A stretch of 64,000 nt of DNA from a virus. The stretch's first letter is position 1; every line of letters starts with the position of its first letter. Of this stretch, positions 1 through 64,000 are shown piece by piece. Where the stretch lies: IMG/VR virus record IMGVR_UViG_3300033568_000010, positions 1 through 64,000 of that record. One strand, given 5' to 3'. Under the pieces are notes generated by a model that did not search any database, had not been told where the DNA came from, and saw only the letters and a list, made by a program, of their open reading frames with translations. The translations under genes were made by a program, and so were the position numbers.

Positions 1-42
1 CCTATTGCGTATGATAAAGGTAAAGCTTGGTCAGTAAACGCT

Positions 43-2055
43 GTGGGAAATAAAATCATGGATTGGAGATACCCTCTACAGAGCAAAGGATGCCCTGAGT
101 GTGAAGGGCATATTAATGCAGCAAAGGTACACGCAGAAGGGGCGGTCAGTGAAGACGCACATTACTTAGATGGTGATCCTAATCAAGTATCCAGAGGGGA
201 AGCTGAGCGCACAGGGCTAGGTAGGCTTGCTATTGCAATGCAGCCCTCCATGGAAGATGGAACAGGTGGTGGAAGTATTGATCATCACGAGCCTAATGAT
301 AATGTAGGTGACCTACGTGGAAAGATGGGCAGCTTTAAAGATCTAAAGGCTGGTAAGATTCAGGAGTGGCATCACTCTGAGGTTATTGGGTATCACCATG
401 AAGGTGCTGCTGTTTGTACAGACTGCGCTATCAAAGCAAAAGACATGCTTAATTCTAAGTGCAAGTGCAACCCTTCTGAGCACGATGCGAATGGGCTATG
501 CCAAAATAACTGTAACGGGTATGGACCAAACCCTGTGTTCTCTACAGACTCCGAAAGTCACGGGGATGTATGTGACCATTGCTCCAACACGCTACTGCCA
601 GAGGGAGTAGTAGAGGCAGGGATGGACAAGCATAAGAACCTACTAGGTAAAATAGTTGCTAAGCAGTCTGCAAGAAGCCACTGTAAGTCCTGTGGAGTTA
701 AGCACGAATGGGATGACCGTGGATTTGATAGTGAAAACAAAGTTAAAAAGTGCTGCGGAACGCACATACAGTTCTACGGTGGAAACGATGGAGACTGTGA
801 AAAATGTGGGCAGGAGTATAATTCCTCAGGACAGGCCTTACGCAGAGGCTGGCAGTATGACCACGATGAACCTTGGGATGAGAGTGTGCAGGAAGCATCT
901 GCACTATTAGGTAATCATCCCACTTCCAGTGGGAACCCGCAGAAGACCGCTGCAGAGCGGTCAGAGAAGTCACTCAAGCGTATGTATGACACTACACACC
1001 ATCGGGGTACTAAACTCCAAACTGGAGTTCCTTTAAAGGCAGCAGAGTCAACCCCTGAATCACTAGCTAAGATGAAAGCTGACTGGGATTCTGAGTCTTC
1101 AGTCTGGAAGAGAGAGCAGAGAAAGATCAGTAAGGGTAAGCTTGGAGAGGGTGTAGATGAGTCAAAAACATTAAAGCAAATAGGCAATGGTCCCCACATG
1201 ACTACCAAACACTCCTCTAGTCTAAGTAAGACTAAGTATGTCTCTTCTATTCATAAAAAAAGTGAGAATAAAGCAGCAAAGTATCTAGATAAGGCTAAAG
1301 TAAAACTACCAGAAGCCGCAGGTGAGCCTTCACAGAACAACCCAGCATACATGGGCAATCCATCTCTGATGGATATTGCTAAGAACCAGCCGGGAAGTCC
1401 TTTCTACCAGAATGCAATGGTAACACCACAGGACCGTAAAGGTTCCTATGCTAAGCCTAATAACCAGCACGGTGGAGTTGCGCCAGACACTACGGACATT
1501 CATTCAATCGATGACCCAAACATCTGGGCAGTATTCAAGGAGAATTTTACTGCAGCAGACCTCGTCTCTGACGAGATGTCTGAGGCAGAAGCTGGTCTTC
1601 TATATTCAGTACCTCAGTTTGAGTCACTGTCTCCTGAGTTCAGAGAGAAGCTTATCAAGCTGATTCAGTCTAAGATGCAGCCTGTGCAGGAAGCGCGGAC
1701 AGGTCTGCAGGACATTAAAGATAAGGCTGCAGCCCAGAACGGTGCCATGGCAGCACACACTGCCTTTAAGGGGAAGATTAGTGCTGCTAAAAATGGGCCT
1801 TTAAAGAGAAACATACAGGCCTATCTCATCAAAGGTAAAAGAGCGGATTTTGCCCACAAAATGGGCCAACCGTCTATTGCAAGCCGACTTCCAGAAGAAG
1901 TAGATTCTAAAAAAAAAATTGAACACATAGCAGAGGGACTTAGGAAGCGTGGACGCAAGAAGGGGTTCAGAGGCAAAGCAAGACGCCTTCGCCCAAAGAT
2001 TGGTAAGCTCAAGGGCATGGGTCGCTTTATGCGTGTACCTCTAAGCCTTAGGTAA
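43..2055 (+). CDS. Hypothetical Cys-rich (several CxxC zinc-ribbon-like pairs) protein with a polybasic C-terminal tail; 5' end uncertain
   Basis: 670-aa ORF starting at GTG 43. The same frame stays open back to nt 1, and there is an in-frame ATG at 58. CxxC pairs present: CPEC, CTDC, CDHC, CKSC, CEKC. 17 of the last 37 residues are K/R (RKRGRKKGFRGKARRLRPKIGKLKG...). No family recognised. Confidence 0.55.
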   Translation: MGNKIMDWRYPLQSKGCPECEGHINAAKVHAEGAVSEDAHYLDGDPNQVSRGEAERTGLGRLAIAMQPSMEDGTGGGSIDHHEPNDNVGDLRGKMGSFKDLKAGKIQEWHHSEVIGYHHEGAAVCTDCAIKAKDMLNSKCKCNPSEHDANGLCQNNCNGYGPNPVFSTDSESHGDVCDHCSNTLLPEGVVEAGMDKHKNLLGKIVAKQSARSHCKSCGVKHEWDDRGFDSENKVKKCCGTHIQFYGGNDGDCEKCGQEYNSSGQALRRGWQYDHDEPWDESVQEASALLGNHPTSSGNPQKTAAERSEKSLKRMYDTTHHRGTKLQTGVPLKAAESTPESLAKMKADWDSESSVWKREQRKISKGKLGEGVDESKTLKQIGNGPHMTTKHSSSLSKTKYVSSIHKKSENKAAKYLDKAKVKLPEAAGEPSQNNPAYMGNPSLMDIAKNQPGSPFYQNAMVTPQDRKGSYAKPNNQHGGVAPDTTDIHSIDDPNIWAVFKENFTAADLVSDEMSEAEAGLLYSVPQFESLSPEFREKLIKLIQSKMQPVQEARTGLQDIKDKAAAQNGAMAAHTAFKGKISAAKNGPLKRNIQAYLIKGKRADFAHKMGQPSIASRLPEEVDSKKKIEHIAEGLRKRGRKKGFRGKARRLRPKIGKLKGMGRFMRVPLSLR

Positions 2056-2060
2056 ATATA

Positions 2061-3746
2061 ATGTCTAATTTTAAAGAAGAGTTAGGTTATCCAATGCGTA
2101 GTTCTGGAGAAGTGGTCAAGATGAGAACTAATAAAAAAGTTAAACAGTACAGAGCGATTAGAGAAGAAAAGGAAACTAAAGCCTTGATTGCTGATAGGCT
2201 TAAGAAAGTAGGATCACACTATTTTTCTTCTGCACGACACGTAGGGCTAGCTAAAATAAAGGGAGCAAAGCCAGAAGACCTGCACGACAGGTTACGCGCT
2301 GCAGCTACAGAGTATTACTCTTTACCTGAACATGAACAGCATAGACTTCACCAAGAAAGTATGGTTCTTAGAAATAACAAACCTATGATTACTCCCTTTG
2401 GTGGAAACCCTAAGACTTCAAAAGAAACCCCCGGCATGGTAACCACGTTACTACACCTTCCTTCTCACAAGGCAAGTGGTATCAATACATGTGAATATGA
2501 ACAGGGGTGTGCCGGTGGATGTATAGACAAAACAGGAAACCCCGGTAGTGCATCAGCTAAAACACACGGTAGGTTAGATAGACTACATCACATGTACCAT
2601 AACCCACTGCATGCTATAGCACATATCGACCATGAAGTAACCAAGATGAAGAAGGTAGCTGCTAAGTCTGGTAAAAAGTTAGGCATTAGACTTAATGGAA
2701 CATCAGACCTTCCTTGGCATAAAATTGCCCCTCAAATGTTTGATAAACATAAAGATGTGCAATTCTATGACTATACCAAAAACTACGACACAATTAAAGA
2801 TACATCTTCCATTCCTAAAAACTATGACATCACGTTTAGTTCTACTGGGTTGAACCATCCCGGTAGTAACTGGCATCACGCCAAAGAGTATTTAGACAAG
2901 GGTGGAAAAGTAGCAATGACTTTTGCTCGTATGCCAAAAATTACACGTAAAGGTGTTGTTGTTGGTGGGCATCACCTGCCAACACATGTACACGATGAAG
3001 CAACTGGGAAGAAGTACAAAGTGCATAATGGAGATATGTATGACGCAAGGTCAGAGGATCATGCGGTAAGCGGAACTCCTAAAGGTGAAGGGCTTATTGT
3101 AGGCCTTTCATATAAGAGATCAAAGAAATACTCGTGGAAAAATGCCCCAAACTTTGCTGTAAAGGGTGGAAAGCCTAGAAATATAATTAACAAGTTAATC
3201 AACCACGGTAAAAATAAACAAGAAATAGTTAATTCTGAAGACGACATAGTAACTGCACATAAGGGCCTTAACCCAGAGCACTACGTTGCCAGAGATGCAC
3301 CCGCTACCCATCTCAAAGAAGCACATACCACGGCAGCAGATGTCAACAAGGATAGGTTTGGACATGTAGCTTCGTCACCTGTAAAAAGAACACATCTTCA
3401 CGGATTCTGCTTAGCTCAAACAGATTATGCCCCACACGGTGGCACTATCTGTGGAAAGGTAGCTCCTTACCTTGCTGACCATCCTTCGGAGGGTGTTATA
3501 GGTAATATGTGCAAAGCTCACGCACTTGAGTTTGGTGCTAAAATAAATGAGGCTTCAAAAGTTACATATGATAAGTCTTGCCCAAAGTGTGGGCATGCTA
3601 CTTCAAAAATGACAGCGGGTACTGAGCCTATTAAGTGGGGGTGTGCAAACCCCGACTGTGGCAAATCATGGAGTTCAGATGATGAGCCAGTGTTACGCAA
3701 AAAAGCAGCGGCGAAGAAGAAAATATTTGGTTCAATGAGTACGTAG
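2061..3746 (+). CDS. Hypothetical protein with a Cys cluster and a possible phage GP88-like core, plus C-terminal zinc ribbons
   Basis: 561-aa ORF. Motifs: TCEYEQGCAGGCIDKTGN, then IRLNGTSDLPWH and FYDYTKNYD, which recall the GP88 family from memory only. C-terminus has CPKCGH...CANPDCGKSW. The start is 5 nt after the previous stop. Confidence 0.35.
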   Translation: MSNFKEELGYPMRSSGEVVKMRTNKKVKQYRAIREEKETKALIADRLKKVGSHYFSSARHVGLAKIKGAKPEDLHDRLRAAATEYYSLPEHEQHRLHQESMVLRNNKPMITPFGGNPKTSKETPGMVTTLLHLPSHKASGINTCEYEQGCAGGCIDKTGNPGSASAKTHGRLDRLHHMYHNPLHAIAHIDHEVTKMKKVAAKSGKKLGIRLNGTSDLPWHKIAPQMFDKHKDVQFYDYTKNYDTIKDTSSIPKNYDITFSSTGLNHPGSNWHHAKEYLDKGGKVAMTFARMPKITRKGVVVGGHHLPTHVHDEATGKKYKVHNGDMYDARSEDHAVSGTPKGEGLIVGLSYKRSKKYSWKNAPNFAVKGGKPRNIINKLINHGKNKQEIVNSEDDIVTAHKGLNPEHYVARDAPATHLKEAHTTAADVNKDRFGHVASSPVKRTHLHGFCLAQTDYAPHGGTICGKVAPYLADHPSEGVIGNMCKAHALEFGAKINEASKVTYDKSCPKCGHATSKMTAGTEPIKWGCANPDCGKSWSSDDEPVLRKKAAAKKKIFGSMST

Positions 3747-3858
3747 ACATTTAACTAAACAACATACCGGATAAATCACGGAAAAACCAGTAATCAAAGA
3801 CTGAATTACCTCATATTAGAGAGGATAAGTCTTTAAAGGAAATTAAGGAGTCTTACAA

Positions 3859-4641
3859 ATGAGAGCAGAACTTACCAGAACAAATGCCGCGCTAGCCTCA
3901 CGTTTACTCAAGCTAAACGGTGCTACCGGAACAAACAAGGCGACAGCTATTACTGAGGGTACACCCACAGAGGTACTTGCTCCTGAGTCAGACGCTACCC
4001 GCCAGAAAGACATGGATATCCAGCTTGCAATGAATAAGTTTGGAATTCCAGCCCCAGTAGGAGCAGAGCCAGCCGGTAACAATGGAGAGTTCTCCATGGG
4101 TACACAGGACCCAATGGGACAGGACGAGCCTGCCCATAACCAGCCGGGACAGCCTGACCAGCAATTTGGTATGACTCGTCCAGAGGACAGAAAGGGCGAT
4201 AATTACAATGCCGGTCCCGGCTCACAGACTTCGTCTGAACAGGGTGGACTTAGCGACGGAAATAAGCCCCGCTTTGAGGGTACAGTCATTGAGGGCTTCT
4301 CTGATGAAGACCTTATTGAGATGTATATCGAAGTCTGTGGTTCTATTGACGAAGCGCTTTGGAGCCTATGCATCACAGGTATCCCTCTACGGGAAGCTGA
4401 AGCAGTTCTTCTTGGTGGAGATCCCATCACAGAAGGTGTCATGGGTAAGCTTGCAGGAAAGATTCAGCAAGTAAGTGCTAAGCTTGGTATCAGTAAACCA
4501 GCAGTAGATAAGGTTGCGCTAAAGAAGAAGCTTCATGCCTTCCATGCCGCATCCAGCCCAACGACTAAGCCTAAGTTTATGAAGAAGGATACAGACAAGC
4601 CTTTCTCAGCGTTTGAGAAGAAGCCACATAAGATCAAGTAA
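3859..4641 (+). CDS. Hypothetical protein (Q/P/G-rich middle, K-rich C-terminus)
   Basis: 260-aa ORF preceded by a strong SD (TAAGGAG at 3843-3849). No recognisable motif. Confidence 0.6.
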   Translation: MRAELTRTNAALASRLLKLNGATGTNKATAITEGTPTEVLAPESDATRQKDMDIQLAMNKFGIPAPVGAEPAGNNGEFSMGTQDPMGQDEPAHNQPGQPDQQFGMTRPEDRKGDNYNAGPGSQTSSEQGGLSDGNKPRFEGTVIEGFSDEDLIEMYIEVCGSIDEALWSLCITGIPLREAEAVLLGGDPITEGVMGKLAGKIQQVSAKLGISKPAVDKVALKKKLHAFHAASSPTTKPKFMKKDTDKPFSAFEKKPHKIK

Positions 4642-4646
4642 ACATT

Positions 4647-5318
4647 ATGTTACCTGCATACGATAAGGCAATGACAGAATTCTTTCAGCTAAAGCTGAAT
4701 GGAGATTTTGTCCCACTCATTGGGCCAGTTAACCCACAGAGAGCCTTTGCTAAGATGCAGGATGTATTAAAGAAAAGTGGGCAGGTAATTACAAGCGCAG
4801 GTATAGACGATAGAAACATCCCACTACCATTCATGAGTTTTTATAGAATGGCTCCTGTGCAGAACCAAAGTAGATTTCGTAGAGCAGATTTAAGGTACTT
4901 AGACTATACACCAGACGGAAATAACATCTTACAGTCAAGGATGCCACACCCCTATGACATCTTATACCAAATAGACATTTGGTGTGAGTTCCAAGATGAC
5001 ATGAACGTCCTCATAGAGTCTATACTACGTAAGTGGAAAGACCCACTAGTACACATTAACGTAGACCACGGTCAGCCTTTTGGTGATTATAAGATTGCGG
5101 TGTTCTACGAGGGTGGGCAGGATAATTCAGTAGTAGAGTCAATGGACGCAGAAAGAATTCTAAGGTACACATTAACTGTTAAAGTAGAAGGGTTCTTAAG
5201 CTTCCCTGCACGTAAGGTTAAGACAGTACGGAAAGAGCAAATATACGCTACCGTAGCTGATAGTTATGAAGAAACTACAATTGCAGATGAGACTCTGCTA
5301 AACGAATACAGTGAATAA
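4647..5318 (+). CDS. Putative tail terminator / sheath-completion protein
   Basis: 223-aa ORF lying shortly upstream of the sheath gene. The call rests on position and size only. Confidence 0.35.
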   Translation: MLPAYDKAMTEFFQLKLNGDFVPLIGPVNPQRAFAKMQDVLKKSGQVITSAGIDDRNIPLPFMSFYRMAPVQNQSRFRRADLRYLDYTPDGNNILQSRMPHPYDILYQIDIWCEFQDDMNVLIESILRKWKDPLVHINVDHGQPFGDYKIAVFYEGGQDNSVVESMDAERILRYTLTVKVEGFLSFPARKVKTVRKEQIYATVADSYEETTIADETLLNEYSE

Positions 5319-5330
5319 AGTGAGGCAACA

Positions 5331-5507
5331 ATGCTAAAAATCAGAAATTTACGCCGCCAAATCATTATCCTTGAGAAGCTTGTTGATGGTAAGCAAGAGT
5401 CATTCAGAATCCCTTCCCGTGGAGAGGTTACCATTTCGGAAGAGCAGCTTACCCAAGACATCGTAATCAAGAATGAGCGCGGCGACGTTAAACTTACCAA
5501 AATATAA
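5331..5507 (+). CDS. Small hypothetical protein (58 aa), not in the supplied ORF track
   Basis: ATG at 5331 with GAGG 5 nt upstream. Translates to MLKIRNLRRQIIILEKLVDGKQESFRIPSRGEVTISEEQLTQDIVIKNERGDVKLTKI, ending at TAA 5505-5507. It fills the gap before the sheath gene. Confidence 0.45.
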   Translation: MLKIRNLRRQIIILEKLVDGKQESFRIPSRGEVTISEEQLTQDIVIKNERGDVKLTKI

Positions 5508-5538
5508 CGAAAGACAATAAGGCTTTCAGGAGGAAACC

Positions 5539-7890
5539 ATGAAATTTGTATCTCCCGGCGTATATGTACGGGAAATTGACCTAAGCTTGTATATCCCTAC
5601 ACTCTCAACTACGGTTGCGGGGATGGTAGGTACAGCAACAAAAGGCCCAATCAATGAGCTTACATTTGTTTCAAGTGTAAACCAGTTCATTAAGGTCTTT
5701 GGTAACCCAAACCCAGACCACCTGATGCCTTATGCGGCTCTTCAGTTTCTCCGCAGAGGTAACCAGCTTTGGGTTGTTCGCGTAGCTGGATCGGATGCCG
5801 CTTCTGCTACTAATGAATTTGATGCAGTTCTTCTTGGTTATGTTCGCTCAAAGGCAACAGTCACAAGCGGAGTGCAGTCATTCACAATCACAAGCACTGC
5901 CTTCAAACTTAAGATTGAGGTTACAGACGCTCGTCAGGTAACTCCAGTAGTTTCTACTGATGAGATCTCACTTGATTATGGCACTGTCAGCAAAACCTAC
6001 CCCAATGCAGAGGCAATGGCTACAGAGATCACTAATAAGCTGAAGAGAAGCGTAGCGCTTCATTCTTACGTTTCAGCCACAGCTATTAATTCAACCGTAG
6101 CTTCGGTTACTGGATCTCGTCTACATCTAGTAGGTCTTATCCCTGACCCGCTAGTTACGTTCAAGGTACTACCCACTGCAGCACCTGCAGAGGAAGCGGC
6201 TCTTGGGCTTGGCGACCTTACGATGGGCGCTGTAACTGCCGTTGAAGGTGGAGTAGGTACCGTATCAGTAGCAACCCACGGGTATAAGGTATCAGCAATC
6301 AATGGTCGCGGAGAAAGTATCGCATCTGCAGAAGCAACAGTAGCAGTAACTGGTGCTCCAAAAGCAGTCGATCTTAGCTGGGCTGCTGTTGCTGGAGCAG
6401 AAAGCTACAAGGTGTATGGCAGAACTAGCACTGGTCCTTGGGGCTTCATTGCTTCAACTACTACTGCAACCTACACTGACGCTGGCAGCATCGTTCCTTC
6501 TGCAACTGTACTCGCTCCTGTAGCAAGTACTATCAGAAAGGGAACACCTATTGCTCTAACCAATAAGTTTGATATTGTAGCGAATAGCACTGGTATCTGG
6601 GGTAATAACCTTACCATCCAGTTTACACTTAATGAGAAGCAGCCATTCCGCTTCGACATCGGTGTATACGAGTCTAGTCCTTCATACACTGCCTCTATTA
6701 CTTCTACAGAAGCCTTTAAGGGTCTTCGTATCGAGTATCAGGCTGCTTCAAGCTTTGACAGCACACTTACCGATTCTTGGATTGGTAAGTCACTAGGTAC
6801 CTACAACGGTGTACCTGCTATTCCAGAAATCACCACTGGCGGATCAGACAGCGTTTCATACCGTATTGATACGGACGATGCGATGCTTGCTGAAATCACG
6901 GAAGGCACTTCCTATCAGAAGATCCTTATGCCAAAGATGCAGTATCTAACACTAGCCGGTGGAGACGATGGTACTTCAAGCCTAGTGGACGGAGACATCA
7001 TCGGAACCGTTCAGGGAACTACTCAGACAGGTCTACAACTTCTTCGTAACCCTGAGTTTGTAGACATCAACCTTCTAATGGCACCGGGAGAGAGTTCAGC
7101 TGCCATCCTTAATGAGCTTATCGCTATCTGCGAAGAGCGTGGGGACTGTATGGCTATCCTTGATCCACCGGATAACTACTCAATTCAGCAAGTTGTAGAT
7201 TGGCACAATGGAACAGGAGCGTTCTCTGATCATCAGTCATTCTCCTCAAGCTACGCTGCTCTATACTACCCTTGGATTGAGGTCTATGACGCATATAACG
7301 CTGTAAATGTATGGACTCCTCCTTCAGGCCATGTATCTGCGGTCTATGCCTACACTGATTTCATCAGTGAGACATGGTTTGCACCTGCTGGCTTTAACCG
7401 CGCTCACATCACTGCTGGACTCCGTGTCCGTTACAGTGCTGATCAGGGAGAGCGTGATCTTCTTTATGGTAATGGTAACGCAGTCAATCCTATCGTACAG
7501 TTCCCTCAGGATGGTATCACTATCTGGGGACAGCGCACTCTTCAACGGGCACCAACTGCTCTTGATCGAGTCAATGTACGCAGACTCCTGCTTTACATGC
7601 GTAAGGTTGTAGCCCGTGCAGTCAAGTATCTCGTATTTGAGCCAAATGACCCAGCTACATGGCGTCAGTTTGTTAACCTTATTGAGCCTTGGTGCCAGAC
7701 TGTACAGTCACGCAGAGGCATCTATGAGTTCTTGGTTATCTGCGACGAGACTACAAACACCCCAGATGTTATCGACCAGAACACTATGGTTGGTCGCATC
7801 TACCTCAAGCCTACGAAGGCAGCTGAAATGATCAGTGTTGACTTCGTTGTCACAAACACGGGCGCTTCATTTGAAGAGAGCCTGTACTAA
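5539..7890 (+). CDS. Contractile tail sheath protein with an internal Fn3-like insertion
   Basis: N-terminus MKFVSPGVYVREIDLS and C-terminal GNAVNPIVQFPQDGITIWGQRTL are classic sheath motifs. AGGAGG SD upstream. Followed by the tube gene. Confidence 0.9.
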   Translation: MKFVSPGVYVREIDLSLYIPTLSTTVAGMVGTATKGPINELTFVSSVNQFIKVFGNPNPDHLMPYAALQFLRRGNQLWVVRVAGSDAASATNEFDAVLLGYVRSKATVTSGVQSFTITSTAFKLKIEVTDARQVTPVVSTDEISLDYGTVSKTYPNAEAMATEITNKLKRSVALHSYVSATAINSTVASVTGSRLHLVGLIPDPLVTFKVLPTAAPAEEAALGLGDLTMGAVTAVEGGVGTVSVATHGYKVSAINGRGESIASAEATVAVTGAPKAVDLSWAAVAGAESYKVYGRTSTGPWGFIASTTTATYTDAGSIVPSATVLAPVASTIRKGTPIALTNKFDIVANSTGIWGNNLTIQFTLNEKQPFRFDIGVYESSPSYTASITSTEAFKGLRIEYQAASSFDSTLTDSWIGKSLGTYNGVPAIPEITTGGSDSVSYRIDTDDAMLAEITEGTSYQKILMPKMQYLTLAGGDDGTSSLVDGDIIGTVQGTTQTGLQLLRNPEFVDINLLMAPGESSAAILNELIAICEERGDCMAILDPPDNYSIQQVVDWHNGTGAFSDHQSFSSSYAALYYPWIEVYDAYNAVNVWTPPSGHVSAVYAYTDFISETWFAPAGFNRAHITAGLRVRYSADQGERDLLYGNGNAVNPIVQFPQDGITIWGQRTLQRAPTALDRVNVRRLLLYMRKVVARAVKYLVFEPNDPATWRQFVNLIEPWCQTVQSRRGIYEFLVICDETTNTPDVIDQNTMVGRIYLKPTKAAEMISVDFVVTNTGASFEESLY

Positions 7891-7901
7891 TCGTCTAATA
7901 A

Positions 7902-7927
7902 GGTAGGGGGCTGAACAAGCCCCCACC
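7902..7927 (+). terminator. GC-rich hairpin between sheath and tube genes, with no U-tract (attenuator or mRNA stabiliser?)
   Basis: GGT-A-GGGGGC / tgaacaa / GCCCCC-ACC. The following sequence tatctacaaaa lacks a T-run. Confidence 0.35.
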
Positions 7928-7955
7928 TATCTACAAAAATTCAGGAGGTAGTACA

Positions 7956-8459
7956 ATGCCTTTACTTACAGCAAGACACCTAGCAGAAATGCGGGGTCGA
8001 TACGAACCACAGCGGTCTTTCGACTGGCTGATTGAGTTTGAAATTGGAAGTGCAAGAGAAATTATTAAACTAGCAGTTGATCAGGCTTTCATGCCTACGG
8101 AATCAAACGAACCAATCGAACTTCACTATGGTAACGAAGTTCAGTACGCAGCCGGTAAGGCTCGTTGGGAGTTTGGCCAGCTTTCTATCCGTGACATGGT
8201 TGACCTTGACATTGCTAGGCAGATTTCAGAATGGCGTAAGACAGTATATAACCCAATCACTGGTGATATTTTCTTCGCTAAAGACTACAAGAAACAGGGT
8301 ACGATTATTCTTCTTTCGCCTGAGGGTTCAATTCAGCGCAAATGGAAAGTAGAAGGACTCTGGCCTACTGCAGTCTCTTACGGTCAGCTTGACTACGCTG
8401 CTAACGATATTGTTAGAATTCAGTGTACAATTGCATTTGACCGTGCATACCGCATCTGA
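7956..8459 (+). CDS. Tail tube protein
   Basis: 167-aa ORF directly after the sheath gene with an AGGAGG SD. Size and position are typical of contractile-tail tube proteins. Confidence 0.7.
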   Translation: MPLLTARHLAEMRGRYEPQRSFDWLIEFEIGSAREIIKLAVDQAFMPTESNEPIELHYGNEVQYAAGKARWEFGQLSIRDMVDLDIARQISEWRKTVYNPITGDIFFAKDYKKQGTIILLSPEGSIQRKWKVEGLWPTAVSYGQLDYAANDIVRIQCTIAFDRAYRI

Positions 8460-8488
8460 TCCGCATCAATAATAGTACCTTCCTTTTT

Positions 8489-8526
8489 AGCTGGCTTCCC
8501 TTTTTATTAGGGGAAGCCAGCTTTTC
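8489..8526 (+). terminator. Rho-independent terminator after the tube gene
   Basis: AGCTGGCTTCCC / tttttatta / GGGAAGCCAGCT (12-bp stem) followed by TTTT. Confidence 0.65.
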
Positions 8527-8582
8527 CCCTCCTCTCCCCCGCATAGTAATCCTGAAGTACCACACAAAACAAGGAGTGTTTA

Positions 8583-9368
8583 ATGTCAAAAGTAGCAGAG
8601 TATATGACTCTTCCATCTATGGGACTTTTTTATGGTGGCGCAATTCCAGAGGGTAAGGTTGAATACTTCCCAATGACGGCCAGAGAAGAAAAGATCTTAG
8701 CAGGCGGGTTTAAAGATGGTAACCAATTGATCGATACGATCATTAAAGCCTGTGTCCCAACCCTCACTATCCCTGTAGAAGACCTTCTAATTGGGGATAA
8801 GTTCTTTATGATGTTGGTTATTCGTGCAGCTTCCTACGGAAGCAAATACGGCATGATGATCACTTGCGACTGCGGACAGCAGTTCCGTCACGAAGTAGAC
8901 CTAGGGTTTACTGGGGAAGACGCAGAAGAGGGGTTTGACGAGGAATTCAGCAACGTGTTTAAGATTAAGGTACCAGAGGAAGGGGCTAAAGAGCCGTTCC
9001 TAGTACAGTTACCAAAGTCCAAGGATATGGTCGAATTTCGCCTTCTAAGGGGCAAAGACGAAAAAGCCATTGCGAAGTACGCAGAACAGAATATGTCGAA
9101 GCGTAAGTCAAAAGAAGACGGAAATCCAGCCTATATCTACCGTATTGCCAGACACATTGTGTCAGTTAACGGGGACGAGCTTTCAACGATGGACACTATG
9201 GCCTTCGTAGAAGACCTTATCGGCTATGATTCTGCGGCTCTACGCAATGCAATTGATGCGGTTGATGTGGGCATTGATACCCAATTTACTACGGAGTGTC
9301 CGAAGTGCGACAGCGTGATTGAATCATCGCTCGCATTAGGGCCTGAGTTTTTTCGCCCTAAGTCCTGA
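8583..9368 (+). CDS. T4 gp26-like hub/tail assembly chaperone (zero-frame product)
   Basis: N-terminus TLPSMGLFYGG...VEYFPMTAREEKIL resembles gp26-type baseplate hub proteins. Zn ribbon CDCG...CPKCDS. Located between the tube and tape measure genes. Confidence 0.55.
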   Translation: MSKVAEYMTLPSMGLFYGGAIPEGKVEYFPMTAREEKILAGGFKDGNQLIDTIIKACVPTLTIPVEDLLIGDKFFMMLVIRAASYGSKYGMMITCDCGQQFRHEVDLGFTGEDAEEGFDEEFSNVFKIKVPEEGAKEPFLVQLPKSKDMVEFRLLRGKDEKAIAKYAEQNMSKRKSKEDGNPAYIYRIARHIVSVNGDELSTMDTMAFVEDLIGYDSAALRNAIDAVDVGIDTQFTTECPKCDSVIESSLALGPEFFRPKS

Positions 9369-9549
9369 AGACTATGAAGGGATAAACGAGCAAATTTTCG
9401 CTCTGACCTATCGGGGCCACTTTAACTCTGCCCACGTAGAATCAATGGTAACAAGTGAACGGAATTGGTTCTACTACCGTCTCATCAAGCAGATAGAAAA
9501 AGAGAATGAGGCAGCTAGAGGTCACTCTAGCAGCATGGAAGATGGCTAA
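9340..9549 (+). CDS. +1-frame extension of the chaperone gene (a frameshift product of about 321 aa would span 8583-9549)
   Basis: The +1 frame reads GLSFFALSPEDYEGINEQIFALTYRGHFNSAHVESMVTSERNWFYYRLIKQIEKENEAARGHSSSMEDG. There is no start codon before 9445. Its stop (9547-9549) overlaps an in-frame ATG of the tape measure gene at 9542. Confidence 0.4.
   Translation, partial: GLSFFALSPEDYEGINEQIFALTYRGHFNSAHVESMVTSERNWFYYRLIKQIEKENEAARGHSSSMEDG
9348..9354 (+). promoter_or_regulatory. Putative +1 recoding (slippery) site TTT-TTT-C
   Basis: Zero-frame codons are GAG TTT TTT CGC. tRNA-Phe on the second TTT can re-pair on TTC one nt downstream. The +1 frame is open from 9340 to 9549. Confidence 0.4.
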
Positions 9550-12500
9550 AAAATCGATAAGCGATCAAGCGATAGGCTTTACTCTAAAAGTAGAAGCAGG
9601 GGATGCTCTAGATGACCTGAAGAGCCTAGGAAAGGAGTATTCTAAGCTAGAGTCCCAAATAAAGAAAACTGCCCAATCTATAACAGAAGGCACTAACAAG
9701 ATTTTAGACGCTACGTCTAAAGCTAGTGATGCCGAAATTAATGTGGGCAGCGAAGCTACGTCCAAAAATATGGGGGCTACAGGGAAGGGTGGAAGAGATA
9801 AAAGATCCATGTTTGGAGTACCCACCATATCTGCCATATTAGCGATGACCAAGTCTACGCTAAAAAAACTAAAGACAGAGAGCAGCGTAAAGAAAGACTT
9901 AGAAGACTTGACGGGTGGAGCAGGGGGTCCTATGGACCCCACTGGCACCAATGCAATCACTAAAGAAGAGATGGAAGATGTCTTAAAGAGAGCATTCTCC
10001 GTAGGTAAGGGTGCAACGGAACAGGGCGTTGCCCTACCTAGAGAGTTCTATGATCTACTTGGCACAATAGAGCATCAGCTTGCTAAAGTGTTTGGTGTGG
10101 ATGTACACGAGGCATATAACACAGAGGCAATGAAGGGCACTATTACCAACGATACAATCGAAGAGTTAAACAAGTTACTTAAGGACGCTATCAACAGAGG
10201 AGGCCCTATCAATAGGGCAACTTCTACCTTAAAGCCAGATGCCAATACATCATATTCTCCTTTAGCCAACATGAAGGAACTCTTTGACGAGAGTGGACCG
10301 CAGGAAATCATACAACCTACCAAACAGCTATTCGGCATTTTTCAACTACTGACTGGGCAGATAGATAAGGCAAAAGAAACCTTTGGCGTATTTTCTATGG
10401 GAGCTAAAGGGCAGATGGCTGCTCTGGTTGCTGCTACTACACTCGTAGTCAAGGTATACTCTAAGTTTTATGATCAATTGATCAGAGTTGCAAAAGCTAC
10501 TCAGTTGGTTGGAAGTGAACTAAAGTCTGTTGAAAAATCCATGATGACCATTACCCGCACTACTGGAGCGGATGCTGACGTTATAGCTAATGCAATGTCT
10601 ACCCTTCGTGCCGGTGGCGTTGCTGTTGGTAAGGACTTAGAAGACCTAACAACACAAGCAGTAAAGATGGGTGCTATTCTTGGGCAAAACGCTGCTGAAA
10701 CCGCTGAGTGGATTGTAAACCTAAACAGGGGACTAAAGCTAAGCAAGAATGGTATCGATCAAGTAAATAGAGCTATGATCTTAACCATCCAGAAGGGTGG
10801 TGTAGCTGCAGATCAGCTGCAAGAAAATGTTACAGCATTAAAAGAATCATTTAGGCTCATGGAGGCCAGCACCTCTGGATTTACTGAAGCCAATAGAGTA
10901 AAGACTATCGAAGCCGTAATGGTTGCTACGCAGAAGTTAGGTAAAACCATGGGTGATACTGCTCAAGCAGCAGACCTATATAATGCAGCTACTAATAAGT
11001 ATTCAGAAGAGCAGTTCTCTATGCTGAAGGTGCTCTCTGAAGTTAATTCTGAATTCTCTGACAGTGAAGCACTATATAAAGCAATGTCAGAGGGTAGAGC
11101 AGATGAAGTATATTCAGATTATGCTAAGGCTGCTAAGCAGATCGTAGACACATATGGAAGTAATGTAGGGATGATTTCTTCTGTGTACGGAACATCTGCT
11201 CAGCGCATCGTTGATATGTCTAAACTTGCTTCTGAGTCTATCGTGGAAGAGACTAGTCTAATATCCAAGAAGTCAAAAGAAAATAAGGCCCTAATAGACT
11301 CTCAATACAAAGAGATGACTAATACCCTTTCCGGTATTAAAGATAAGATCTATAACATCTTCCAGATGTTTATTGCAAAGATAGGCAAGCCAATATTTAA
11401 GCCTATTCTTTGGTTCCTAGATAAATTCTACACCATGCTAACCCTTATACCAGACCCAATAACGGACATTGCTGGTGGTATTGCAGGAATAGCTCTTGGA
11501 CTAGCCACAGTGTTCAGTATCATAAAGGCGGTTACCGGCATAAGCGCACTTGGTGGCCTTTTGAAGAAGTCAAAAGAACTAACCAAGGTAGGGTTCTTCT
11601 CAACAGAAAATATAGCCAAGCTTAAAGCTTCATTCGGTACTGGAAAAGGTACAGGTGGTGTCATTGGTGGCATTAAAGAAGTCGCAAAAGAAATGCTCAC
11701 TCTAGGCAAAGCTACAGAAAAAGTAGCCGCTGCTACTACTAAGGCAGCTACTGCAGCTAAAGCTTTTAGCTTTGCTAAGTTTGCGAAAGCCAACGTGTAT
11801 ATGCTGCTCATCACGGAAACTCTAGGTAGGGCATATAAGGGGATCAGCCTGCTCATAACAGAGGGTAAGGGTCTAGAGCCAATACAGAAAGTGTTTGAGG
11901 GTCTTGGCAGAGCAGCAACAGCATTCAGTGAAGCAATGTCTGCTATATTCAGCGGAGACTTTGCAGGGGCTACTGTTTTCATTGAAAATTTTGGCAATGA
12001 AGTTGCTGCGTTTTTTGAGGATCTACCTGACAAGATAACAGAGTTTCTAGACAAGCTTCCAGAATACATAGCAAAATCGTTTGACAGTGACGGAGGTCTA
12101 CTCGTAGGCATAGTAGATGCCATCAGTAAAGTTCTAGAGTCCACTATGCTATTTGAGGCTGTTATTAAGGCAGGGTTTAAAATTGGAAGCGCTCTAGGTA
12201 CAGGGATGGCGAAAGCACTACCTCTACTGCTGGTAAAACCATTTACCACTGCAATCAAGATGGTAACAGAAATAGTGTTTGGTGAAGTAATGTCACTAGC
12301 AAAGAAGATATCGGACGCACTAAGCAAGATACCTATAATTGGAAGGTTCTTCACTAGTGGCAAAGACTTTGATGCTGGTGTGGCTGACATTAGAAATGGT
12401 GCATCTGCGGCATTAAATAAAGTAGAGGACACTAAAAAAGGGTTTATTGTTAACACTGCTACTACTGCAATGGGGGCTGCAAAGGGGATGTTAAGCGGGA

Positions 12501-12802
12501 TTAGCGATAGCTGGACTTCGGACTCTCCTGCCACTGATAGACCAAAGCCAGCGGCAGTACCAGCCCCAGCACCACAAACTAAGTCTACTATGGATGAACT
12601 AAAATCTATGTTCTCCATACCTAAGATTGAAGTACCGGCAGGAACAGCAATAGATACAGAGTCTACTAATAGAACAGCAGAAGCTACAGAGCAAACAGCT
12701 ATGAGCGTAAATGCCTTAGTAGATTTACTTAGAAAGGCACTTGCCCCTACTGTATCTATGGGTCCTGCTCCTTTCACACAAAACTTTAATGGTGGTAGAT
12801 AA
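9506..12802 (+). CDS. Tail tape measure protein
   Basis: 1098-aa, Ala-rich helical protein with hydrophobic segments (LIPDPITDIAGGIAGIALGLATVFSIIKAV), lying after the chaperone. Alternative start at ATG 9542. Confidence 0.8.
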   Translation: MRQLEVTLAAWKMAKKSISDQAIGFTLKVEAGDALDDLKSLGKEYSKLESQIKKTAQSITEGTNKILDATSKASDAEINVGSEATSKNMGATGKGGRDKRSMFGVPTISAILAMTKSTLKKLKTESSVKKDLEDLTGGAGGPMDPTGTNAITKEEMEDVLKRAFSVGKGATEQGVALPREFYDLLGTIEHQLAKVFGVDVHEAYNTEAMKGTITNDTIEELNKLLKDAINRGGPINRATSTLKPDANTSYSPLANMKELFDESGPQEIIQPTKQLFGIFQLLTGQIDKAKETFGVFSMGAKGQMAALVAATTLVVKVYSKFYDQLIRVAKATQLVGSELKSVEKSMMTITRTTGADADVIANAMSTLRAGGVAVGKDLEDLTTQAVKMGAILGQNAAETAEWIVNLNRGLKLSKNGIDQVNRAMILTIQKGGVAADQLQENVTALKESFRLMEASTSGFTEANRVKTIEAVMVATQKLGKTMGDTAQAADLYNAATNKYSEEQFSMLKVLSEVNSEFSDSEALYKAMSEGRADEVYSDYAKAAKQIVDTYGSNVGMISSVYGTSAQRIVDMSKLASESIVEETSLISKKSKENKALIDSQYKEMTNTLSGIKDKIYNIFQMFIAKIGKPIFKPILWFLDKFYTMLTLIPDPITDIAGGIAGIALGLATVFSIIKAVTGISALGGLLKKSKELTKVGFFSTENIAKLKASFGTGKGTGGVIGGIKEVAKEMLTLGKATEKVAAATTKAATAAKAFSFAKFAKANVYMLLITETLGRAYKGISLLITEGKGLEPIQKVFEGLGRAATAFSEAMSAIFSGDFAGATVFIENFGNEVAAFFEDLPDKITEFLDKLPEYIAKSFDSDGGLLVGIVDAISKVLESTMLFEAVIKAGFKIGSALGTGMAKALPLLLVKPFTTAIKMVTEIVFGEVMSLAKKISDALSKIPIIGRFFTSGKDFDAGVADIRNGASAALNKVEDTKKGFIVNTATTAMGAAKGMLSGISDSWTSDSPATDRPKPAAVPAPAPQTKSTMDELKSMFSIPKIEVPAGTAIDTESTNRTAEATEQTAMSVNALVDLLRKALAPTVSMGPAPFTQNFNGGR

Positions 12803-13314
12803 TGGGAACACCTCCACGCATCATAGAAGACCAGTGTTGGATATTTGACACTGTAACGAAAGATAAAGTAGTGTTTCAGATGATGCCAGAAGTGTCCGAC
12901 AGTAAGTCGGTGAACTGGAACCCGATAGATATTGTGGGAAGATCCCACCCACTGTTGGCTTATAACTCATCAGGCCCACGCACATTTTCATTCACTTTGA
13001 CTTTCTTTGCCCATGCGTCTGTAAGAGATGATAGGTCAATAGAACAAATTAGCTCAGAGCTTAACTGGCTAATGTCACTAGCATATCCAGACTATGGAGG
13101 TGGGCAGGTTCGTCCACCTCACAAGTGCATTTTAAAACTTGGTAAACAGATCGTGTGGCCGGTTGTAGCACAAGACATAAGTATAAGTTATAAATCTATG
13201 TGGGCTAAAAACCTACCTGTGCATGCGGAAGTAAGCTGTACATTTCTAGAGTCAGCGATGAACGCCATATCTTACAGCCAAGTTAGAGGTGGCGGCGGTA
13301 CTGTAAATGGCTAA
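12802..13314 (+). CDS. Tube-fold baseplate protein (tube initiator, gp48/gp54-like)
   Basis: FQMMPEVSDSKSVNWNPIDIVGRSHPLLAYNSSGPRTFSFTLTFF matches the motif pattern of contractile-injection tube/initiator proteins. Its start overlaps the tape measure stop (TAATG). Confidence 0.5.
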   Translation: MGTPPRIIEDQCWIFDTVTKDKVVFQMMPEVSDSKSVNWNPIDIVGRSHPLLAYNSSGPRTFSFTLTFFAHASVRDDRSIEQISSELNWLMSLAYPDYGGGQVRPPHKCILKLGKQIVWPVVAQDISISYKSMWAKNLPVHAEVSCTFLESAMNAISYSQVRGGGGTVNG

Positions 13315-13328
13315 AGGTAAGGCTGAAC

Positions 13329-13682
13329 ATGAGCGAAAGTAATGAGCTTATCCCTGTTCGTGTAGAGGACAGCATAGTAGAGAATCTGCGTCACATTTGG
13401 CACAACATCTACATAACTGACGACAAAAAAAGAGAATACTTTGAAACGTGGGATGTTCCTAAAATAGAGTTTTCGGAAAATGATAGCTACCACCTTACTG
13501 TAGCTGGAGAGGAAGGACTAAAAGGCCTAACCTTACTGGCTTGGAAATATTATAACAGAGCAGATCTTTGGTGGGTAATTGCTGCAGCAAATAATATATT
13601 CATACCTACTGAAGAGGTAGTCCCCGGCGTAGAACTTCGCATACCGGCAAGATTAACTGTATTTACACAAATAATTACATAA
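13329..13682 (+). CDS. LysM-like tail protein (P2 gpX-like)
   Basis: C-terminus LTLLAWKYYNRADLWWVIAAANNIFIPTEEVVPGVELRIP is LysM-like. Sits in the typical position before the hub gene. Confidence 0.5.
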   Translation: MSESNELIPVRVEDSIVENLRHIWHNIYITDDKKREYFETWDVPKIEFSENDSYHLTVAGEEGLKGLTLLAWKYYNRADLWWVIAAANNIFIPTEEVVPGVELRIPARLTVFTQIIT

Positions 13683-13684
13683 TT

Positions 13685-15007
13685 ATGGCTTTAACTCCTC
13701 CATCCTACATAGATACCCCCCACGTAGCGTATGCTAGAGTATACGCAGGGGGAAAACTAATAACACTATATGATGATGGTAAACCATCTAACTTTGTGTC
13801 CTTCACCTTTGGAAGGTACTTTGACTCTGCATGGGCAATGACTTTAAACTTAGTAGATCCAGAGTGGGACAGAATAGAAAGTATACTTAGTGGCTTGGTT
13901 GGTAAGGCTGATGCAATCGAATGGACGTTTGGGTACGAGAACGAAGGCGGCATTAAGTCCAACATGACCTATAGAGGTATTTTGGATACCGTTCAGCCTT
14001 CTTTCATAGTAGACGGTATTGCTTTAACAATCGTAGCCAAAACAGACTCACCTTATGGGTCACTGCTTGCTAAAAAAAGTAAAGTATACCCCAACCCTAT
14101 AGATCAAAATGATGCTACAGATTTTAAAAGAATCTCTGAAATTGTAGAAGATATTGCTAAGAGAAGAAACTGGGCTACTAAAGGACATCCACAGCTTGGG
14201 AACACTGTAGAAAAAACCATAGAGCTTAAAGCGTTTGATCATCCTGCGCTAAGTACAGAAGTAAACATGAAATTTTTTCAGGGCAGAATGACCGACTGGG
14301 AATTCATTACTAACCAGCTAGTCCCTAGGGCGGTTAGTGAAGCTAAAGGCCTTGGCGGTTATGTGTGCTACCTAGAGACAATAAATGGCACTACCTATTT
14401 TCACTTTCATCCACCTGTGTTTAACCTTAAAGATATCCGCATATTTGAGTATATGCACGGAATACAGTCAGAGGTATTGAGCTTCCAAGTAGACTTTAGT
14501 GGTAGCAACTGGACAGCACTAAACGGGTCTAAAGAATTTTCTATGGCATATACTGACCTTGTTACTGGGCTTGACCACTGGATCTCTATCAACAATAAAA
14601 ATACACCAGACAAGCCACTACTGGCTGGGTATGAAACAGGTAGGTTGGTATCTACGCCTGCAACCCAGACGACACCCACACACAGTGAAAGACCTGCTGC
14701 AAATAAAAAGATAGCAGAAGCTCAAGCGACTGCTGGTTACTTTAGGGCTTTCTACACAAAGGTAAAAGCTACGCTTTCCATTGTAGGGGATGATAACCCT
14801 AATATTTGGCCGGGGGCTGTTATTAATGTTCTTGTAAGAACACCTCAAGGTAAAGTGCATTATACTAGTGGTAACTACATCATTACTGGGAAAGAAGATG
14901 TGCTGCAGGCTGGTGCTTGGACAACTACTTTAAGCTTAATGAGGGAAGGCCCGTTCGGTGTTTCTTCTGCACAAAAGCTTGAAGGTCTGTTGATTGGCGG
15001 TAAATAA
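13685..15007 (+). CDS. Baseplate hub protein (P2 gpD / Mu gp44 / T4 gp27 class)
   Basis: 440 aa, lying between the LysM protein and the spike. The call rests on size and synteny. Confidence 0.5.
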   Translation: MALTPPSYIDTPHVAYARVYAGGKLITLYDDGKPSNFVSFTFGRYFDSAWAMTLNLVDPEWDRIESILSGLVGKADAIEWTFGYENEGGIKSNMTYRGILDTVQPSFIVDGIALTIVAKTDSPYGSLLAKKSKVYPNPIDQNDATDFKRISEIVEDIAKRRNWATKGHPQLGNTVEKTIELKAFDHPALSTEVNMKFFQGRMTDWEFITNQLVPRAVSEAKGLGGYVCYLETINGTTYFHFHPPVFNLKDIRIFEYMHGIQSEVLSFQVDFSGSNWTALNGSKEFSMAYTDLVTGLDHWISINNKNTPDKPLLAGYETGRLVSTPATQTTPTHSERPAANKKIAEAQATAGYFRAFYTKVKATLSIVGDDNPNIWPGAVINVLVRTPQGKVHYTSGNYIITGKEDVLQAGAWTTTLSLMREGPFGVSSAQKLEGLLIGGK

Positions 15008-15009
15008 AA

Positions 15010-16983
15010 ATGGCAACTATATCATCACACGATACTCCATCCATGAACTTAACGTACATGGAGCGCAACGAAGACGTGTACGGAACTAAGTCTTCGCTAA
15101 ACGGCATGTATCGTGGAGTTGTGGTAGATAATCGAGATCCTATCCAAATGGGTAGGTGTAGAGTGCGGTGCTATAGCTTACATGGTGACGAGCAGGTAAC
15201 TCCTGATGACCAGATACCGTTTGCTAATTATATTACCCCAGAAGCTGGGTCAGACTCTGGTTCGTTCAGCCCCCCTGACGTTGGATCAAAAGTATGGATT
15301 CTTTTCGAGAGGGGAGATCCGCAGCTTCCTCTTTACATGGGCGGATGGATATCACAGTTGTCTGCAGGAGAAACTACTCCAGAGAGCGGAACTGCTACTA
15401 AGGTAAAGGGTGCAGCAAATGACCTTAAGCAGGGTGCTACAGACTCGAAAGCAAATGTTACGGCAATGGACAGCACCGGGGCTGGTGCTGTAGCTGTAGC
15501 AGACAAGGCACCTGTTGCTGTGAATAAAGTAGATGCGTCCACTAGAGAGCTAATTGACGCCGTAGATAATTTAGTAGTAAGCACACCTCCTACAGCTACA
15601 TCTATTGCGGACATTCCTGCTCCAGCTATAACAAAGTTTAACAACGCAGCTAAAGCTGCAGGTAATAGTGCAGGGTACTGCACTGACGTTAGCTCTGAAG
15701 GAAAGGCGGTAGCGGATTCAGCAGTAGCTGATGCTGGAGCGTGTGCTACAGCAGTACAGACCACCACAGCCCTAAAAACTAGCACACTAGCAAAGCTTGC
15801 ACCAGTAACTAGCGCTGGGGCTACGTCCTATAACACTGCCGAAAAAAGTTCAATAAAAGGAGCAGAAGATCTTTCTCTTCAAGCAGAAGAGCTTAGGCTG
15901 TCTGCTATTAGCAACTATGACCACAGCATTAATATGCAGAACTATACTGGGGCAATGCAGTCCAATCTAGACTCGCTAACCTCAGAAAGTAACAGTGTAG
16001 CTGCAAATGCGGCTGGCATTGATAGCTTATTAAACACATCTTGGACATACGAAGACTTTAGCTTATCGCTATATAGCTATAACTCATCTAACAGACAATC
16101 ACTTCAACGTGTAAATAACGATATTAGGCCTGCCGTAATAGATACGGCAGCAACAATTAAAGAGACAAATAAAAACTTACCTAAGATAAACGCAGCAGCA
16201 GACCTAAATAGAGAGGGCATCAAGGCTACCTCTGACTCTATAAAAGGTAAAGTTGCAAAGCGCATGGGCAAGAAAGAGGACGATCCCTCCTCTTGGCCTG
16301 TGCGTAAGCAGGACTTCAACGATGAGACTTGGGATGTAGAGCCGGGGTTAGAATCCCCGGTAGAGTCGCAAGTAATGTCAGCTAATGTTCCAAGTTTAAA
16401 GGTAATTAAAAAGAGTGCAAAAGGTCATACTATAATGTATGACGACATGGACAGCAAGGAATCGTTGCACATTATAGACAGAGCAGGAAACACAATCTAC
16501 ATGGACTGCGCTGTGCCGTCAGAGCTAAATGCTGGCAATAAGAACAAGAGAAAATCAAACTCTGCACTAAGCGATGACGCTATGTTACAGAGCAAGATGA
16601 GGGACGCGGGGTCCAAGGTAGGAATACGGGATCAAGCACAGAGTAAGGTAGAGCTAGACTCTAGAATAGGCTCAGAGAAGGTAGTACTGATAGCGAATGA
16701 TGGTAAGCGAACAGGGGTAGATAATGGGCAGAATAGGCAGGTCATTCAGCTGTCTTCTTGTGGCAACGTCATAACTATAGAATCTGTGCAGGGTGGAAAG
16801 TCTAAAGCCAGAATCGATGTGGATTCCGTATCAGGTTCGGTAACTATTACCACAGAACTATCAACAAATATACGAGCAAAGTACATTAGTATAAAGGCAG
16901 ACCACATAAACATAGACGGTAAGTGCAACATAAATGGAGATTTGACCATAAACGGAAGGGTCACTGGCGGGGGCATTAAGTGA
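15010..16983 (+). CDS. Central spike protein (gp5/VgrG/gpV-like OB fold, Ala-rich linker, C-terminal beta-helix)
   Basis: N-terminus GMYRGVVVDNRDPIQMGRCRVRCYSLHG is the spike OB-fold motif. C-terminus VTITTELSTNIRAKYISIKADHINIDGKCNINGDLTINGRVTGG is beta-helical. No lysozyme domain is visible. Confidence 0.75.
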   Translation: MATISSHDTPSMNLTYMERNEDVYGTKSSLNGMYRGVVVDNRDPIQMGRCRVRCYSLHGDEQVTPDDQIPFANYITPEAGSDSGSFSPPDVGSKVWILFERGDPQLPLYMGGWISQLSAGETTPESGTATKVKGAANDLKQGATDSKANVTAMDSTGAGAVAVADKAPVAVNKVDASTRELIDAVDNLVVSTPPTATSIADIPAPAITKFNNAAKAAGNSAGYCTDVSSEGKAVADSAVADAGACATAVQTTTALKTSTLAKLAPVTSAGATSYNTAEKSSIKGAEDLSLQAEELRLSAISNYDHSINMQNYTGAMQSNLDSLTSESNSVAANAAGIDSLLNTSWTYEDFSLSLYSYNSSNRQSLQRVNNDIRPAVIDTAATIKETNKNLPKINAAADLNREGIKATSDSIKGKVAKRMGKKEDDPSSWPVRKQDFNDETWDVEPGLESPVESQVMSANVPSLKVIKKSAKGHTIMYDDMDSKESLHIIDRAGNTIYMDCAVPSELNAGNKNKRKSNSALSDDAMLQSKMRDAGSKVGIRDQAQSKVELDSRIGSEKVVLIANDGKRTGVDNGQNRQVIQLSSCGNVITIESVQGGKSKARIDVDSVSGSVTITTELSTNIRAKYISIKADHINIDGKCNINGDLTINGRVTGGGIK

Positions 16984-19433
16984 GTATACAATCTACAATA
17001 GACAAGATGACTAGCAAGGATGGCGGAGGTCTAACCTCTGTTGTTCTGCATAACGAAGCTGGTGATGCTGTAATACCGGATAACGTTAACGTCAGTTTTT
17101 ATGATTGTAATATAGGTGTATTAACCTGCCCCAAGAACAATGCTATTTACATTGGTGGGTCTGAGCTAGGTAAGTCTAAGGTAAAAGAAATAAACCAGAC
17201 GGGTGGAAGTATAGTAGCGGAAAAGACAATTTTTACAGAAAAAAGTAAGTTTAAAGAGGGAGTTAGATTTACTAAAGTAGAAAATTGCTACTTTTCTGGA
17301 AGGCATGAAATAGAAGACAACTGTAGTGGTGACTTCTATAAGTGCAAATTTACAAGTAAAGACCCAGAGTTTGCTGTATCTGTAAAAGAAAAAAGCAACA
17401 TAGTATTCTCCCAGTGCTTATTCTACAATGTTACAGAGCTTGCACTCAAGGTAAGAAAGTATAGCAACGTCGAGCTTGTAGGAACCACTATAGAGAAAAG
17501 CTGTAAGTATGGCATTAATGCACAAGAAAATGCCAACATCACCGTAGGCATCGGTAGTGCTATAAAGCCTTGGAAAGTGGGCATCGAATCATACAAAGGG
17601 TGCAATATTGCCATGTTTGGAGCCAGCATTGATGCTGGTAGCTACGGTCTTTACTTAGGCAAAAGCCTAAAATTTAGCGCACAACAATCGAAGATAAAAG
17701 GCAACACTGCAGTATACGCAGATAAAAACAGCATCCTTGACCTGTTCAATAATGAATACATTACTGGAAACGTATATGGTATTCAGCTTAAAGAGAACAC
17801 TAAATGTAGCGTAACAGGTCTAGGAAAAGTAACCTCCATGGGTCAAACAGCCATAAAGCTGGAAAAGAACTCATCTATATCCTGCATAGACGTTCAGAAA
17901 ATAGAAGGGCTTGGAGAGCACGGTATCGATATGCAAGATGACTGTGAACTCAACCTTGTATCAAATGGAAGTGCAATAGTTAGAGGGTACGGTCAACACG
18001 GTATTGTAGCTAAAAATAACTGCAAGATAAATATAAACCAATATAACGAAGTTAAAGGTTTTGGTGGAGATGGCATAAACGCTAGTGAAAATACCAAATG
18101 CTACATCACAAATACAACAAATGTGCAGGGCCTAGCTGGGGATGGAATCAAACTGTCAGAGAAATGTACTCTATCCGCACAAGACGTAAAACAGATAGAG
18201 GGCACAGCCGGTAACGGTATTAGCGCAGAAAGCTCATGTAAGCTGCAGCTGCAAAGCATCAATCAGTGTAAAGGTGTGGCTGGGGATGGTATTAAGGTTT
18301 CTCAATCCAGCACATTAGACCTAGCATTCATGTCGCTTATTGAGGGTGTTGCTGGAAAAGGTATTAATGCAGAAGAATCTTGTGATGTAGTTTTAAAGGA
18401 GTGCTCGACAGTGAAAGGGGCACTTGGGGCCGTCAGCGTCATCACGTCTGGTAGCTTAGTCATGGACAAGGTACAGACCATACAGGGGGATGCTCCGTTT
18501 GGCATTATGTGTCAGAGCGGTGTAGATGTAAGATTGGTTGACTTACCTCTGATACAAAAAGGTGTATTGTTGCAAGACTGCATTTCATACATAAAAAACT
18601 GCAACATCATTAACGACGATGGCACTGGCCTTACGGTACAGGACGGAGAAGCGAAGCTATATAAAGTAAAAGCAATGGGAAGTGGCTCTGCCTCCTTGTT
18701 TGTGGGGTGTAAAATAGAAGCTACAGCCATGGACTTTACCCAAGCTATAATCTCACAAAATAGTGTATTGTATCTACACAACATAAACTTAGCTGGTAAC
18801 TTAGTAAGTTCAAGTGATAGCTATCATATTGATAAGCTATCCATGACAGGAAGCATGACCTTTACTCTGTCTGCTATCGATATCGAGGGAGGCAGCATTC
18901 TTGGCAGCATAACAGGTCTTACAGGTTCTATTGACTTAGAAAGAGTAAGCATGATTGGGTCTTTGGCTCTTACTGGATCGTCCACAGATATTGAGTCCTG
19001 CTCCCTTGCCGGTACTATTGCTTTGGCTGCGTCCTCTGCTGATATAGAGTGTACCCAAGTGGCAGGTGCTGCCGTTCTAACAGCATCCCACATGAAGTTA
19101 AAGACAACTGTGCTCCCTAGCTTGGCTTTATCTGGAATGTCGTCCTGTGACGTGCAGGGAGGGGTTGTAGGGGCAATTGTACTCGACCCCACCTCTTCTG
19201 CCATAGTTCAGTCCGTTCCAGTTGCTATTACAGGGGCTGGCAACGTAATCGCCCTTATGCCGGGGGCTGTTACCCCTACGATGAATCAGGTAACACTGGA
19301 TGTTTTAGGGGTACATATCTATAATATGTACAGAGCTAGTGTTGATTTAACACTAACTGATATCATAGAAAACACCATCACTTCTGGTGGTAATATCACT
19401 TTAATGTCTACTGTTGCAACAAAGGTACTATAA
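16980..19433 (+). CDS. Large parallel beta-helix repeat protein (817 aa) encoded between spike and PAAR genes
   Basis: GTG start overlapping the spike stop (GTGA). About 25-aa repeats of the form G-[DNHK]-G-I-x-a-x-e-x-C: GEHGIDMQDDC, GQHGIVAKNNC, GGDGINASENTKC, AGDGIKLSEKC, AGNGISAESSC, AGDGIKVSQSS, AGKGINAEESC. The C-terminus has a second short repeat type (GSITGLTGSIDLERVSMIGSLALTGSS). Confidence 0.7.
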   Translation: MSIQSTIDKMTSKDGGGLTSVVLHNEAGDAVIPDNVNVSFYDCNIGVLTCPKNNAIYIGGSELGKSKVKEINQTGGSIVAEKTIFTEKSKFKEGVRFTKVENCYFSGRHEIEDNCSGDFYKCKFTSKDPEFAVSVKEKSNIVFSQCLFYNVTELALKVRKYSNVELVGTTIEKSCKYGINAQENANITVGIGSAIKPWKVGIESYKGCNIAMFGASIDAGSYGLYLGKSLKFSAQQSKIKGNTAVYADKNSILDLFNNEYITGNVYGIQLKENTKCSVTGLGKVTSMGQTAIKLEKNSSISCIDVQKIEGLGEHGIDMQDDCELNLVSNGSAIVRGYGQHGIVAKNNCKININQYNEVKGFGGDGINASENTKCYITNTTNVQGLAGDGIKLSEKCTLSAQDVKQIEGTAGNGISAESSCKLQLQSINQCKGVAGDGIKVSQSSTLDLAFMSLIEGVAGKGINAEESCDVVLKECSTVKGALGAVSVITSGSLVMDKVQTIQGDAPFGIMCQSGVDVRLVDLPLIQKGVLLQDCISYIKNCNIINDDGTGLTVQDGEAKLYKVKAMGSGSASLFVGCKIEATAMDFTQAIISQNSVLYLHNINLAGNLVSSSDSYHIDKLSMTGSMTFTLSAIDIEGGSILGSITGLTGSIDLERVSMIGSLALTGSSTDIESCSLAGTIALAASSADIECTQVAGAAVLTASHMKLKTTVLPSLALSGMSSCDVQGGVVGAIVLDPTSSAIVQSVPVAITGAGNVIALMPGAVTPTMNQVTLDVLGVHIYNMYRASVDLTLTDIIENTITSGGNITLMSTVATKVL

Positions 19434-19723
19434 TGGCTTTGGGTCCTGTTACCGTTGAGGGAGATACCTCTACACATACTGGTGTCCTTATAGCCACCGG
19501 AGTTAAATTACTTGTGTCTGGTCTTCCTGTTGGAGTGGTAGGTGACTTGAGTATGGTACACCCTATCCCTACAACACACCCCTTTGGTGTAATAGCCCCA
19601 ATACCACATAAGCTTATGGTTAGTGGGTTTTACGTGGGGGTTAATGGAGATATAATGATTTGTCCCGGTTCAGCTGTGCCTGCAACAATTATAGGCACGG
19701 GTATAAAGCTAGAAACTATATAG
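19433..19723 (+). CDS. PAAR-like spike-tip protein (T4 gp5.4 class)
   Basis: 96 aa, with GD..S.H.G, LPVGVVGD and VGVNGDIMICPG spaced as in PAAR repeats. Start overlaps the previous stop (TAATG). Confidence 0.6.
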   Translation: MALGPVTVEGDTSTHTGVLIATGVKLLVSGLPVGVVGDLSMVHPIPTTHPFGVIAPIPHKLMVSGFYVGVNGDIMICPGSAVPATIIGTGIKLETI

Positions 19724-19730
19724 GTAAACG

Positions 19731-20219
19731 ATGGCTACAAACATACAAAAGGTTAGAAGCTTAGAAGAAATACCTCTAGGGGACTCTTCCTCACGGGTAT
19801 TAGGTGTGGGCATTTCTTACCCCTTCGGTTTTTCCTCCACGGGGAAAGCGGAGACTATAGGTGTAGCTACCGGAGTAGCCAAAGTAAATCAAGCAATACA
19901 CATGCTTCTATCCACTAGGTACGGGGAACGTCTTATGTTTCCTGAGTATGGAAGCAAGCTACCAGAGTTGGTATTTGAGCAAAACGACGAAATTCTACAT
20001 GCACAATTACAGCTGTTTACTGCTGAAGCAGTGAACCGATGGGAAAAGCGCATAACTCTTACGGGTATAACTACTATAGATGAGGACGACCAAAATGCAA
20101 TAAGCATTAAAATCGACTACATCATAAACAAACTGCATGTAGCAGGATCTTATGTTTATCCGTTCCAGCTAGGTGCTCTTCCTCTAGGACTTAGCGCACA
20201 ATATGGAGGGACACTTTGA
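19731..20219 (+). CDS. Baseplate wedge protein, gp25 / gpW family
   Basis: GVGISYPFGF...VNQAIHMLLSTRYGERLMFPEYGSKLPELVFEQND is the GPW/gp25 signature. Confidence 0.75.
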   Translation: MATNIQKVRSLEEIPLGDSSSRVLGVGISYPFGFSSTGKAETIGVATGVAKVNQAIHMLLSTRYGERLMFPEYGSKLPELVFEQNDEILHAQLQLFTAEAVNRWEKRITLTGITTIDEDDQNAISIKIDYIINKLHVAGSYVYPFQLGALPLGLSAQYGGTL

Positions 20220-22447
20220 GCCTCATCGAACCAAGAATGCAGTATACTCAGCGTAGTTTCGAGGACCTGCGACAGCAACTAATCGAGGTAGTTCAAACTA
20301 CTCCCGGCATTAGTGATAAATGGACTGACTTTAATAGCTCAGACCTAGGCTTAGTTTTGCTTGAGCTTTGGTGTTCTATTGGCGACGAGCTTAACTTCTA
20401 CCTTGATAACCAAGCTAACGAATCATTTATAGCTACAGCTAGGCAGAGAAAGTCAGTAGTAAACCTGTGTAAACTAATTGCGTACAACCTTGACCCCGTT
20501 GTAAGCTCTACTGGAATTGTTGTTTTCAGACTACCAACGGAAACACCACATCCGTACTCAATCACTATACCTAAGTATACCCGTATTGCTGCGTCAGGAA
20601 GTGAGTTCGTACCTTTCATCACAACCAATACTGTTACGCTTCCTGCAGGTTCACTAGCAGTAGAGTCTAACGTACTACAAGGCATACTATACGAAGAAGA
20701 GTTCATTTCAGACAATACACCAGACCAACGGTTTATCCTTGGTAGAAAGGATATTGCATCCAACTACAACTCCATCGAAGTATATGTAGGAGTTGGTACT
20801 GACATTAGCACCTACAAACTGTGGTCACAAGCTCAAAACTTCATTATAGAAACACAGGACGACAACCAAAATAGGTTTGTAATAGAAACTGATTCACAAG
20901 ACCAGACTATTCTAAAGTTTGGAAACGGTAAGTTTGGAGCCATTCCTCCTGTAGGGTTTACTATACTTGTACGTTACGTATCGAGCATAGGTGCCAACGG
21001 TAATGTTGGAGCAGAGAAAATATCCATCGTATCCGATGTACTGTATGACTCTACCTCGCAGCCAGTAAACTTGATTGTCACTAACGAGGAAGCGTGTGTA
21101 GGCGGTACGGATAGAGAAACAATTGAGCATGCTAAGCTTCAAGCCCCTCAGGAATTATCGGCCCTTAATAGGGCAGTTACTCGTTTTGATGCAACGGCTC
21201 TAGTAGGTGGACTTGCAGGTATTGCAATAGCTAACGTATGGGGTGAGCATGAATTACCCCACCCAGACATTAAGCACTTTAATCAAATGTACGTTACTAT
21301 GTCTGCAGAGGGAATCACGCCTGTCAGTGGAAAACCAACAAGCTGGTTACCGACTACCTCACTCAAGAATTTAGTTCTAGACTATATAGAGGATAAGAAA
21401 GTTATTACTACTAGAACTGTATTTGTAGACCCTAATGTTATATTTATCGATCTACAGCTTGATGTCTTCGTGCCTAAGTCAGCATCACCGCTAACTGTAA
21501 AGCAGTCGGTATTAGACGTTTTGAATGAGTTTTTTGACCCTGCCTCTGCAGTGTTTGGAAAAGACCTCAGATACTCCAACTTAATATCTGCGCTGAATGC
21601 TCTACCCAGCGTCGATTACGTCAGCCTTAAGCTTAGACGGAGAGGGGTTACTCCCGGTAAAGGCCCGTTTGCAGGTGGAAATACTGTCACTATCCTTGGG
21701 TCGAACTTTCAGACGGGAGCGACAATAACGTTTGGAAATTCTATCCCCGTAGTAGCAACTATACTAGATTATGCTAGCCTTGAGTGCATAGTACCTCCAG
21801 CAGAAAACGTAATAGTCAATGGGTTGCCACTGCCTAGAGAAGGGTTTGTTGATGTCACTGTAACCAACCCAGATCTTACCACATATACGATACCCAAAGC
21901 CTATTACTATCATGGGCAATTAAACGCCTGCGAGAGAGAAGACTTAGGTGAAGAGCAAACAGTGGATGACTCTCAGTTTATATATAACGACCAAGACATT
22001 ATAGTTCGTCCACACGAGTTCTATCAGCTTGGTATCATTGAGTCTGCGGACGGAACAGACGAGATTATGCATTTTGGTCAGGACTCCATGCCGATGACAT
22101 CCAAGATTGTGTACTCACCACTGTATACCTATCTCAACCAGACTGTAGCTTTTGATGGTTCAAGCTCAAGTTCACCCTATAGTGAAATTACCATGTACCA
22201 GTGGGACATGGGGTCCTATGGCACCCTAATGGTAAAAAACAATAGCGGAAGTTACGTACCCGCTGGAACACAGCCTGTAGATGGTAGAACAGTAACTACA
22301 GACCTTCTTAATCTGGACTCAACTGTGTACTGGCAGTACACAACTAGACCGCAGTCGGGTGTAGCCACTGTAGTATTAACCGTATTCGATAGCCTTGGTA
22401 ATTGTAGAGCTACTGCAATCCCGTATGAGATAAGGTTAACAGTGTAA
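20216..22447 (+). CDS. Baseplate J-like (T4 gp6 / P2 gpJ) protein with C-terminal IPT/TIG-like and PKD-like domains
   Basis: RSFEDLRQQLIE...SDLGLVLLELWCSIGDELNFYLDNQANESFIATARQRKSVVNLCKLIAYNL is J-family. GPFAGGNTVTILGSNFQTGATITFG is IPT-like. VAFDGSSSSSPYSEITMYQWDMG is PKD-like. TTG start at 20216, or ATG at 20237. Confidence 0.75.
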   Translation: MSLIEPRMQYTQRSFEDLRQQLIEVVQTTPGISDKWTDFNSSDLGLVLLELWCSIGDELNFYLDNQANESFIATARQRKSVVNLCKLIAYNLDPVVSSTGIVVFRLPTETPHPYSITIPKYTRIAASGSEFVPFITTNTVTLPAGSLAVESNVLQGILYEEEFISDNTPDQRFILGRKDIASNYNSIEVYVGVGTDISTYKLWSQAQNFIIETQDDNQNRFVIETDSQDQTILKFGNGKFGAIPPVGFTILVRYVSSIGANGNVGAEKISIVSDVLYDSTSQPVNLIVTNEEACVGGTDRETIEHAKLQAPQELSALNRAVTRFDATALVGGLAGIAIANVWGEHELPHPDIKHFNQMYVTMSAEGITPVSGKPTSWLPTTSLKNLVLDYIEDKKVITTRTVFVDPNVIFIDLQLDVFVPKSASPLTVKQSVLDVLNEFFDPASAVFGKDLRYSNLISALNALPSVDYVSLKLRRRGVTPGKGPFAGGNTVTILGSNFQTGATITFGNSIPVVATILDYASLECIVPPAENVIVNGLPLPREGFVDVTVTNPDLTTYTIPKAYYYHGQLNACEREDLGEEQTVDDSQFIYNDQDIIVRPHEFYQLGIIESADGTDEIMHFGQDSMPMTSKIVYSPLYTYLNQTVAFDGSSSSSPYSEITMYQWDMGSYGTLMVKNNSGSYVPAGTQPVDGRTVTTDLLNLDSTVYWQYTTRPQSGVATVVLTVFDSLGNCRATAIPYEIRLTV

Positions 22448-22457
22448 GGAAAGCAAG

Positions 22458-23651
22458 ATGCCTATACAATATAATAGCAGCATGATTAAAGTTACCCCTT
22501 CAGTACTTTTTGGGGATGCCACCACTAACGCAGAAACGTTGGGTGCTTTTTGGGATGCATCGTTGAAGCGTCTTTACGTGGCACTTCACAGCGGAGGAAG
22601 TAAGTGGCTGAGAAAGATAGATTACTCTAACCCACTATTTCCTGCTGGTAGTAACTGGGCAGTTAGTGATGCCTCCTTTATAGATGCATCAGGGGCTGTA
22701 TTTGATGGCAACCTTAGTATGTTTACAGTAGACCACGCTGCTGGATATGCTTACACCTTTAGAAACGTTGGCAATGGTGCAACAACCTACTACAACCTAG
22801 TTAGGATAAGTCTAATTAATGATATAGTTGAATACTCCAACCTAGCAAGCCCAGTCGAATACAAACAGATCGTAAGCGTTGTAACACGAAATGAATTCAT
22901 GTATATGGTCGTAATAGATGCATACGACAATACATTCTTCCTTAAGTTTGATTTCTCTTCGGCTACGTGGGACACAATCACAGGGGTCACAATTCCTTGG
23001 GTTAACGTGTCCTCCAACATCCCTTTTTACTACACACAGAATTCAATCAACGCTGTAGTTGGAATGTCTATTGACACTAACGGTGATATAATTCTTTATT
23101 ATGATGTAGTAAATATTGCAGAAAAGTATGATGGTAACGACTTATCTTTTAAGGGAGTTACTTCTTTTTCTAACTCAGATACCGCAATTGTATTCAGCGG
23201 GGCTGGTATCATCTTTAAGATAAAGAACGCTGTTAATAACGCAGGCGGTGGTCTTACTTTGCTCAGATACGTAGACTACTCCACAGAAACAGTATCTACT
23301 ACAAAGTCTATATTTTCGTACTCAGATAGAACTATTTATGTAGGTGAGCCTTCTGTAGTAACTCTTCACTTCAAGGCATACGATGATTTTGGGTTAGAGA
23401 TGAACACTCTAATTGGAGCTAACGTAAAATTTGAAATTTTAACTGGAAGAGGTACGCTGGATGCTAATGACTCTGCGCTATCAACTTCAAGTGACCCTGC
23501 TTCTTTTAGAAACTACTCTAACATTCCGCTACATCGAGCAGTAACTGTACCGCTGGACATAAACGGGGAAGCTACCTGTTACTTTCAGTCGGCAAGAACA
23601 ACCGCATCTGTATTAATTCAGGATTTAGTACGAGTCCGCTTTCCGGGGTAA
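22458..23651 (+). CDS. Baseplate/fibre-associated protein, paralogue A (C-terminal bacterial Ig-like domain)
   Basis: 397 aa. C-terminus VVTLHFKAYDDFGLEMNTLIGANVKFEILTGRGTLD is Big-like. Architecture matches the next ORF. Confidence 0.6.
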   Translation: MPIQYNSSMIKVTPSVLFGDATTNAETLGAFWDASLKRLYVALHSGGSKWLRKIDYSNPLFPAGSNWAVSDASFIDASGAVFDGNLSMFTVDHAAGYAYTFRNVGNGATTYYNLVRISLINDIVEYSNLASPVEYKQIVSVVTRNEFMYMVVIDAYDNTFFLKFDFSSATWDTITGVTIPWVNVSSNIPFYYTQNSINAVVGMSIDTNGDIILYYDVVNIAEKYDGNDLSFKGVTSFSNSDTAIVFSGAGIIFKIKNAVNNAGGGLTLLRYVDYSTETVSTTKSIFSYSDRTIYVGEPSVVTLHFKAYDDFGLEMNTLIGANVKFEILTGRGTLDANDSALSTSSDPASFRNYSNIPLHRAVTVPLDINGEATCYFQSARTTASVLIQDLVRVRFPG

Positions 23652-23654
23652 TCT

Positions 23655-24800
23655 ATGGCTATTAATTATACCAGCACTAACATACCAGTAGGTAATACAG
23701 TATTTGGCCTAACTTCATTTGACACGGTTGAATGCTGGGGTACCTGCTTTGTAGAGAATAATAGGTTTGCTCTTATTCTAGTGAAGAGTGGTGCAGCCCT
23801 TTATTGGAAAAAGCTAGATGTATTGGCAGTGTCTCCTGTCTACTATGACATGGAGTACAGTCCCACGTTTGCATCCATACTGCCCACGGACATTCATCCT
23901 ACAAAAGGAAACTTCCTTTGTCAGGATGGAGGCTACATTTATTACGTAAATAATTCATATTTATACAGAATCAATGCCGTTACTGGAGCAGCGGACGGAT
24001 CAAAGATTCTACGAAATGCGTCGTCTGTTGCTGTTGGTTCCCAGTTCATAAATCATATTCTTGTTAAGGGTACTCAAGTATATGCCCTAAGCAAGGCTAA
24101 TACTAAGCTATACCACTGGGACATTGCCGCGTTTGATGGTGGAACCACTGACGCACTTGAAGAGACTACGGTTCCAGAGTTAGTACTTGGTTCTGCTTGT
24201 GGACTTTATGCCATGCCGGGAGCCGATACAGACGTTGTAGTGGTAACCAAAAACACAGCTAAACTAGCCATCAAATACACCGCAACGTTGGTCAGAAAAG
24301 GTGAGTCTTACTGGACAGACCCTTCCTCCAACATAACACTTGCAATACTAAGAGGCTCAATTATATACATGGTAGCTAATGATGAGCTTACTGCTGGTGC
24401 TGGACTTTACATTTATAAGTACGGTGACGGGTCAACAGGCATTATAGCTCCAAACGAGACTATCTACACAATTAGCTCTACGCAAATAAAGGCAGCTACG
24501 TCAGAGCCACTTACACTTACATTTAGCTCAAAGGATGGGTTTGGCGTTCCTTTCCAGCCTACCGACTTCGTAAGGTTCAGCTTAATTAAGCAGGGTGATA
24601 TGTTTGATAAGAATGACGGAGCGCTTTCCGATCAGTATGCGGGTCCGTTTAGGGACAACGTGAGTAACCCAATAAACACACAGCTTGATCTTACGTTTGA
24701 CAGCGAAGGGTCTGTCGTTCTTTACTGGCAAGCCCCTCTTGAAATACAGGCCGAAACAGTTATGCACCGGATACGGGTACAGTATCCAATTCCAGCGTAA
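23655..24800 (+). CDS. Baseplate/fibre-associated protein, paralogue B (C-terminal bacterial Ig-like domain)
   Basis: 381 aa. C-terminus LTLTFSSKDGFGVPFQPTDFVRFSLIKQGDMFD. The N-terminus MAINYTS parallels MPIQYNS of paralogue A. Confidence 0.6.
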   Translation: MAINYTSTNIPVGNTVFGLTSFDTVECWGTCFVENNRFALILVKSGAALYWKKLDVLAVSPVYYDMEYSPTFASILPTDIHPTKGNFLCQDGGYIYYVNNSYLYRINAVTGAADGSKILRNASSVAVGSQFINHILVKGTQVYALSKANTKLYHWDIAAFDGGTTDALEETTVPELVLGSACGLYAMPGADTDVVVVTKNTAKLAIKYTATLVRKGESYWTDPSSNITLAILRGSIIYMVANDELTAGAGLYIYKYGDGSTGIIAPNETIYTISSTQIKAATSEPLTLTFSSKDGFGVPFQPTDFVRFSLIKQGDMFDKNDGALSDQYAGPFRDNVSNPINTQLDLTFDSEGSVVLYWQAPLEIQAETVMHRIRVQYPIPA

Positions 24801-24809
24801 GGAACGATA

Positions 24810-27371
24810 ATGCCTACACAATACATAGTCCCTACGTCAATTGTAAACGTAGAAGTTGTAGCACCTCCTATAGTGGGGTCGCTAGACTATGTAGATTTTT
24901 ATGCTGAAATAAATCAAATTCAACCCTACACAACTCCTACATACCTACAGGATTTAATTTATCAAAGTTCTGGTGAGGATTTTTTAGAGGAATCCGTAGT
25001 AGTAACTAGCGGAAGCCTTACACTACAGGAAGAAGTTGTTATCGTAGGTGGAGAGGATAAGTTCGATCTTTCAGTAGAGGTGTTTAAAAATAGGTGTAAC
25101 CTTTACCGTGACGGGAAGTGGCTATTGCGCTATCTCCCAGAGTCGTTCAAAGTATTGGACAAGACAGAAGACCTAACCCAGTTCCTTGAGGTATTTGCTT
25201 TATCAGCAGATGAGTTTTACTGTTTTATTAAAGACTTTACTACTATATTTGACCCTGATACCTGTTCACCCAAGTACCTTAAGTTCCTAGCTCACTTAAT
25301 CAACTATCCTTTAAATACTCGCGGATTTGATTCTACTACACCTGCTGTTAGAGATGCCGCTATCCTTAGGGCGAGAACCCAACTGAAAGAGGCAGTAGAG
25401 GTCTACAAACGCAAGGGAATGAAGGAAGCGTTCCAGATACTATTTTACTCCCTTGGATACTACATTGAACTTGTAGAACTTTGGACTGAGAACTATATCT
25501 CTTTTCATGAAGAGGTGCCAAGCACGGGGATGATGTATGACCCTGTAACAAATACTTCTGGGTGGTTTAAGTCTCCTTATTTTGGAATACGTTTAGTTTC
25601 TATCAACCAACAAACAGTATGCACTACAGACGGCAGCGGACAGCCTTGGTCATTCACTACGGAAGACTTCAGCGAAATACTGGAAGCCATACATAGAGTA
25701 AGGCCTGTTAACACTGTACTTTGGTGGATAGAGTATAATATGGATCTCTGCGATATCTATGAGTTCACGGATATCACGGATGGAACGCTAGAGCCTGTAC
25801 CTACAGATAAATTCTTCCTTGAGTGTGAACCGGATGACCCTATCTACTTCAGGGGAGATATGTATGACCCCTACAATCCTCTAAAAGGTGACCCTAGACT
25901 ATTTGGTGTCATTAGAGATCCTTTCCCCAACGAGCTAGACCTATCTCTCCCCGGCGAGTCAGTAGCGCTGGTTGGTATGGTTAGAGATCCACAGGAAGGG
26001 CTGTGTGGCCCACACGAGGACTTTTTAATTGATATCAGTGATATCAACTGGAACGATGAGCCTTGGTGTACACAGGTATTCAGAAGCTGTGGTGTTCTAT
26101 ACCGTGATGGCAGCAACGGCAATCCTAGAAACGGTGAAAATCCAACTAGAGATCCATCGTGTTTTGGTGGTAGAAACGGCGAGTACTGGAGAGGAGAGGA
26201 GCCTGCAGGGCCATATGCCCCCTATACAGAGGGCGTGGAAAATGGGCTTGTACCTGATAGAAGCGGATGTTATACAACAGACGATCACATTGTCCCTCTG
26301 TGGCAAATTGCAGAAGAGTTTGAAGACGGTATTGTAAAATACTATAACAAGTTTGAGTTTGAAAACTGGTTGGATACTATCGTTATAGGACCGGGACCTG
26401 ACCCAGATATCACTGGGGACAACACCTCACTCCCTGAGTTTAACCTAGTGAACATTGACACAACAGCTAATACGCTATCCAGCACAAGTATAGTAGACTC
26501 AACTGACCCTAGCACCTTGTGGTCATTGTTTGGTAAGACCAGCGGCGGAACAGGAACAAAGCACATATCCAGACTTGTATTTTCTTCTGGGGTTCTATCC
26601 TCAGTGGACGACATTACCCCTACAATTGATGTTACAGACACAGAACCACAAGGCTACTACGGTGGGTTTACTGGCACGGATGGAGACAACCTTTTCTATT
26701 TATACGGGTATAAAGGAACAAACGTTAAAAATAAAAATATCATAATGTATGATATCACGTCAAACATAATCTACAAGCTTGGTGAAAGTGCTGGATTTAG
26801 ACTGCAAGCTGCGTATGCCCAAGTCGGTGGAAAGATGTACATGTTTGGAGGTACAAGCGTAAGTGAACTTATTGGTGGTGGGGAAAACGAATATCAGTGG
26901 TTTAACACTACCACAAAAACCCTTTCTGCCGAATTCACGATGCCTTTTTCCTTTATATACGGAAGTGCCGTTGTTGTAAATGACAGCATCTATTTATTTG
27001 GCGGAATTGACGAAATAGGTTCTGGTAACATTAATTACAAGCTCTATAGATACCATACTGTAACAGATACATTTACACTAGTGAGTACTGCCCCTGTAGG
27101 GGCGCAGTTCATGTATGGTGTTAAGAAGAATAACAAGCTAATGTTCTACTCAGAAGATGGTAACTGGTCTGACCCCAGCTACGGGTCTGATATTTACCTT
27201 CAATTTGATTTAACCACGTCTACTTGGCTAGTTAAACGATTTGCCACCAATCTCCCAACTGGAGTGGTGCCAGTACGCATGGTAGAGAAGAGTGGACGGT
27301 TTTACGGTACAAACGGCTCGTTCTCTGGGACTGCCAATAATGTAGTGCAAATGATTCAAAGGATAAGTTAA
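24810..27371 (+). CDS. Baseplate wedge / tail protein I-like N-terminal region fused to a C-terminal Kelch-like beta-propeller
   Basis: PKYLKFLAHLINYPL...AILRARTQLKEAVEVYKRKGMKEAFQILFYSLGY resembles P2 gpI. C-terminal repeats LFYLYGYKG, MYMFGGTS, IYLFGGIDE and LMFYSEDG are Kelch-like. Confidence 0.55.
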   Translation: MPTQYIVPTSIVNVEVVAPPIVGSLDYVDFYAEINQIQPYTTPTYLQDLIYQSSGEDFLEESVVVTSGSLTLQEEVVIVGGEDKFDLSVEVFKNRCNLYRDGKWLLRYLPESFKVLDKTEDLTQFLEVFALSADEFYCFIKDFTTIFDPDTCSPKYLKFLAHLINYPLNTRGFDSTTPAVRDAAILRARTQLKEAVEVYKRKGMKEAFQILFYSLGYYIELVELWTENYISFHEEVPSTGMMYDPVTNTSGWFKSPYFGIRLVSINQQTVCTTDGSGQPWSFTTEDFSEILEAIHRVRPVNTVLWWIEYNMDLCDIYEFTDITDGTLEPVPTDKFFLECEPDDPIYFRGDMYDPYNPLKGDPRLFGVIRDPFPNELDLSLPGESVALVGMVRDPQEGLCGPHEDFLIDISDINWNDEPWCTQVFRSCGVLYRDGSNGNPRNGENPTRDPSCFGGRNGEYWRGEEPAGPYAPYTEGVENGLVPDRSGCYTTDDHIVPLWQIAEEFEDGIVKYYNKFEFENWLDTIVIGPGPDPDITGDNTSLPEFNLVNIDTTANTLSSTSIVDSTDPSTLWSLFGKTSGGTGTKHISRLVFSSGVLSSVDDITPTIDVTDTEPQGYYGGFTGTDGDNLFYLYGYKGTNVKNKNIIMYDITSNIIYKLGESAGFRLQAAYAQVGGKMYMFGGTSVSELIGGGENEYQWFNTTTKTLSAEFTMPFSFIYGSAVVVNDSIYLFGGIDEIGSGNINYKLYRYHTVTDTFTLVSTAPVGAQFMYGVKKNNKLMFYSEDGNWSDPSYGSDIYLQFDLTTSTWLVKRFATNLPTGVVPVRMVEKSGRFYGTNGSFSGTANNVVQMIQRIS

Positions 27372-27372
27372 C

Positions 27373-28374
27373 ATGAAAAAATATATACAGTACGCACTGC
27401 GCCCCGGCACAGGAAGAACAATACCACAGGCTAGTGTCAAGGTAAAGGTCAGTCCTTCTACGGAGCTATCCCCTAATGCTACGGTCTATAGTGCAAACGA
27501 AGCTATTCTTGCTAACGAGGTAGCTCAGCCATTTCTTTGCACAGCGGCAGGGCTGTTAGAGTTTTATGCCGAGGGCGGTCGCTATGACATCTATATATCT
27601 TATGAAGATATAGACTATGTACTTTCTGATGTGTTTATCCCAGAGGATACAGGGGCGGCAGCTGCATATGAATCAATGTCCTTTGTAACCTACGCAGCTG
27701 AAAACGGGCTGTCTAATGAGACGGTTGTTCCCACGTTTATTAATCATCCAGACGCTATACCTGCTGTAGCAGGTGTTGGTGATGATGAGTTTGGTGATAT
27801 AGACCTTGCTTGGACAGAATATAACTTTACAGGCACAAAGTCTTTTGTAGACAGCCAGCTAGTCTATGATTCTACCATAGCTTCCGTGTCCCCTTGTGTA
27901 GGTATAGAGAAAAACTTAGCTATAGCAGACCTCACCCCTACTACTATTTGGGCAAAGATTGCACTTGGTTACTTGCCGGGATATGAGGGAGGAGAGGTTA
28001 CCGCAGATCGGCCTTTCTGGGGGCTTGGGTTTAAGTCAAGCAACGGAGACATAGTAAGCTGTGGCCTACGTGGAGGATCACAAGGAATCAGCGTTTTTTC
28101 AATGGTTTTCGATGTTGCAACCTTGGTAAGTGCAGAACAAGGTCAACTCATAGGATCAAACGCATGTTATGTAAGAATGAAGATCATTTCTTACAGCGAA
28201 ATTCAGTTTGAGTGGAGCCTAGACGGCAAGTCATGGGTAACCTTCCAAGTAGATAAATCCACTCCATTCACAGGAACAATTGCAAAAGTAGGTTTTTACG
28301 CATACAACGCTCTAGGGACAGACGGGTATGTACATAATTCAGCAGACTTTATACGTATAGTCTCTGGCTCATAG
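27373..28374 (+). CDS. Putative tail fibre / receptor-binding protein
   Basis: 333 aa. The N-terminus (IPQASVKVKV...ATVYSANEA...LLEFYAEGGRYDIYISY) resembles common short fibre N-terminal modules. The C-terminus is beta-rich (FEWSLDGKSWVTF). Confidence 0.4.
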   Translation: MKKYIQYALRPGTGRTIPQASVKVKVSPSTELSPNATVYSANEAILANEVAQPFLCTAAGLLEFYAEGGRYDIYISYEDIDYVLSDVFIPEDTGAAAAYESMSFVTYAAENGLSNETVVPTFINHPDAIPAVAGVGDDEFGDIDLAWTEYNFTGTKSFVDSQLVYDSTIASVSPCVGIEKNLAIADLTPTTIWAKIALGYLPGYEGGEVTADRPFWGLGFKSSNGDIVSCGLRGGSQGISVFSMVFDVATLVSAEQGQLIGSNACYVRMKIISYSEIQFEWSLDGKSWVTFQVDKSTPFTGTIAKVGFYAYNALGTDGYVHNSADFIRIVSGS

Positions 28375-28383
28375 GAGAGCATA

Positions 28384-28929
28384 ATGCCCAAGGCTATTGA
28401 ATTTACAGACAAATTTAACCCACGCGGGTACTTAGAGGTATTTAAGATCAGAGCCTCCAACGGAGAGGTAGTAGAACACTTTGAAAGTGAAAACCTCGTA
28501 GTAGATGGAGGTAGGTCAGGTATGGCCCACTTATGGGCTGGTGACTGGTATAGCGGTCCTCCTACTGGGTGGGTAAACGAGATGAAGTTTGGTGATGGTG
28601 GGCATGAAAATTCTGACCCTACGCTACCTAAAACTACAAGTGTTGACCGGCAGCAACTTTTTTGTGAGGATGAGGCAAGAGCGCCAATTATCTCAAAAAA
28701 GCCAGTAACCGTTGACTTCCCTGATGGTGATAGTGGAACAAAGGTTAGGTTTACAGCCACGGTTGGTGCAGCAGAGGGTAATGATGGTGGCCCTAATCCC
28801 GGCAGACGAGGCTACTCAGAGGCAGGAATGTACAGAGACGACGGCATCTTAGCCGCGCACAAGACGTTTGGCCTTATAACTAAAACTAATGAGTTCATCC
28901 TAACTTTTCGATGGACATTTGTATTCTAA
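28384..28929 (+). CDS. Hypothetical tail-fibre-module protein
   Basis: 181-aa ORF with GGAGAG upstream, lying between two fibre genes. The antisense ORF 28296-28760 is judged spurious. Confidence 0.5.
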   Translation: MPKAIEFTDKFNPRGYLEVFKIRASNGEVVEHFESENLVVDGGRSGMAHLWAGDWYSGPPTGWVNEMKFGDGGHENSDPTLPKTTSVDRQQLFCEDEARAPIISKKPVTVDFPDGDSGTKVRFTATVGAAEGNDGGPNPGRRGYSEAGMYRDDGILAAHKTFGLITKTNEFILTFRWTFVF

Positions 28930-28946
28930 TTTAACTGGAGCAAATA

Positions 28947-31900
28947 ATGGCGAATATTAAAACTACAGATATTGAAGTAGCCCTTTTTACAGGGACCGAT
29001 CCTTATCGTTATGATGTGGATAATAGACCTCTACGCAACCTTATCCTAAACGATATTGCGATCAATACAGAGCTTGAGACTCTAGTTACAGAAGTTACAA
29101 ATGCGCGTACAGATAACACGGTCACGCCTGCCGTAGAGTACGGAAGCCTTGATGGAAGACTAGAGGCAATTAGTCAAGCTAACGTAGATAACGCTTCCAT
29201 CAACTACTCTCTATTTGAGGGGCTTGCGGAGCTTAAGAGAACTACACATCAGTCAGGGTGGGTGCAGGAACCAAAGAGTAGAGCAATCTACCCAGAGGGA
29301 GCAGCAACTGGTGTAATCAATAATGATATCGGTCTTCTGACCGGGACAGAGTGGGCAGGGGCATACCCCTATCAGATACACATCGTTACGGACTACGCTA
29401 CTGCGATCAGTCCACTTACCACCTATGTAAATGGCTGGCTTGTTAAGCTCTTTAATATTCAAGCAGGTGGAGCAACTGCAGTCCGCAATAACGTAGCAAT
29501 CAAGCTCAGTGCCGCCGCAGCTAGTGGTGGTACTCAGGATTTTATTTTCCTTGAAGTTTGGAACGAAGAGATTCCAGCAGCTACTCCTCTATTCTGGAAG
29601 TATGGTAGCCCTCAGTTTGCTGCCTCTACTTACGGAGAAGGTATCCCTTCTCTCGACAACAACTATACTACAGACCCACTAGACCCGACCGTAGTCCACA
29701 GCATTACACGTCTAGCCAACGGTAACTTCTTACAAGTTCGCCACAGAGTTCGTATTGTAAACAACATCAATCCTGCAGACGACTACACTGGGTTTGGTGG
29801 AGCTAACGCTCTCCTTGCACTAGGTAGGGGCGCTGCTGTGGCTCCTGTTGCGTCATATTCATTCACAAACATGTTCACTGCTCTTAATGACGCAGGACTA
29901 TGGAGAGCAGGTAATGGTGACTCACAGTCCAAGACTGATCTAGGAACGTTTGATGGCTACACTTACGCCATTCCTATTGCAATGGTGCATCGTCGTAACA
30001 CAGGCGACTTCACACAGTCAAACCAGAACGGAACCAAGGTAGTTGGAAATGCTTCCACTGGGTATCGTTCTTCTGGTATCTCTGGTCGCCCAGACAATCT
30101 CTATTACGATTCAATCGACCGTAGTGACTTCATCGATAAGCGTCATTGGGTTGGTGTAACGTCTGCTGAGTATGAGAGGATGCTCCAGCGCTCTCTGTCT
30201 GAAGTTCTACATGGTACTACACGCTTACAGTGGGAGCAGCTTGCGTATGACGCTGGTTCTCTACCTGTCTGGGGTAACCGTGTACTCATGGACGATGTAA
30301 TCTTCTCTGACACTATTTACCCTGCATATGCTTCAGACCCAACGCTGGGGTCGTATGTTAACTACGTTAAGGATAAGAGCCTTGGCGGAACTCCATTCTC
30401 TAAACCAGACGGTGTTAGACGTAGGTTTGACGCATATCCAGAGGCGCAGAAGACTGATTTCGTAGTTAATCCTTTTGCTCTGACGAGCGACCAAACAGTA
30501 GCAGGATTTATAACAATAACAAACACTGGTGGAACAACCAGACTAGTTACCGTAGACCCTACTGTACTGTCTGGTGCTGCAGGAAACAGCGTTACTGCTG
30601 ATACTCCTGCATGGTTCTGGCTGAGTGATAGCAAGAGAATTGACCCTGTGGTTGGCGGAACTCCACAGGCAAGAACCTATACGCTCGATGTAGGTACACG
30701 GGCAAACACTGACCGTGTTCTTTGCTCAGTAGAGATCATGTTCCCCTCAAAGTCTGGTACTAAGTCACTTCCACGAGAGACAGTACAGCAAGAGTTCTTT
30801 GATGGAGTTAACCCACACAAGTCGTTTAGCTCTGGAACAAATTCACCTTACTGGGTAGTAAGAGACACGAGCAATAAGATTTGGGTAGCAGAATACTTTA
30901 CCAGCAAGATTAGCGTATGGGATGAGGCTGCAGACGGGTCTATGACTTTAGACTCAGCAGCAGGTCACTCTATCAGCAGTGCTACTATTGCAGGTGGAGT
31001 CACTAATGCATTTACATACCCAACAAGCGTAGCCGTATACGGTAATCCTTTCGCAGGTGCAGGTAGCGGAGCAGTTTGGGTAGTAGACCATGTAGGTAGA
31101 AAGGTTAAGAAGTACACCTTCAGCGCTGGGGTATGGACTCTAGCGGCTACGATTGAAACCTTTACCTGTCAGGCAGCTACAAGACGGTTTGGATCAGATA
31201 GCGGTGTGGCTTCAGTATATGCACCATACGCTCTTGCGATAACATCTGATGGAGCTAAGCTGTATGTAGTAGACTCACCGCGTCACGTAGTGTACGAGTT
31301 TAATACTGCAGCGCTAGGCACCGCTACAATTTTTGCCGGTGTTCTTGATACTCCCGGTACATCTACTGTTGCCCCCATCAAGTTGAACTACCCAACAGGT
31401 ATTTCAATGGACGGAACTAATGTTGTTATTACAGACGTAAACAACAATAGGTCGTCTATCCTCGATGACAACGGTATCCCAATCACAACGTTTGTTAATA
31501 GTGAGACTGGTGGGTCTTCAATGCCAGCAAACATTACAAGCGGTAGATACGCAATCCTGATAGGAACACCGGGGTCTGCTGATATTAAGTATCTAGTCAC
31601 GGCAGGAGGTGGAGGTACTTCAGACAGGCCTAATACTCTGTTTAAAGTTGATAAAGACTTTAACATTGAGTATGCGTTCTGCCCTTATGCCCCTACATCA
31701 ATTCCAAACATGTTGGGAGGAATTGCAGTAGACAGTCAGACCTCACCAAACTACGTTTGGATAACTAATGACACACAAATTCCAATCACTCCTAACGGTG
31801 GTGGCTGGGTATTAAACTACAGCAACCTATCTGTAAAGTTTGATAGAGCAACAAGTGGGTTTGGTAATACGTTCTCGTTCTCAGACATACAGTATGTACC

Positions 31901-33641
31901 TGCATCTGGGTCAGCACCTGCTAGAATCTTTGCTTCACGAAGACCAGTAGGTGGAGGGGTATCTCAGACTGCTCTATACAGCATCAACGGTGATGGTAGT
32001 GTGGTGTTCTCCAGCTTAACTGCACTACCATCCGGTGTTACTACTTCTGCCTTCACAAGCTACAGCCAGAAGAGAAATATAGCAGGTGTTCATCGCTTCT
32101 ACGAGAGCATCGTAGCTGATGGATACGTACAGAAGATTTATAGGTGGATTGCGTCTGGAAGCAACTGGGTAAGAGACGCAAGCCCTTCAATCACACTATC
32201 ACCGGGGGACTCTCTATACGGTGTTTCTCTTGGACTAGATCAAGATACCAGCGGAAACCTATATTTAACGTTCTCCGGTGTTACTGGTCTAGGTGGCGCA
32301 TCTAACGTAGTCCATCGCTATAAGTGGGATGGAGCTAACTTTGTTGCCCCCGGTGGTGCTGGAAACACGAGTGGTGTGTTTGGTACGGACGGTGTTACAG
32401 GTGGAACGTCTACTACGCTAGCTACTCCTTGGGGCATCTCCGTATCAGAGGATGGTACTGCTCTGTTTGTTGTAGGTAAAACTACAGCTGGATGGAGTGG
32501 TGGAGATGATGGTGGTAGATTCGTACCACTGGGTACCACAGATGCCAAGTGGCTTACAGGGTCAACACCTTATCTAGAAGATGTAGATTATCTAACGGAC
32601 TCTGCTAACCGCCCAAGCACAGTATCAACACCGATCCCCGGTGGTGTGTTTGCTTTGGTTAGTGGACAGGATATGTATATCTTGACAAGTAATCACAAGT
32701 TACTTCACTACAGGATGAGTATCCTCAATAACACAGACAGCTATCAGCTGGCGGGTGAATTTGGTATCTATAATGAGTCAGGGACTGACCACGCTAGACT
32801 AACCTCACCCCTATGCATGATCATGTCTACCGTTAGTGCGGATCGTATGATCATCGCAGATACTGGATCAAACCGTCTACTCTCCATCCACAAAAAGATG
32901 GCTGGTGTATCTTCTTCATCTGGAAACATAAGCACACTCACTAGTTTAGTGGATACAGAGAGACTTAAGCTCTGGACAATTACTTCACCTTACCAAGGAA
33001 TCGGAAGGCAAGTATTTACTGCAGGCGATATTGAGCGTGTATGGTCTACCCAGATCGTGTCTGCTTCAGAGTTTATGTACGTAACGTCTCTAGGTAGAAG
33101 CCCTGTACAGGCAGTAAGCCAGCTAGGTAGCTTAGCTATCAGCCCAGCGGCTGCAGGTGGAGCGATTGATCGTCTTCCACTTGGAGGTAAGGCAAACGGG
33201 TATGACTCATATTCATTTGGTGCTGATCCACTTCAACTATCTAATATCAACGAAGCATACCTGTCTTCTTCCATCCTAAAGATCCCTGTTGCCACCTATA
33301 GCTTAACTGCCTATAAGCCATTCAGAGACGATGCGGGTGAAGACTCACTCTTAGTTCTGGCTAGGTATGACGCCAGCGTTACACAGTTCTATACTACCAG
33401 AGGTATTTCAACTTGGTGGGGAGCGGGGCAAGGTACCTTCTACTCATCATCTACGCCGTTGGCGGTAGCCAAGAATAGAGTGGTATTTATCCCCTATTTA
33501 ATCCGCAGACGAGGAAGAGTCTTCCTAATGATTGTTACCAGCATTGCTACAGGGGTAGCTAACGTACTTGGTAACGTTAATGAAGCTCCAATTAGTGCAA
33601 TGGACATCTACGATGTCCCCGGCAGAATCCTTCTTCGCTAA
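28947..33641 (+). CDS. Giant tail fibre / host-recognition protein with NHL-type beta-propeller repeats
   Basis: 1564 aa. The N-terminus DPYRYDVDNRPLRNLILNDIAIN is a fibre-anchor-type motif. NHL-like blades: YPTGISMDGTNVVITDVNNNRSSILD, PYALAITSDGAKLYVVDSPRHVVYEF, LTSPLCMIMSTVSADRMIIADTGSNRLLSI. Confidence 0.7.
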   Translation: MANIKTTDIEVALFTGTDPYRYDVDNRPLRNLILNDIAINTELETLVTEVTNARTDNTVTPAVEYGSLDGRLEAISQANVDNASINYSLFEGLAELKRTTHQSGWVQEPKSRAIYPEGAATGVINNDIGLLTGTEWAGAYPYQIHIVTDYATAISPLTTYVNGWLVKLFNIQAGGATAVRNNVAIKLSAAAASGGTQDFIFLEVWNEEIPAATPLFWKYGSPQFAASTYGEGIPSLDNNYTTDPLDPTVVHSITRLANGNFLQVRHRVRIVNNINPADDYTGFGGANALLALGRGAAVAPVASYSFTNMFTALNDAGLWRAGNGDSQSKTDLGTFDGYTYAIPIAMVHRRNTGDFTQSNQNGTKVVGNASTGYRSSGISGRPDNLYYDSIDRSDFIDKRHWVGVTSAEYERMLQRSLSEVLHGTTRLQWEQLAYDAGSLPVWGNRVLMDDVIFSDTIYPAYASDPTLGSYVNYVKDKSLGGTPFSKPDGVRRRFDAYPEAQKTDFVVNPFALTSDQTVAGFITITNTGGTTRLVTVDPTVLSGAAGNSVTADTPAWFWLSDSKRIDPVVGGTPQARTYTLDVGTRANTDRVLCSVEIMFPSKSGTKSLPRETVQQEFFDGVNPHKSFSSGTNSPYWVVRDTSNKIWVAEYFTSKISVWDEAADGSMTLDSAAGHSISSATIAGGVTNAFTYPTSVAVYGNPFAGAGSGAVWVVDHVGRKVKKYTFSAGVWTLAATIETFTCQAATRRFGSDSGVASVYAPYALAITSDGAKLYVVDSPRHVVYEFNTAALGTATIFAGVLDTPGTSTVAPIKLNYPTGISMDGTNVVITDVNNNRSSILDDNGIPITTFVNSETGGSSMPANITSGRYAILIGTPGSADIKYLVTAGGGGTSDRPNTLFKVDKDFNIEYAFCPYAPTSIPNMLGGIAVDSQTSPNYVWITNDTQIPITPNGGGWVLNYSNLSVKFDRATSGFGNTFSFSDIQYVPASGSAPARIFASRRPVGGGVSQTALYSINGDGSVVFSSLTALPSGVTTSAFTSYSQKRNIAGVHRFYESIVADGYVQKIYRWIASGSNWVRDASPSITLSPGDSLYGVSLGLDQDTSGNLYLTFSGVTGLGGASNVVHRYKWDGANFVAPGGAGNTSGVFGTDGVTGGTSTTLATPWGISVSEDGTALFVVGKTTAGWSGGDDGGRFVPLGTTDAKWLTGSTPYLEDVDYLTDSANRPSTVSTPIPGGVFALVSGQDMYILTSNHKLLHYRMSILNNTDSYQLAGEFGIYNESGTDHARLTSPLCMIMSTVSADRMIIADTGSNRLLSIHKKMAGVSSSSGNISTLTSLVDTERLKLWTITSPYQGIGRQVFTAGDIERVWSTQIVSASEFMYVTSLGRSPVQAVSQLGSLAISPAAAGGAIDRLPLGGKANGYDSYSFGADPLQLSNINEAYLSSSILKIPVATYSLTAYKPFRDDAGEDSLLVLARYDASVTQFYTTRGISTWWGAGQGTFYSSSTPLAVAKNRVVFIPYLIRRRGRVFLMIVTSIATGVANVLGNVNEAPISAMDIYDVPGRILLR

Positions 33642-33650
33642 AGCATAGAC

Positions 33651-33694
33651 CACTGCCCACTGTAGTCTAAGGTGGGCAGTGGTTCAGCTTTTAT
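33651..33694 (+). terminator. Rho-independent terminator after the fibre gene
   Basis: CCACTGCCCAC / 11-nt loop / GTGGGCAGTGG (11-bp perfect stem), with TTTT a few nt downstream. Confidence 0.6.
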
Positions 33695-33717
33695 GTATTA
33701 TATTTAAAAGGTTAACC

Positions 33718-34209
33718 ATGAAAAGACAAGAGATATTGGATCGAGCGCATTACGCAGCAGCACACTCAAAGGCAACCTACGAGCTAGGTAAGGGTGGGTA
33801 TAGCCCAACCAACGAGCTACCAGAAGGGAGCACAAAGACTTGTGACTGTTCTGGTTTTGTTTCTTGGGTAATAGGCGAGTCAAGAAAGACAGGCAATGCA
33901 TTCCTTAAGAGTTTGAACGGTGGTTGGATTGAAACAACTGCGGTTGTAAAGGATGCAAAGAGTGAAGAGGGGATGTTCACCAAAATAGATGCCCCTGAGC
34001 CGGGATGTCTTTTTGTATGGGGTGACAACAGCGGTAAGCAGGGGCATATCGGCGTTGTTACTGAGGTGGCATTTGGCACCGCAACGAAAGTGATTCATTG
34101 TTCTTCAGGAAACTCTAGGAAGTATGGCAAGGCCATTAAGGAAACGGCAGCAGATATTTTTTACCACAACGGTGGTATATTTGTAAAATTCGATAAAATG
34201 GAAGACTAG
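33718..34209 (+). CDS. Endolysin, NlpC/P60 (C40) / CHAP-like cysteine peptidase
   Basis: CDCSGFVSWVIG (nucleophile Cys), GHIGVV (His) and VIHCSSG. ATG 33718 is chosen because the upstream GTG 33679 lies inside the terminator hairpin. Confidence 0.7.
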   Translation: MKRQEILDRAHYAAAHSKATYELGKGGYSPTNELPEGSTKTCDCSGFVSWVIGESRKTGNAFLKSLNGGWIETTAVVKDAKSEEGMFTKIDAPEPGCLFVWGDNSGKQGHIGVVTEVAFGTATKVIHCSSGNSRKYGKAIKETAADIFYHNGGIFVKFDKMED

Positions 34210-34629
34210 ATGGAAGATTTCATAGCGCGGCTGATAGAGGCAATTAACATAGGTAATGCTCTCGTAGTTCTATCAGCTACAGAGATAGTGCGCTATGCAA
34301 TGAATGTTATTTGGAGAAAGACCTACACGGACTTTTGGTCACCTCTTGTAGCACTAGTAATGGGGCAGATCATGGCATACCGGATGGGTGGGGTTTACGG
34401 AATAGACGTAGCGATAGCAGGGCTACAGCTTGCTGGCAGTGCCATGGTATTTTCCTCGCTATGGAAAAAGTTTAACGAGGGAGTTGCTTGGTTTTCTGGT
34501 AAGAAAGATGACCCAGTGATAATGGCCAAACTAGAGAAAACTAATGCAAAGGTAGAGCAGCAAATTGCTGCAGTTAAAAAAGCAGTTGGCAACGGAAGCA
34601 CAAAGGACGGCGAAGATGAAAATCCCTAA
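34210..34629 (+). CDS. Putative holin
   Basis: 139 aa with about three hydrophobic segments (ALVVLSATEIVRYAMNVIW, SPLVALVMGQIMAY, VAIAGLQLAGSAMVFSSLW) and a charged C-terminus. Starts right after the endolysin stop (TAGATG). Confidence 0.55.
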   Translation: MEDFIARLIEAINIGNALVVLSATEIVRYAMNVIWRKTYTDFWSPLVALVMGQIMAYRMGGVYGIDVAIAGLQLAGSAMVFSSLWKKFNEGVAWFSGKKDDPVIMAKLEKTNAKVEQQIAAVKKAVGNGSTKDGEDENP

Positions 34630-35011
34630 TTTACTATTACAGATGGCGTATAAAGCATTTTTCAATAGCATAGGGTCTATTGCAGAAACACCCCTAGAAA
34701 AGGTGCCTCACCTCAAGGTGGTAGCAGAGGCATATGTGCAAGGGAAGTCCCTAGAGGACATCATAGAGGCCTATTTCAGGGCAATTGAGAACGCACCGGA
34801 CGAGCAAATTTGGACTAATGTAGATGAGGTAATGGACTTCATACAAATGGAGATCCCTGCTATTCTAATGAAGTTCAACAGTCTACCAGCTAAAGATGTA
34901 ATTGCTCAGCTTTTAAACGGAGCCAGCATTCCTGACTTTGATGACAAAGAGGGGAACGAAGTTAAGATAGCGGACGTACTAGATAAAATTATGAATGAGC
35001 TAGGCAACTAG
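34616..35011 (+). CDS. Hypothetical acidic protein
   Basis: ATG 34616 with AAGGA 8 nt upstream. Overlaps the holin stop by 14 nt. No TM segment or lipobox, so not spanin-like. Confidence 0.5.
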   Translation: MKIPNLLLQMAYKAFFNSIGSIAETPLEKVPHLKVVAEAYVQGKSLEDIIEAYFRAIENAPDEQIWTNVDEVMDFIQMEIPAILMKFNSLPAKDVIAQLLNGASIPDFDDKEGNEVKIADVLDKIMNELGN

Positions 35012-35041
35012 CAAGAACTAACAACTTAAAGGAGAAATACA

Positions 35042-35410
35042 ATGGCACAAGTAGCAGTAGATAATTTAATGTTAGGTGTACAGCAGCTTTTTCTTGCTAA
35101 GGCAGAAGATGGTGCTATTAACTCAGCCAAGAAAGCAGCCCTTTCAGAGGCTATTACTAAGCTCACAGCTTCCCTTACAGACTCAGGCACAGGTGGAGAT
35201 CTAAACCTAGCAACGTCAGCAAAAACACTAGTAACGTCAGCTATCAACGATGCTACTATTGCATTGCAGGCATGTAATGGTCTTTTCAATGGATCTGGTT
35301 TTCTAGTAAAGACAGAGACTGTTGGAGCAGACTATTTTAGTGTGGATACTGCCTATGCTTCAGCACTAGAGGCTGCAGCAATTGAGCCTGTAGTAGAATC
35401 TGGAGAATAA
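35042..35410 (+). CDS. Hypothetical protein (Ala/Ser/Thr-rich)
   Basis: 122-aa ORF with AAGGAG SD upstream. Confidence 0.55.
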   Translation: MAQVAVDNLMLGVQQLFLAKAEDGAINSAKKAALSEAITKLTASLTDSGTGGDLNLATSAKTLVTSAINDATIALQACNGLFNGSGFLVKTETVGADYFSVDTAYASALEAAAIEPVVESGE

Positions 35411-35420
35411 GGTCGAGTAA

Positions 35421-35828
35421 ATGTCCAACAGTCTTTATACTAAAGGTAAGCAGTACTTTATGTTAGGTAGCATAAATTTGCTATCCGACACGATAAAGGC
35501 TACGCTTGTGAGCGACGGGTATACGCCTGACTTGGCAGCAGACGAGTTTGTGTCTGCTTCTATTGGAGCTTACATGCTAGGGACACCTCAGACACTCGCA
35601 TCTAAAACAGTAGCAGGAGCTATTTTTGATGCGGCAGATTGTACTTTTGTTTCGATAGCTGCCCCTGCAGTAATAGCAGGGGTAGCTATTTATCAAGATA
35701 CAGGATCGCTGCTTACATCCAAGCTCATCGCTTGGATTGATACAGGAACTGGTCTTCCTATGGTAGCGGACGGGGGTGACGTAGTCATCCAGTGGTCCGG
35801 TGGACCGGACAAGATCTTCAGACTCTAA
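35421..35828 (+). CDS. Conserved-looking hypothetical phage protein
   Basis: 135 aa. The pattern LLSDTIKATLVSDGYTPD...IFDAADCTF...VAIYQDTG...SKLIAWIDTGTGLPMVADGGDVVIQW recalls a recurrent family of unknown function (from memory only). Confidence 0.55.
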   Translation: MSNSLYTKGKQYFMLGSINLLSDTIKATLVSDGYTPDLAADEFVSASIGAYMLGTPQTLASKTVAGAIFDAADCTFVSIAAPAVIAGVAIYQDTGSLLTSKLIAWIDTGTGLPMVADGGDVVIQWSGGPDKIFRL

Positions 35829-35848
35829 AGGGCCTTCGGGCCTTTTTT
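35827..35848 (+). terminator. Rho-independent terminator
   Basis: AAAGGGCC / TTCG / GGCCTTTT followed by a T6 run, overlapping the stop codon of the previous gene. Confidence 0.6.
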
Positions 35849-35872
35849 AGTTAGAACCAAGCATAGTAAGGT

Positions 35873-36049
35873 ATGAACGAAGAAACAACCAGAGCACTAC
35901 AGGCAGCGATTACCCAAGTGGAGTCGATAGTTAAAACACTATCACCCACACAGGACAAACAAGCCAGAGATTTAATGGTTATGGGGCTGTCAAAATTGCG
36001 TCAATCCTACGGGTATATCATGCGAGGTTACCTGAAGGGCAAAGGCTGA
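35873..36049 (+). CDS. Small hypothetical protein (58 aa), not in the ORF track
   Basis: ATG 35873 with TAAGG upstream. Translates to MNEETTRALQAAITQVESIVKTLSPTQDKQARDLMVMGLSKLRQSYGYIMRGYLKGKG, ending at TGA 36047-36049. Confidence 0.4.
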   Translation: MNEETTRALQAAITQVESIVKTLSPTQDKQARDLMVMGLSKLRQSYGYIMRGYLKGKG

Positions 36050-36141
36050 AAGAAATGTTAGTTTGCCGTAGGCGAACACGGAATAAACAAAGCTTTAACT
36101 TGTTGAAGTTTAAGCAACTTAACTAAATAAAAGGAGAAGAA

Positions 36142-36459
36142 ATGAAAGAACTATTTAAGATTTGGACAAGCTGGGCATGGGCCTATATTCGCCCCCTAGG
36201 CAAGATCCTTCTTGCTAAGGGAAGCAAGCAGATGTTTGAGATCATCGCAGCCTTCATTATGGAAGCTGAAGTTAATCCTGCTCTCAAGACAGGTGCTGGA
36301 CGTAAGGCATGGGTAGCAGCTAAGATCAAGGAGTCAGACCTTCTTGTTGGTGATAAGTATGCTGACATGGTTATCGGTATTGCCATTGATCTCATCGTCC
36401 TTTATCTAACTTCACAGGGCAAGATCAACACAGCTAAGGTACTAGACGCAATCCTATAA
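36142..36459 (+). CDS. Small membrane protein, possibly a Holin_LLH-like second holin
   Basis: 105 aa with AAGGAG SD. N-terminal hydrophobic segment IWTSWAWAYIRPLGKILLA, then GAGRKAWVAAKIKE...MVIGIAIDLIVLYL. Resemblance to LL-H-type holins is from memory only. Confidence 0.3.
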   Translation: MKELFKIWTSWAWAYIRPLGKILLAKGSKQMFEIIAAFIMEAEVNPALKTGAGRKAWVAAKIKESDLLVGDKYADMVIGIAIDLIVLYLTSQGKINTAKVLDAIL

Positions 36460-36474
36460 GGAGTAGGTAACACT

Positions 36475-37104
36475 ATGGAAGATAACACGATTCAATTTCC
36501 GTCACGCGATGGATCAGCGGGTATGCCCTCTGATCGGTCTGGAACGAAGTATTCTAACGAAGCGTATCAGGCAGAGAAGGAAGCGAAGGCACAGGCTAAG
36601 CAGCGTAAAGAGATGGAAAAGGTAATGGCATCTCCTGTAACTAGAGGCGAGCTTAATCAGTCTATCGTCAGGATGTATGCGACGATGGAGAAGCTAGCAC
36701 AGGAGCTACGGGCTACACAGCTTCGATTGGAGGCGACAATTCGTATGGCAAGTGATAAGGGTGTATATGACAAGGACGAGTTTGTAAAGTACGTTCGTGA
36801 GCAGGTTGAGTGGAACAAGAAGATTGACGAACTCAACGCAGCTGACACACCACTCCCCTTGAGCCAGATGATTCATGAGGTAGCGGAGTGGAACAATCTA
36901 CATGGGCTTAAGATTGTATGGCAGCATGTTAGCCTTGATCGCAGACTGTTCAATGACGAGACACTAACTCTTGAAGAGAAGCTTTCAATTGCGGCAGAGA
37001 TGGACATGCCTGAGGCATTTATTCAGGATCTACGGGCTAAGGATCTCAATGAGGCACAGATCTCAGAAGAGGTTCTAGCTGGTACGGAAACACCAGTAGA
37101 GTAA
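36475..37104 (+). CDS. Hypothetical coiled-coil protein
   Basis: 209-aa ORF with GGAGTAGG upstream. Last gene before the strong terminator. Confidence 0.55.
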   Translation: MEDNTIQFPSRDGSAGMPSDRSGTKYSNEAYQAEKEAKAQAKQRKEMEKVMASPVTRGELNQSIVRMYATMEKLAQELRATQLRLEATIRMASDKGVYDKDEFVKYVREQVEWNKKIDELNAADTPLPLSQMIHEVAEWNNLHGLKIVWQHVSLDRRLFNDETLTLEEKLSIAAEMDMPEAFIQDLRAKDLNEAQISEEVLAGTETPVE

Positions 37105-37125
37105 CAAATCCCCTTCAGGACAACT

Positions 37126-37155
37126 AAGGCCACTGGAAACAGTGGCCTTTTTTAT
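37126..37155 (+). terminator. Strong rho-independent terminator (end of the late/lysis transcription unit)
   Basis: AAGGCCACTG / GAAA / CAGTGGCCTT (10-bp perfect stem, GNRA loop) followed by TTTTTTATTT. Confidence 0.8.
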
Positions 37156-37184
37156 TTGACCCAACATTACAGTTTCATTACAAT
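37156..37184 (+). promoter_or_regulatory. Sigma70/SigA-type promoter
   Basis: TTGACC (37156-37161), 17-nt spacer, TACAAT (37179-37184), directly abutting the terminator. A further TATAAT sits at 37190-37195. Confidence 0.55.
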
Positions 37185-37341
37185 TAGATTATAATTCTGT
37201 AATGTGGGAATATTTTTTTCCTTTCCCCCCTTAACAATCCCCCAGAAGCCCTAATATACTTCGTATATAAAAGAGACAAGAAACGTAGAATAAAGAAACA
37301 TCCTGACAAGAACAAAAAGATAAGTATAGATAAGATATATA

Positions 37342-37356
37342 AAGTATAGTATACTT
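37342..37356. promoter_or_regulatory. 15-bp palindrome (candidate operator)
   Basis: AAGTATA-G-TATACTT. A half-site copy AAGTATAGA lies at 37322-37330. It contains a TATACT -10-like hexamer. Confidence 0.3.
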
Positions 37357-37381
37357 AGTAATAGAGGTAATATTACAAACT

Positions 37382-37660
37382 ATGAACTCCAAAAATTTTG
37401 ATTTTAATTCTCGGCTAAAGCTAGCATTTCTAGCAGTTTACATACTAGTCGTCGGGGTTTCTATCGGTTATCTTGCCTGTCAGGCAAGGGTAGAAGAGGA
37501 AAAGGCCAAGGAAGCGTATCTTTACTTTCGACTAACGAAGTTAGAATCTGATATCCGTTACCTCAACTACGTTGTCGGTGATTCTGTTAAAACCGTTAAC
37601 ACCTTGAATTCCTATCAGGATGATGTAACCTTGGGGTTTAGAAAGGACTCAGTAAAATAG
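37382..37660 (+). CDS. Small early membrane-anchored protein
   Basis: 92 aa with an N-terminal TM segment LAFLAVYILVVGVSIGYLAC, then a coiled coil. SD weak or distant. Confidence 0.45.
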   Translation: MNSKNFDFNSRLKLAFLAVYILVVGVSIGYLACQARVEEEKAKEAYLYFRLTKLESDIRYLNYVVGDSVKTVNTLNSYQDDVTLGFRKDSVK

Positions 37661-37663
37661 TTC

Positions 37664-37692
37664 TTGACAACCGCTCCAGCGGTGGCTATACT
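37664..37692 (+). promoter_or_regulatory. Near-consensus sigma70/SigA promoter driving the gam-like gene
   Basis: TTGACA (37664-37669), 17-nt spacer, TATACT (37687-37692). The ATG is only 9 nt after the -10 hexamer. Confidence 0.65.
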
Positions 37693-37701
37693 TACTCCAT
37701 C

Positions 37702-38214
37702 ATGAACGAAACGAAAACACTCGCTACCAAGTCGGCAGTCAACACTACGTCGTCCATTGACGACGCGATGCTTGAGCTTAGTCTTCTGAAGAAGACCGTG
37801 GCTAAGATTACCGCGAAGTACACTTCGCAGATTGACGAGCTTCGCTTGGCACTAGAGGAAGCTACTACCCCCCTTCGCGAGAAGGCTGACCAGATTGAGG
37901 CCTCCATTCTTCGCACTGCCGCGAAGGAGTGGGATCGTACCTCCATTCGGCAGCAGTACCCCCTAGGGGACGTTAAATGGTCGCTCCCCAAGGGACGACT
38001 TGATTTTACCTTCAACGAAGCTACGACCCTAAAGCTGATCGAAAAGGCAGGGCTTGCTGACCGTCTTATCAAGACGACCAAGTCGGTCAAGAAGAATGAG
38101 GTCAAGGAGCTTCCTGAGAAGCAGCTGATCAAGCTGGGGTGTGAGATCGTCAAGGACGATCCTACTCCTGCCCTTGAGCTTAATTATGAGATGATCATGG
38201 CGCGGATGGAATAG
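37702..38214 (+). CDS. gam: Mu Gam-like (Ku-related) DNA-end-binding host-nuclease inhibitor
   Basis: 170 aa. N-terminal coiled coil, then GDVKWSLPKGRLDF and KLIEKAGLADRLIKTTKSVKKNEV. These align by eye with Mu Gam GDVSWRVRPPSVSI and ETLERLGLQRFIRTKQEINKEAI. Confidence 0.65.
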   Translation: MNETKTLATKSAVNTTSSIDDAMLELSLLKKTVAKITAKYTSQIDELRLALEEATTPLREKADQIEASILRTAAKEWDRTSIRQQYPLGDVKWSLPKGRLDFTFNEATTLKLIEKAGLADRLIKTTKSVKKNEVKELPEKQLIKLGCEIVKDDPTPALELNYEMIMARME

Positions 38215-38271
38215 AGTTGGTGCTTACTAAGGTTATACTGAGTGCTCACCTCCTCGCAAGTTGAGCCACTA

Positions 38272-38319
38272 GCTATGGAGACATAGCGGGGCCTACGCAA
38301 GTAGGCCCTTTTACTTTTT
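38272..38319 (+). terminator. Tandem hairpins; the second is a rho-independent terminator
   Basis: GCTATG/GAGA/CATAGC, then GGGCCTAC/GCAA/GTAGGCCC followed by TTTTACTTTTT. Confidence 0.7.
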
Positions 38320-38353
38320 GGAGCGGTAAATCAACGACTTAGTTCAGCAACCA

Positions 38354-38367
38354 CAGGTTGCAACCTG
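38354..38367. promoter_or_regulatory. 14-bp perfect palindrome 7 nt upstream of the start codon
   Basis: CAGGTTG-CAACCTG. The upstream GCAACC (38347-38352) can pair alternatively with GGTTGC. No SD is visible before ATG 38375. Confidence 0.3.
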
Positions 38368-38374
38368 ATAAAGC

Positions 38375-39823
38375 ATGGCTACTCAGTATAAATATCCGCA
38401 GCTAGCGGAAGGTAAAAACGGTGATTGGAAGAAAGAGGGGTATAAGCTAAGCCACTCCTATCGCTCCAATGGTGTTGACGTGTATGTACACTCCAAGGAA
38501 GGTGTTCGTGTTGGAAATCTATCCGCAGACCACTCCTCACGCGCCCCCAATACATTATATGCGCGTGGGGTTGATGTTGAAGACGAGCATCTTAGGAAAG
38601 GCATAGCCACCGCTATGTACGACCATGCCCGTAAAGTCACTGGAAGAAAGTTCGTTACTGGGAGGGATCAGTCTGAGGACGGTAAAGCATTTCGTAGTAA
38701 ATACGACGCAAGAAAGCAAAGTAAACCTGCTGCTGAGCCAGTAGTCGAAGTTAAGCTAGGCGATGCTACCGTCACCTTCGGTGACAGAGCCAAGGCTAGG
38801 TATAAAAAGGTTCATCACTCTATAGACTCCATTCAGCACGAGAAGCCGTTGACCATCCCTTTCCATAGAAAGACATTTCCACCTGCTCCAAACATGGGTG
38901 GTAGGTTTGGGCAGGACGTAGAGCCTCACGGGGAGTACATGTCCTATGGGCATGGAGCTTCCGCCAGCTATGACACCCAGCACGGGGAGAAGCTTATTTC
39001 CAATCAGGTAAATGGAACAGTACGTTTCAAGAAGCCCTACGTAGTTACTGACACTGAAAATTATACATGGAAACACGATCTAGCGTCTAAGCTGGGTAAA
39101 AAAGGTAGATCCCTGTCTACCCACTTGCAAAAGAAGGGCTATGATGGTATTGTGGTTCTTCCATCCAAAGGGAAAGTTCCCACGGAGATGGTAAACCTTA
39201 GTGGGAAGAAGACAGTACATGAGGCGGCAAATTTAAGTGAGCGTGATGGTACCTTTGATTATGCCTCCACTCAGGTGAACTTTCCACGGGGTGCCAGCAA
39301 GATTCATCAGGCATTTGCTTACTCGATAATCGATCCAAACGACCTAGCTTCACATGGGTTTGAGACACAGCCTCATGCAACGCTGAAGTACGGCCTGCAC
39401 CATGATGATCCAGAGCCGCTGAAGCGGCTGCTTGCACATGAGTCACCATTCACCGCTCACTTGGGAGTTACAAAAGTCTTTCCTGCTAACGAACAGCGCC
39501 CAGATAGTGACTGTGTGGTGTTAACTATAGACTCACCTGATATGCACCGTTTGAATCGTAAGATTAAGGAAGCCTACCCGCATACCGACACCTACCCTAC
39601 ATATGATCCGCACTGTACAGTAGCCTATGTCAAGGCGGGTCTAGGTAAGAAGTACGAGGGGCTTCAGCAGATGAAAGGAACACCTATCACATTCAACTCT
39701 GTTGCTTTAAGCAGTAAATCAGGGGAACAGCAGGTGATTCCTTTAGGTCTTCAATCTGTAAGCCCCTCCGCTGCTCAAGACAGAACAGTCGTATTGAAAT
39801 ATAATAAACCTAAGCTAAGTTAG
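38375..39823 (+). CDS. Multidomain protein: small GNAT-like N-terminal segment, unknown middle domain, C-terminal 2H phosphoesterase (LigT/Acb1 fold class)
   Basis: Two H-x-T-x motifs (PHATLKYG and PHCTVAYV) about 80 aa apart. The N-terminus VDVEDEHLRKGIATAMYDHA is GNAT-motif-A-like. The middle has RFGQDVEPHGEYM and KKGYDGIVVL. Confidence 0.6.
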   Translation: MATQYKYPQLAEGKNGDWKKEGYKLSHSYRSNGVDVYVHSKEGVRVGNLSADHSSRAPNTLYARGVDVEDEHLRKGIATAMYDHARKVTGRKFVTGRDQSEDGKAFRSKYDARKQSKPAAEPVVEVKLGDATVTFGDRAKARYKKVHHSIDSIQHEKPLTIPFHRKTFPPAPNMGGRFGQDVEPHGEYMSYGHGASASYDTQHGEKLISNQVNGTVRFKKPYVVTDTENYTWKHDLASKLGKKGRSLSTHLQKKGYDGIVVLPSKGKVPTEMVNLSGKKTVHEAANLSERDGTFDYASTQVNFPRGASKIHQAFAYSIIDPNDLASHGFETQPHATLKYGLHHDDPEPLKRLLAHESPFTAHLGVTKVFPANEQRPDSDCVVLTIDSPDMHRLNRKIKEAYPHTDTYPTYDPHCTVAYVKAGLGKKYEGLQQMKGTPITFNSVALSSKSGEQQVIPLGLQSVSPSAAQDRTVVLKYNKPKLS

Positions 39824-39832
39824 CCCTACTGC

Positions 39833-41320
39833 TTGAAACTTAAAATTGGAAATTTATACGTAGAGCCTTCAGGCTCATCTGACGAGATACGCACTCTCCA
39901 GACACTACTCACCGTAAAAAACCCTAAAGCAAAATTTGCAAAGAGCCGCTGGAACCAGAAGGAACCAGTAAATCTTTATTTCTTTGATGAAGAGGGTAGG
40001 TTTTTACGTGGGCTGCTGCCTTGGGTGCAGGAAGGGCTTGCCTCTGCAGGTATCATCCCTGAATTATTGATTTTTAAGGAAGAGACATTTGACTTCCACG
40101 AGTGCCCCGTAGACCTATTAACAACTCCGCTCCGAGACTATCAAAAAGAAGCCGTAGAACAGGCGTTCTACTGGCGTAGAGGCGTTGTACAGGTTGCTAC
40201 GGGTGGTGGGAAGACCCTGATCATCGCTGCGGTTAACAAGCTCGTAGAAGACGTTTACAAGGGTACTACGTTAACCTTCGTAAATAAGATCCACTTGATG
40301 CACCAGACTGTAGAACGGTTCAGGCAGTATGGACTTAAGAATGTCGGATACTTGGGTGCCGGTGAGTATGAAGAGGGGAGGCACATGGTTGTTATGGTGC
40401 AGACCGCTCAGAAGCTTGCTAAAAAAGGAGAAGTTGACTTTCTTAATGTGACCTGTGTCAACTTTGATGAAACGCATCACTTGGGGGCAAAGTCTTGGTC
40501 TAAGTTGGCTGTGAGTGCAGAGGCAGCTAAGTTCTCTCTAGGCTACTCTGGTACTCCCTTTAGACAGGGAGAACTGAACTACTACGACCCTGAAGACATC
40601 CAGTTACTAGGTCTTACTGGCGGTGTGATTGTAAGGGTATCAGCTTCCTATTTGATTAGAGAAGGCTATCTTGCCAGACCATACATCTTTATGATACCTT
40701 GTGAGGAAGCGACTACTTACCCTGAAAATGATAGTAGCTGGCAGGATGTAGAGAAAGCCTTTATTGTAGAAAATGGGTATCGAAATAATTTAATAGCTAG
40801 ACTAGCTAAAACATTAACAGATCGCGGAATGAACCCCTTGCTTCTTGTCAGCAAGATTGAGCATGGAAGGCTTTTGCTCTTAGAGCTTGACAAACTAGGG
40901 ATGCGTCCGCTATTCTTGAGTGGAGGTCCAACACGGCATGAAATACTCATGGGTGAAGTTGTTTCTTATGAAGATGAGGATGCAGATGCATCCATCAACG
41001 AATACCTTGAGGGTACCTTTAACGTACTCATAGGCTCTACCGTATTTGACGAAGGTGTGGACCTACCTGCAGTTTCTGCCATGATCAACTGTGCAGGTGG
41101 AAAAGCATTTATTAAAAATCTTCAAAGAGTTGGTCGTCCATTGCGCCCCAAAGCAGATGGTCCGAATGAGGCGTATATCTTTGATTTTTGGGACTTTACA
41201 CACAAGTGGTTACTAAAACATTCAGGAGAACGAGCAGACGACTATAGGACCGAGGAGGAATTCGTAGTCTACGACGACGGTTACTCCGCATCAACAGAGT
41301 TTTTCAGCGAAGAGTGGTAA
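39833..41320 (+). CDS. SF2 DExH helicase, T4 UvsW-like
   Basis: VATGGGKT (Walker A), FDETHH (DExH), GYSGTPFR. The C-terminus LLKHSGERADDYRTEEEF parallels T4 UvsW LLKHGIDRIQRYADEKF. TTG start. Confidence 0.75.
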   Translation: MKLKIGNLYVEPSGSSDEIRTLQTLLTVKNPKAKFAKSRWNQKEPVNLYFFDEEGRFLRGLLPWVQEGLASAGIIPELLIFKEETFDFHECPVDLLTTPLRDYQKEAVEQAFYWRRGVVQVATGGGKTLIIAAVNKLVEDVYKGTTLTFVNKIHLMHQTVERFRQYGLKNVGYLGAGEYEEGRHMVVMVQTAQKLAKKGEVDFLNVTCVNFDETHHLGAKSWSKLAVSAEAAKFSLGYSGTPFRQGELNYYDPEDIQLLGLTGGVIVRVSASYLIREGYLARPYIFMIPCEEATTYPENDSSWQDVEKAFIVENGYRNNLIARLAKTLTDRGMNPLLLVSKIEHGRLLLLELDKLGMRPLFLSGGPTRHEILMGEVVSYEDEDADASINEYLEGTFNVLIGSTVFDEGVDLPAVSAMINCAGGKAFIKNLQRVGRPLRPKADGPNEAYIFDFWDFTHKWLLKHSGERADDYRTEEEFVVYDDGYSASTEFFSEEW

Positions 41321-41343
41321 CATATCGATAAAAAGGAAGATCA

Positions 41344-43182
41344 ATGGGTTCAGCACTACCAACACAGTTCAAACCACTACCAAAAACTACACAACAGACA
41401 ACTACAAGTGATGCAGCACCAAAGACAACAGTAATTTCCACTGCCCCTGCAGGGTACGCCCCTGTGGTAACACCTCCCCCACCTATGCTGGCAGTGAGCC
41501 AGCCAGCACCAGTTACACACGAGCGCAAGTTCCCTTTCGGAGCTACTTTTCAGTTAAAGGCACTTGCCATCATCCTAAGAACTCCTAATGTCCTTCATGA
41601 CTACTGTAAGGATATTAAGGCTGCGTATTTTGAAGATCCTGTGCTGCAGAATCTTTTCCGCATTATTCAGGCTTACTACTTTACTTACAAGGTGGCCCCA
41701 ACGGAGTCTGCCCTGTTAGAAGAGATTAAGGTGGACGCAAAGAAGCTGGGATTTTCCGATGAGTTTATCGGAGGTCTAGCTGCAGTTGCACACGAGATTT
41801 GCACGTCAGTAGAAATTGATGAGGCGGATTACATTCAGGATAGAATGGTGAGCTTCATTAAGTTCCGTCGCGCACTAGAGGTAACGCTTAAGATGGCGGA
41901 TCTAGTGGATAAGATGGACACCCACGGTCAGGGTGACTTTGATCAGGTACTTCCACTCATCCGCGAGCTAAACGCCATTGGGAGTAAAGGAACACAGGGG
42001 TATGACTTTGCGGATAACGTAGCAACTCTGTCTGACCAGCTTCGCAACTCAGACATTTATAGCTCTGCGATGAAGGTGCCTATCGGAATTAAGAAGTTCG
42101 ATCATATCCTCGACGGAGGCCTAGGTGCTGGTGAAATTGCATTTATTGTAGCTGGTGCCGGTGTTGGCAAGAGTAGTTTGCTGCTTAACACTGCTATTGC
42201 AGCACAACAGGCAGGTGTTAATGTTCTTGTCGTTACGATGGAGCTAAAAGAAAGCGATTATGCCCTTCGTGCTGCACAGCGTTATGCTGGAGTGTCTAAA
42301 GAGCATGTGCTCTATAACTCAATGCGGTATCAGGATCGTATGCCTACGGTTATAAGCATGGCAAATAAAGCAAAGCTGATCTTCAAATACTTTCCACCGG
42401 GACGTTGTTCCGTAGATTCACTGCGGTCTTATTTCTCGCAGCTTCTTACACAGGAAGAGAACCAAGGGCAGTGGCTTGTGATTATTGACTACCTAGAGAA
42501 GATGAAGATGGGTGGTGATGATCGTAGAAATAACCGTGAAGACTGGGCTTTGATTGGAGATACAGTCAATGAACTGATTGCCTTTGGTCACGAGTTTAAT
42601 GTGCCTATCTTCTCCGCGTCACAGACAACACGGTCTGGTTATGCTAAGGTAGCTCGTAGTAAGGGAACAAAGCATACAGATAAGGATGACATTGGTGCTT
42701 CTTGGAAGAAGGTAGAGCATGCTGACGTAATCCTTGCGTTTGATCAGTCTGAGATTGAAAAGGCAGCAGGTGTTGCAAGGCTACGGGCACTCAAGGTGCG
42801 TCGAGGCAAGGACGGTATTTCGGTTAGGATTAAGGATAACCGCCCAACAATGACCTTCGTTGAAATGGAAGGTGATATCACTGACGCAACGATGACGCTC
42901 AGTCCTGTAATGGAGTATAGCCCTCGCCGTGACGGCGAACTGCTTGTGCTTCACAATAACTATGATAACATCACTCCTTATGAGGATGAGTCACTAGATG
43001 GTCTTATTCGTCCTCCACAGGTTGACATCGAAGACTATCTTGAGGATCAGATTAATTCACTATCCAGCGAGCGTGACGAGATGGATATTGACGTTGTTGC
43101 TAACGAACAGCGTCAGAGAGCAGCAAACATGCATATGACCGCAGGAGGGGTCCAGCAGCTAGTTAGGAGTAAGCTTGAATAG
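41344..43182 (+). CDS. DnaB-family replicative helicase with a Pro/Thr-rich N-terminal extension
   Basis: GLGAGEIAFIVAGAGVGKSSLLLN (Walker A) and VIIDYLEKM. SD AAGGAAG upstream. Confidence 0.8.
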   Translation: MGSALPTQFKPLPKTTQQTTTSDAAPKTTVISTAPAGYAPVVTPPPPMLAVSQPAPVTHERKFPFGATFQLKALAIILRTPNVLHDYCKDIKAAYFEDPVLQNLFRIIQAYYFTYKVAPTESALLEEIKVDAKKLGFSDEFIGGLAAVAHEICTSVEIDEADYIQDRMVSFIKFRRALEVTLKMADLVDKMDTHGQGDFDQVLPLIRELNAIGSKGTQGYDFADNVATLSDQLRNSDIYSSAMKVPIGIKKFDHILDGGLGAGEIAFIVAGAGVGKSSLLLNTAIAAQQAGVNVLVVTMELKESDYALRAAQRYAGVSKEHVLYNSMRYQDRMPTVISMANKAKLIFKYFPPGRCSVDSLRSYFSQLLTQEENQGQWLVIIDYLEKMKMGGDDRRNNREDWALIGDTVNELIAFGHEFNVPIFSASQTTRSGYAKVARSKGTKHTDKDDIGASWKKVEHADVILAFDQSEIEKAAGVARLRALKVRRGKDGISVRIKDNRPTMTFVEMEGDITDATMTLSPVMEYSPRRDGELLVLHNNYDNITPYEDESLDGLIRPPQVDIEDYLEDQINSLSSERDEMDIDVVANEQRQRAANMHMTAGGVQQLVRSKLE

Positions 43183-44275
43183 CTATGAACTAGAGCTACA
43201 GTTGAATAATGTCCTTGGAGTAGGCACAGACCACGGGGACAATATTTCATACAATTGTCCTTTTTGCGAAGGCAAGGGCAAGTCGGAAGACACTGAAGAG
43301 AAGCTGTGGGTAAACCTAGAAAAGCTAGTATTCATTTGTTATAGGTGTGAGACACAGGGATCACTAAAATACCTGTTTACTAGATTAAACCTTACAATAG
43401 AAGACTCCGTAAGGCTGAAGGACTTTTATTCACGCATAGCATCGTTGAGAGGTATTGAAGTAAAAGAGGAGGTGGAACCAGCGTCTACTGATGTCATCGT
43501 AGATGACTATGTTCCACACCTGATGGAGGAGAGATGTATTCCTGTAAGCACAGACAGCCCCGGCTGGGGGTACCTGCGTAGCAGGGGGTTGAGCAAGGAA
43601 GATCTTGATTTTTATCAGTTTGCAGAAGGTGGAGAGCGGGGGAGATACCGAAACAGGGTTATTGTTCCTACCTTTGACTTCACTGAAAGTAAGGTTAAAT
43701 TTTTTGTGGCAAGGGCTTATTTACCTGTTTTCTTCTATAAGAAAGGTGTTAAGAAGGAAGCTCCTAAGTATTTAAATCCAAGAGGTAAAAATAGATCTTT
43801 AACCTTATTTAACCTGTGGAAGGCTTTAGACGTTTCGTCTACGGAAATTGTAATTACCGAGGGAGTGTTCAGTGCAATAGGTGCAGGTAAAAACGCAGTA
43901 GCTACGTATGGAAAGCTTGTTGCTGACACACAGGTAAATTTGCTTGCAAAAAATATAGGCAGTAGAGAGGCTATTGTAGCACTAGACGGTGATGCCCATG
44001 AGCAGGCACTTGAGTTGTGTGGTAGACTTAAGCTCGCTGGAGTAAATGTAGTAAGCATGGTTACTCTTCCCTATGGGGAAGACCCTGACTCATTGCGATC
44101 TGTATTTTCGCGCTACGTCGCAGAAAGAACACCAGCGGACGACATTAGTATGCTAAAATTAAGAACAAGTGGGGCATTGTGCGTGGGCAAACCGCATAGC
44201 CAGCACACTACTCTACCTGTGAATGTAGAAAGTCTACACACTAAAATACTAAACATAATTTCAAGAAATAAATAA
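43175..44275 (+). CDS. DNA primase (zinc finger + TOPRIM)
   Basis: CPFCEGKG...CYRCETQG zinc ribbon. ITEGVFSAI and ALDGDAHE are TOPRIM motifs. TTG start overlaps the helicase stop. Confidence 0.7.
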   Translation: MNSYELELQLNNVLGVGTDHGDNISYNCPFCEGKGKSEDTEEKLWVNLEKLVFICYRCETQGSLKYLFTRLNLTIEDSVRLKDFYSRIASLRGIEVKEEVEPASTDVIVDDYVPHLMEERCIPVSTDSPGWGYLRSRGLSKEDLDFYQFAEGGERGRYRNRVIVPTFDFTESKVKFFVARAYLPVFFYKKGVKKEAPKYLNPRGKNRSLTLFNLWKALDVSSTEIVITEGVFSAIGAGKNAVATYGKLVADTQVNLLAKNIGSREAIVALDGDAHEQALELCGRLKLAGVNVVSMVTLPYGEDPDSLRSVFSRYVAERTPADDISMLKLRTSGALCVGKPHSQHTTLPVNVESLHTKILNIISRNK

Positions 44276-44286
44276 GGAGCGTACAT

Positions 44287-44976
44287 ATGGGAACCTTAAG
44301 AGAAGCAACAACACAATTAAGCAAAGTAAGTAAAAACGAAGGGTTTACTTTAGAGGACAGAGAAAATTTAAACTCAGCGCTGTCTAAGCTGGTAGCGCTA
44401 TGTAATATATATCGTTACGAGGCAGGTATAGGGGGCGACATTAGTTTTACACTTTCAGAGGGGGAAGCTGAGAGCGGAAGTTTAACTGCAGGTAAGTTTT
44501 TTATTTGTGCATATTCTCCTGTGATAGATGGTGTAGAGTATTCCATTGAAAATGAAGACGCTATTTTAGTAAGTAATGAAAATAGTAGTGGCATTGTTGA
44601 GATGACAGGGATACCCAGTGGTGTTACGTATAAAATATATTGTAGTCTAGTTGATCAGCCAGCTGATGCTCCTTACTCAAATTTTGTATATGCTGGAAGC
44701 CTAACAGAGGATGGTACCCTAACAATAGAAAGTGTTCCAGTGAGTGGTGCCGCTCCCACTCCCCGCGAAGACGAAGATATTATTCCAGATGAAACTACCT
44801 ATGCTAAAGTGCAAGAGGCTGCACATTACACAGCTATGGCAGCATATGCCAGCACTGGAACCTTAAACAGAGCAACTAATAATGTTCTAGAAGAGGTAAA
44901 AACAGAAAATGAGTATGTAAATCTTGCCTACTCTGCTGCAAGTGCCGTAATAGCGCTGCAGCTTGCCAATGCATAG
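44287..44976 (+). CDS. Hypothetical protein
   Basis: 229-aa ORF with TAAGGAG SD, lying between the primase and polymerase genes. Confidence 0.55.
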   Translation: MGTLREATTQLSKVSKNEGFTLEDRENLNSALSKLVALCNIYRYEAGIGGDISFTLSEGEAESGSLTAGKFFICAYSPVIDGVEYSIENEDAILVSNENSSGIVEMTGIPSGVTYKIYCSLVDQPADAPYSNFVYAGSLTEDGTLTIESVPVSGAAPTPREDEDIIPDETTYAKVQEAAHYTAMAAYASTGTLNRATNNVLEEVKTENEYVNLAYSAASAVIALQLANA

Positions 44977-45071
44977 AAAATTAATTTTATTGGGTGAAAT
45001 AAACCACAACTTTACACAGTTTAGCACTGTGTTGGTAGATGAGTGATCTCCTTTCTTGTTAGTTGTAAATG

Positions 45072-45098
45072 GAGGCCAGCAGTGACCCTGCTGGCCTC
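45072..45098 (+). terminator. 11-bp perfect hairpin (possible terminator, weak U-tract)
   Basis: GAGGCCAGCAG / tgacc / CTGCTGGCCTC followed by tatcattt. Confidence 0.45.
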
Positions 45099-45120
45099 TA
45101 TCATTTAAATTGGAGGATTT

Positions 45121-48048
45121 TTGCTTAAGTGTACGCTTTGCCCTCTTGCACATCAGCAAGGGCTACAGACCAACTGCATGGGTTCTTATTTTAGCATTGC
45201 TAATAATGAGTACTCTCCACTCATTACTCTGGTAATAGAGTCTCCCTCTTTAGAGGATGACGCAGCACACTATCCTTTTTCTGATTTTGCATCCACAGGC
45301 AAAACTCCGGTAGCCCAAGTTGTATGGGATGTAATTGACCAGCTACAGATCCCAAGACAGTACATTAATGTTGTTCCTCTCGTTAGGTGCGCGTCTCGCA
45401 CGGGAGTTAAGTTTACAAGTGAAAATATTATCCCTTGCCTGAACCACCTCTGGGATGAGCTTAGAACATACAAGCCTAAGGTGCTGGTATGCATGGGACT
45501 ACCCGTAATTAAAGTACTCGCTGGTGTAAGTAAGTTAGCCTCTGCAAGAGGGATGTATGGTCATATTACTCTTCCAAAAAAGTACCCTGCTGTTCCAGAC
45601 GATCTAACAGATATTGAAGTCACTTCCACGGTATCTGCAGGTGCTGCGTGGATGCAGTCTGTTACTGGTACTGGGTCTGCTCGTTCACAGCTAGTCGAAG
45701 ACTTGCGATCTGTGTGGATGAAGGTATCAGGCACAGCTAAGGAGGGTACAAATGACTTTAAGTGGCTTGAAACCTATGAAGATATTGATTCTTATTTTCT
45801 AGAGGTAGAGCGCGACTGCAAAGAAGGGAATTCCCCCGGTGTAATTGTAGATATCGAGTCTAACCAAATGTTTGACCCTTGGACAGATAAGTCCAAGTTA
45901 GTTGCTGTGGGTTTTTGTCATAAGGCTGGGTATGCAAGAGCAGTAAAGGTATGTCATAAAGACCAGCAGCTATTCAATAACGGAGGACAGCCTGTATGGG
46001 AAGCGTTCTGCCGTCGTTTACAAACGCTTTTTGACAGGGCTAGAGTAGGTGGTTGGAATTTAAAGTTTGACTATAAATGGATAAAGGCGCATACTGGAGC
46101 AATTATACAGGACGTGTTTTTTGATGGGCATCTAGCTCATTACTTGCTGTACAATATGGACGGTAAGAAGCACGATCTTAAGAATGCTATTGTAGAAGAG
46201 CTTGGTATTTCTATCCCTGAAGCAGAGTTGCATGCAGACATGCAGAGGCTCAAGAGAGAAGGGTACGCAAAGGAAGACATCCACATGGGTAATGTAGACG
46301 AGGATATTCTTCTACGCTATCTGTGCGGAGACGTAGACTCTACGTTTAGACTCTACGAGCACTTAGACCCCATGCTGGATAATGACTACTGCTATAAGGA
46401 CGAGGAGTATCAGTCCAAGTACAAAGGAATGTCATTCAGAAAGCTTTATACTAACCTTATGCTGCCGTGCGTACTTGCTCTTCCAGAGATTGAAGAGAAT
46501 GGAATCAAGGTAGATCCTATGATGCTGGACTACCTTATTGATTCATACCCCGATAGATTGAAGCTCTTGTTTGACCCTATTAGGGAGTTCCCTGCAGCAC
46601 AGGAAGTATTGGGATTAGTTATAGCTGACGGTAAGCCAGAGGAGAATCTAGTAAGCTCTTATGTTTACCTGTCTAAGCTTTTCTATGAAGTTATCAAGTT
46701 TCCTACGGTGGAACTAAAGCTGCAACCTAAAACTAGAAAAACCAAGAGTGGAGATATTCAAACATACTACCCTACAGGTAAGCCTATTAGAGAGCAGCTT
46801 ACTGTATGGGCAGTCAATAATAACAGACCTGATCTTGTAAAGCTTATTAACGATATTTCTGCATACAAGAAAGCAACGAAGCTGTATACTTCATATGTTA
46901 CTAAAATTCATGGGTTCATGGGCAATCACGGTTACCTTAGAACTAACTACAACATAGGGGGAACGACTACAGGTAGAGCATCTACATCGTCTCCTTCTCT
47001 CCACATTCTTCCAAAGAAGAGTGACTTGAAGAAGATTTTTAAGTCTAGGTGGCACGAGGAGGGTGGTGTTATAATGCAAGCGGACTTCTCTCAGCTTGAA
47101 ATGAGAGTTGTTGCTGCCCTTGCAAAAGAAGATAAACTTATTAATATTTTCAAGAGCGGAGTAGATACTCACCGGCAGATGGCTGCTAAGCTCAACAAAA
47201 AAGCAGAAGAGGATGTAACTGCTGAAGAGCGGGATAAAGGAAAGACAATCTCCTTTGGAGTATTATACGGAATGCAAGCCGAATCAATGGCAGCTAAAAC
47301 CGGCCTAACCAAAGAAGAGTGTGTGGAAAAGATTGGTAACTTTTTTGATGAGTTTCCGCACATTGCGAAGTGGATGAAGAAGCAGTATAGAGATGCAAAG
47401 AAGAGGGCTGTAATCAGGCAGGGTACTGGAAGGTGTCAGTTCAACCCTAAGCTTAAATTGTATGACCCAACAAGTGACGGGTGGGAAATTGTAGATTACC
47501 AGTTTGACCAGTATGGGTACATCACTACAGAGTTTGGTAGAAAGAGAATACTGCAGGAAGCAAACCACTGGAAGTCCAGCTTTGCAGCTAAAGCAGAGCG
47601 AAAAGCGTTCAACACTCCGGTACAGGGTACTGCGTCAGATATTGCACTAGAAGCGCTGATCAGGATTTTCTTTAGACTTAAGAAAGAAAAGTTACAGAGT
47701 AAGCTGTTTGGATGGATTCATGACTCTATTGAGATAGACACCCACCCAACGGAAATTTTTCAAGTATACACAATATTGAAGGAGGAGATGGAAGAGATGC
47801 CCAGCCGACTGCACAAGTGGTTGAACGTTCCGCTTAAGGTTTCATTTGAGGTAGGCCATGGCTGGGGCTACATGGTTGAAATTAAAAATATGGACACAAC
47901 AACTAGGAAATTAGTTCTGGAGGGTGACGGTGATAACGTAAATTCTGTTGTACGCGCCCTAGGAACAGTGTATAATACTTCACAGATAAACGAAGAAATT
48001 GAAAAAAATGGTAAGGTAGTGGGAATCAAAGCCACTATACAGTGTTAA
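45121..48048 (+). CDS. Family A DNA polymerase with N-terminal UDG-like (family 4-type) domain and 3'-5' exonuclease domain
   Basis: ADFSQLEMRVVA (motif A), RDKGKTISFGVLYGM (motif B), IHDSIEID (motif C). VDIESN is the exo I motif. N-terminus is CTLCPL...LVIESPSLEDD. TTG start 4 nt after GGAGG. Confidence 0.85.
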   Translation: MLKCTLCPLAHQQGLQTNCMGSYFSIANNEYSPLITLVIESPSLEDDAAHYPFSDFASTGKTPVAQVVWDVIDQLQIPRQYINVVPLVRCASRTGVKFTSENIIPCLNHLWDELRTYKPKVLVCMGLPVIKVLAGVSKLASARGMYGHITLPKKYPAVPDDLTDIEVTSTVSAGAAWMQSVTGTGSARSQLVEDLRSVWMKVSGTAKEGTNDFKWLETYEDIDSYFLEVERDCKEGNSPGVIVDIESNQMFDPWTDKSKLVAVGFCHKAGYARAVKVCHKDQQLFNNGGQPVWEAFCRRLQTLFDRARVGGWNLKFDYKWIKAHTGAIIQDVFFDGHLAHYLLYNMDGKKHDLKNAIVEELGISIPEAELHADMQRLKREGYAKEDIHMGNVDEDILLRYLCGDVDSTFRLYEHLDPMLDNDYCYKDEEYQSKYKGMSFRKLYTNLMLPCVLALPEIEENGIKVDPMMLDYLIDSYPDRLKLLFDPIREFPAAQEVLGLVIADGKPEENLVSSYVYLSKLFYEVIKFPTVELKLQPKTRKTKSGDIQTYYPTGKPIREQLTVWAVNNNRPDLVKLINDISAYKKATKLYTSYVTKIHGFMGNHGYLRTNYNIGGTTTGRASTSSPSLHILPKKSDLKKIFKSRWHEEGGVIMQADFSQLEMRVVAALAKEDKLINIFKSGVDTHRQMAAKLNKKAEEDVTAEERDKGKTISFGVLYGMQAESMAAKTGLTKEECVEKIGNFFDEFPHIAKWMKKQYRDAKKRAVIRQGTGRCQFNPKLKLYDPTSDGWEIVDYQFDQYGYITTEFGRKRILQEANHWKSSFAAKAERKAFNTPVQGTASDIALEALIRIFFRLKKEKLQSKLFGWIHDSIEIDTHPTEIFQVYTILKEEMEEMPSRLHKWLNVPLKVSFEVGHGWGYMVEIKNMDTTTRKLVLEGDGDNVNSVVRALGTVYNTSQINEEIEKNGKVVGIKATIQC

Positions 48049-48055
48049 AGTTACT

Positions 48056-48520
48056 ATGTCAGACCCAATAGATAAAAGCGTGTTTGCTATTTTGGAAGAG
48101 ATTCCAAGCGAGCTACTGAGTAGTGAAGAGACGCAACGATATGTAGAAGTGCTGCAGTCAATTAACATCGGTCACAAAGAAATAGATGACCTGCGAGAAG
48201 AGCAGGTTGATCTCACTAGGACTGTAGTAAATCTAGCATTTGCCGTAGCTAACAGAGTTCGTGTATTAAAGTCGGAGTACGCTCCGATCAAGTCTAAAAT
48301 CATTGAAGAGGTGCAAGCGGCATCAAAGCATAAACTTACAAATGAGATGAGGGAACAATTAGTAGCGGGTCACCCATCCAGTGCTATTTATATTGATGCA
48401 ATTTCAATTGGAGAACTACTATTAGATCAACTTTCAGGGATAAGAAAAACACTAGACTATAGATACCAGATGGTATATGAAAAAAGTGTGGAAGCGCGGC
48501 ATGACCGCAAAGTTGGATAA
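48056..48520 (+). CDS. Possible UvsY-like recombination mediator
   Basis: 154 aa. TNEMREQLVAGHPSSAIYIDAISIGELLLDQLSGIRKTL parallels T4 UvsY SEMKTVLSADKDVLKVDTSLQYWGILLDFCSGALDAI. Adjacent to the SSB and recombinase genes. Confidence 0.35.
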   Translation: MSDPIDKSVFAILEEIPSELLSSEETQRYVEVLQSINIGHKEIDDLREEQVDLTRTVVNLAFAVANRVRVLKSEYAPIKSKIIEEVQAASKHKLTNEMREQLVAGHPSSAIYIDAISIGELLLDQLSGIRKTLDYRYQMVYEKSVEARHDRKVG

Positions 48521-48537
48521 ACAATAAAGGAGAGAAA

Positions 48538-49620
48538 ATGTCATACCTTAACGATCTAGCAGCATACGCAGACAATCGAGCAGCAAATGGTGGTAACAAC
48601 GAAAGTGACTGGAGCGACGATAAGTTCCGGTTCTTCAATATGAAGATTGATGGCAAGCGCATTGGAGACAACCTTTTCCGTATGTTTCTTATGCCTTATA
48701 CGTCCTCTACTACAGGTAACATGGAAATCTTCCGCTGGGTGTATAAGCACTTCCAGCTTCCAGTTGGTATTGACGGTGATGGACGAGTAGTTAAAGTTAC
48801 TAGAACTTGCCTAGCAAAAATGGACAACGCAGAGGCCAATGGAGCACATTGCCCGTTCTGTGATGTAATCAAACATGCATATTCAGAGCATGGTAATCCT
48901 AAGGGTAACGCTCTGCGTCGGACAGAGGCTACTGCACAGATCTATGCGAACTGTCTCCCACTTGCAGTACTTGGGAAGGTTCCTGATCCCAATGAGTATC
49001 CTTACCTCCCCCACATTGTTACACTCAAGAAGACTAACTACGACTGGATTGCTGATTTTATTCTTCGTAACGATTGTGCAGCTAGCCCTGACCTAGATCC
49101 ATTTAACCCATTTAATGCACTTCCCCTTGAGATCAATAAGAAGCGCACGGGAACAGAAGTGCAGAACGTCAAGTATGAGGCCGCGTTTAACCTTAAGCGT
49201 ATGCCTTTTGCTAACAGCGAGGAAGACCTAGAGACACTGTACGAAGAGATTTATGACCTCTACAGCATCTTTAAGTATCCTGATAAGGAAGGAATGTATG
49301 AGTCCTATCTGGCAGAAGCAGAGTACTTCGCCACACAGGCGAAGAGCATGCTTGTCGGTAACAAGCCTTCGGTAGGTGCAAGCCCGTTTAGAAGCCCAGC
49401 ACCGGCACCACAGGCACCTGTAGCTGCTCCTGTGGCCGCTCCAGCGGCAGCACCGACTGCAGCCCCTCAGGCGACAGCAAAGCCTTCCTCAATGCCACGA
49501 GCGTATGCTCCTGCACCTGTAGCAGCACCTGCTGCTCCCGCTGCTGCACAGAGGGCTGTACCTAAGGCTCCGTCCAAGGCTCCTGCTGTAGTTACTTCGG
49601 AATCAGAAAGTCCTTTTTAG
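48538..49620 (+). CDS. T4 gp32-like ssDNA-binding protein with an Ala/Pro-rich tail
   Basis: LFRMFLMPY, RTCLAKMDNAEANGAHCPFCDVI (Zn site) and RRTEATAQIYANCL parallel gp32 VIRFLPS, ETCSSTHGDYDSCPVCQYI and KRKTSYWANIL. The C-terminus ends SESESPF. Confidence 0.6.
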   Translation: MSYLNDLAAYADNRAANGGNNESDWSDDKFRFFNMKIDGKRIGDNLFRMFLMPYTSSTTGNMEIFRWVYKHFQLPVGIDGDGRVVKVTRTCLAKMDNAEANGAHCPFCDVIKHAYSEHGNPKGNALRRTEATAQIYANCLPLAVLGKVPDPNEYPYLPHIVTLKKTNYDWIADFILRNDCAASPDLDPFNPFNALPLEINKKRTGTEVQNVKYEAAFNLKRMPFANSEEDLETLYEEIYDLYSIFKYPDKEGMYESYLAEAEYFATQAKSMLVGNKPSVGASPFRSPAPAPQAPVAAPVAAPAAAPTAAPQATAKPSSMPRAYAPAPVAAPAAPAAAQRAVPKAPSKAPAVVTSESESPF

Positions 49621-49639
49621 GAGGGGGTACACAGATTGA

Positions 49640-49661
49640 GGGGGCATCTTCGGATGCCCCC
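49640..49661 (+). terminator. 9-bp GC-rich hairpin with a UUCG loop downstream of the SSB gene
   Basis: GGGGGCATC / TTCG / GATGCCCCC followed by GTTTCTGT. Confidence 0.5.
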
Positions 49662-49912
49662 GTTTCTGTATCTGCTGCTACCCCCATTTTACGTGACCCA
49701 ACCAAAATAAATACAGAAACAGGTAAACCTTTCTGCATTGGAAATGAGGATGCCTCCTCTCCTGTTTGCCTTACGTGTAGGCTTAGTATCGTCTGTAGAG
49801 AGATGCGTAAGCTAAAGAAGTCAGACCCTTCTGCAGTGGCAGAGATGATGAAAAGCGTAGTTGGTATAGACGATTCATTTGATGACGATGATGATGACGT
49901 AGAGGGAGAGTA

Positions 49913-51049
49913 ATGGGCAAGAAAACCGCATCGGAGCTTCAAGAAGCACTGAAAGAAATAAATAAAACAATTAAGGGTGAAGGTCTTAAGCTTATGTCTG
50001 AAGATCTTCACTCAGACATTCCTTTTTTTATCCCAACTGGTATCCCTACGCTAGATGCAGCAATAGGTGGCGGCTTGCCAGTTGGGCGGGTTGTTGAAAT
50101 CTTCGGAAAGCAGCAAGCAGGTAAATCGACACTAGCTATTTCCGCGTGTATTCAAACACAAAAGTTAGGCGGATTGGTTGTATATCTTGACGTAGAGAAC
50201 GCACTAGCTAAGGCCCGTGCAGAGTATCTAGGTCTAGACCTAACACAGGCAGTAGCTCTTGAGCCTTCTACGATGGAAGAGGCGTATAAGTACCTGCAGC
50301 ATCTAATTACTAAGTTTGGTACGTCAGACGATTATCCTTTTATTCTTGTTGTATGGGATACCCTTGCATTCACACTGTCCGAGACAGAGGTAGATGAAAA
50401 GGGAGAGATCAAAGCAGACATGGGTAAGCGAGCACAGAACATTCGACGCATTATGCGTAGAATGATTAAGCTGTGTGCTAACACTAACGTGTGCTTCCTT
50501 TCACTCAATCACATCACAGAAAAGATTGGTGGGTTTGTTACTCCCGGTGCCTATGAGGTTCCCGGTGGGTCTGCATTTAAATATGGTGCCAGTGTTCAGG
50601 TATTACTTCGTCCAGACAACTCTAAAAAGATCATGACTGACGATGAAGAGGATCAGGTGGGTGTACACGTCAAGTTTAGAATTGAAAAGACACGCCTATC
50701 TCCTCCTAAGCGCGAAGTATATGGAAGACTGAATTTCTATAGCGGGTTTGATCCTGCCGGTAGTGTACTGGACTATCTAATTGAAAGCGGTTTAGCGGTA
50801 AAAGAGGGAGTTAAGTATAACATCCCCGTACCAGAGTCAATGGGTTCCGTAGTTCAAATCTCTACTGGAGCAGTAGGGGATAAGAAGTTTCATGAGCTAT
50901 GGGACAGCAGTCAAGAGCTACAAGACTTTCTAACTAATCTAGTTAAGTCTGACTACGATGCGATTATCCCTTGGAAGAACCAGACTACTGCGCCTGCTGT
51001 TGAAACAGAAGCAACTAAAAAGAAAACTAAGTCTAAGGTAACCGCATAA
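49913..51049 (+). CDS. RecA/UvsX-family recombinase
   Basis: IPTGIPTLDAAIGGGLPVGRVVEIFGKQQAGKSTLAI, YLDVENAL and VPGGSAFKYGASV align closely by eye with E. coli RecA. Confidence 0.85.
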   Translation: MGKKTASELQEALKEINKTIKGEGLKLMSEDLHSDIPFFIPTGIPTLDAAIGGGLPVGRVVEIFGKQQAGKSTLAISACIQTQKLGGLVVYLDVENALAKARAEYLGLDLTQAVALEPSTMEEAYKYLQHLITKFGTSDDYPFILVVWDTLAFTLSETEVDEKGEIKADMGKRAQNIRRIMRRMIKLCANTNVCFLSLNHITEKIGGFVTPGAYEVPGGSAFKYGASVQVLLRPDNSKKIMTDDEEDQVGVHVKFRIEKTRLSPPKREVYGRLNFYSGFDPAGSVLDYLIESGLAVKEGVKYNIPVPESMGSVVQISTGAVGDKKFHELWDSSQELQDFLTNLVKSDYDAIIPWKNQTTAPAVETEATKKKTKSKVTA

Positions 51050-51930
51050 TGAATAATCCTGTACTACTTTTTGACGGAAATTATCTACTAACTAGAGCGT
51101 ACTACAGCGGTGCGTGGGAACTAAGTGCAGGAGATGAGCTTACAGGCGGATGCTTTGCTATGCTAAAAGCGATGCACCAAGCGTTTGATATGTTCAGCCC
51201 TTCGGCTGGCATTCTGGTGTGGGACGGTAAAAGGTCACCCAGACGAACAGAACTGCACCCTGAGTACAAGAAGAGGCCTATCTCTCACGAGAACCCAGAG
51301 GAGTACTTTGCTGCGTTTGAGTATCAAAAGAAGCTCACCATGGAAGCAGCTAGAATGCTAGGCATACTATCTGTTCTAGTAGAAAAAGAAGCAGACGATG
51401 TTATTTACTTTCTTACAAAACACTTTGAGTCTTCAATCGTAGTTTCAGAAGATAAAGACATGTTTCAAATGATTAATGACAACGTGTCAGTGTATCGCCC
51501 CATGAAGGGTGAATACATGACCCGCAATAAATTTAAGGAAGAGTATGGGTTTGACCCCACTAACTATCTACTTTATCGTTGCATTGTTGGTGACTCTTCT
51601 GATAATATCAAGGGTGTAGAGGGAGCAGGGGAGAAGACAGCGCAAGCTTACGTTAGAGCGTTGTGTGAGGGGATTGTACCTCCTGCGTCTGCTAAAACCA
51701 GACTAAAGAAGATTGTAGAATCACCGGCAGTCATTGAACGAAACATGGAACTTATGGACTGTAGCCGTGAAAACTTCACGGAAGAATTAAAGTCTAAAAT
51801 TATTGAAATTTGTGAATCACCTGCGGGTGTTAGCCCTACTACATTTAGTGAATTTTGTAAGGCCAAGTACTTTAGTACGTTGCTTGAGCCAGCATGGATT
51901 AACCCTTTTATTGCAGCGGAGAGAAGGTAA
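51049..51930 (+). CDS. 5'-3' exonuclease / flap endonuclease (T4 RNase H class)
   Basis: LLFDGNYLLTRAYY, EADDVIYF, SEDKDMFQM and GDSSDNIKGVEGAGEKTA are 5'-nuclease motifs. Confidence 0.75.
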   Translation: MNNPVLLFDGNYLLTRAYYSGAWELSAGDELTGGCFAMLKAMHQAFDMFSPSAGILVWDGKRSPRRTELHPEYKKRPISHENPEEYFAAFEYQKKLTMEAARMLGILSVLVEKEADDVIYFLTKHFESSIVVSEDKDMFQMINDNVSVYRPMKGEYMTRNKFKEEYGFDPTNYLLYRCIVGDSSDNIKGVEGAGEKTAQAYVRALCEGIVPPASAKTRLKKIVESPAVIERNMELMDCSRENFTEELKSKIIEICESPAGVSPTTFSEFCKAKYFSTLLEPAWINPFIAAERR

Positions 51931-52622
51931 TGGTGCGTAATACAACTTATGTAGTGGGGTTTAGTGGGCTTGCACAATCAGGCAAGGATACTACAGTACA
52001 GAATCTGATAGATATGCAGTTTATCTATCCTACAGCGAAGATTAGACGCTTCTCATTTGCGGACGAGCTAAAGAAGATGTATGCTTACTTTCTTTATGCA
52101 AAGCATAGAGGGGACGATGAGTACCTGCGTAGCATCATTAATAATTCAGGGTATACTTCTGGTCTTTCTGACTCAGAAAAACGTAGTGTTAATCAGTTTT
52201 TTGTGGATAACACTGCTATGCCTCCTTTTGAGCGTACTAACGAGGAGCATAAGAAGCAGCACAGGCGTCAGTTAATTGATCTTGGAATGCTCATGCGTAC
52301 TATTAAAGCTGATTACTGGGTAAACATTGTTAAGGAAGAAATTGATAGGTCTTTAGTTGACTTTGCTTGTATCAGTGACGTTAGGTTTGAGAATGAGTTG
52401 TGTGTATGCGATTCTCTTGTTAGGATTCACCGAGATTCTATCGAACCAATTTATATTGATGGTAAGATTCCAGAGTCAGAGGTTCTGGCACTAGACAACG
52501 ACATTTACGACTACTACATTGATAATTCCGGTTCTCTACTTGCTCTTAAGGAAGAGACTACAAAATTATACTGGCATATGCTTAGGTCACACCCTGAGTT
52601 CGCCAACAGGATGCACAACTAA
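51930..52622 (+). CDS. Deoxynucleoside monophosphate kinase (T4 gp1-like)
   Basis: GFSGLAQSGKDT P-loop, LIDLGMLMRTIKADYWV and DNSGSLLALKEE parallel T4 gp1. Confidence 0.65.
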   Translation: MVRNTTYVVGFSGLAQSGKDTTVQNLIDMQFIYPTAKIRRFSFADELKKMYAYFLYAKHRGDDEYLRSIINNSGYTSGLSDSEKRSVNQFFVDNTAMPPFERTNEEHKKQHRRQLIDLGMLMRTIKADYWVNIVKEEIDRSLVDFACISDVRFENELCVCDSLVRIHRDSIEPIYIDGKIPESEVLALDNDIYDYYIDNSGSLLALKEETTKLYWHMLRSHPEFANRMHN

Positions 52623-53048
52623 ATGAAAGTGTGTAGTAAATGTGGTGTAGAAAAAGAGCTTACCGAGTTTTGGAAAAACAAACAGGCTAAGTCAGGGTAT
52701 AACTATTCTTGCAGAACGTGTATGGGGGCACACAGCAGAAGCCCTAAGACCAGAGCAGCAGGAAGAAAGTACGCTAGGGCGTGTAGGCAGAAAGCATTGG
52801 ACCACTACGGAAGTGTATGTGCCTGTTGTGGTGAATCCACTTATGAATTTTTAGTAATAGACCACATTAATGGTGGTGGCACTAAACATAGAAAAGGCAT
52901 AGGTGTTAAACGAGCAGGTGCTGTTATATATAGGTGGCTGAAGCAGAATAATTATCCTGAAGGATTTAGGGTGCTTTGTCAGAATTGCAATTCAGCGTTG
53001 GGGCACTATAAATATTGCCCTCATACTAAAATGGAGAACATTAAGTGA
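52623..53048 (+). CDS. Free-standing HNH endonuclease
   Basis: CACCGES...LVIDHINGGG...H...LCQNCNS is an HNH core. N-terminal zinc ribbon CSKCG...CRTC. Starts at TAAATG and ends inside a GTGA overlap. Confidence 0.75.
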   Translation: MKVCSKCGVEKELTEFWKNKQAKSGYNYSCRTCMGAHSRSPKTRAAGRKYARACRQKALDHYGSVCACCGESTYEFLVIDHINGGGTKHRKGIGVKRAGAVIYRWLKQNNYPEGFRVLCQNCNSALGHYKYCPHTKMENIK

Positions 53049-56000
53049 AATTTCTATGCTACTCAGACGTGCATCTGGATGAAGACAATGACCCAACTAA
53101 TTCTCAGTATGAGTTGTTTATAAGTACTGCTAAATGGATTAGGGATACTATCCTTGCAGTTAAGCCTGACTATTTGGTCAATCTTGGTGACACCGTACAT
53201 AGAGACGGGGGCATGTCCACGAAGACAGTACAGTTATTTTTTGAGTTTTTTGAAATAATTAAGTCAGCCACAGAAGAGCTAGGAATACCCCATTTTGTTT
53301 TAACTGGTAATCACGACATCTATCAACGCGACGGTGTACTCCATGTGATGAACCCTCTTCGGTGGACAAACGCACAGGTAATAGATACACCGACACTCTA
53401 TAATCTAAAAGATAGTAAGTTTGACTTAAAAGTGGGGTTTTATCCTTATAGCAGAAGTAGTGAAGAGTTTGCTACAACGTTAGCAGCGTGGGAGCCAAAT
53501 CTAGTATTTATACACATGGACATTGTTGATGGTTATATGAACTCTGGGGTTAAAAGCTCAACCGGAGTATCTTCCATTCATAGATCTACAGAAATTTACG
53601 ACGGACACTACCATCTACCACAAAACGTGGGGTCTGTTACCGTAGTAGGGGCACCACAGTATACTCAGTTCCGTGACCTTGATCCGTTCTCAGTCCCTCG
53701 CAGAGGGATGCTTCTCATCGAAAAGGAAACGGCTAAGAAGAAGTCAAAGCTGACACGTATTACAAACCCTCACACCAAGTTCTATGGTAAGTTTGTGTCG
53801 GATAGTAATGACGTGAACGAGGTGTATAAGCAGTATGTAGATTGGTATACTGAACTCTGCAGCCTATACCCACATGGGTCTGTTACGCAGAGCCTTCAGC
53901 ACATTTGGTTTTCTGCTCCAGCAGTAGTGCTTGGTATGCTAGAGTCCAACTTTCGTTGGGAAGACTTTGGCACTGTTAAGTTCACACCAAACGATGTAGT
54001 GGCCCGTGTAGATGAGTCCACTCCTATTACCGTGGACATGTCTAACGAAGCAGCACTAACACAGTATGCGGAAGAGGCAGAGTGTTCATGTGGTGGGCAC
54101 AACCTTGAAATCGGCAAGCAGCTTCTCAAGCGAGCGGAAGACTATGCGGTAGCTAAAAACACAGGCAAGGAGGTTAAGTTTGTATCTCTTGAAATTAATA
54201 ACTTCATGAGCTTTGAACATGCTGAAGTTCCTCTAGCGGATAAGGGGTTTGTTCTAGTTGAGGGTGTTAATAAAGATGACCCTACAGTAGACTCTAACGG
54301 ATCGGGTAAAAGTGCAATTGCAGAGGCACTTCTGTGGGTACTGTTTGACCGTACCGCACGAGGGATTAAAGCGGACGAGATTATCAAGAGAGGAAGCAAG
54401 AAGGCACAGGTTAAAGTAGAGTTTACCGTAGACGGTAAACCGTTCATTGTAACACGGGAACGTACTAAGGGAAAGCCGGTTGCACGGGTAGTATCAGATA
54501 AAGACCTTACCCCTCATGATCAGCGGGAAGTAAACGACCTGATTACTTCTATTCTTGGGATTGGCTTTGACCAGTTTCTTCTGATGGTAGTTTTCAGTCA
54601 GGGGTTTGATACTAGATTCTCCTCTATGTCGGACACCGAGAGGAAAGAGCTTCTTGAGAGCTACTTGGGCATTGAAGTATATGAACAGGCAAAGCTTCTA
54701 GCAGCTACGGAAGTGAAAGCGCACAAGGAAGAGAAGAACGCAGTAACCTATAACATTGCTAAATTAGAAACACAGCTGGTCACACTGCAGAACCATGTGC
54801 TCAGCGTCCTAGAAGCAAAGGAAAAAGCAGAAAAGGAAGCCAAAGAAGAGCTAGTTAATTTAGAGGCCAAAATTGCCCTACAGGCGAAGGCAGTGGCTGC
54901 TGCCAGCCAGCCTCTGGCTGGAATGGAATCGTCGCTTACAGAGGCAAAAGCGCTTGTTTCTGAGGCTAAAGCCACTACGTCCGTGGCAAAGTCTTCCGTA
55001 GAACTGGAACGAACTGAAGTAAACGCCATTGCAGGTAGAATCAGCAAGGGGCAGGGCATGGTTGCCCAGCTAAGGTCAAACATTCATCTACTTAAAAACA
55101 AGAAGGTAGAGGATACGTGCCCTACCTGTAAGCAATCTCTTCCGGTGGACAGTGTACAGGAGGTCTTAAATCATAATCTGGAGGAGATAGCTACATCTGA
55201 GGCTAAATGTCAGGAGTATGAAGGTCTTCTAATGGAGTTGGAGATCAGACTACAGGAAGCCAACGAGAAGCTTGAAAGTGCCAAAGCATCACTCAAGGAG
55301 TGCGAGCAGTTTGTGGCTGAACGAGAGGCAACTGTTAATAAACTACAGTTAGCCTACATGCAGCAGAAGAGTGAAGTTCAGCAGCAGAAAGCCCTGCTGG
55401 AAGCATACACAGAACAGCACAAAGCCAAGAGGCCAACAGCGGAACACTTTGATGTTCTTCTTGCGGAAGCAAATGAAAAGACGGCAGCTTCTGCGGAAGA
55501 ACTGGAAGATAGTAAGTCTAAGCTTGTAACAGTGGAAGCCTATGTGCATGAGTATGAGTACTGGGAATCTGCGTTTGATCCTACGGGCGTGAGATCTGTA
55601 ATTCTTAGAAACGCAATCAATTCATTAAATGAAATACTGGCTAAGCTGTGCGGAACTGTCACCGGCAATTCATTTATGGTGCAGTTGTCCTCTACTAAGG
55701 AACTCAAGTCAAAGAAAGAGGCAGTTAATAAAATAGATATTCTAGTTACACCTGACGGTAGTTACAAGTCAAGCTCTGGAGGAGAACGTAGGAAGATTGA
55801 CCTGATACTTAACACAGCAGTATCCATGTTTGCTAAGTCCATGTCTGGTTTCTCCACTAACATACTGGTTGCTGATGAAGTACTAGATAATTTGGATCTT
55901 ACTGCCTCACAACACGTACTTACCATGTTTGATGAAATATCTAAGGGCGATAATACCGTTCTGCTCATAAGCCACAACCCAAGCGTAAAACCGTTGATCC

Positions 56001-56056
56001 CAACGGCATGGACTGTGGTTAAATCAAATCAAACGTCAACACTTCAAATTAACTAA
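53045..56056 (+). CDS. Single-polypeptide Mre11/SbcD-like nuclease fused to a Rad50/SbcC-like ATPase
   Basis: N-terminus YSDVHLD, NLGDTVHRDG and LTGNHD are calcineurin-like phosphoesterase motifs. From about aa 372: INNFMSFEH...DSNGSGKSAIAEAL (Walker A), a long coiled coil with a CPTC zinc hook, SSGGERRKIDL (signature) and ILVADEVLDNLD (Walker B). Confidence 0.8.
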   Translation: MKFLCYSDVHLDEDNDPTNSQYELFISTAKWIRDTILAVKPDYLVNLGDTVHRDGGMSTKTVQLFFEFFEIIKSATEELGIPHFVLTGNHDIYQRDGVLHVMNPLRWTNAQVIDTPTLYNLKDSKFDLKVGFYPYSRSSEEFATTLAAWEPNLVFIHMDIVDGYMNSGVKSSTGVSSIHRSTEIYDGHYHLPQNVGSVTVVGAPQYTQFRDLDPFSVPRRGMLLIEKETAKKKSKLTRITNPHTKFYGKFVSDSNDVNEVYKQYVDWYTELCSLYPHGSVTQSLQHIWFSAPAVVLGMLESNFRWEDFGTVKFTPNDVVARVDESTPITVDMSNEAALTQYAEEAECSCGGHNLEIGKQLLKRAEDYAVAKNTGKEVKFVSLEINNFMSFEHAEVPLADKGFVLVEGVNKDDPTVDSNGSGKSAIAEALLWVLFDRTARGIKADEIIKRGSKKAQVKVEFTVDGKPFIVTRERTKGKPVARVVSDKDLTPHDQREVNDLITSILGIGFDQFLLMVVFSQGFDTRFSSMSDTERKELLESYLGIEVYEQAKLLAATEVKAHKEEKNAVTYNIAKLETQLVTLQNHVLSVLEAKEKAEKEAKEELVNLEAKIALQAKAVAAASQPLAGMESSLTEAKALVSEAKATTSVAKSSVELERTEVNAIAGRISKGQGMVAQLRSNIHLLKNKKVEDTCPTCKQSLPVDSVQEVLNHNLEEIATSEAKCQEYEGLLMELEIRLQEANEKLESAKASLKECEQFVAEREATVNKLQLAYMQQKSEVQQQKALLEAYTEQHKAKRPTAEHFDVLLAEANEKTAASAEELEDSKSKLVTVEAYVHEYEYWESAFDPTGVRSVILRNAINSLNEILAKLCGTVTGNSFMVQLSSTKELKSKKEAVNKIDILVTPDGSYKSSSGGERRKIDLILNTAVSMFAKSMSGFSTNILVADEVLDNLDLTASQHVLTMFDEISKGDNTVLLISHNPSVKPLIPTAWTVVKSNQTSTLQIN

Positions 56057-56069
56057 TACACAGGCAACC

Positions 56070-56771
56070 ATGAACATTAATGATCTTTTTGACAAGACAA
56101 AGTTTGGAATTATCTTTGAATATGAGTTTCTTAGCATAGGAGAGCAGGTAACATATATCAGTGATACAGACGAAGGCGCAACAGAGAAGTGCGGCATTAT
56201 AGAAGAGATGTTTGTATCCAGAACAGACCCTTCTGAGGTATGGATAACCATTTGTGTAGATGACGCCCTGTATGACTATGTCAATGTCAACGAGGTATCG
56301 TTCATTGTACCAGATGAAGATGAGCATGACGATGATCCGTTAGGCCTGTACATGAAGGTCAAGAAGCTAACCGCAACGGCCACTCTCCCTGCGTATGCTA
56401 CAAGTGGTGCTGCAGGTATGGACTTCTTTTCAGACGTAGAGCTTATTATACCACCGGGGCAAGTTGCACTTGTAAAGACAGGAGTAGCAGTAGAGTTCCC
56501 TGCTGGGTTTGAACTGCAGCTAAGAGCACGATCTTCTTTCGGAGTCAAGAGAGTAATTTTGGCCAACGGAGTTGGCACTGTAGACTTTGATTACCGTGGA
56601 GAGATTATGTTTGCTCTTCTTAATTTAAGTAGTCAAGATTTTCCTATTGTACGAGGAATCCGTATTGGTCAAGGGATATTAGCCCCTGCATTCAGAGCTA
56701 AAATAGTAGAGTCTAGCGAGTTAAGCGGGACTACTAGAGGCTCTGGAGGATTTGGGAGCACCGGCCTATGA
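56070..56771 (+). CDS. dut: dUTPase with an N-terminal extension of about 95 aa
   Basis: LPAYATSGAAGMDFFS, RARSS, GTVDFDYRGEI and TRGSGGFGSTG are trimeric dUTPase motifs. The first ~95 aa are unrelated and acidic. Confidence 0.85.
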   Translation: MNINDLFDKTKFGIIFEYEFLSIGEQVTYISDTDEGATEKCGIIEEMFVSRTDPSEVWITICVDDALYDYVNVNEVSFIVPDEDEHDDDPLGLYMKVKKLTATATLPAYATSGAAGMDFFSDVELIIPPGQVALVKTGVAVEFPAGFELQLRARSSFGVKRVILANGVGTVDFDYRGEIMFALLNLSSQDFPIVRGIRIGQGILAPAFRAKIVESSELSGTTRGSGGFGSTGL

Positions 56772-57652
56772 CCAAGAAAAAGAAATCACTTGCTAAGCCA
56801 TCTAAGAAGCAGAGAATGCGGCTAGCACAGATGGAAGAGGCAGGAGACGGACTTATCGGCATTGAGCTAGGGGATCTTACTCCAGAGGAATATAAAGCTA
56901 TTGTTCTTGGTGATTCGTACACTACAGAAAAAGACATAGAGAAAAAGAAAAAGCTCATGTCTCACGAGGTATACCACAAGGATTACTCCGAGTGGAGATA
57001 CTACGCTGTTCCCTTTTACCCTCTCAGCCATAACAATGCATACTCGCAGGGGTTTGGTGGTAAGAGGTTCATGCGGAAAGAGTATGTAGAGTATGAAGAA
57101 GGCATTCAGCGTGTTATTAGACTCATAGATGCTGAGCGAAAACTGTTTAAGCTTTATGGGGATGCGTATCAGTTGGACATTACGACGATTGTTACTAGAG
57201 CATCCATGTTCTATCAGAACGGTAACTTTAGGCGGTTTGACGTAGATGGTGTCATTAAACTGGCGCAGGATGCCATCTTCAAGTACCTAGAAACGGACGA
57301 TAGTAGTTTGATTGAAGTAACTTCAAGGAAGGTTGCTGTAACCAATCTTCCATGGGAAGAGCTTAGATACTCCGAAAGCCCTGTATGGGATCTTAAGGGA
57401 GGCGTTATGCTGATAGGCTTGCGTACAGTCCCTCGCGGAGATGCTTCGTATATTAACGATGAACTAGAGCGTAAAATTAAAGCGGCTATGATTTCCGAGG
57501 ACTATAAGGAGCCTACCCTTAACCTCAGACGTGGAAAAAAAGAGCAGATTAAGCGACAAAATAAAAGGCAGATTCAGCAGAGTAAACTAGACAAGAAAAA
57601 TCCACAGCGGTACAAAAACAAGAAATCAACAAAAAAGCAGGAAAAGGAATGA
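56768..57652 (+). CDS. Possible RusA-like Holliday junction resolvase with Lys-rich termini
   Basis: PLSHNNAY and RFDVDGVIKLAQDAIFKYLETDDSSLIEV resemble RusA motifs (D-x-D-x(3)-K and DD). Confidence 0.35.
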   Translation: MTKKKKSLAKPSKKQRMRLAQMEEAGDGLIGIELGDLTPEEYKAIVLGDSYTTEKDIEKKKKLMSHEVYHKDYSEWRYYAVPFYPLSHNNAYSQGFGGKRFMRKEYVEYEEGIQRVIRLIDAERKLFKLYGDAYQLDITTIVTRASMFYQNGNFRRFDVDGVIKLAQDAIFKYLETDDSSLIEVTSRKVAVTNLPWEELRYSESPVWDLKGGVMLIGLRTVPRGDASYINDELERKIKAAMISEDYKEPTLNLRRGKKEQIKRQNKRQIQQSKLDKKNPQRYKNKKSTKKQEKE

Positions 57653-60090
57653 CCAACTACTCCACCGAGGAAGTACAGAAGGCTACGTTAGAATACTTTG
57701 ATAATGACAGCCTTGCAGCAGACGTGTTTAGATCCAAGTATGCTCTACGCGATACATCCAATGCGGATGCACCTTTCGTGGAGCTAACGCCAGAGGATAT
57801 GCACAGGCGGTTAGCAAATGAGTTTGTTCGTATCGAAAATAACTACCCAAGCCCGTTAAGCTTTGAAGAGGTATTTCCACTTCTAGATAAGTTTAAGTTT
57901 ATCGTTCCACAGGGTAGCCCCATGTATGGTATCGGTAATCCATACGCCACAGTATCGCTATCTAATTGTGTAGTTGTGGCTAGCCCTAAGGACAGCATGT
58001 CCGGTATTATGAATACAGCAAAAGAGCTAGCTAATCTGTATAAGAGAAGAGCAGGGGTAGGAGTTGATCTATCCACACTAAGACCTGATGGGTCTTCAGT
58101 AAGTAATTCTGCTGGTAGCTCTACAGGCGCATGGTCTTTTGCCGATCTATACTCGTTCGTAACTAGAATGGTTGGACAGAGCGGTAGGCGAGGTGCGCTG
58201 ATGCTCACAATGGACATCAGACATCCTGACATTGAAAAGTTTATTACGATGAAGATGGATAAGACTAAGGTTACAGGGGCCAACATAAGTGTTAGGCTAT
58301 CTGATGACTTTATGAAGGCTGTAGAGGCCGGTGAAGATTGGGTTCTACAGTGGCCCATTGATGTGCCTGTCGTAGAGGCCAAGGTAGTTAAGGTAGTATC
58401 AGCACAGAAGCTGTGGGATTTAATCACATCTACTGCACACGATAATGCCGAGCCGGGGTTGTTGTTTTGGGACAACATTGTTAAGGAGCTACCCGCGCAT
58501 AACTATGATCAGTTCAAGACAGTGTCTACTAATCCTTGCTCAGAGATACCACTTTCGCCTTACGATAGTTGTAGGTTAGTGTCTATTAATATCAGTAGTT
58601 TTGTAGTTAATCCGTTTACTCCTGCTGCTGTTTTTGATTTTGATAAGTTCAAGCATGTTGTAGCTGTTGCCGTTAGGCTAATTGATGACTTGGTTGACCT
58701 TGAGATAGAAGCCCTCACTAAAATCATCAACAAGACAGAGGAAGAGGATGAAAAGCAGGTCATCGCTAAGCTGCGACAAGCTTGCATTGATGGCAGAAGA
58801 ACTGGGCTTGGGACTCACGGTCTTGCAGACATGTTTGCTAAGCTGCAGATGAAGTATGCAAGCCACGATGCACTCCAGATGGCAGAAGATATCTATGAAG
58901 TGTTCAGAGACACAGCGTATCTTACTTCTTGCAATCTAGCAGAGCAACGAGGAGCATTCCCACTTTATAGCTGGGCAAAAGAAAAAGACAATGCGTTCAT
59001 CAGCAGACTTCCTGTGCAGATTAAAAATGCGCTCAAGAAGAGCGGCAGACGAAATATTAGTATGTTGACCATGGCTCCTACAGGCTCCGTATCTGCGGTG
59101 TCACAGACCTCCTCAGGTATCGAGCCAGTGTTTAGAAACTCATATACACGCAATAAAAAGGTAAACTCCTCTGACTCGCTATCTAGAGTTGACTTTGTGG
59201 ATGAGGTAGGGGATAAGTGGCAGAAGTATGAAGTTAACCATCCCAACTTGAGCCTGTTTAAGTCTATGTTTCCTGAACAGGATGTTCCTAGCTATTTCGT
59301 AACATCTGATGAAATTGACCATCTGGCTAGAGTTAAGCTACAGGCTTCGATTCAGAAGTATATTGACCATGGCATTAGTAGCACCATAAATCTGCCAAAA
59401 ACGGCCACTGTAGCCGACGTACAGAACATCTATATGCAGGCATGGAAGAACGGTCTAAAGGGCGTCACGGTGTACGTGGATGGCTCTAGATCGGGTGTAT
59501 TGGTAGAGTCATCGGCAGTAGACCAGAAGATCAAGGATAGTCATGCTCCTCGTAGACCCAAGGAGCTACCTGCGGTCATTAAGAATACCACCGTAGATGG
59601 TAAGAAGTGGACGTTCATTGTAGGATTCTTAGATGGTAAGCCCTATGAGATCTTTGGTGGCCCTGCAGAAAACATTGAATTGCCTAAACACGCAAACAGC
59701 GGAAGACTAGTTAAGAGGAAATGCACAAAGGTATCTAAAAAAGGAAGGCTATCTTGCTACGACCTTTATTTAGACCTTAAAGACGGTGATGAGCTAGTTA
59801 TACGGGATATAAGCGTTACGTTCAGCCCCGATAATGAAAACTACGGTGTTCTTACCAGAATGGTATCGCTGTCACTACGTCATGGTGTTCCACTTCATTA
59901 CATAGTAGAACAGCTTGGGAGAGATACAGACTCAGGGCTACACTCCTTCTCTAAGGTAATGTCACGAGTATTTAAGCAGTATATTAAAGACGGGGTGTTG
60001 TCTGGAGAAGACTGTGTACAATGTGGTGCCAAGTACGTATTTAGCGATGGTTGCTTCATGTGTATGCAGTGTGGCAACAGTAAGTGTTGA
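57649..60090 (+). CDS. nrdJ: Ribonucleotide reductase, probably class II (B12-dependent)
   Basis: RRAGVGVDLSTLRPDGS and TNPCSEIPL (active-site Cys/Glu). C-terminal CVQCG...CMQCG zinc ribbon. No small-subunit gene in the window. Confidence 0.65.
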   Translation: MTNYSTEEVQKATLEYFDNDSLAADVFRSKYALRDTSNADAPFVELTPEDMHRRLANEFVRIENNYPSPLSFEEVFPLLDKFKFIVPQGSPMYGIGNPYATVSLSNCVVVASPKDSMSGIMNTAKELANLYKRRAGVGVDLSTLRPDGSSVSNSAGSSTGAWSFADLYSFVTRMVGQSGRRGALMLTMDIRHPDIEKFITMKMDKTKVTGANISVRLSDDFMKAVEAGEDWVLQWPIDVPVVEAKVVKVVSAQKLWDLITSTAHDNAEPGLLFWDNIVKELPAHNYDQFKTVSTNPCSEIPLSPYDSCRLVSINISSFVVNPFTPAAVFDFDKFKHVVAVAVRLIDDLVDLEIEALTKIINKTEEEDEKQVIAKLRQACIDGRRTGLGTHGLADMFAKLQMKYASHDALQMAEDIYEVFRDTAYLTSCNLAEQRGAFPLYSWAKEKDNAFISRLPVQIKNALKKSGRRNISMLTMAPTGSVSAVSQTSSGIEPVFRNSYTRNKKVNSSDSLSRVDFVDEVGDKWQKYEVNHPNLSLFKSMFPEQDVPSYFVTSDEIDHLARVKLQASIQKYIDHGISSTINLPKTATVADVQNIYMQAWKNGLKGVTVYVDGSRSGVLVESSAVDQKIKDSHAPRRPKELPAVIKNTTVDGKKWTFIVGFLDGKPYEIFGGPAENIELPKHANSGRLVKRKCTKVSKKGRLSCYDLYLDLKDGDELVIRDISVTFSPDNENYGVLTRMVSLSLRHGVPLHYIVEQLGRDTDSGLHSFSKVMSRVFKQYIKDGVLSGEDCVQCGAKYVFSDGCFMCMQCGNSKC

Positions 60091-60145
60091 GCATAAATAT
60101 GTACAGTTAATAGCTAGCAATTGGTCACACTAATTCCCTAATGGA

Positions 60146-60195
60146 ATATACCCACATGGTATTTGTTACCTACCGTGTGGGTATATTTCTATTTT
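60146..60195 (+). terminator. Rho-independent terminator after the RNR gene
   Basis: ATATACCCACA / 19-nt loop (itself GGTA...TACC) / TGTGGGTATAT followed by TTCTATTTTAT. Confidence 0.6.
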
Positions 60196-60209
60196 ATATT
60201 GGAATTTAG

Positions 60210-60977
60210 ATGACAGAGCTAAAAACATTAGTCACAGGGTATTATGACAGCAAAAAATCAGTAGCTTTATGCGAAGAGTATTACGAGCTTAGTATAAAGG
60301 AAACACTTACCAGACGGCAAAAGAAGAGATATGCTGAATTGGTTGAGCTATGTTGGTATTCTGTACTTCCCATTTTAGGAATAATCATAAGAAGTAACTT
60401 TAAAGGACTGCAGGATGATGACGTAGACGACTTGTTTTCTTTAGGGGCGTATGAGTATTGGAAGCTACTAAACCATCAAAAGAAGCCAAGACCTTACAAC
60501 ATTACAGCACACTTTAACCTGTACTATAAAGTAGGCATCCGTGCCATGATTAAGGCAGTATATCAGAATAAGCAGGAAATCTTCGATTTCAGGCACAGTT
60601 CAGCCCTCCCTCCAGTAGCGTCCGCTAACTTCAGAAGACCAGACCAAGAAATCTATATCTCAGAATTACCTTTTGTACTGTATGAGTCCGTTGTAGAGAA
60701 AGTAGCCAGCCGATTCTCTGATGAAGAATTTGACGTGTGTGAGTACATTGCACGGTGCAAGATTTTTCAAGGGGATGGGTTTGACATTAAGAAGCATAAA
60801 ATAAGAAAAGTAGGAGGAAAGATTGCTAATTCCCAGTTCTATGAGGACTTTGTGACTATTGCGTTGAAGGATGCACTAGAGGAACTTAGGCTCAGTACGG
60901 ATATTAGCAGTTTATTAACAGATGAAGCAGCTTCCCTCAATCCTATTTACTATGAGGCATATAGCCAAACTAAGTGA
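60210..60977 (+). CDS. Possible T4 gp55-like late sigma factor
   Basis: ILGIIIRSNFKGL and RPYNITAHFNLYYKVGIRAMIKAVYQNKQE parallel T4 gp55 LIAEGLSKRFNFSGY and [23 protein letters not shown]. Located upstream of the packaging genes. Confidence 0.35.
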   Translation: MTELKTLVTGYYDSKKSVALCEEYYELSIKETLTRRQKKRYAELVELCWYSVLPILGIIIRSNFKGLQDDDVDDLFSLGAYEYWKLLNHQKKPRPYNITAHFNLYYKVGIRAMIKAVYQNKQEIFDFRHSSALPPVASANFRRPDQEIYISELPFVLYESVVEKVASRFSDEEFDVCEYIARCKIFQGDGFDIKKHKIRKVGGKIANSQFYEDFVTIALKDALEELRLSTDISSLLTDEAASLNPIYYEAYSQTK

Positions 60978-60990
60978 GAAGGCATTTAAA

Positions 60991-61545
60991 ATGAAAGGAC
61001 AACACCTTAAAGAGCTTTTAGTACAAGATAGAAAGGTACTGCGTGGAATTGACCCAGTAAAGGCTGTTCTATTCCTGTGTGCTAGGCACACACTACTACC
61101 CGAAATATTTGAGTCATTTGGAACAGAAAGTACCCTGTCTTTTCTTGAGTCTTTCGGTGGAAAAACAGTTAAAATCCCCTCTATAAAAGCAGTGAAAGAC
61201 GCAATTATGTCTATCACTATTTGGGAAGAGATGGAAGCTGCAATCAACAAGGAAGAAGCTAGTAAGCGGCTGGCAAAGAGATTTAATGTTAGAGAAGGCG
61301 AGATTAGGCTAGCGTATAGTAAGGTAAAGGAAATGCTAGATGACCAGAAAAAACTACAAGAGTCCAGTAACCAAGTTGCCAAGGCTAAAACAACAGGACT
61401 TAAGCAGAATTCACGAAAACGAGCCGGGAAGCCATCTGTCACAGCAGGAACCGGAGAAGGTGAACCAGTGGCAAATAGCAGAGGAAATAGACCGAGTGAA
61501 AGAGCGAAAAACAAGTCTGAAGGACAGACTAGCTTCAGTTTCTAA
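60991..61545 (+). CDS. Hypothetical DNA-binding/regulatory protein (weak Mor-like motif) with a basic disordered tail
   Basis: ATG 60991 with GAGAAGG upstream, preferred over the track start at 60922. FLESFGGKTVKIPS resembles the Mor-family GG-x-x-x-x-IP motif. Confidence 0.4.
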   Translation: MKGQHLKELLVQDRKVLRGIDPVKAVLFLCARHTLLPEIFESFGTESTLSFLESFGGKTVKIPSIKAVKDAIMSITIWEEMEAAINKEEASKRLAKRFNVREGEIRLAYSKVKEMLDDQKKLQESSNQVAKAKTTGLKQNSRKRAGKPSVTAGTGEGEPVANSRGNRPSERAKNKSEGQTSFSF

Positions 61546-62113
61546 GTCAGAGGAAATGGAGGGGATTGAAAAGCCCCCATTGGCCCCTAGAGTAGTAGAC
61601 GAACTGCGCGAAGCGCAGAAGACTAAAATCATTAAGACCTTAGAAGCTATTATCGGATGGTTGAATCTTAACCAAGACGTATTGGAAGATGACACCATTA
61701 AGATGATAGATGAGAGGCTACAGTCTCACGCAAAGAAATCGCAGATATTTATGATTGTGGCCATTCAAAATAGAATGGCACAGCTACTGCGCTGGATGGA
61801 AGCTTCAGACATTCTAGAAGAGCGACTGCTAGACCCAGAGGTAGTTAAGTACATGGAGCCGGGGGATCTACGCAAGAGCTTGGAGCTTCTAGAGAAGAAG
61901 ATAGATAATACGTTCAAGCAGATTTCTGACATGATTGAGCAGTCTGCAGTTCTTCCTAAAGCGTTTGAAGATGATGAGCTTCAGAAACAGAAGCGCATGA
62001 TCAAGGACGGAGAAGAGGTATTTAAAGACCCTGCCGTAAGAGAGCGCACAAGAGAGAAGCTGTCTGATATGCTGTCTCAGATGAAAAAGAACGTAACAGG
62101 CGAAACGAAATGA
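61340..62113 (+). CDS. Hypothetical coiled-coil protein, candidate small terminase subunit; start uncertain (61340 or 61556)
   Basis: ATG 61340 has AAGGA 8 nt upstream but would overlap the previous ORF by 206 nt. The stop overlaps the terminase start (ATGA). The call rests on position only. Confidence 0.4.
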   Translation: MTRKNYKSPVTKLPRLKQQDLSRIHENEPGSHLSQQEPEKVNQWQIAEEIDRVKERKTSLKDRLASVSKSEEMEGIEKPPLAPRVVDELREAQKTKIIKTLEAIIGWLNLNQDVLEDDTIKMIDERLQSHAKKSQIFMIVAIQNRMAQLLRWMEASDILEERLLDPEVVKYMEPGDLRKSLELLEKKIDNTFKQISDMIEQSAVLPKAFEDDELQKQKRMIKDGEEVFKDPAVRERTREKLSDMLSQMKKNVTGETK

Positions 62114-64000
62114 TAAAATTGAAGCCAGACGAGGAAGATCTTCTCATGCGCGTGTTGGAAGACGACATGCATAATGACAGGTCTTTCTGGGACACCTTAT
62201 CTACCAAAGAAAAAGAGTGGGTAGTGTCTGTGCTTAGAAGTGAAGATGAAGGGCTAAACCTCAACACACTATGGGAGTATGACTTCCTTGGCCCTGTACC
62301 CACCATCCAAGAGGCTATGGATGCTAATTATGTTGATGACGATGGTGTTGAAGTAAACTACTACTTCGGGCCTGATTTTAAGCACTTGTATCCTTTCTGG
62401 AAGAACGAAATGAAAATCGTTCTATCCCCAGATTCACAAATATTTGAGCACATTCTTACGGGTTCAATTGGAGGAGGAAAGACTACATTAGCAGTGTTTG
62501 AGAACGTGTTTAAGCTTGTGCAGCTTTCTAGGCTTAGAAATCCTCATGCTTACTACAACCTAATGGCATCTTCTCCTATTGTATTCTCCCTATTCAACGT
62601 TACTAAAGAGCGAGCAGACCTGTCAGCATACACTATGTTTAAGAACATAGTAAACACCGCACCTTACTTCAGAGAAAACTTCCCCGTGGACACTAGACGT
62701 GTTGCGGATGATACAGCGGAGGACGATAAGAAGTACGCAGTAAAGCTACCAAAGAACATTCGTATCATCCTAGGATCTAAGCCAGACAGCGCAATTTCTA
62801 CAAACGTCATTGGTGGCATTCTCGATGAGGTAAACTTTAAAGAGCTAAAGACGGATAAGAATACGCAGGGCATGAAAGGAACACAGGCGTATAAGATCTA
62901 CACTAACGTAATTAAGCGTATCCTTTCTCGATTTGCTGCGGACGATAGAAAGAAGCCGGGAATCCTGTGTAACGTCAGTTCTAGGCAGAGTATTACTGAC
63001 TTCCTAGAAGAGCATATGAAGGGCCTTCGGGATCAGGGTAGAGTATGTACCTGTACCGAGGTTCCTCATACGTGTGATGGAAAGTCTACTAGAATCGTTG
63101 AGGCTTCAATTTATAAGATGAAGCCAGCAGGGACATACAGTACGACGAAGTTCAGAGTACAGGTAGGCAATAAGTATATAGGACATAGGATTCTTGCGGG
63201 AGATGAATCTCCTGCTGAAGGGTGTGATGTAGAAGAGGTTCCTATTGACTTCATACAGGCGTATGAAAACGATATAGATGGAGCAATCAGAGATATATCC
63301 GGTATTGCTACACTAGGTACGCAGCCATTCCTTAGAGATCCTGAAAAACTTATTAAGTGTGTTAACTATTCAAGGACTAATCCTTTCCCTCCAAGTGTTG
63401 AGTTATACTCACAGATGGTAAAAGGCCCTGACGGGTTATTTACCGACATAGGGCCTACACTAGAGGACTATTTAATCAAAGAGTCACTAGTCAAGCACTT
63501 TGGACAAACATATCAACCACGCTACTATCCCGGCAATCAAAGGTTTCTACACATGGACTTGTCTCTTACTGGAGACTGCACGGGTGTAGCTATGGGGTGT
63601 GTAAGTGAGTTGATCCGTGTGAGACGGGTTAATAGAGATGGTTCGATCTCTGAAAGTGTAGCACCAAGAATATGGTTTGATTTCTTGCTCCAGATAGTAC
63701 CTGTAAAAGGCTTTGAGATAGACTACGCAAAAATAAGACAGTTTATCTACACGCTTAGAAATGTGTATAACTTCCCTCTGGACATAATAAGTACCGATAC
63801 GTATCAGTCTAGTGATATGCGACAGCAGCTAGAGAAAGAGGGGTTTAACACGGAAATCATCTCTATGGATACTCCAAGGGACGATAATGCACTAGCTACA
63901 AGGATGGTAATCATGGAGGGAAGAATAGATATGCCCTTCCACCCAATACTTATCGAAGAAACCTCCAACCTTTTCCATGACAAGGAAAAACGGAAGGTAG
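62110..64000 (+). CDS. terL: Terminase large subunit (3' end beyond the window)
   Basis: Frame open from ATG 62110 to the window end. LTGSIGGGKTT (Walker A), GGILDEVNF (Walker B) and MDLSLTGDCTGVAMGC (nuclease Asp region). Confidence 0.8.
   Translation, partial: MIKLKPDEEDLLMRVLEDDMHNDRSFWDTLSTKEKEWVVSVLRSEDEGLNLNTLWEYDFLGPVPTIQEAMDANYVDDDGVEVNYYFGPDFKHLYPFWKNEMKIVLSPDSQIFEHILTGSIGGGKTTLAVFENVFKLVQLSRLRNPHAYYNLMASSPIVFSLFNVTKERADLSAYTMFKNIVNTAPYFRENFPVDTRRVADDTAEDDKKYAVKLPKNIRIILGSKPDSAISTNVIGGILDEVNFKELKTDKNTQGMKGTQAYKIYTNVIKRILSRFAADDRKKPGILCNVSSRQSITDFLEEHMKGLRDQGRVCTCTEVPHTCDGKSTRIVEASIYKMKPAGTYSTTKFRVQVGNKYIGHRILAGDESPAEGCDVEEVPIDFIQAYENDIDGAIRDISGIATLGTQPFLRDPEKLIKCVNYSRTNPFPPSVELYSQMVKGPDGLFTDIGPTLEDYLIKESLVKHFGQTYQPRYYPGNQRFLHMDLSLTGDCTGVAMGCVSELIRVRRVNRDGSISESVAPRIWFDFLLQIVPVKGFEIDYAKIRQFIYTLRNVYNFPLDIISTDTYQSSDMRQQLEKEGFNTEIISMDTPRDDNALATRMVIMEGRIDMPFHPILIEETSNLFHDKEKRKV

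Follow-up and report, generated by a model that had tools for sequence, protein, structure and literature searches.

The question raised by this locus is whether a T4 gp26-like chaperone gene gives rise to a single product or, by a forward shift of the ribosome close to the stop codon, also to a second and longer one. A tail chaperone made as two products by frameshifting is characteristic of phages with long tails, where correct assembly depends on the proportion of short to long form. The gene lies in a 64-kb stretch of viral DNA (positions 1 to 64,000 of the IMG/VR record IMGVR_UViG_3300033568_000010), here called the window, in which the order sheath, tube, chaperone, tape measure places it between the tube and tape measure genes. 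The relevant features are:

5539-7890: sheath gene, with a Phage_sheath_1 match.
7956-8459, plus strand: tail tube gene, matching Pfam Phage_T4_gp19 (E 3.8e-8) and phrog_4542 (E 9.6e-21).
8583-9368, plus strand: chaperone gene, short form (TAC-N, T4 gp26-like), zero frame, 261 aa, stop TGA 9366-9368.
9340-9365, plus strand: stretch of 26 nt open in both the zero and the +1 frame, limited by the +1-frame TAG 9337-9339 and the zero-frame TGA 9366-9368.
9348-9354, plus strand: proposed shift site TTT TTT C, i.e., zero-frame Phe-Phe followed by the C of CGC.
9355-9549, plus strand: +1-frame extension (TAC-C, gp51 C-terminal-like domain), 64 codons, stop TAA 9547-9549.
9382-9504, plus strand: conserved core of the extension, INEQIFALTYRGHFNSAHVESMVTSERNWFYYRLIKQIEKE.
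9542-12802, plus strand: tape measure gene, a 1086-aa ORF matching phrog_28 'tail length tape measure protein' (E 2.7e-12).

The zero-frame chaperone ends in ...GGG CCT GAG TTT TTT CGC CCT AAG TCC TGA. In the +1 frame, 69 open codons (9340-9546) separate the closing TAG from the TAA, and the first ATG, GTG or TTG of this ORF is the ATG at 9445, situated past two thirds of the conserved core. The stop codon of the extension overlaps the tape measure ATG at 9542 (junction sequence ATGGCTAA), and locus L005, the closest relative, reads TAATGGCTA there. The first-pass annotation had described the stop of the gp26-like gene, the +1 frame open from 9340 to 9549 with its late first start codon, and the overlap with the tape measure ATG, all of which are borne out in the sequence. 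Its statement that the two frames overlap only across GAG-TTT-TTT-CGC has to be modified, as the overlap comprises the 26 nt listed above; what holds is that the T6 run is the sole slippery element there. A -1 shift at this site was discarded as the -1 frame is shut within 4 codons (TGA 9344, TAA 9359). The predicted long product, 8583-9353 joined to 9355-9546, has 321 aa and the junction ...LGPEFF/ALSPEDYEG... (ALSPEDYEGINEQIFALTYR after LGPEFF); the corresponding junction predicted for HSE3 is ...TPEFF/VPSLDSEEGR. Two Phe at this point would mark a +1 product, whereas -2 would give three. Stop-free +1 runs inside the long ORFs of the window have a median length of 8 codons, and just 0.76% of them reach at least 69 codons; such an open run arises rarely by chance, and a chance ORF does not explain the layout.

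A nucleotide search of the locus against GenBank phages gave no DNA match, and a single-protein scan of IMG/VR found nothing. The IMG/VR loci were obtained by an alignment-based scan instead of a single-protein query, and a scan of the genome collection contributed just one further locus. The same two-frame layout occurs at 37 independent loci, at 23-64% protein identity. At each of them the +1 frame is open over the chaperone stop and for 45-113 codons up to the tape measure start, and the -1 frame is closed; in most loci 0-30 nt lie between the end of the extension and the start of an ORF of 700-1100 aa. The layout is present in isolates, i.e., the Bacillus phages HSE3 and SP-15, Listeria phage LIS04, and Streptococcus phage GXN1, and also in Flavobacterium phage immuto, Microcystis phage Mel-JY01, and one 484-kb uncultured phage. 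Current annotations of SP-15, HSE3, LIS04, GXN1, immuto, Mel-JY01, and a large number of metagenomic phages either omit the extension or give it as a small hypothetical ORF. Alignment to homologues, which might have encoded one continuous ORF, shows the two-frame split kept at the 37 loci, and in-frame fusions occur in T4 gp51 and in a group with a tandem duplication. Conservation of the arrangement in dozens of distantly related phages argues that the recoding case is real.

It seems likely to us, on sequence grounds, that the gene upstream of the tape measure makes a longer second protein by a +1 ribosomal slip of tRNA-Phe on UUU. Most ribosomes would translate 8583-9368 to its stop, giving the 261-aa short form (TAC-N), the equivalent of T4 gp26. 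A minority would slip: with peptidyl-tRNA-Phe on UUU 9351-9353 and CGC in the A site, the tRNA would re-pair on UUC 9352-9354, and the slipped ribosomes would continue with GCC CUA AGU... up to the TAA at 9547-9549. The outcome would be a 321-aa long form (TAC-NC) with a 64-aa C-terminal domain homologous to the C-terminus of T4 gp51. The efficiency of the shift is probably a few per cent.

The evidence for the site itself comes from its codons. In 32/32 non-redundant loci the slip position holds TTT with C or T as the next base, and the synonymous TTC never occurs there; among the other Phe codons of the same genes 54% are TTT (log10 P about -12.6, a probability that overstates independence because the loci are related). 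The slip codon is kept as TTT even in loci of 61-65% GC which otherwise use TTC over TTT at 7:1, 8:0, and 10:0. UUU_Y is the sole conserved slippery element in the overlap common to all loci, and by this comparison it is under selection at the nucleotide level. Re-pairing of tRNA-Phe on TTC at the T run, as proposed in the first-pass annotation, is strongly supported by the comparison, since the 37 loci retain the two-frame layout, the peptide of the extension, and a zero-frame UUU ahead of a pyrimidine. The shift site is further narrowed in locus L015, where the +1 frame opens just 2 nt before the T run. The codon following the slip codon is CGT in 17/32 loci and CGC in 4/32. Dual coding in the overlap partly confounds the conservation of TTT and CGT at the site. 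In the long ORFs of the window the A-site codon CGC is used 4.8 times per 1000, compared with 15.7 for AGA and 12.6 for the +1 codon GCC, and is moderately infrequent. Downstream RNA folding is no better than control across the family (mean z -0.12 vs. -0.33), and the window itself has a modest downstream hairpin (z -1.6). A Shine-Dalgarno-like stimulator was sought upstream, and no consistent motif was found across loci. The 64-kb window contains no tRNA genes.

Roughly three in four +1 loci, and 10/10 of the -1 loci examined, have T6 or T7 at the site, which would also suit transcriptional slippage, whereby RNA polymerase drops one U over T6 and a minority mRNA is normally translated into the long product. 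The T6 of the window is compatible with low-level polymerase slippage, and a single T run might yield either shift, through the loss or the gain of one U, which would explain how relatives switch between +1 and -1. However, nine +1 loci without a homopolymer (TTC TTT C, CCC TTT C, AGC TTT C, AAC TTT C) have just T3, on which polymerase slippage is unexpected, and yet they show the same layout and retain UUU_C, which fits ribosomal and not polymerase slippage. Moreover, the register of the run always obeys ribosomal rules, namely UUU_Y for +1 (32/32) and X_XXY_YYZ, i.e., U_UUU_UUC/G, for -1 (10/10). Six U's are also fewer than bacterial polymerases usually need for efficient slippage, so that the U6 run in the window is short for this purpose. 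We infer that the shift is ribosomal and consider a transcriptional origin improbable. The first-pass annotation had also mentioned -2 as an alternative to +1, which is not favored because re-pairing after a -2 shift fails in the nine loci with TTC TTT C, AGC TTT C or similar sites.

Several lines of evidence link the extension to gp51. An HMM was built from the extensions of other loci, with those of the window and its nearest relative withheld, and among the window's 891 six-frame ORFs it matches solely the +1 ORF (E 2.1e-13, 46 bits). The consensus of 31 extensions (alignment A3) is ..QFxLxYxxGxSxxxxxxMxxxERxxxxxxLxxxxxxEK. The extension profile matches the 'g51' peptides of cyanophages and vibriophages with 17-38 bits (S-RSM4 37.9, P-SSM7 30.2) and the C-terminus of phiAS4 gp51 with 10 bits. 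To phrog_634, 'baseplate hub assembly catalyst', the extension of the window matches with E 0.018, and 6/31 family members match it, the best with E 4.7e-5. T4 gp51 consists of a T4_baseplate domain (aa 1-201, E 3.9e-52) and a 48-aa tail, and in the tandem-duplication group the gene next to the chaperone combines a T4_baseplate domain with a C-terminal extension domain (50-59 bits). Direct comparison of the extension with T4 gp51 is marginal (hhalign E 0.059, HMM 2.4 bits), and the link rests on intermediate sequences; through these, the extension is best read as the C-terminal domain of T4 gp51, and the long product would then be a gp26-gp51C (TAC-NC) fusion. A Pfam scan of the extensions gave scattered weak matches, e.g., DUF6760 (E 0.03) in 2/31, and a phmmer search of the extension against 1.84 billion representatives gave 17 matches, mostly small ORF calls and one spurious leucine-rich-repeat protein.

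Such small ORF calls reflect how GenBank and metagenome gene callers treat the locus (HSE3_gp075, SP15_046, and the 49-117 aa proteins P0014-P0030), and at some loci an ATG or GTG does precede the core, as would be expected if the +1 ORF were a small gene in its own right, whose translation begins at a separate start codon or resumes by re-initiation once the chaperone has terminated, and whose product is never fused to the chaperone. The late position of the first start codon in the window speaks against this, and in 10/31 loci, the window included, no ATG, GTG or TTG exists between the upstream +1 stop and the core; L037 and L038 lack a start codon anywhere in the +1 ORF. In addition, the +1 open frame always extends back to the FF codons, upstream of which it is not conserved, and the natural in-frame fusions show the domain functioning when attached to the C-terminal end of a gp26-like one, so that a separate gene is very unlikely. 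Some sequencing chemistries frequently miscount the bases of a homopolymer, and both domains can occur naturally in one frame (T4 gp51, the tandem-duplication group), but that the run is truly T5 within a single 321-aa ORF free of recoding is hardly credible given that the identical frame split is found in 37 independent assemblies, finished isolate genomes among them, that L005 has the identical GAG TTT TTT CGC CCT AAG, that homopolymer-free loci show the same frames, and that homologues also conserve what follows FF in the zero frame (R-P-x-x-stop).

The N-terminal domain, TAC-N, matches Pfam T4_baseplate PF12322 (E 1.5e-14, 54.7 bits vs. a cut-off of 24.5) and phrog_150 'baseplate hub' (E 2.3e-18). 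It contains four nearly invariant cysteines, and each of 17 homologues retains F256 and F257 and terminates shortly afterwards. The AF2 model of TAC-N is confident (pLDDT 84, pTM 0.80); the single-sequence AF2 model of the fused product has a pLDDT of 36. A Foldseek comparison of the confident TAC-N model with the PDB gave no match with E < 1, sequence searches of the PDB with the chaperone yielded zinc-finger noise and no relative, and a Pfam scan of the chaperone detected no TAC family match.

The features shared with gp26/gp51 of T4-like phages are the T4_baseplate PF12322 N-domain, the invariant Phe-Phe at the domain junction, an extension homologous to 'g51' peptides and to the gp51 C-terminus, the place beside tape measure or hub genes, and the logic of a short plus a long product. 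A T6 junction is also encountered in cyanophages, KVP40-like vibriophages, phiM9, Aeromonas phage Ahp1, Desulfovibrio phage 7757, PA5oct, and a 595-kb phage. As related by the papers that cite the family study (Vladimirov, Gautam & Davidson, Virology 2022, PMID 34826709), gp26-type chaperones are known to exist in a short and a long form, and the pair arises either through -1 shifting on poly-T or through a separate gene for each. Whereas T4-like relatives have xxT TTT TTC/G, a canonical X_XXY_YYZ site suited to -1, the zero frame of the window is positioned one base over (TTT TTT C) and needs +1. In T4 and phiAS4 the long form is a separate full-length paralogue, gene 51; in contrast, no chaperone paralogue is adjacent to the gene in the window. 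In the searchable literature, in which the 2022 family paper is represented through citing papers, no +1 shift is reported for the T4_baseplate chaperone family, and the +1 mode at UUU_C(GU) appears to be undescribed. We lean towards the view that the T4_baseplate family is a natural experiment in recoding, with one conserved Phe-Phe/T-run junction which is used for +1 (UUU_CGU) in a large, mostly uncultivated clade and for -1 (U_UUU_UUC) in T4-like clades, and which several gene duplications have replaced; single-base indels in the T run would toggle lineages between the modes.

With lambda G/GT and P2 E/E+E', the locus shares the position of the gene directly upstream of the tape measure, the rare shift at the 3' end that adds a C-terminal domain, and an extension ending at the tape measure start. 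The chaperone frameshifts of these two phages were reportedly described by Levin in 1993 and by Xu, Hendrix and Duda in 2004. Lambda makes about 30 short forms for each long one, whose T domain binds the tube protein (PMC5009743). Lambda-type shifts are -1 at heptamers of the G_GGA_AAG type, whereas the window requires +1, and the chaperone of the window, with a larger TAC-N (261 aa), has no sequence or fold similarity to gpG/gpT. As it has neither a Pfam TAC nor a PDB relative, it is an analogue and not a homologue of lambda G/GT. A role for each product can be proposed by analogy: as in lambda G/GT and T4 gp26/gp51, both forms may act on the tape measure protein and the baseplate hub while the tail is being built, the scarcer long form might use its additional domain to recruit a tube or hub partner, and the mature virion would be expected to contain neither.

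Forward shifts in tail chaperones are known elsewhere. They account for 350/2718 annotated SEA-PHAGES sites, and the chaperone shift of the archaeal myovirus HSTV-2 is 'very likely +1' (PMC5009743). The forward shifts of actinobacteriophages and HSTV-2 likewise give a long chaperone form, but in other protein families and at other slip motifs. A +1 shift in a tail chaperone is therefore less of an exception than the first-pass annotation implied in calling such an event on a gp26-type protein unusual. Bacterial ribosomes are documented to be prone to +1 shifts at UUU_Ynn, and the influenza PA-X +1 cassette has UUU_CGU at its core (PMC5009743). E. coli argI, Yersinia YopN-TyeA, and influenza A PA-X (UCC_UUU_CGU) share the slip codon and its 3' neighbor with the chaperone site, although the genes are unrelated; the UUU_CGU of 17/32 family loci is identical to the PA-X core, and the window has UUU_C. 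As for bacterial UUU_Ynn, where neither a stop codon nor RNA structure is needed (PMC5009743), none is conserved at the chaperone site.

If the +1 ribosomal slip is as proposed, the gp26/gp51-type chaperone of contractile-tailed phages would also shift forward, at a minimal UUU_C(GU) with no detectable stimulator. As sister lineages obtain the pair by shifting -1 at this T run or by gene duplication, selection would act on having both products, whichever way the ribosome shifts and whether or not it shifts at all. As SP-15 and HSE3 are culturable, +1 shifting at UUU_Y is testable in Gram-positive hosts. The locus merits annotation as a joined CDS. If lineages do toggle between +1 and -1 as outlined above, most database annotations of it, in the form of small 'hypothetical' or truncated 'g51' ORFs, would be wrong, and stimulator-free UUU_C(GU) would be a widespread, selected +1 signal in phages.

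The region is the tail module of a contractile-tailed phage, in which the chaperone gene is preceded by a gene for a gp19-type tail tube protein and, farther 5', by genes for a gp15-like sheath stabiliser and the sheath, and is followed by the tape measure gene (phrog_28), a gene for a CIS_tube-like protein and, farther 3', genes for a spike (Phage_base_V), a beta-helix protein and Baseplate_J. The chaperone gene occupies the classical chaperone slot between tube and tape measure. Its product (TAC-N) matches Pfam T4_baseplate (PF12322, E = 1.5e-14) and phrog_150, 'baseplate hub'; gp26 and gp51 are listed as hub assembly chaperones (Leiman et al., 2010; PMC3004832). No DNA-level match to the window was found among GenBank phages. 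The sheath protein encoded at 5539-7890 is long (783 aa), and some 400 residues without Pfam match between its N-terminal gp18 domain III and C-terminal sheath domains suggest a large surface insertion. On the minus strand, opposite the tape measure gene, a 506-aa ORF spans 11428-12948; it most likely arises as an artefact of composition, the tape measure coding sequence being rich in Ala/Gly/Lys. The two-frame arrangement comprises:

8583-9368, plus strand: short chaperone gene, zero frame, 261 aa
9340-9549, +1 frame: extension, 69 open codons after the TAG at 9337-9339, ending with TAA 9547-9549
From ATG 9542: tape measure ORF, 1086 aa

The first-pass annotation read these frames correctly: the zero frame stops at 9366-9368 (3' end GGG CCT GAG TTT TTT CGC CCT AAG TCC TGA), the earliest ATG, GTG or TTG of the +1 ORF at 9340-9549 is ATG 9445, and the extension's stop overlaps ATG 9542 (ATGGCTAA). 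It had confined the frame overlap to GAG-TTT-TTT-CGC; the stretch in which both frames are usable is short and contains the T6 run, but spans 9340-9365. The -1 frame is blocked by TGA 9344 and again by TAA 9359. Open +1 runs inside the window's long ORFs have a median of 8 codons, just 0.76% reaching at least 69. A mechanical ORF list places the tape measure start at ATG 9506, inside the extension; ATG 9542 is likelier, since an ATG GCT overlaps the extension stop both in the closest relative, L005 (junction TAATGGCTA), and in locus L052.

Judged by sequence conservation, the extension is a real domain. Thirty-one non-redundant extensions share an alignable core some 50 residues long (..QFxLxYxxGxSxxxxxxMxxxERxxxxxxL...EK), and a profile made without the window and without L005 matched the window's +1 ORF (E = 2.1e-13, 46 bits) and no other of its 891 six-frame ORFs. 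An alignment-driven search of IMG/VR yielded 49 loci, and the same +1 arrangement was found in 37 loci from IMG/VR, ENA, GTDB and GenBank, including Flavobacterium phage immuto, Microcystis phage Mel-JY01 and a 484-kb uncultured phage; where the first-pass annotation had proposed asking whether homologues encode one continuous ORF, these 37 share the two-frame layout. In the top GenBank relatives by tblastn (Bacillus phages vB_BceM-HSE3 and SP-15, Listeria LIS04 and Streptococcus vB_SagM-GXN1; 28-34% identity), the 'baseplate hub' and tape measure genes lie 200-270 nt apart, the interval being empty or occupied by a small hypothetical ORF, and in all four the +1 frame crosses the chaperone stop open and reaches the tape measure. 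At most loci a 700-1100 aa ORF starts 0-30 nt from the extension end. Metagenomic protein homologues end 2-10 residues past an invariant Phe-Phe, protein P0010 being the sole exception. In its ENA scaffold (L062, 1304-1447), 47 further zero-frame codons are open past Phe-Phe, and P0010 as called has 287 aa and an acidic tail. The +1 frame still bears the conserved extension and terminates where the tape measure begins, which shows that the zero-frame tail can vary in length. Two IMG/VR contigs, L012 and L013, have identical upstream sequences; in L012 (3126-3379) the extension is split into two frames after 20 codons, probably by an assembly indel or in a decaying copy, and in L013 it is intact.

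Within the shared overlap, all 32 tabulated loci have TTT in the zero frame with C or T directly after it. The Phe-Phe codons are TTT TTT in 24 and TTC TTT in five, and TTC is the slipping codon in none, whereas the remaining Phe codons of the same genes comprise 164 TTT and 141 TTC. Under gene-specific usage the joint probability of all-TTT slip codons is about 10^-12.6; as the loci are related, this figure bounds the significance from above. Even loci of 61-65% GC, which elsewhere use TTC nearly exclusively, have TTT TTT at the site. In the zero frame, the slipping codon is followed by CGT at 17 of the 32 loci and by CGC at four; the window uses CGC moderately infrequently (4.8 per 1000) and the +1 codon, GCC, more often (12.6 per 1000). 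The window contains no tRNA genes, and neither a conserved RNA structure downstream nor a conserved Shine-Dalgarno-like element upstream of the site was found across the family. Nine loci lack any homopolymer at the site:

TTC TTT C: L001, L003, L017, L023, L036, L063
CCC TTT C: L052
AGC TTT C: immuto
AAC TTT C: LR756508

The recoding signature is real, and its best-supported reading, resting on the conserved layout and TTT_Y in 32/32 loci, is that of the first-pass annotation, a programmed +1 shift of tRNA-Phe at UUU_C, which would produce a gp26-gp51C long chaperone alongside the short gp26-like form. UUU_Ynn is notably +1-prone in bacteria, requires no stop codon and is the YopN-TyeA site, and the influenza PA-X cassette is UCC_UUU_CGU (PMC5009743). 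Polymerase slippage could also yield the long form and may contribute at the window's T6, but is less favoured than ribosomal slippage, because nine relatives retain UUU_C without any T run. That the +1 ORF is an independent gene with its own start is very unlikely: although gene callers still output 49-117 aa fragments at extension loci, no ATG, GTG or TTG occurs from the preceding +1 stop up to the conserved core in 10 of 31 loci, among them the window, and L037 and L038 have none over the whole ORF. An assembly indel in a true T5, the alternative named in the first-pass annotation, is excluded by the recurrence of the layout in independent assemblies, isolate genomes and homopolymer-free loci.

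T4 gp51 consists of a T4_baseplate domain (aa 1-201, E = 3.9e-52) and a 48-aa tail, T4 gp26 of the T4_baseplate domain only, with the C-terminus ...KEFFELL. The extension profile matches 'g51'-annotated peptides of cyanophages and other T4-like phages (S-RSM4, 37.9 bits; P-SSM7, 30.2; Vibrio PVA23, 23.1; Aeromonas Ahp1, 19.5; Desulfovibrio 7757, 18.0; phiM9, 16.9) and the C-terminus of phiAS4 gp51 (10.4 bits). Direct profile comparison with T4 gp51 itself gave no significant match, so that the gp51 link rests on these intermediates and phrog_634. In T4-like phages with 'g51' peptides, g26 ends with xxT TTT TTC/G and then a stop, and the g51 frame is -1, open from about 30-40 nt upstream of that stop, whereas the window needs +1. 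This -1 layout occurs in cyanophages, vibriophages, phiM9, Aeromonas Ahp1, Desulfovibrio phage 7757, PA5oct and a 595-kb uncultured phage, the last two having a heptamer identical to that of T4-like phages. Where g51 is annotated, its ORF is truncated at an internal ATG (31-59 aa in GenBank), and in other cases it is unannotated; a joined CDS is present in none of these records. A tblastn query with the complete -1 peptide gave matches in 593 records that begin at its first residues and hence overlap g26. In a further IMG/VR group, which lacks the frameshift extension, the gene after the gp26-like one encodes another T4_baseplate protein (about 340 aa) with a C-terminal extension domain (50-59 bits), a tandem duplication equivalent to the T4 gene 26/51 pair.

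-1 layout: L054, 4678-4899 (Synechococcus phage S-RSM4); L056, L057, L058, L060, L061, L064, L068
Second T4_baseplate gene: L035, 3259-4266; L040-L048, about 3200-4266

A rough neighbour-joining tree, which carries no support values, separates a T4-like clade (-1, or two genes in T4) from a large +1-dominated clade; the latter contains the duplication group and the -1 pair L047/L049 as nested branches. The T4 record (L055, 3803-4090) also annotates gene 26', an internal in-frame product comprising the C-terminal 95 aa of gp26, so that T4 already obtains at least two products from gene 26 by another route.

An AF2 model of TAC-N from a 7-sequence alignment is confident (pLDDT 84, pTM 0.80). A fold search against the PDB gave no neighbour below E = 1 and PDB sequence searches nothing relevant; the family would work like lambda G/GT, but homology is thus not demonstrable. 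Cys95, Cys97, Cys239 and Cys242 (8865-8873 and 9297-9308; CxC ... CxxC), near-invariant in 17 homologues, suggest a putative zinc-binding site bridging two distant segments; a PDB profile search gave weak zinc-finger matches for the first pair and nothing more.

In papers citing the main gp26-family study (Vladimirov et al., 2022), poly-T is described as a -1 signal in TAC-N genes of T4-like phages (PMC12846349), and certain T4-like phages are said to have, in place of frameshifting, one short gene and another for a long fusion (PMC10885494). The first-pass annotation had called a +1 (or -2) shift on a gp26-type protein unusual. No description of a +1 mode with gp26, gp51 or T4_baseplate appears in the literature searched, where the main gp26-family paper was represented by papers citing it; forward shifts as such are known, accounting for 350 of 2718 annotated actinophage tail chaperone sites, and one has been proposed for the archaeal myovirus HSTV-2 (PMC5009743). 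The window case is a new directional variant inside a known system, with a clear consequence for annotation of the locus, and culturable relatives exist for testing the shift.

What the first reader, a model, noticed from the sequence alone, without database searches (positions are those of the whole stretch)
38375..39823. Early multidomain protein ending in a 2H phosphoesterase: candidate cyclic-nucleotide/RNA-end enzyme (possible anti-defence)
The C-terminal ~150 aa carry two H-x-T-x motifs (HATL and HCTV), the hallmark of the 2H phosphoesterase superfamily. That superfamily includes LigT 2'-5' RNA ligases, cyclic phosphodiesterases and the phage anti-CBASS nuclease Acb1.

Here the domain is fused to a GNAT-like segment and an unrecognised middle domain (RFGQDVEPHGEYM, KKGYDGIVVL). 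The gene sits in the first early genes, next to a nuclease-inhibitor cassette.

It has no visible SD, and a 14-bp palindrome lies 7 nt before the ATG. The fusion architecture is not one I recognise.
Basis: partly seen in the sequence, partly recalled or inferred. Interest (0 to 1): 0.65.

Follow-up and report, generated by a model that had tools for sequence, protein, structure and literature searches.

The report
Three-enzyme phage counter-defence fusion protein
This phage gene encodes one 482-residue protein that joins a small acetyltransferase, a divergent ADP-ribosyltransferase-like domain and an Acb1-like 2H phosphodiesterase; all three modules are known from the giant "polyvalent" anti-host proteins of phages, so it is an unusually compact member of a class already described computationally.

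Summary

**C-terminal module.** Residues ~294-465 form a genuine 2H phosphoesterase:
- Pfam PF13563 scores above its cut-off.
- The HxT motifs lie at residues 334-337 and 413-416.
- The model has pLDDT 88, and all 50 top PDB fold matches are 2H enzymes.
- By sequence profile, the closest solved relatives are the phage cyclic-oligonucleotide phosphodiesterases PDE-9 and Acb1.

**N-terminal module.** It belongs to a family of ~110-aa mini-GNATs.

**Middle domain.**
- The family is remotely related to ART-PolyVal ADP-ribosyltransferases.
- An Arg probably stands where ART-PolyVal has its catalytic His.

**Class.** This 2H version occurs mostly inside 1,000-6,000-aa polyvalent proteins. GNAT-ART, ART-2H and GNAT-2H pairings all recur in those proteins. 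Iyer et al. (2017) described the class and predicted that its 2H domains degrade nucleotide signals.

**What is unusual.**
- The compact three-module form has no full-length homologue in the databases searched.
- The gene heads the replication operon rather than sitting among virion genes.

**Not supported.** The palindrome is real but occurs at chance frequency. "Early" expression is not shown.

**Verdict.** New member of a known kind, moderate interest.

The parts
38375..39823 (+). Complete ORF, 482 aa plus stop: three-module protein (mini-GNAT, ART-like domain, 2H phosphodiesterase)
   Evidence: The ORF is listed. No full-length homologue was found in 5.8 billion clustered proteins or in 1.84 billion representatives.
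38399..38710 (+). Module 1, residues ~9-112: minimal GNAT-type acetyltransferase domain, with motif A-like LRKGIATAM at residues 73-81
   Evidence: The window protein itself scores only weakly against Pfam GNAT models (PF00583, 14.2 bits, below the cut-off). It aligns to P0258 residues 327-394 (26 bits) and 941-1043 (54 bits). Pfam scores P0258 residues 322-393 as GNAT, E=1.5e-12. A profile search finds 47 small proteins of ~105-130 aa, 20 of which carry PF00583 or PF13508. The lead-in GKNGDWKKEGYK is conserved in P0258 and in L001.
38711..38842 (+). Linker, residues ~113-156, Lys/Ala-rich and modelled with low confidence
   Evidence: pLDDT is 47-57 over model residues 1-30, which correspond to protein residues 121-150. 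Only P0127 aligns to this stretch.
38843..39220 (+). Module 2, residues ~157-282: ART-fold-like domain distantly related to ART-PolyVal. Conserved residues are R164, Q180, E183, Y188, K233, D257 (in GYDG) and E271.
   Evidence: A profile search finds 186 relatives, mostly solo proteins of ~150 aa with no Pfam domain. The AF2 model has pLDDT 80 overall and above 90 in the core. Foldseek against BFVD returns ART-PolyVal-like proteins at E=2e-4 to 1e-3 and a Gordonia phage protein at 4e-9. The PDB top hits are tankyrase/PARP, RES and ParT, but they are weak (E 0.03-0.5, TM ~0.3). An ART-PolyVal HMM built here hits residues 183-272 at 19.3 bits. hhalign gives 95.6% in global mode and 87% in local mode.
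39254..39769 (+). Module 3, residues ~294-465: 2H phosphoesterase of the version found in polyvalent proteins, closest to phage PDE-9/Acb1
   Evidence: PF13563 E=2.9e-10, and Acb1 PF23474 at 23.9 bits. It is 42-51% identical to 2H modules inside giant proteins. A profile search against PDB sequences gives 9q2g at E=6e-8 and 7t26 at E=5e-4. The model has pLDDT 88. All 50 top Foldseek PDB hits are 2H enzymes.
39374..39385 (+). First catalytic motif, H334-A-T336-L
   Evidence: The motif is read directly from the sequence. H and T are invariant in alignments A6 and A8.
39611..39622 (+). Second catalytic motif, H413-C-T415-V, within YDPHCTVAY
   Evidence: The motif is read directly from the sequence. 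It aligns to YNAHLTLAY of PDE-9 and YRPHITLSY of FBB1 Acb1.
39770..39820 (+). C-terminal tail, residues 466-482, modelled with low confidence; possibly a lid, by analogy with Acb1
   Evidence: pLDDT is 51-57 over the last 20 residues of the model. The lid role is an inference from the Acb1 and PDE-9 literature.
38354..38367 (.). Perfect 14-bp palindrome CAGGTTGCAACCTG, ending 7 nt before the ATG
   Evidence: Its position and symmetry are verified. It occurs once in the window. Its frequency class is at chance level. Its function is unknown.
38288..38309 (+). Intrinsic terminator (9-bp stem, 6 G-C pairs, T tract) that closes the Gam transcription unit
37702..38214 (+). Upstream neighbour: Mu Gam-like DNA-end-protection protein, preceded by the best sigma-70-like promoter in the region (37664-37692, 11 of 12 matches)
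39833..44976 (+). Downstream genes that are probably co-transcribed: SF2 helicase, DnaB-like helicase, primase and a 229-aa ORF
   Evidence: The gaps between genes are -8 to 23 nt. No strong intergenic terminator occurs before 45069.

Best explanation
The gene encodes a compact polyvalent-type effector: three separately folding enzyme modules that the phage uses against its host, joined in one polypeptide.

**Shown**
- The C-terminal module is a 2H phosphoesterase with an intact HxT/HxT tetrad. It belongs to the version that populates giant phage polyvalent proteins. Its nearest solved relatives by sequence are the phage phosphodiesterases PDE-9 and Acb1.
- The N-terminal module belongs to a mini-GNAT family.
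- The middle module belongs to a large phage family with no Pfam model that is remotely homologous to ART-PolyVal ADP-ribosyltransferases.

**Inferred**
- The 2H module cleaves 3'-5' or 2'-5' phosphodiester bonds by metal-independent acid-base catalysis through a 2',3'-cyclic phosphate intermediate.
- Its most likely substrates are host immune nucleotide signals: CBASS cyclic di- and trinucleotides, and possibly type III CRISPR cyclic oligoadenylates. Destroying them would blunt abortive-infection defences.
- The ART-like and GNAT modules act in parallel on host proteins or nucleotides, by NAD+-dependent ADP-ribosylation and by acetylation.
- The gene heads the helicase-DnaB-primase unit and is not linked to MuF, portal or terminase genes. 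The protein is therefore probably made after infection together with the replication proteins, rather than injected from the virion.
For: **2H module**
- Identity.
- Affinity to Acb1 and PDE-9: Pfam Acb1 at 23.9 bits. A profile search against PDB sequences gives 9q2g at E=6e-8 and 7t26 at E=5e-4, ahead of every LigT-type entry.
- The motif Y-x-P-H-x-T-[LV]-[AS]-Y is shared with Acb1 and PDE-9.
- PDE-9 and T4 Acb1 are experimentally shown to be broad cyclic-oligonucleotide phosphodiesterases.

**Polyvalent context**
- Of 147 top relatives of the 2H module, 108 are longer than 1,000 aa.
- These carry ART-PolyVal, Zeta toxin, DUF3990, His_Phos_1 and similar domains.

**Module pairings recur independently**
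- ART-type domain with 2H in 11 of 147 proteins; the GNAT family with 2H in P0142 and P0217; GNAT followed by the middle module in P0258.
- P0258 probably also has a 2H unit directly upstream of that pair.

**Published descriptions**
- Iyer et al. 2017 describe this 2H version, note that it never accompanies RNA ligases, and predict that it degrades nucleotide signals. They also describe GNAT-ART adjacency.

**Genomic setting**
- Operon context.
Against: - No activity was or could be tested here.
- The window protein scores below Pfam's Acb1 cut-off (23.9 against 27).
- Structure does not separate branches. Usb1 (E=3e-6), PDE-9 (1.6e-5), a LigT-like protein (2.4e-5), Acb1 (2.7e-5) and CPDase (3.9e-5) are nearly tied.
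- Doherty et al. found that two structural groups of viral 2H enzymes were inactive on all 18 messengers tested. Substrate cannot therefore be read from the fold.
- The ART link is remote. Pfam's ART-PolyVal model does not detect the window domain, and the PDB fold matches are weak.
- The proposed catalytic His is replaced by Arg, so the middle module may bind rather than catalyse.
- The GNAT module is short (~105 aa).
- Typical polyvalent proteins sit with virion genes, and this one does not.
- The host, and therefore its defence systems, are unknown.
Confidence: 0.55

Rival explanations
1. RNA-end healing enzyme. The 2H module opens 2',3'-cyclic phosphate ends left on tRNA or mRNA by host anticodon nucleases or toxin RNases. 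The ART-like module acts like KptA/Tpt1 and removes the resulting 2'-phosphate by transfer to NAD+. The 2H module then also hydrolyses the ADP-ribose 1'',2''-cyclic phosphate by-product.
For: - 2H and ART-fold enzymes cooperate in exactly this way in known RNA repair pathways (Iyer et al. 2022, PMC9503650).
- The plant ADP-ribose>p cyclic phosphodiesterase 1fsi/1jh6 is among the profile and fold matches.
- LigT-like enzymes are close fold matches.
Against: - The middle module relates to the HYD2/ART-PolyVal clade, not to KptA.
- No RNA ligase or polynucleotide kinase was found among the annotated genes of the window. Only 64 kb of a 164-kb genome is visible, however.
- Iyer et al. report that this 2H version never associates with RNA ligases.
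- By sequence profile the module is closer to Acb1 and PDE-9 than to LigT.
Confidence: 0.13
2. Offensive RNase. The 2H module works like Usb1/Mpn1 as a 3'-5' exoribonuclease or endoribonuclease that trims or degrades host RNAs and leaves cyclic-phosphate ends. The ART-like and GNAT modules modify the host translation or transcription machinery as part of host takeover.
For: - Human Usb1 is the top structural match (4h7w at E=3e-6, 6d2z at 5e-6).
- Iyer et al. 2017 list a Usb1-like RNase role as one of two predictions for this 2H version. They base it on architectures parallel to those of the PBECR RNase domains.
Against: - No Usb1 entry appears in the sequence-profile search at E<=1, whereas Acb1-type entries do.
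- The Foldseek E-values of Usb1, PDE-9 and Acb1 differ by less than tenfold, and Acb1 has the highest target-normalised TM-score (0.72).
Confidence: 0.12
3. One coupled pathway on NAD+- or ADP-ribose-derived small molecules. The three modules act in sequence on a single NAD+-derived immune signal or metabolite, for example Thoeris-type cyclic ADPR isomers or ADP-ribose cyclic phosphates. The steps would be binding or transfer by the R-Y-D ART-like module, ring opening by 2H, and acetylation by the GNAT.
For: - All three module types touch ADP-ribose chemistry in known systems.
- The three modules are probably contiguous, in a different order, in an unrelated 1,291-aa protein, P0258.
- The middle-module family conserves a distinct set of polar residues.
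Against: - Co-occurrence is far from obligatory. Only 11 of 147 proteins with this 2H version carry an ART-type domain, and only 2 carry this GNAT.
- Each module also occurs widely as a solo protein.
- The 2H unit of P0258 is supported by only 10.6 bits.
Confidence: 0.1
4. A partly degenerate fusion. Only the 2H module is an enzyme. The short GNAT and the His-to-Arg ART-like module are non-catalytic binding or scaffolding domains.
For: - The window GNAT scores below the Pfam cut-offs, and its motif A begins with Leu instead of Arg or Gln.
- Arg replaces the strand-1 His in the hhalign register.
Against: - Both families keep strongly conserved polar residues across many divergent members.
- Arg at the strand-1 position is the normal NAD+-binding residue of R-S-E ARTs. 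This rests on established knowledge of the ART superfamily and on Iyer 2017.
Confidence: 0.1

Closest known systems
Polyvalent proteins of phages and conjugative elements (Iyer, Burroughs, Anand, de Souza, Aravind 2017, J Bacteriol; PMC5512222)
   Same: - Several unrelated effector domains sit in one polypeptide.
- The 2H module is 42-51% identical to 2H modules inside 1,000-6,000-aa proteins that also carry ART-PolyVal, Zeta toxin, DUF3990 and similar domains.
- GNAT-ART adjacency and the signal-degrading 2H hypothesis are both described there.
   Different: - It has only three modules in 482 aa.
- It has no MuF, portal or metallopeptidase module.
- It lies at the head of the replication operon rather than among head and packaging genes. 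Virion delivery is therefore not indicated.
Acb1 (T4 gp57B, Erwinia phage FBB1; PDB 7T26/7T27) and 2H PDE-9 of Burkholderia phage BCSR5 (PDB 9Q2G/9Q2Y)
   Same: - 2H fold, HxT/HxT tetrad and the Y-x-P-H-x-T-L/V-A/S-Y context.
- These are the best solved relatives by sequence profile (E=6e-8 and 5e-4) and are among the top fold matches.
   Different: - Acb1 and PDE-9 are solo proteins of 150-165 aa with a terminal lid. Here the domain is the C-terminal third of a fusion.
- The domain scores below the Pfam Acb1 cut-off.
- It carries a conserved N-terminal S-T-Q-V-x-L-P strand typical of the polyvalent version.
- Its substrate range is untested.
ART-PolyVal (PF18760; Tox-ART-HYD2 clade)
   Same: - The two families match by profile-profile comparison (hhalign 95.6% global, 87% local).
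- The motifs xKNPxVV and KGYDGIV are shared.
- The ART-PolyVal-like hits in BFVD are significant.
- The domain partners are the same: GNAT and 2H.
   Different: - The Pfam model does not detect the window domain.
- The family's conserved Arg (R164) stands where ART-PolyVal has His, giving R-Y-D instead of H-Y-D. This rests on a low-confidence part of the alignment.
- Most members are solo ~150-aa proteins.
Multidomain viral 2H phosphodiesterases in Doherty et al. 2025 (bioRxiv 10.1101/2025.08.21.671373)
   Same: Thirteen of the 75 viral 2H phosphodiesterases they found carry extra domains, including acetyltransferases.
   Different: The one acetyltransferase-containing example found in their supplement also has HAD and acylase domains. 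No ART-like module is listed.
LigT / 2'-5' RNA ligase-type 2H enzymes and plant CPDase
   Same: They share the same superfamily and fold.
   Different: - Their sequence-profile scores are lower than those of Acb1-type entries.
- No RNA ligase or kinase partner is present in the window.

Membership tests
2H phosphoesterase superfamily | Two H-x-T/S motifs about 70-90 residues apart | tested here: met
   HATL at residues 334-337 and HCTV at 413-416. H and T are invariant across relatives.
2H phosphoesterase superfamily | Profile match above the curated threshold | tested here: met
   PF13563 at 40.8 bits against a cut-off of 27.
2H phosphoesterase superfamily | Internally duplicated 2H fold | tested here: met
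   The model has pLDDT 88. All 50 top PDB matches are 2H enzymes, and 41 of them have E<=1e-3.
Acb1 family (PF23474, anti-CBASS nuclease) | Profile match above Pfam's gathering score | tested here: not met
   23.9 bits against a cut-off of 27. A sister module in P0132 reaches 30.7 bits.
Acb1 family (PF23474, anti-CBASS nuclease) | Closer to Acb1-type structures than to other 2H branches | tested here: inconclusive
   Closer by sequence profile: 9q2g at E=6e-8 and 7t26 at 5e-4, with LigT absent. Not resolved by fold: Usb1, PDE-9, LigT-like, Acb1 and CPDase fall within about tenfold of one another.
Acb1 family (PF23474, anti-CBASS nuclease) | Flexible terminal lid with an aromatic residue, and aromatic base-stacking residues | tested here: inconclusive
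   A 17-residue low-confidence C-terminal tail contains Y478. The aromatic residue three positions before the second His is conserved. The other Acb1 contact residues could not be mapped.
Acb1 family (PF23474, anti-CBASS nuclease) | [quoted passage not shown] | not testable with these tools
   This needs biochemical and phage-infection assays.
Polyvalent proteins (Iyer et al. 2017) | Two or more unrelated effector-type domains in one polypeptide, with modules shared with other polyvalent proteins | tested here: met
   Three modules, each found inside proteins of 1,000-6,000 aa.
Polyvalent proteins (Iyer et al. 2017) | Signs of delivery with the DNA: fusion to MuF, portal or vRNAP, or a position among head and packaging genes | tested here: not met
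   No such module is present. The gene lies between the Gam unit and the replication genes. Relatives do show the feature: P0005 is a portal-family (PF06381) fusion, and the solo middle-module gene P0021 lies next to the terminase.
ART-PolyVal (PF18760) | Match to the Pfam model | tested here: not met
   No hit even at E<=10. Only 2 of 123 family members match at E<=1. For P0004, one of the two, the hit lies in a different region of the protein.
ART-PolyVal (PF18760) | Remote homology by profile methods | tested here: met
   The middle-module HMM hits P0199 at 418-494 and P0196 at 915-1014, regions that Pfam calls ART-PolyVal. The ART HMM hits the window protein at 19.3 bits. hhalign gives 95.6% global and 87% local.
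ART-PolyVal (PF18760) | ART fold | tested here: inconclusive
   The ART-PolyVal-like hits in BFVD have E=2e-4 to 1e-3. The PDB hits are uniformly ART-fold proteins (tankyrase, PARP, RES, ParT), but with E=0.03-0.5 and TM about 0.3.
ART-PolyVal (PF18760) | H (strand 1), Y (strand 2), D (strand 5) active site | tested here: not met
   Y188 and D257 are conserved. The strand-1 position aligns to the conserved Arg R164 rather than to His, in a low-confidence part of the global hhalign alignment.
GNAT acetyltransferases | Profile match above threshold | tested here: inconclusive
   The window protein scores 14.2 bits against a cut-off of 20.7. Its homologue segment in P0258 scores E=1.5e-12. Twenty of 47 family members carry PF00583 or PF13508.
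GNAT acetyltransferases | Motif A, Q/R-x-x-G-x-G/A (acetyl-CoA pyrophosphate loop) | tested here: inconclusive
   The window protein has L-R-K-G-I-A. The paralogous copies in P0258 have R-R-K-G-L-A and Q-R-K-G-L-A.
LigT-type RNA repair 2H | Genomic or physical association with an RNA ligase or polynucleotide kinase | tested here: not met
   None was found among the annotated window genes. The rest of the 164-kb genome was not seen.

The most novel reading that the evidence does not exclude
The three modules are not independent weapons. They would form a self-contained pathway on one NAD+- or ADP-ribose-derived substrate.
- The ART-like module, with its unusual R-Y-D active site, would bind or transfer.
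- The 2H module would open a cyclic phosphate or cyclic nucleotide.
- The mini-GNAT would cap the product.

The protein would be made together with the replication proteins rather than injected. It would then define a new enzymatic route for destroying a host immune signal, and a new catalytic class of ART-fold domains.
Probability: 0.1. Interest if true: 0.75.

Novelty: new member of a known kind. Interest (0 to 1): 0.4.

Why it matters
**A tractable model.** Polyvalent proteins have been described almost only computationally, and their size of 1,000-6,000 aa makes them hard to study. A soluble-sized 482-aa protein that carries three of their typical modules, including an Acb1-like phosphodiesterase, would be a workable model. 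It would let one test two questions:
- Do these modules act independently or in concert?
- Does the polyvalent-type 2H domain really degrade immune nucleotide signals, as predicted in 2017?

**A family needing annotation.** The middle-module family has more than 180 members, no Pfam model, and every source-named member found is labelled "hypothetical". It deserves annotation as an ART-PolyVal-related family with a probable Arg-for-His active-site change.

Tried and rejected
**Searches that found nothing**
1. A nucleotide search of the 6-kb region against 50,697 phage genomes gave no match. The phage has no close cultured relative; its DNA polymerase is about 25% identical to those of SPO1-like Bacillus phages.
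2. An exact-sequence look-up of the protein's source contig found nothing on record.
3. NCBIfam gave no match. PADLOC gave only a meaningless PP2C hit at E=0.015.
4. A search for motifs shared between the 38310-38374 leader and other intergenic regions found only scattered 9-mers with one mismatch. No sigma-70-like promoter lies between the terminator and the ATG.

**Methods that failed**

5. The full-length alignment for structure prediction (A7) was discarded. MAFFT stacked the GNAT and middle-module solos onto the 2H region. The modules were therefore modelled separately. The GNAT module and the inter-domain arrangement were not modelled.
6. The repeat finder with its default extension did not report the palindrome. 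A direct check confirmed it.

**Ideas rejected**

7. The palindrome as an operator or regulatory hairpin: it occurs once, its frequency is at chance level, and the leader fold has z=-1.0.
8. An alternative downstream start codon: the conserved GKNGDWKKEGYK lead-in at residues 13-24 matches homologues, so the ATG at 38375 is kept.
9. Gene context of solo modules gave no consistent three-gene neighbourhood.
Full report
**Observation.** The ORF at 38375-39823 (+ strand, ATG start, 482 aa) exists as described.
- The two H-x-T-x motifs are HATL at residues 334-337 (nt 39374-39385) and HCTV at residues 413-416 (nt 39611-39622). The quoted middle-domain peptides are also present.
- The motifs are not a chance pattern. 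Pfam 2_5_RNA_ligase2 (PF13563) scores 40.8 bits against a cut-off of 27 (E=2.9e-10). The Acb1 model PF23474 scores 23.9 bits, just under its cut-off of 27. PHROG 755 ('RNA ligase') scores E=2e-12.
- CAGGTTGCAACCTG at 38354-38367 is a perfect 14-bp palindrome ending 7 nt before the ATG. No AGGAG-like SD is present, although most genes in the window have one.
- The palindrome occurs only once. Three perfect 14-mers occur in the window against about 4 expected. The leader does not fold better than shuffles (z=-1.0). I give the palindrome no weight.

**Genomic setting.** The window comes from a contractile-tailed phage.
- Tail sheath, tape measure, baseplate hub and wedge genes lie between 5.5 and 27 kb.
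- The protein's cluster entry gives a longest contig of 163,760 bp.
- No annotated phage is similar at the DNA level. The DNA polymerase is only about 25% identical to those of SPO1-like Bacillus phages. Lineage and host are therefore unknown.
- Upstream of the target lies a short region rich in sigma-70-like promoters and bracketed by strong terminators (37126-37149 and 38288-38309). It contains a Mu Gam-like end-protection gene at 37702-38214.
- The target gene follows the second terminator. No recognisable sigma-70 promoter lies in the 65 nt between terminator and ATG.
- Downstream, with gaps of -8 to 23 nt, come an SF2 helicase, a DnaB-like helicase, a primase and a 229-aa ORF. No strong intergenic terminator occurs before 45069.
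- Further downstream are a DNA polymerase, a UvsX-like recombinase, an exonuclease, a dNMP kinase, an endonuclease VII-like protein, an SbcCD-like protein, a dUTPase and a ribonucleotide reductase.
- The gene thus most likely heads the replication transcription unit. 'Next to a nuclease inhibitor' is right. 'Early' is plausible but not shown.

**The protein is modular.** A word-indexed search of 5.8 billion proteins found no full-length relative and only five partial ones.
- P0002, P0003 and P0005 share only the C-terminal module. P0005 is a fusion to a portal-family protein (PF06381).
- P0004 and P0006 share only the middle module.
- An exhaustive HMMER search of 1.84 billion representatives gave 4,914 hits. 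Again none was full-length.

**C-terminal module (residues ~294-465).**
- Of the 147 listed proteins that carry it, 108 are longer than 1,000 aa, with a median of 2,065 aa. Only 9 are under 300 aa.
- The window module is 42-51% identical to these. It shares their conserved S-T-Q-V-x-L-P, H-x-T-V-K-Y-G-L, D-S-P-D-L-H-R-L-N and T-Y-x-P-H-x-T-x-A-Y blocks.
- The host proteins carry ART-PolyVal, DUF3990, Zeta toxin, His_Phos_1, DUF4236, HATPase and similar domains. They are therefore 'polyvalent proteins' in the sense of Iyer et al. 2017.
- That paper has a section on exactly this 2H version. It notes that the version never accompanies RNA ligases. It predicts either a Usb1-like RNase role or degradation of 2'-5' oligoadenylate and cyclic-nucleotide defence signals. 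It also notes fusions to MuF and portal domains.
- A profile of the module searched against PDB sequences gives Acb1-annotated entries first: 9q2g at E=6e-8, 9q2y at 3e-6, and 7t26 at 5e-4. The plant CPDase appears at 1e-4 as two weak pieces. No LigT entry appears below E=0.01.
- 9Q2G and 9Q2Y are '2H PDE-9' of Burkholderia phage BCSR5. It is placed with T4 Acb1 in structural group 3 and is shown to degrade 3'3'-cGAMP and other messengers.
- An AlphaFold model of residues 283-482 is confident (pLDDT 88). All 50 top PDB matches are 2H enzymes.
- The branches are not separated by structure: Usb1 3e-6, PDE-9 1.6e-5, Thermus LigT-like 2.4e-5, Acb1 2.7e-5 (highest target-normalised TM, 0.72), CPDase 3.9e-5.
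- The fold and superfamily are therefore certain. The Acb1/PDE-9 affinity rests on sequence. The substrate is inferred.

**N-terminal module (residues ~9-112).**
- On its own it scores only weakly against GNAT models.
- It aligns to two segments of the 1,291-aa protein P0258. Pfam scores one of these (residues 322-393) as GNAT at E=1.5e-12.
- A profile of the three copies retrieves 47 small proteins of about 105-130 aa. Twenty of them carry PF00583 or PF13508.
- The motif-A loop is L-R-K-G-I-A here, and R/Q-R-K-G-L-A in the P0258 copies.
- The conserved lead-in L-x-x-G-x-N-G-D-W-K-K-E-G-Y-K begins at residue 9. It recurs in P0258 and in a 992-aa multidomain protein of viral contig L001. This supports the annotated start codon.

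**Middle module (residues ~157-282).**
- A three-sequence profile retrieves 186 relatives. Nearly all are solo proteins of 105-230 aa, none has a Pfam domain, and every member named by a source is called 'hypothetical'.
- A model built on 123 sequences is confident in the core (pLDDT 80 overall, above 90 for most of residues 160-280).
- Against viral predicted structures it matches a Gordonia phage protein (4e-9), large multidomain proteins, and proteins annotated ART-PolyVal-like (2e-4, 1.2e-3 and several more).
- Against the PDB the hits are weak (E=0.03-0.5, TM about 0.3). They are nonetheless uniformly ADP-ribosyltransferase-fold proteins: tankyrases, PARPs, RES toxin and ParT.
- Pfam's ART-PolyVal model does not see the family. 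Three other tests do link the two families:
  - An HMM of the family hits P0199 at 418-494 (E=1.5e-5) and P0196 at 915-1014 (E=0.01). Both lie inside regions that Pfam scores as ART-PolyVal at about 5e-16 and 4e-16.
  - An ART-PolyVal HMM built from nine such segments hits the window protein at residues 183-272 (19.3 bits).
  - hhalign gives 95.6% (global, E=4e-9) and 87% (local, E=4e-6).
- Iyer et al. define the ART-PolyVal active site as H (strand 1), Y (strand 2) and D (strand 5).
- Here Y188 (in GEY) lies in a strand of the model. D257 (in GYDG) lies immediately before a strand and is invariant or nearly so in the family. The strand-1 position aligns to the conserved Arg, R164.
- That part of the alignment has low confidence, so 'R-Y-D' is a hypothesis.

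**Do the modules belong together?**
- Pairings recur in unrelated proteins:
  - an ART-type domain with 2H in 11 of 147 proteins, directly adjacent in P0196 and P0199;
  - the same GNAT family with 2H in P0142 and P0217, adjacent in P0217;
  - GNAT immediately followed by the middle module in P0258.
- P0258 also has an HVTH...PHVTV segment just upstream of that pair (residues 778 and 861). It scores weakly against the 2H profile (10.6 bits). P0258 may therefore carry all three modules contiguously in a different order.
- Iyer et al. state that one GNAT family of polyvalent proteins typically neighbours the ART domain.
- Doherty et al. note that 13 of 75 viral 2H phosphodiesterases carry extra domains, acetyltransferases among them.
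- Against obligatory coupling, each module is far more often found alone or with other partners. This is the shuffling pattern expected of independently acting effectors.
- Solo middle-module genes lie beside packaging and virion genes. P0021 lies directly upstream of the terminase. The homologue in podovirus MW202647 is the C-terminus of a 960-aa protein, encoded among several large unannotated ORFs upstream of the lysis genes. This fits the virion-delivery logic proposed for the class.
- The window gene differs on this point, since it sits with replication genes.

**Mechanism.** The best-supported reading (confidence about 0.55) is a compact polyvalent-type counter-defence effector.
- The 2H module uses H334/T336 and H413/T415 for metal-independent cleavage through a 2',3'-cyclic phosphate intermediate, as established for Acb1. 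Its most probable substrates are host cyclic oligonucleotide signals.
- The ART-like and GNAT modules modify host targets in parallel.
- Shown: the domain identities, the intact catalytic residues, and membership of the polyvalent 2H version.
- Inferred: the substrates, the catalytic competence of the other two modules, the expression timing, and the absence of packaging.
- The rivals are:
  - RNA-end healing with a KptA-like role for the ART module (about 0.13). Against it are the ART clade and the absence of ligase or kinase partners.
  - A Usb1-like offensive RNase (about 0.12). For it is the top fold match; against it is the sequence profile.
  - A single coupled NAD+/ADP-ribose pathway (about 0.10).
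  - A partly degenerate fusion in which only 2H is catalytic (about 0.10).

**Novelty and interest.**
- The class, the 2H version, the GNAT-ART adjacency and the signal-degradation idea have all been published.
- New here:
  - this exact three-module, 482-aa architecture, which has no full-length homologue in the databases searched;
  - its position at the head of the replication operon;
  - recognition that a large unannotated solo family is an ART-PolyVal relative with a probable Arg-for-His change.
- I rate it a new member of a known kind, with moderate interest (0.4). Its main value is as a tractable experimental model for polyvalent proteins.

Noticed in passing
window 37105-37701: A dense cluster of sigma-70-like promoters (37156-37260, 37327-37355, and 37664-37692 with 11 of 12 matches) lies between two strong terminators (37126-37149 and 38288-38309). 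The cluster drives a 92-aa ORF and the Gam-like gene, and it looks like a host-RNAP-dependent early unit.
   Followed up: partly
window 53045-56056: A single 1,003-aa ORF matches an SbcD-like nuclease over residues 1-265 and an SbcC-like ATPase over residues 358-1001. This is an apparent SbcD-SbcC fusion.
   Followed up: no
window 28947-33641: A 1,564-aa ORF at the end of the tail module has no PHROG match at E<=1e-5. The 817-aa ORF at 16980-19433 also has none.
   Followed up: no
window 39833 (TTG start of the helicase ORF): The SF2 helicase ORF begins at a TTG 9 nt after the target gene's stop codon and has no SD. Either the two genes are translationally coupled, or the true start lies further downstream.
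   Followed up: no
L001 5698-8676 (IMGVR_UViG_3300047457_001340): A 992-aa multidomain protein carries the same mini-GNAT followed by a protein-kinase-like segment (GSGHQGHVYQ...VVKVSK). Short K-S-E-E-L-E-K-G-type linker motifs recur between its modules and might be processing sites.
   Followed up: no
P0258 (1,291 aa): It contains two copies of the mini-GNAT, one middle module and a probable divergent 2H unit (HVTH at 778, PHVTV at 861). It may therefore carry all three module types in the order 2H-GNAT-ART-like.
   Followed up: partly
P0004 residues 240-415: The 425-aa relative carries the middle module and then a second, different ART-like region (LYRAG...VFATTS) that Pfam scores weakly as ART-PolyVal (E=5e-4). 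Two ART-type domains thus sit in tandem.
   Followed up: no
P0003 (304 aa): The same 2H version is fused to a nucleoside 2-deoxyribosyltransferase-like domain (PF15891). This is another small two-module combination.
   Followed up: no
window 45069-45101 and 49640-49661: Long G+C-rich stem-loops (14 and 9 pairs) lie in the intergenic regions before the DNA polymerase and UvsX-like genes. They probably mark transcription-unit boundaries within the replication module.
   Followed up: no

Follow-up and report, generated by a model that had tools for sequence, protein, structure and literature searches.

A candidate programmed -1 frameshift at the end of a phage gp32-type SSB gene, predicted to append a four-cysteine domain to part of the protein

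Introduction

Between the SSB and RecA genes of this virus lies a gap spanned by an open frame whose first canonical start codon falls far inside it, which raises the question of how such a frame could be translated. The original prediction, made from the DNA letters, offered four answers: initiation at an ATT codon, recoding from the SSB gene, a structured leader for the recombinase gene, and a decaying gene. Here we compare the locus with its relatives and argue that the SSB gene probably ends in a programmed -1 ribosomal frameshift signal, giving SSB isoforms of 360 and 458 aa; we put the probability of this reading at about 0.88.

Results

The locus and its open frame

The stretch of DNA analysed (hereafter the window) covers the first 64 kb of a virus record that is complete at 163,760 bp and has direct terminal repeats and a G+C content of 45%. 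The replication block is ordered helicase, primase, family A polymerase, 154-aa gene, SSB, RecA and 5'-3' exonuclease; most relatives also have a gene of 153-163 aa upstream of SSB. The features considered below are the following.

48056-48520, + strand: 154-aa gene upstream of SSB, in the UvsY position
48538-49620, + strand: gp32-type SSB, 0-frame ORF, 360 aa, 39.4 kDa
49611-49617, + strand: putative slip site for the -1 shift, T_CCT_TTT (codons for Pro and Phe), of which T_TTT is the invariant core, with TAG 49618-49620 directly after
49618-49622, + strand: spacer of 5 nt, TAGGA, within which the 0-frame stop lies
49617-49913, + strand: -1 frame extension, 98 codons and TAA (predicted long isoform 458 aa, 49.7 kDa)
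49623-49685, + strand: putative 3' stimulatory stem-loop, with an apical 9-bp hairpin and UUCG loop at 49640-49661
49692-49802, + strand: four-cysteine mini-domain RD-x10-P-x-C-x10-C-x2-C-x5-C, first Cys at 49734-49736
49869-49910, + strand: acidic tail at the C-terminus of the long form; the last codons overlap a purine-rich stretch before the RecA start
49913-51049, + strand: RecA/UvsX-like recombinase (PF00154, E 5e-36; phrog_97)

The gap frame, whose codons start at positions divisible by 3, lies at -1 to the SSB gene. It is real: from stop to stop (49566-49913) it holds 115 codons and gives the peptide originally quoted. It had been described as open from at least 49581, which is correct, although it opens already at 49566, and its TAA (49911-49913) does overlap the RecA ATG at 49913 as TAATG. 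Of the canonical starts in the frame ATG 49803 comes first, but it is not, as had been stated, the sole one, since GTG 49836, ATG 49845 and ATG 49848 come after it; ATG 49803 falls 3' of all four cysteines. An SD-like AGGAGGGGG at 49619-49627 and an in-frame ATT at 49635 are present as described. So is the 9-bp hairpin, which turned out, however, to be merely the apex of the longer stem-loop listed above.

A few other observations were made in and near the window. Start-poor open frames also follow the ends of the genes at 7956-8459 (66 codons, -1) and 8583-9368 (60 codons, +1); neither has an evident slip site and they are probably ordinary. The family A DNA polymerase (45121-48048) has relatives with an N-terminal uracil-DNA-glycosylase-like domain (PF03167). 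At 51049 RecA and the exonuclease overlap as TAATG, and a gene of 253-271 aa without a Pfam match, found between the two in L002, L007, L012 and L016, is absent. A single 1003-aa ORF at 53045-56056 combines a metallophosphoesterase (SbcD/Mre11-like) with an SMC-type ATPase (SbcC/Rad50-like); in the same place L002 has a 958-aa gene with Metallophos, SMC_N and AAA_23 matches.

The putative slip site

A full HMMER search gave 18 matches. The comparison below rests on 12 distinct split loci, that is, the window and 11 relatives from JGI, Logan, ENA and NCBI assemblies, with core identities of 21-43%. In every one of the 12 the cysteine domain lies in the -1 frame, which is open from before the SSB stop. 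A +1 shift and stop readthrough were considered and rejected: the +1/-2 frames of the compared loci close within 1-23 codons, and readthrough of the SSB stop in the window would add 29 codons that do not include the cysteine domain.

The SSB gene ends AGT CCT TTT TAG, which one base back reads TCC TTT TTA GGA GGG; the predicted junction of the long isoform is ...SESPF-LGGGTQ.... CCT TTT TAG is also present in L002 and L007. A slip-type heptamer is found 0-3 codons 5' of the SSB stop in 12 of 12 split loci, and it is a perfect X_XXY_YYZ in eight (C_CCT_TTT once, G_GGT_TTT three times, A_AAA_AAA and G_GGA_AAA twice each). T_CCT_TTT of the window, G_CCT_TTT and G_GAT_TTT each have one deviation and G_ACT_TTT of L016 has two. 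The deviation in the window is in the P-site, where G-U re-pairing is possible, and the nearest relative, L007, has the perfect C_CCT_TTT. Near the ends of 155 genes of the same genome, by comparison, a perfect heptamer occurs once and one with at most one deviation 20 times.

All eight members of the window's clade have NNT_TTT. The sole bases invariant among them are TTTT and, 5 nt further on, the GGGG that opens the stem, together with the A before it. The slip may be tandem or may involve a single tRNA; since T_TTT is invariant and the P-site is loose in three loci, the alignment suggests that re-pairing of tRNA-Phe would be the decisive step, to which the adjacent stop might contribute. 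In a plant virus, a stop 3 nt after G_GAU_UUU is reported to be important (PMC5009743).

The same source lists G_GGU_UUU and G_GAU_UUU among -1 sites and simple 3' stem-loops among bacterial stimulators (dnaX). An internal SD 9-14 nt 5' of the site is present in dnaX and many IS elements but is optional, being absent for cso2 (PMC5009743). Among the split loci no 5' SD stimulator is conserved: the window has GGA at 9 nt, and GGAGG at 10 nt is seen in L126 alone. The frameshift rate at the SSB site may be low, because in E. coli A_AAA_AAA and U-rich heptamers are reported to be much weaker than A_AAA_AAG (PMC5009743). The genome has 12 tRNA genes (G000 83075-126279, outside the window), none of them for Phe or Pro, so that host tRNAs would read the slip site. 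The phage set includes an Ile tRNA with anticodon TAT.

The 3' stem-loop

The stem-loop of the window starts 5 nt after the TTT codon and has a predicted energy of -38.1 kcal/mol in a 70-nt window (z -5.6; z -4.9 over 49600-49740). A stem of at least -12 kcal/mol begins 3-8 nt past the heptamer in 12 of 12 split loci, compared with 26 of 155 gene ends of this genome, and the mean helix score is 13.3 at the sites against 7.8 +/- 2.1 within the same genes. Within the clade, position 5 of the stem is a C-G, U-G or U-A pair. The arms are wholly different in L017, L018 and L125, where spacing and pairing are nonetheless kept. The 3' arms were picked by pairing, so that the comparison is no formal covariation test, and in L002, L012 and L016 the folds have weak z-scores. 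Of the features of a -1 cassette that can be examined in sequence, the locus lacks a perfect heptamer and the optional 5' SD and shows the others. The cassette spans about 75 nt.

The extension and its fused homologues

The P and the four Cys of the mini-domain are invariant in 14 split and fused members, and the domain is 43% identical over 37 aa (E 6e-6) to the C-terminus of P0013, a relative in which it is fused to the SSB in frame. Compared with relatives, the extension has nucleotide identities of 0.57, 0.70 and 0.32 at the first, second and third codon positions; of 111 identical residues, 72 are written with different codons. On these comparisons the extension protein is under purifying selection. 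Conservation of its amino-acid sequence in relatives, which the original prediction had named as a test, is therefore present. Extensions are 44-115 aa long across the split loci, and an acidic tail ends all seven complete ones in the eight-member clade.

The cysteine domain matches nothing in Pfam, PHROG, Atlas, BFVD or PDB, no second copy was found in the genome, and its model is weak (pLDDT 65); a weak model with no match does not amount to a new fold. The members that bear the domain share no common Pfam or PHROG family. The C-x2-C-x5-C spacing is also found in Fe-S proteins, and we infer that the domain may bind a metal, as Zn or Fe-S. A predicted complex of RecA with the extension scored 0.00, which is informative neither way.

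Besides P0013, the domain is fused in frame in P0011, P0014, P0017, P0018 and P0020, in genes upstream of RecA in L117, L118, L127, L129, L130 and L132, and in the cultured Bacillus phages SP-15 and HSE3. The fused relatives keep the Pol-SSB-RecA order. Judged across the family, the gap frame is a C-terminal domain of the SSB and no separate gene, since the same P and four Cys domain is fused in relatives. Of the four answers first proposed, recoding from the SSB gene is the one strongly supported, by the conserved -1 frame, heptamer, spacer and stem as well as by these fusions.

Two further loci deserve mention. In L133 the gene upstream of the recombinase (1714-2817) has a cysteine domain with Arg for the first Cys, and in L130 the ORF in the RecA position (1110-3653) is 848 aa long, more than twice the usual length, possibly through an intein or insertion.

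Searches of other kinds added little. Tblastn with the window SSB or P0013 against cultured phages gave no match, the cultured relatives being found via more distant members only; pattern-based searches, whether with the SSB or with the gap peptide, gave nothing in viral and metagenome contigs, and DNA motif scans for the cassette returned unrelated loci only. Via its distant members the family reaches the SSBs of SPO1 (gp32.4), SP-10, SSU5 and nickie.

The eight NNT_TTT loci form one clade (support 100/99), and the 12 split loci thus represent about three independent groups, not twelve events. The A_AAA_AAA and G_GGA_AAA loci are placed among fused members of the sister group; fusion is also the state of the most distant members. 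Between split and fused states the trees require 3-4 changes; a single origin of the split forms is borderline (AU p 0.050).

The stop of the extension overlaps the start of the next gene in the seven clade members with data, as TAATG (window and L016), ATGA (L002), GTGA (L012) or over 17-32 nt (L007, L011 and L013), and the stop of the fused P0018 overlaps the next start as well. No such overlap is seen in L017, L018, L125 and L126.

The SSB core and its short form

The SSB consists of a core (about residues 1-275), an Ala/Pro linker and the end SESESPF-stop. Twelve of 16 family members match phrog_1192 (SSB). By sequence the core has no match in PDB. Its model (pLDDT 84) matches the T4 gp32 core 1GPC (E 3e-9, TM 0.72 by target); the top six PDB fold matches are all gp32 or RB69 SSB (E 3e-9 to 2e-5), the next having E 0.05. 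H71 of the core is invariant and C91, C105 and C108 are at least 90% conserved; the four may form a His/Cys3 zinc site like that of gp32.

The predicted long form ends in an Asp/Glu run, the short form in just a short acidic PF tip. The short-form ends SESESPF (window 49600-49620) and DDDERMPF (L002 1090-1119) resemble the tip of bacterial SSB. Such tips occur only in the sub-clade whose stop directly follows the slip site; L007 ends KKDPF. The PF ending may be a mere by-product of the CCT TTT site, since the other clade members end otherwise (FQ, FQKG, FQQG, FPQG or FRQG).

Alternative readings

Two alternatives survive best, both at a very low probability. In one of them RNA polymerase, slipping at the run, adds one U or A and the same two proteins result. 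The A7 runs of L017 and L018 and the T run of all clade members would suit such slippage. The runs are just T4-T5 in the eight-member clade, however, and A4 in L125 and L126, and they keep the phasing of a tRNA slip; moreover, the conserved stem lies 3' of the run, where it is untranscribed when the polymerase is there and is placed to block a ribosome.

The other, which we consider just as improbable, is a separate small gene, started at the non-canonical ATT 49635 behind AGGAGG or translated by re-initiation. The SD-like AGGAGGGGG does lie 7 nt 5' of this ATT, AGGGG is invariant in the eight-member clade, and gene callers predict ORFs of 40-86 aa in some relatives. The ATT and most of the SD are nevertheless paired within the -38 kcal/mol stem, and no start is kept there in relatives, which leaves the proposed ATT initiation unsupported. 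Start positions are not conserved across the split loci, nor is any start codon at the gap, near-cognate starts included. A canonical start before the first Cys is absent in L007, L126 and the window and elsewhere scattered, at offsets of 10-59 codons. A separate gene would also leave the fixed frame and the heptamers unexplained.

Slightly less probable still is an intrinsic terminator or leader that lowers RecA expression, the long form being its by-product. The hairpin at 49640-49661 followed by GTTTCTGT does score as terminator-like, but five such sites were found where 3.4 +/- 1.9 are expected, and no U-tract follows the stems of relatives, a weak one being seen in the window alone. That the amino acids of the extension are conserved across relatives speaks against a by-product and against the purely structural leader first envisaged; a side role as terminator is conceivable in the window phage alone.

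Finally, an assembly error or the recent decay of a once continuous gene can practically be dismissed. The break does fall at a homopolymer, T5, and there are homologues in which the gene is continuous. Assemblies from JGI, Logan, ENA and NCBI nevertheless share the break, several of them in 9-13 contigs, and across deep branches the extension stays intact and under selection. An independent run (X1, contigs and probably DNA) is identical over 49565-49714 with no gap, which argues against a homopolymer error; its single variant (49829 T>C) is silent in the -1 frame.

Discussion

A model for two SSB isoforms

The programmed -1 frameshift could operate as follows. Ribosomes translating the SSB gene would meet the stable stem-loop 5 nt past T_CCT_TTT. 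The majority would end at the TAG and release the 360-aa SSB with its acidic PF tip, while some would slip one base back, tRNA-Phe re-pairing from UUU to UUU; re-pairing of tRNA-Pro from CCU to UCC would need a first-position G-U pair. The shifted ribosomes would append 98 residues, namely a linker, the putative metal-binding four-cysteine mini-domain and the acidic tail, and would terminate at the TAATG overlap with the start of RecA. With the gp32 ssDNA-binding core common to both, the isoforms could form mixed filaments, in which the number of subunits displaying the cysteine domain would depend on how often ribosomes shift. Translation of RecA may be coupled to the shifted ribosomes, given that the extension stop overlaps the start of the next gene in clade members.

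What the domain would do is harder to say. Judging from gene order and from what gp32 tails do, we give roughly even odds to a docking role: the acidic tail and the cysteine domain would bind partners in replication or recombination, and the shift would limit the share of filament subunits able to do so. A more elaborate scheme, which we regard as rather doubtful, gives the site two roles in the phage recombination module, switching tails and setting ratios, its signal having arisen or been rebuilt at least two or three times among always-fused relatives, as NNT_TTT, A_AAA_AAA and G_GGA_AAA. If there were such a tail switch, the host-SSB-like PF tip of the short form would recruit host proteins, and the long form would recruit phage partners through its cysteine domain and acidic tail; if the ratio were so set, shifted ribosomes alone would arrive at the TAATG overlap, and one slip rate would thereby fix the proportions of short SSB, long SSB and RecA.

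Comparison with known systems

The SSB described here has the same core fold as T4 and RB69 gp32 (1GPC, 2A1K), and it shares with the family of gp32 and the SPO1 gp32.4, SP-10 and SSU5 SSBs (phrog_1192) a His and three Cys in the core and a RecA/UvsX gene alongside. The SSBs of SPO1, SP-10, nickie, SSU5, Mel-JY01 and Molly, in contrast, end without the four-Cys domain and have no such -1 extension. SP15_093 of SP-15 and gp120 of HSE3, annotated as hypothetical, do carry a low-complexity linker and then a P-x-C...C-x2-C-x5-C domain upstream of RecA, but as an in-frame fusion with a single product and no acidic tail past the domain.

In the literature searched, which included few subscription papers, we found no frameshift in any SSB gene, gp32 included. 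The accessible part of PMC5009743 has no mention of SSB. The phage frameshifts known to date lie mostly in structural or tail-assembly genes (PMC5009743); the PRFect data (PMC10885494) contain one frameshifted gene per genome. The present locus would extend them to a replication protein of gp32 type, in a case that is well conserved. Gene callers truncate such SSBs and miss the undescribed four-cysteine domain. With fused and split versions in one family and three heptamer classes, these loci offer a ready comparison for the origin of a programmed shift, which may show why a phage wants the domain on only some of its SSB subunits.

Lambda gpG/gpGT and T7 gene 10A/10B likewise add a C-terminal domain by a -1 shift late in a phage ORF. 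Those are tail-assembly or capsid genes, whereas here a replication/recombination protein is concerned; the SSB loci differ further in keeping a 3' stem-loop at fixed spacing and in having close relatives that encode the long form without a shift. In E. coli dnaX the shift yields the short form, whereas in the SSB it would yield the long one. As proposed for the SSB loci, dnaX yields a replication protein in two lengths (tau/gamma), a simple 3' stem-loop accompanying its -1 shift, and the domain that gpGT gains is described as binding another partner in a fixed molar ratio (PMC5009743 for both). The signals themselves differ: dnaX combines A_AAA_AAG with a 5' SD, whereas the SSB loci have NNT_TTT, A_AAA_AAA or G_GGA_AAA and no conserved SD.
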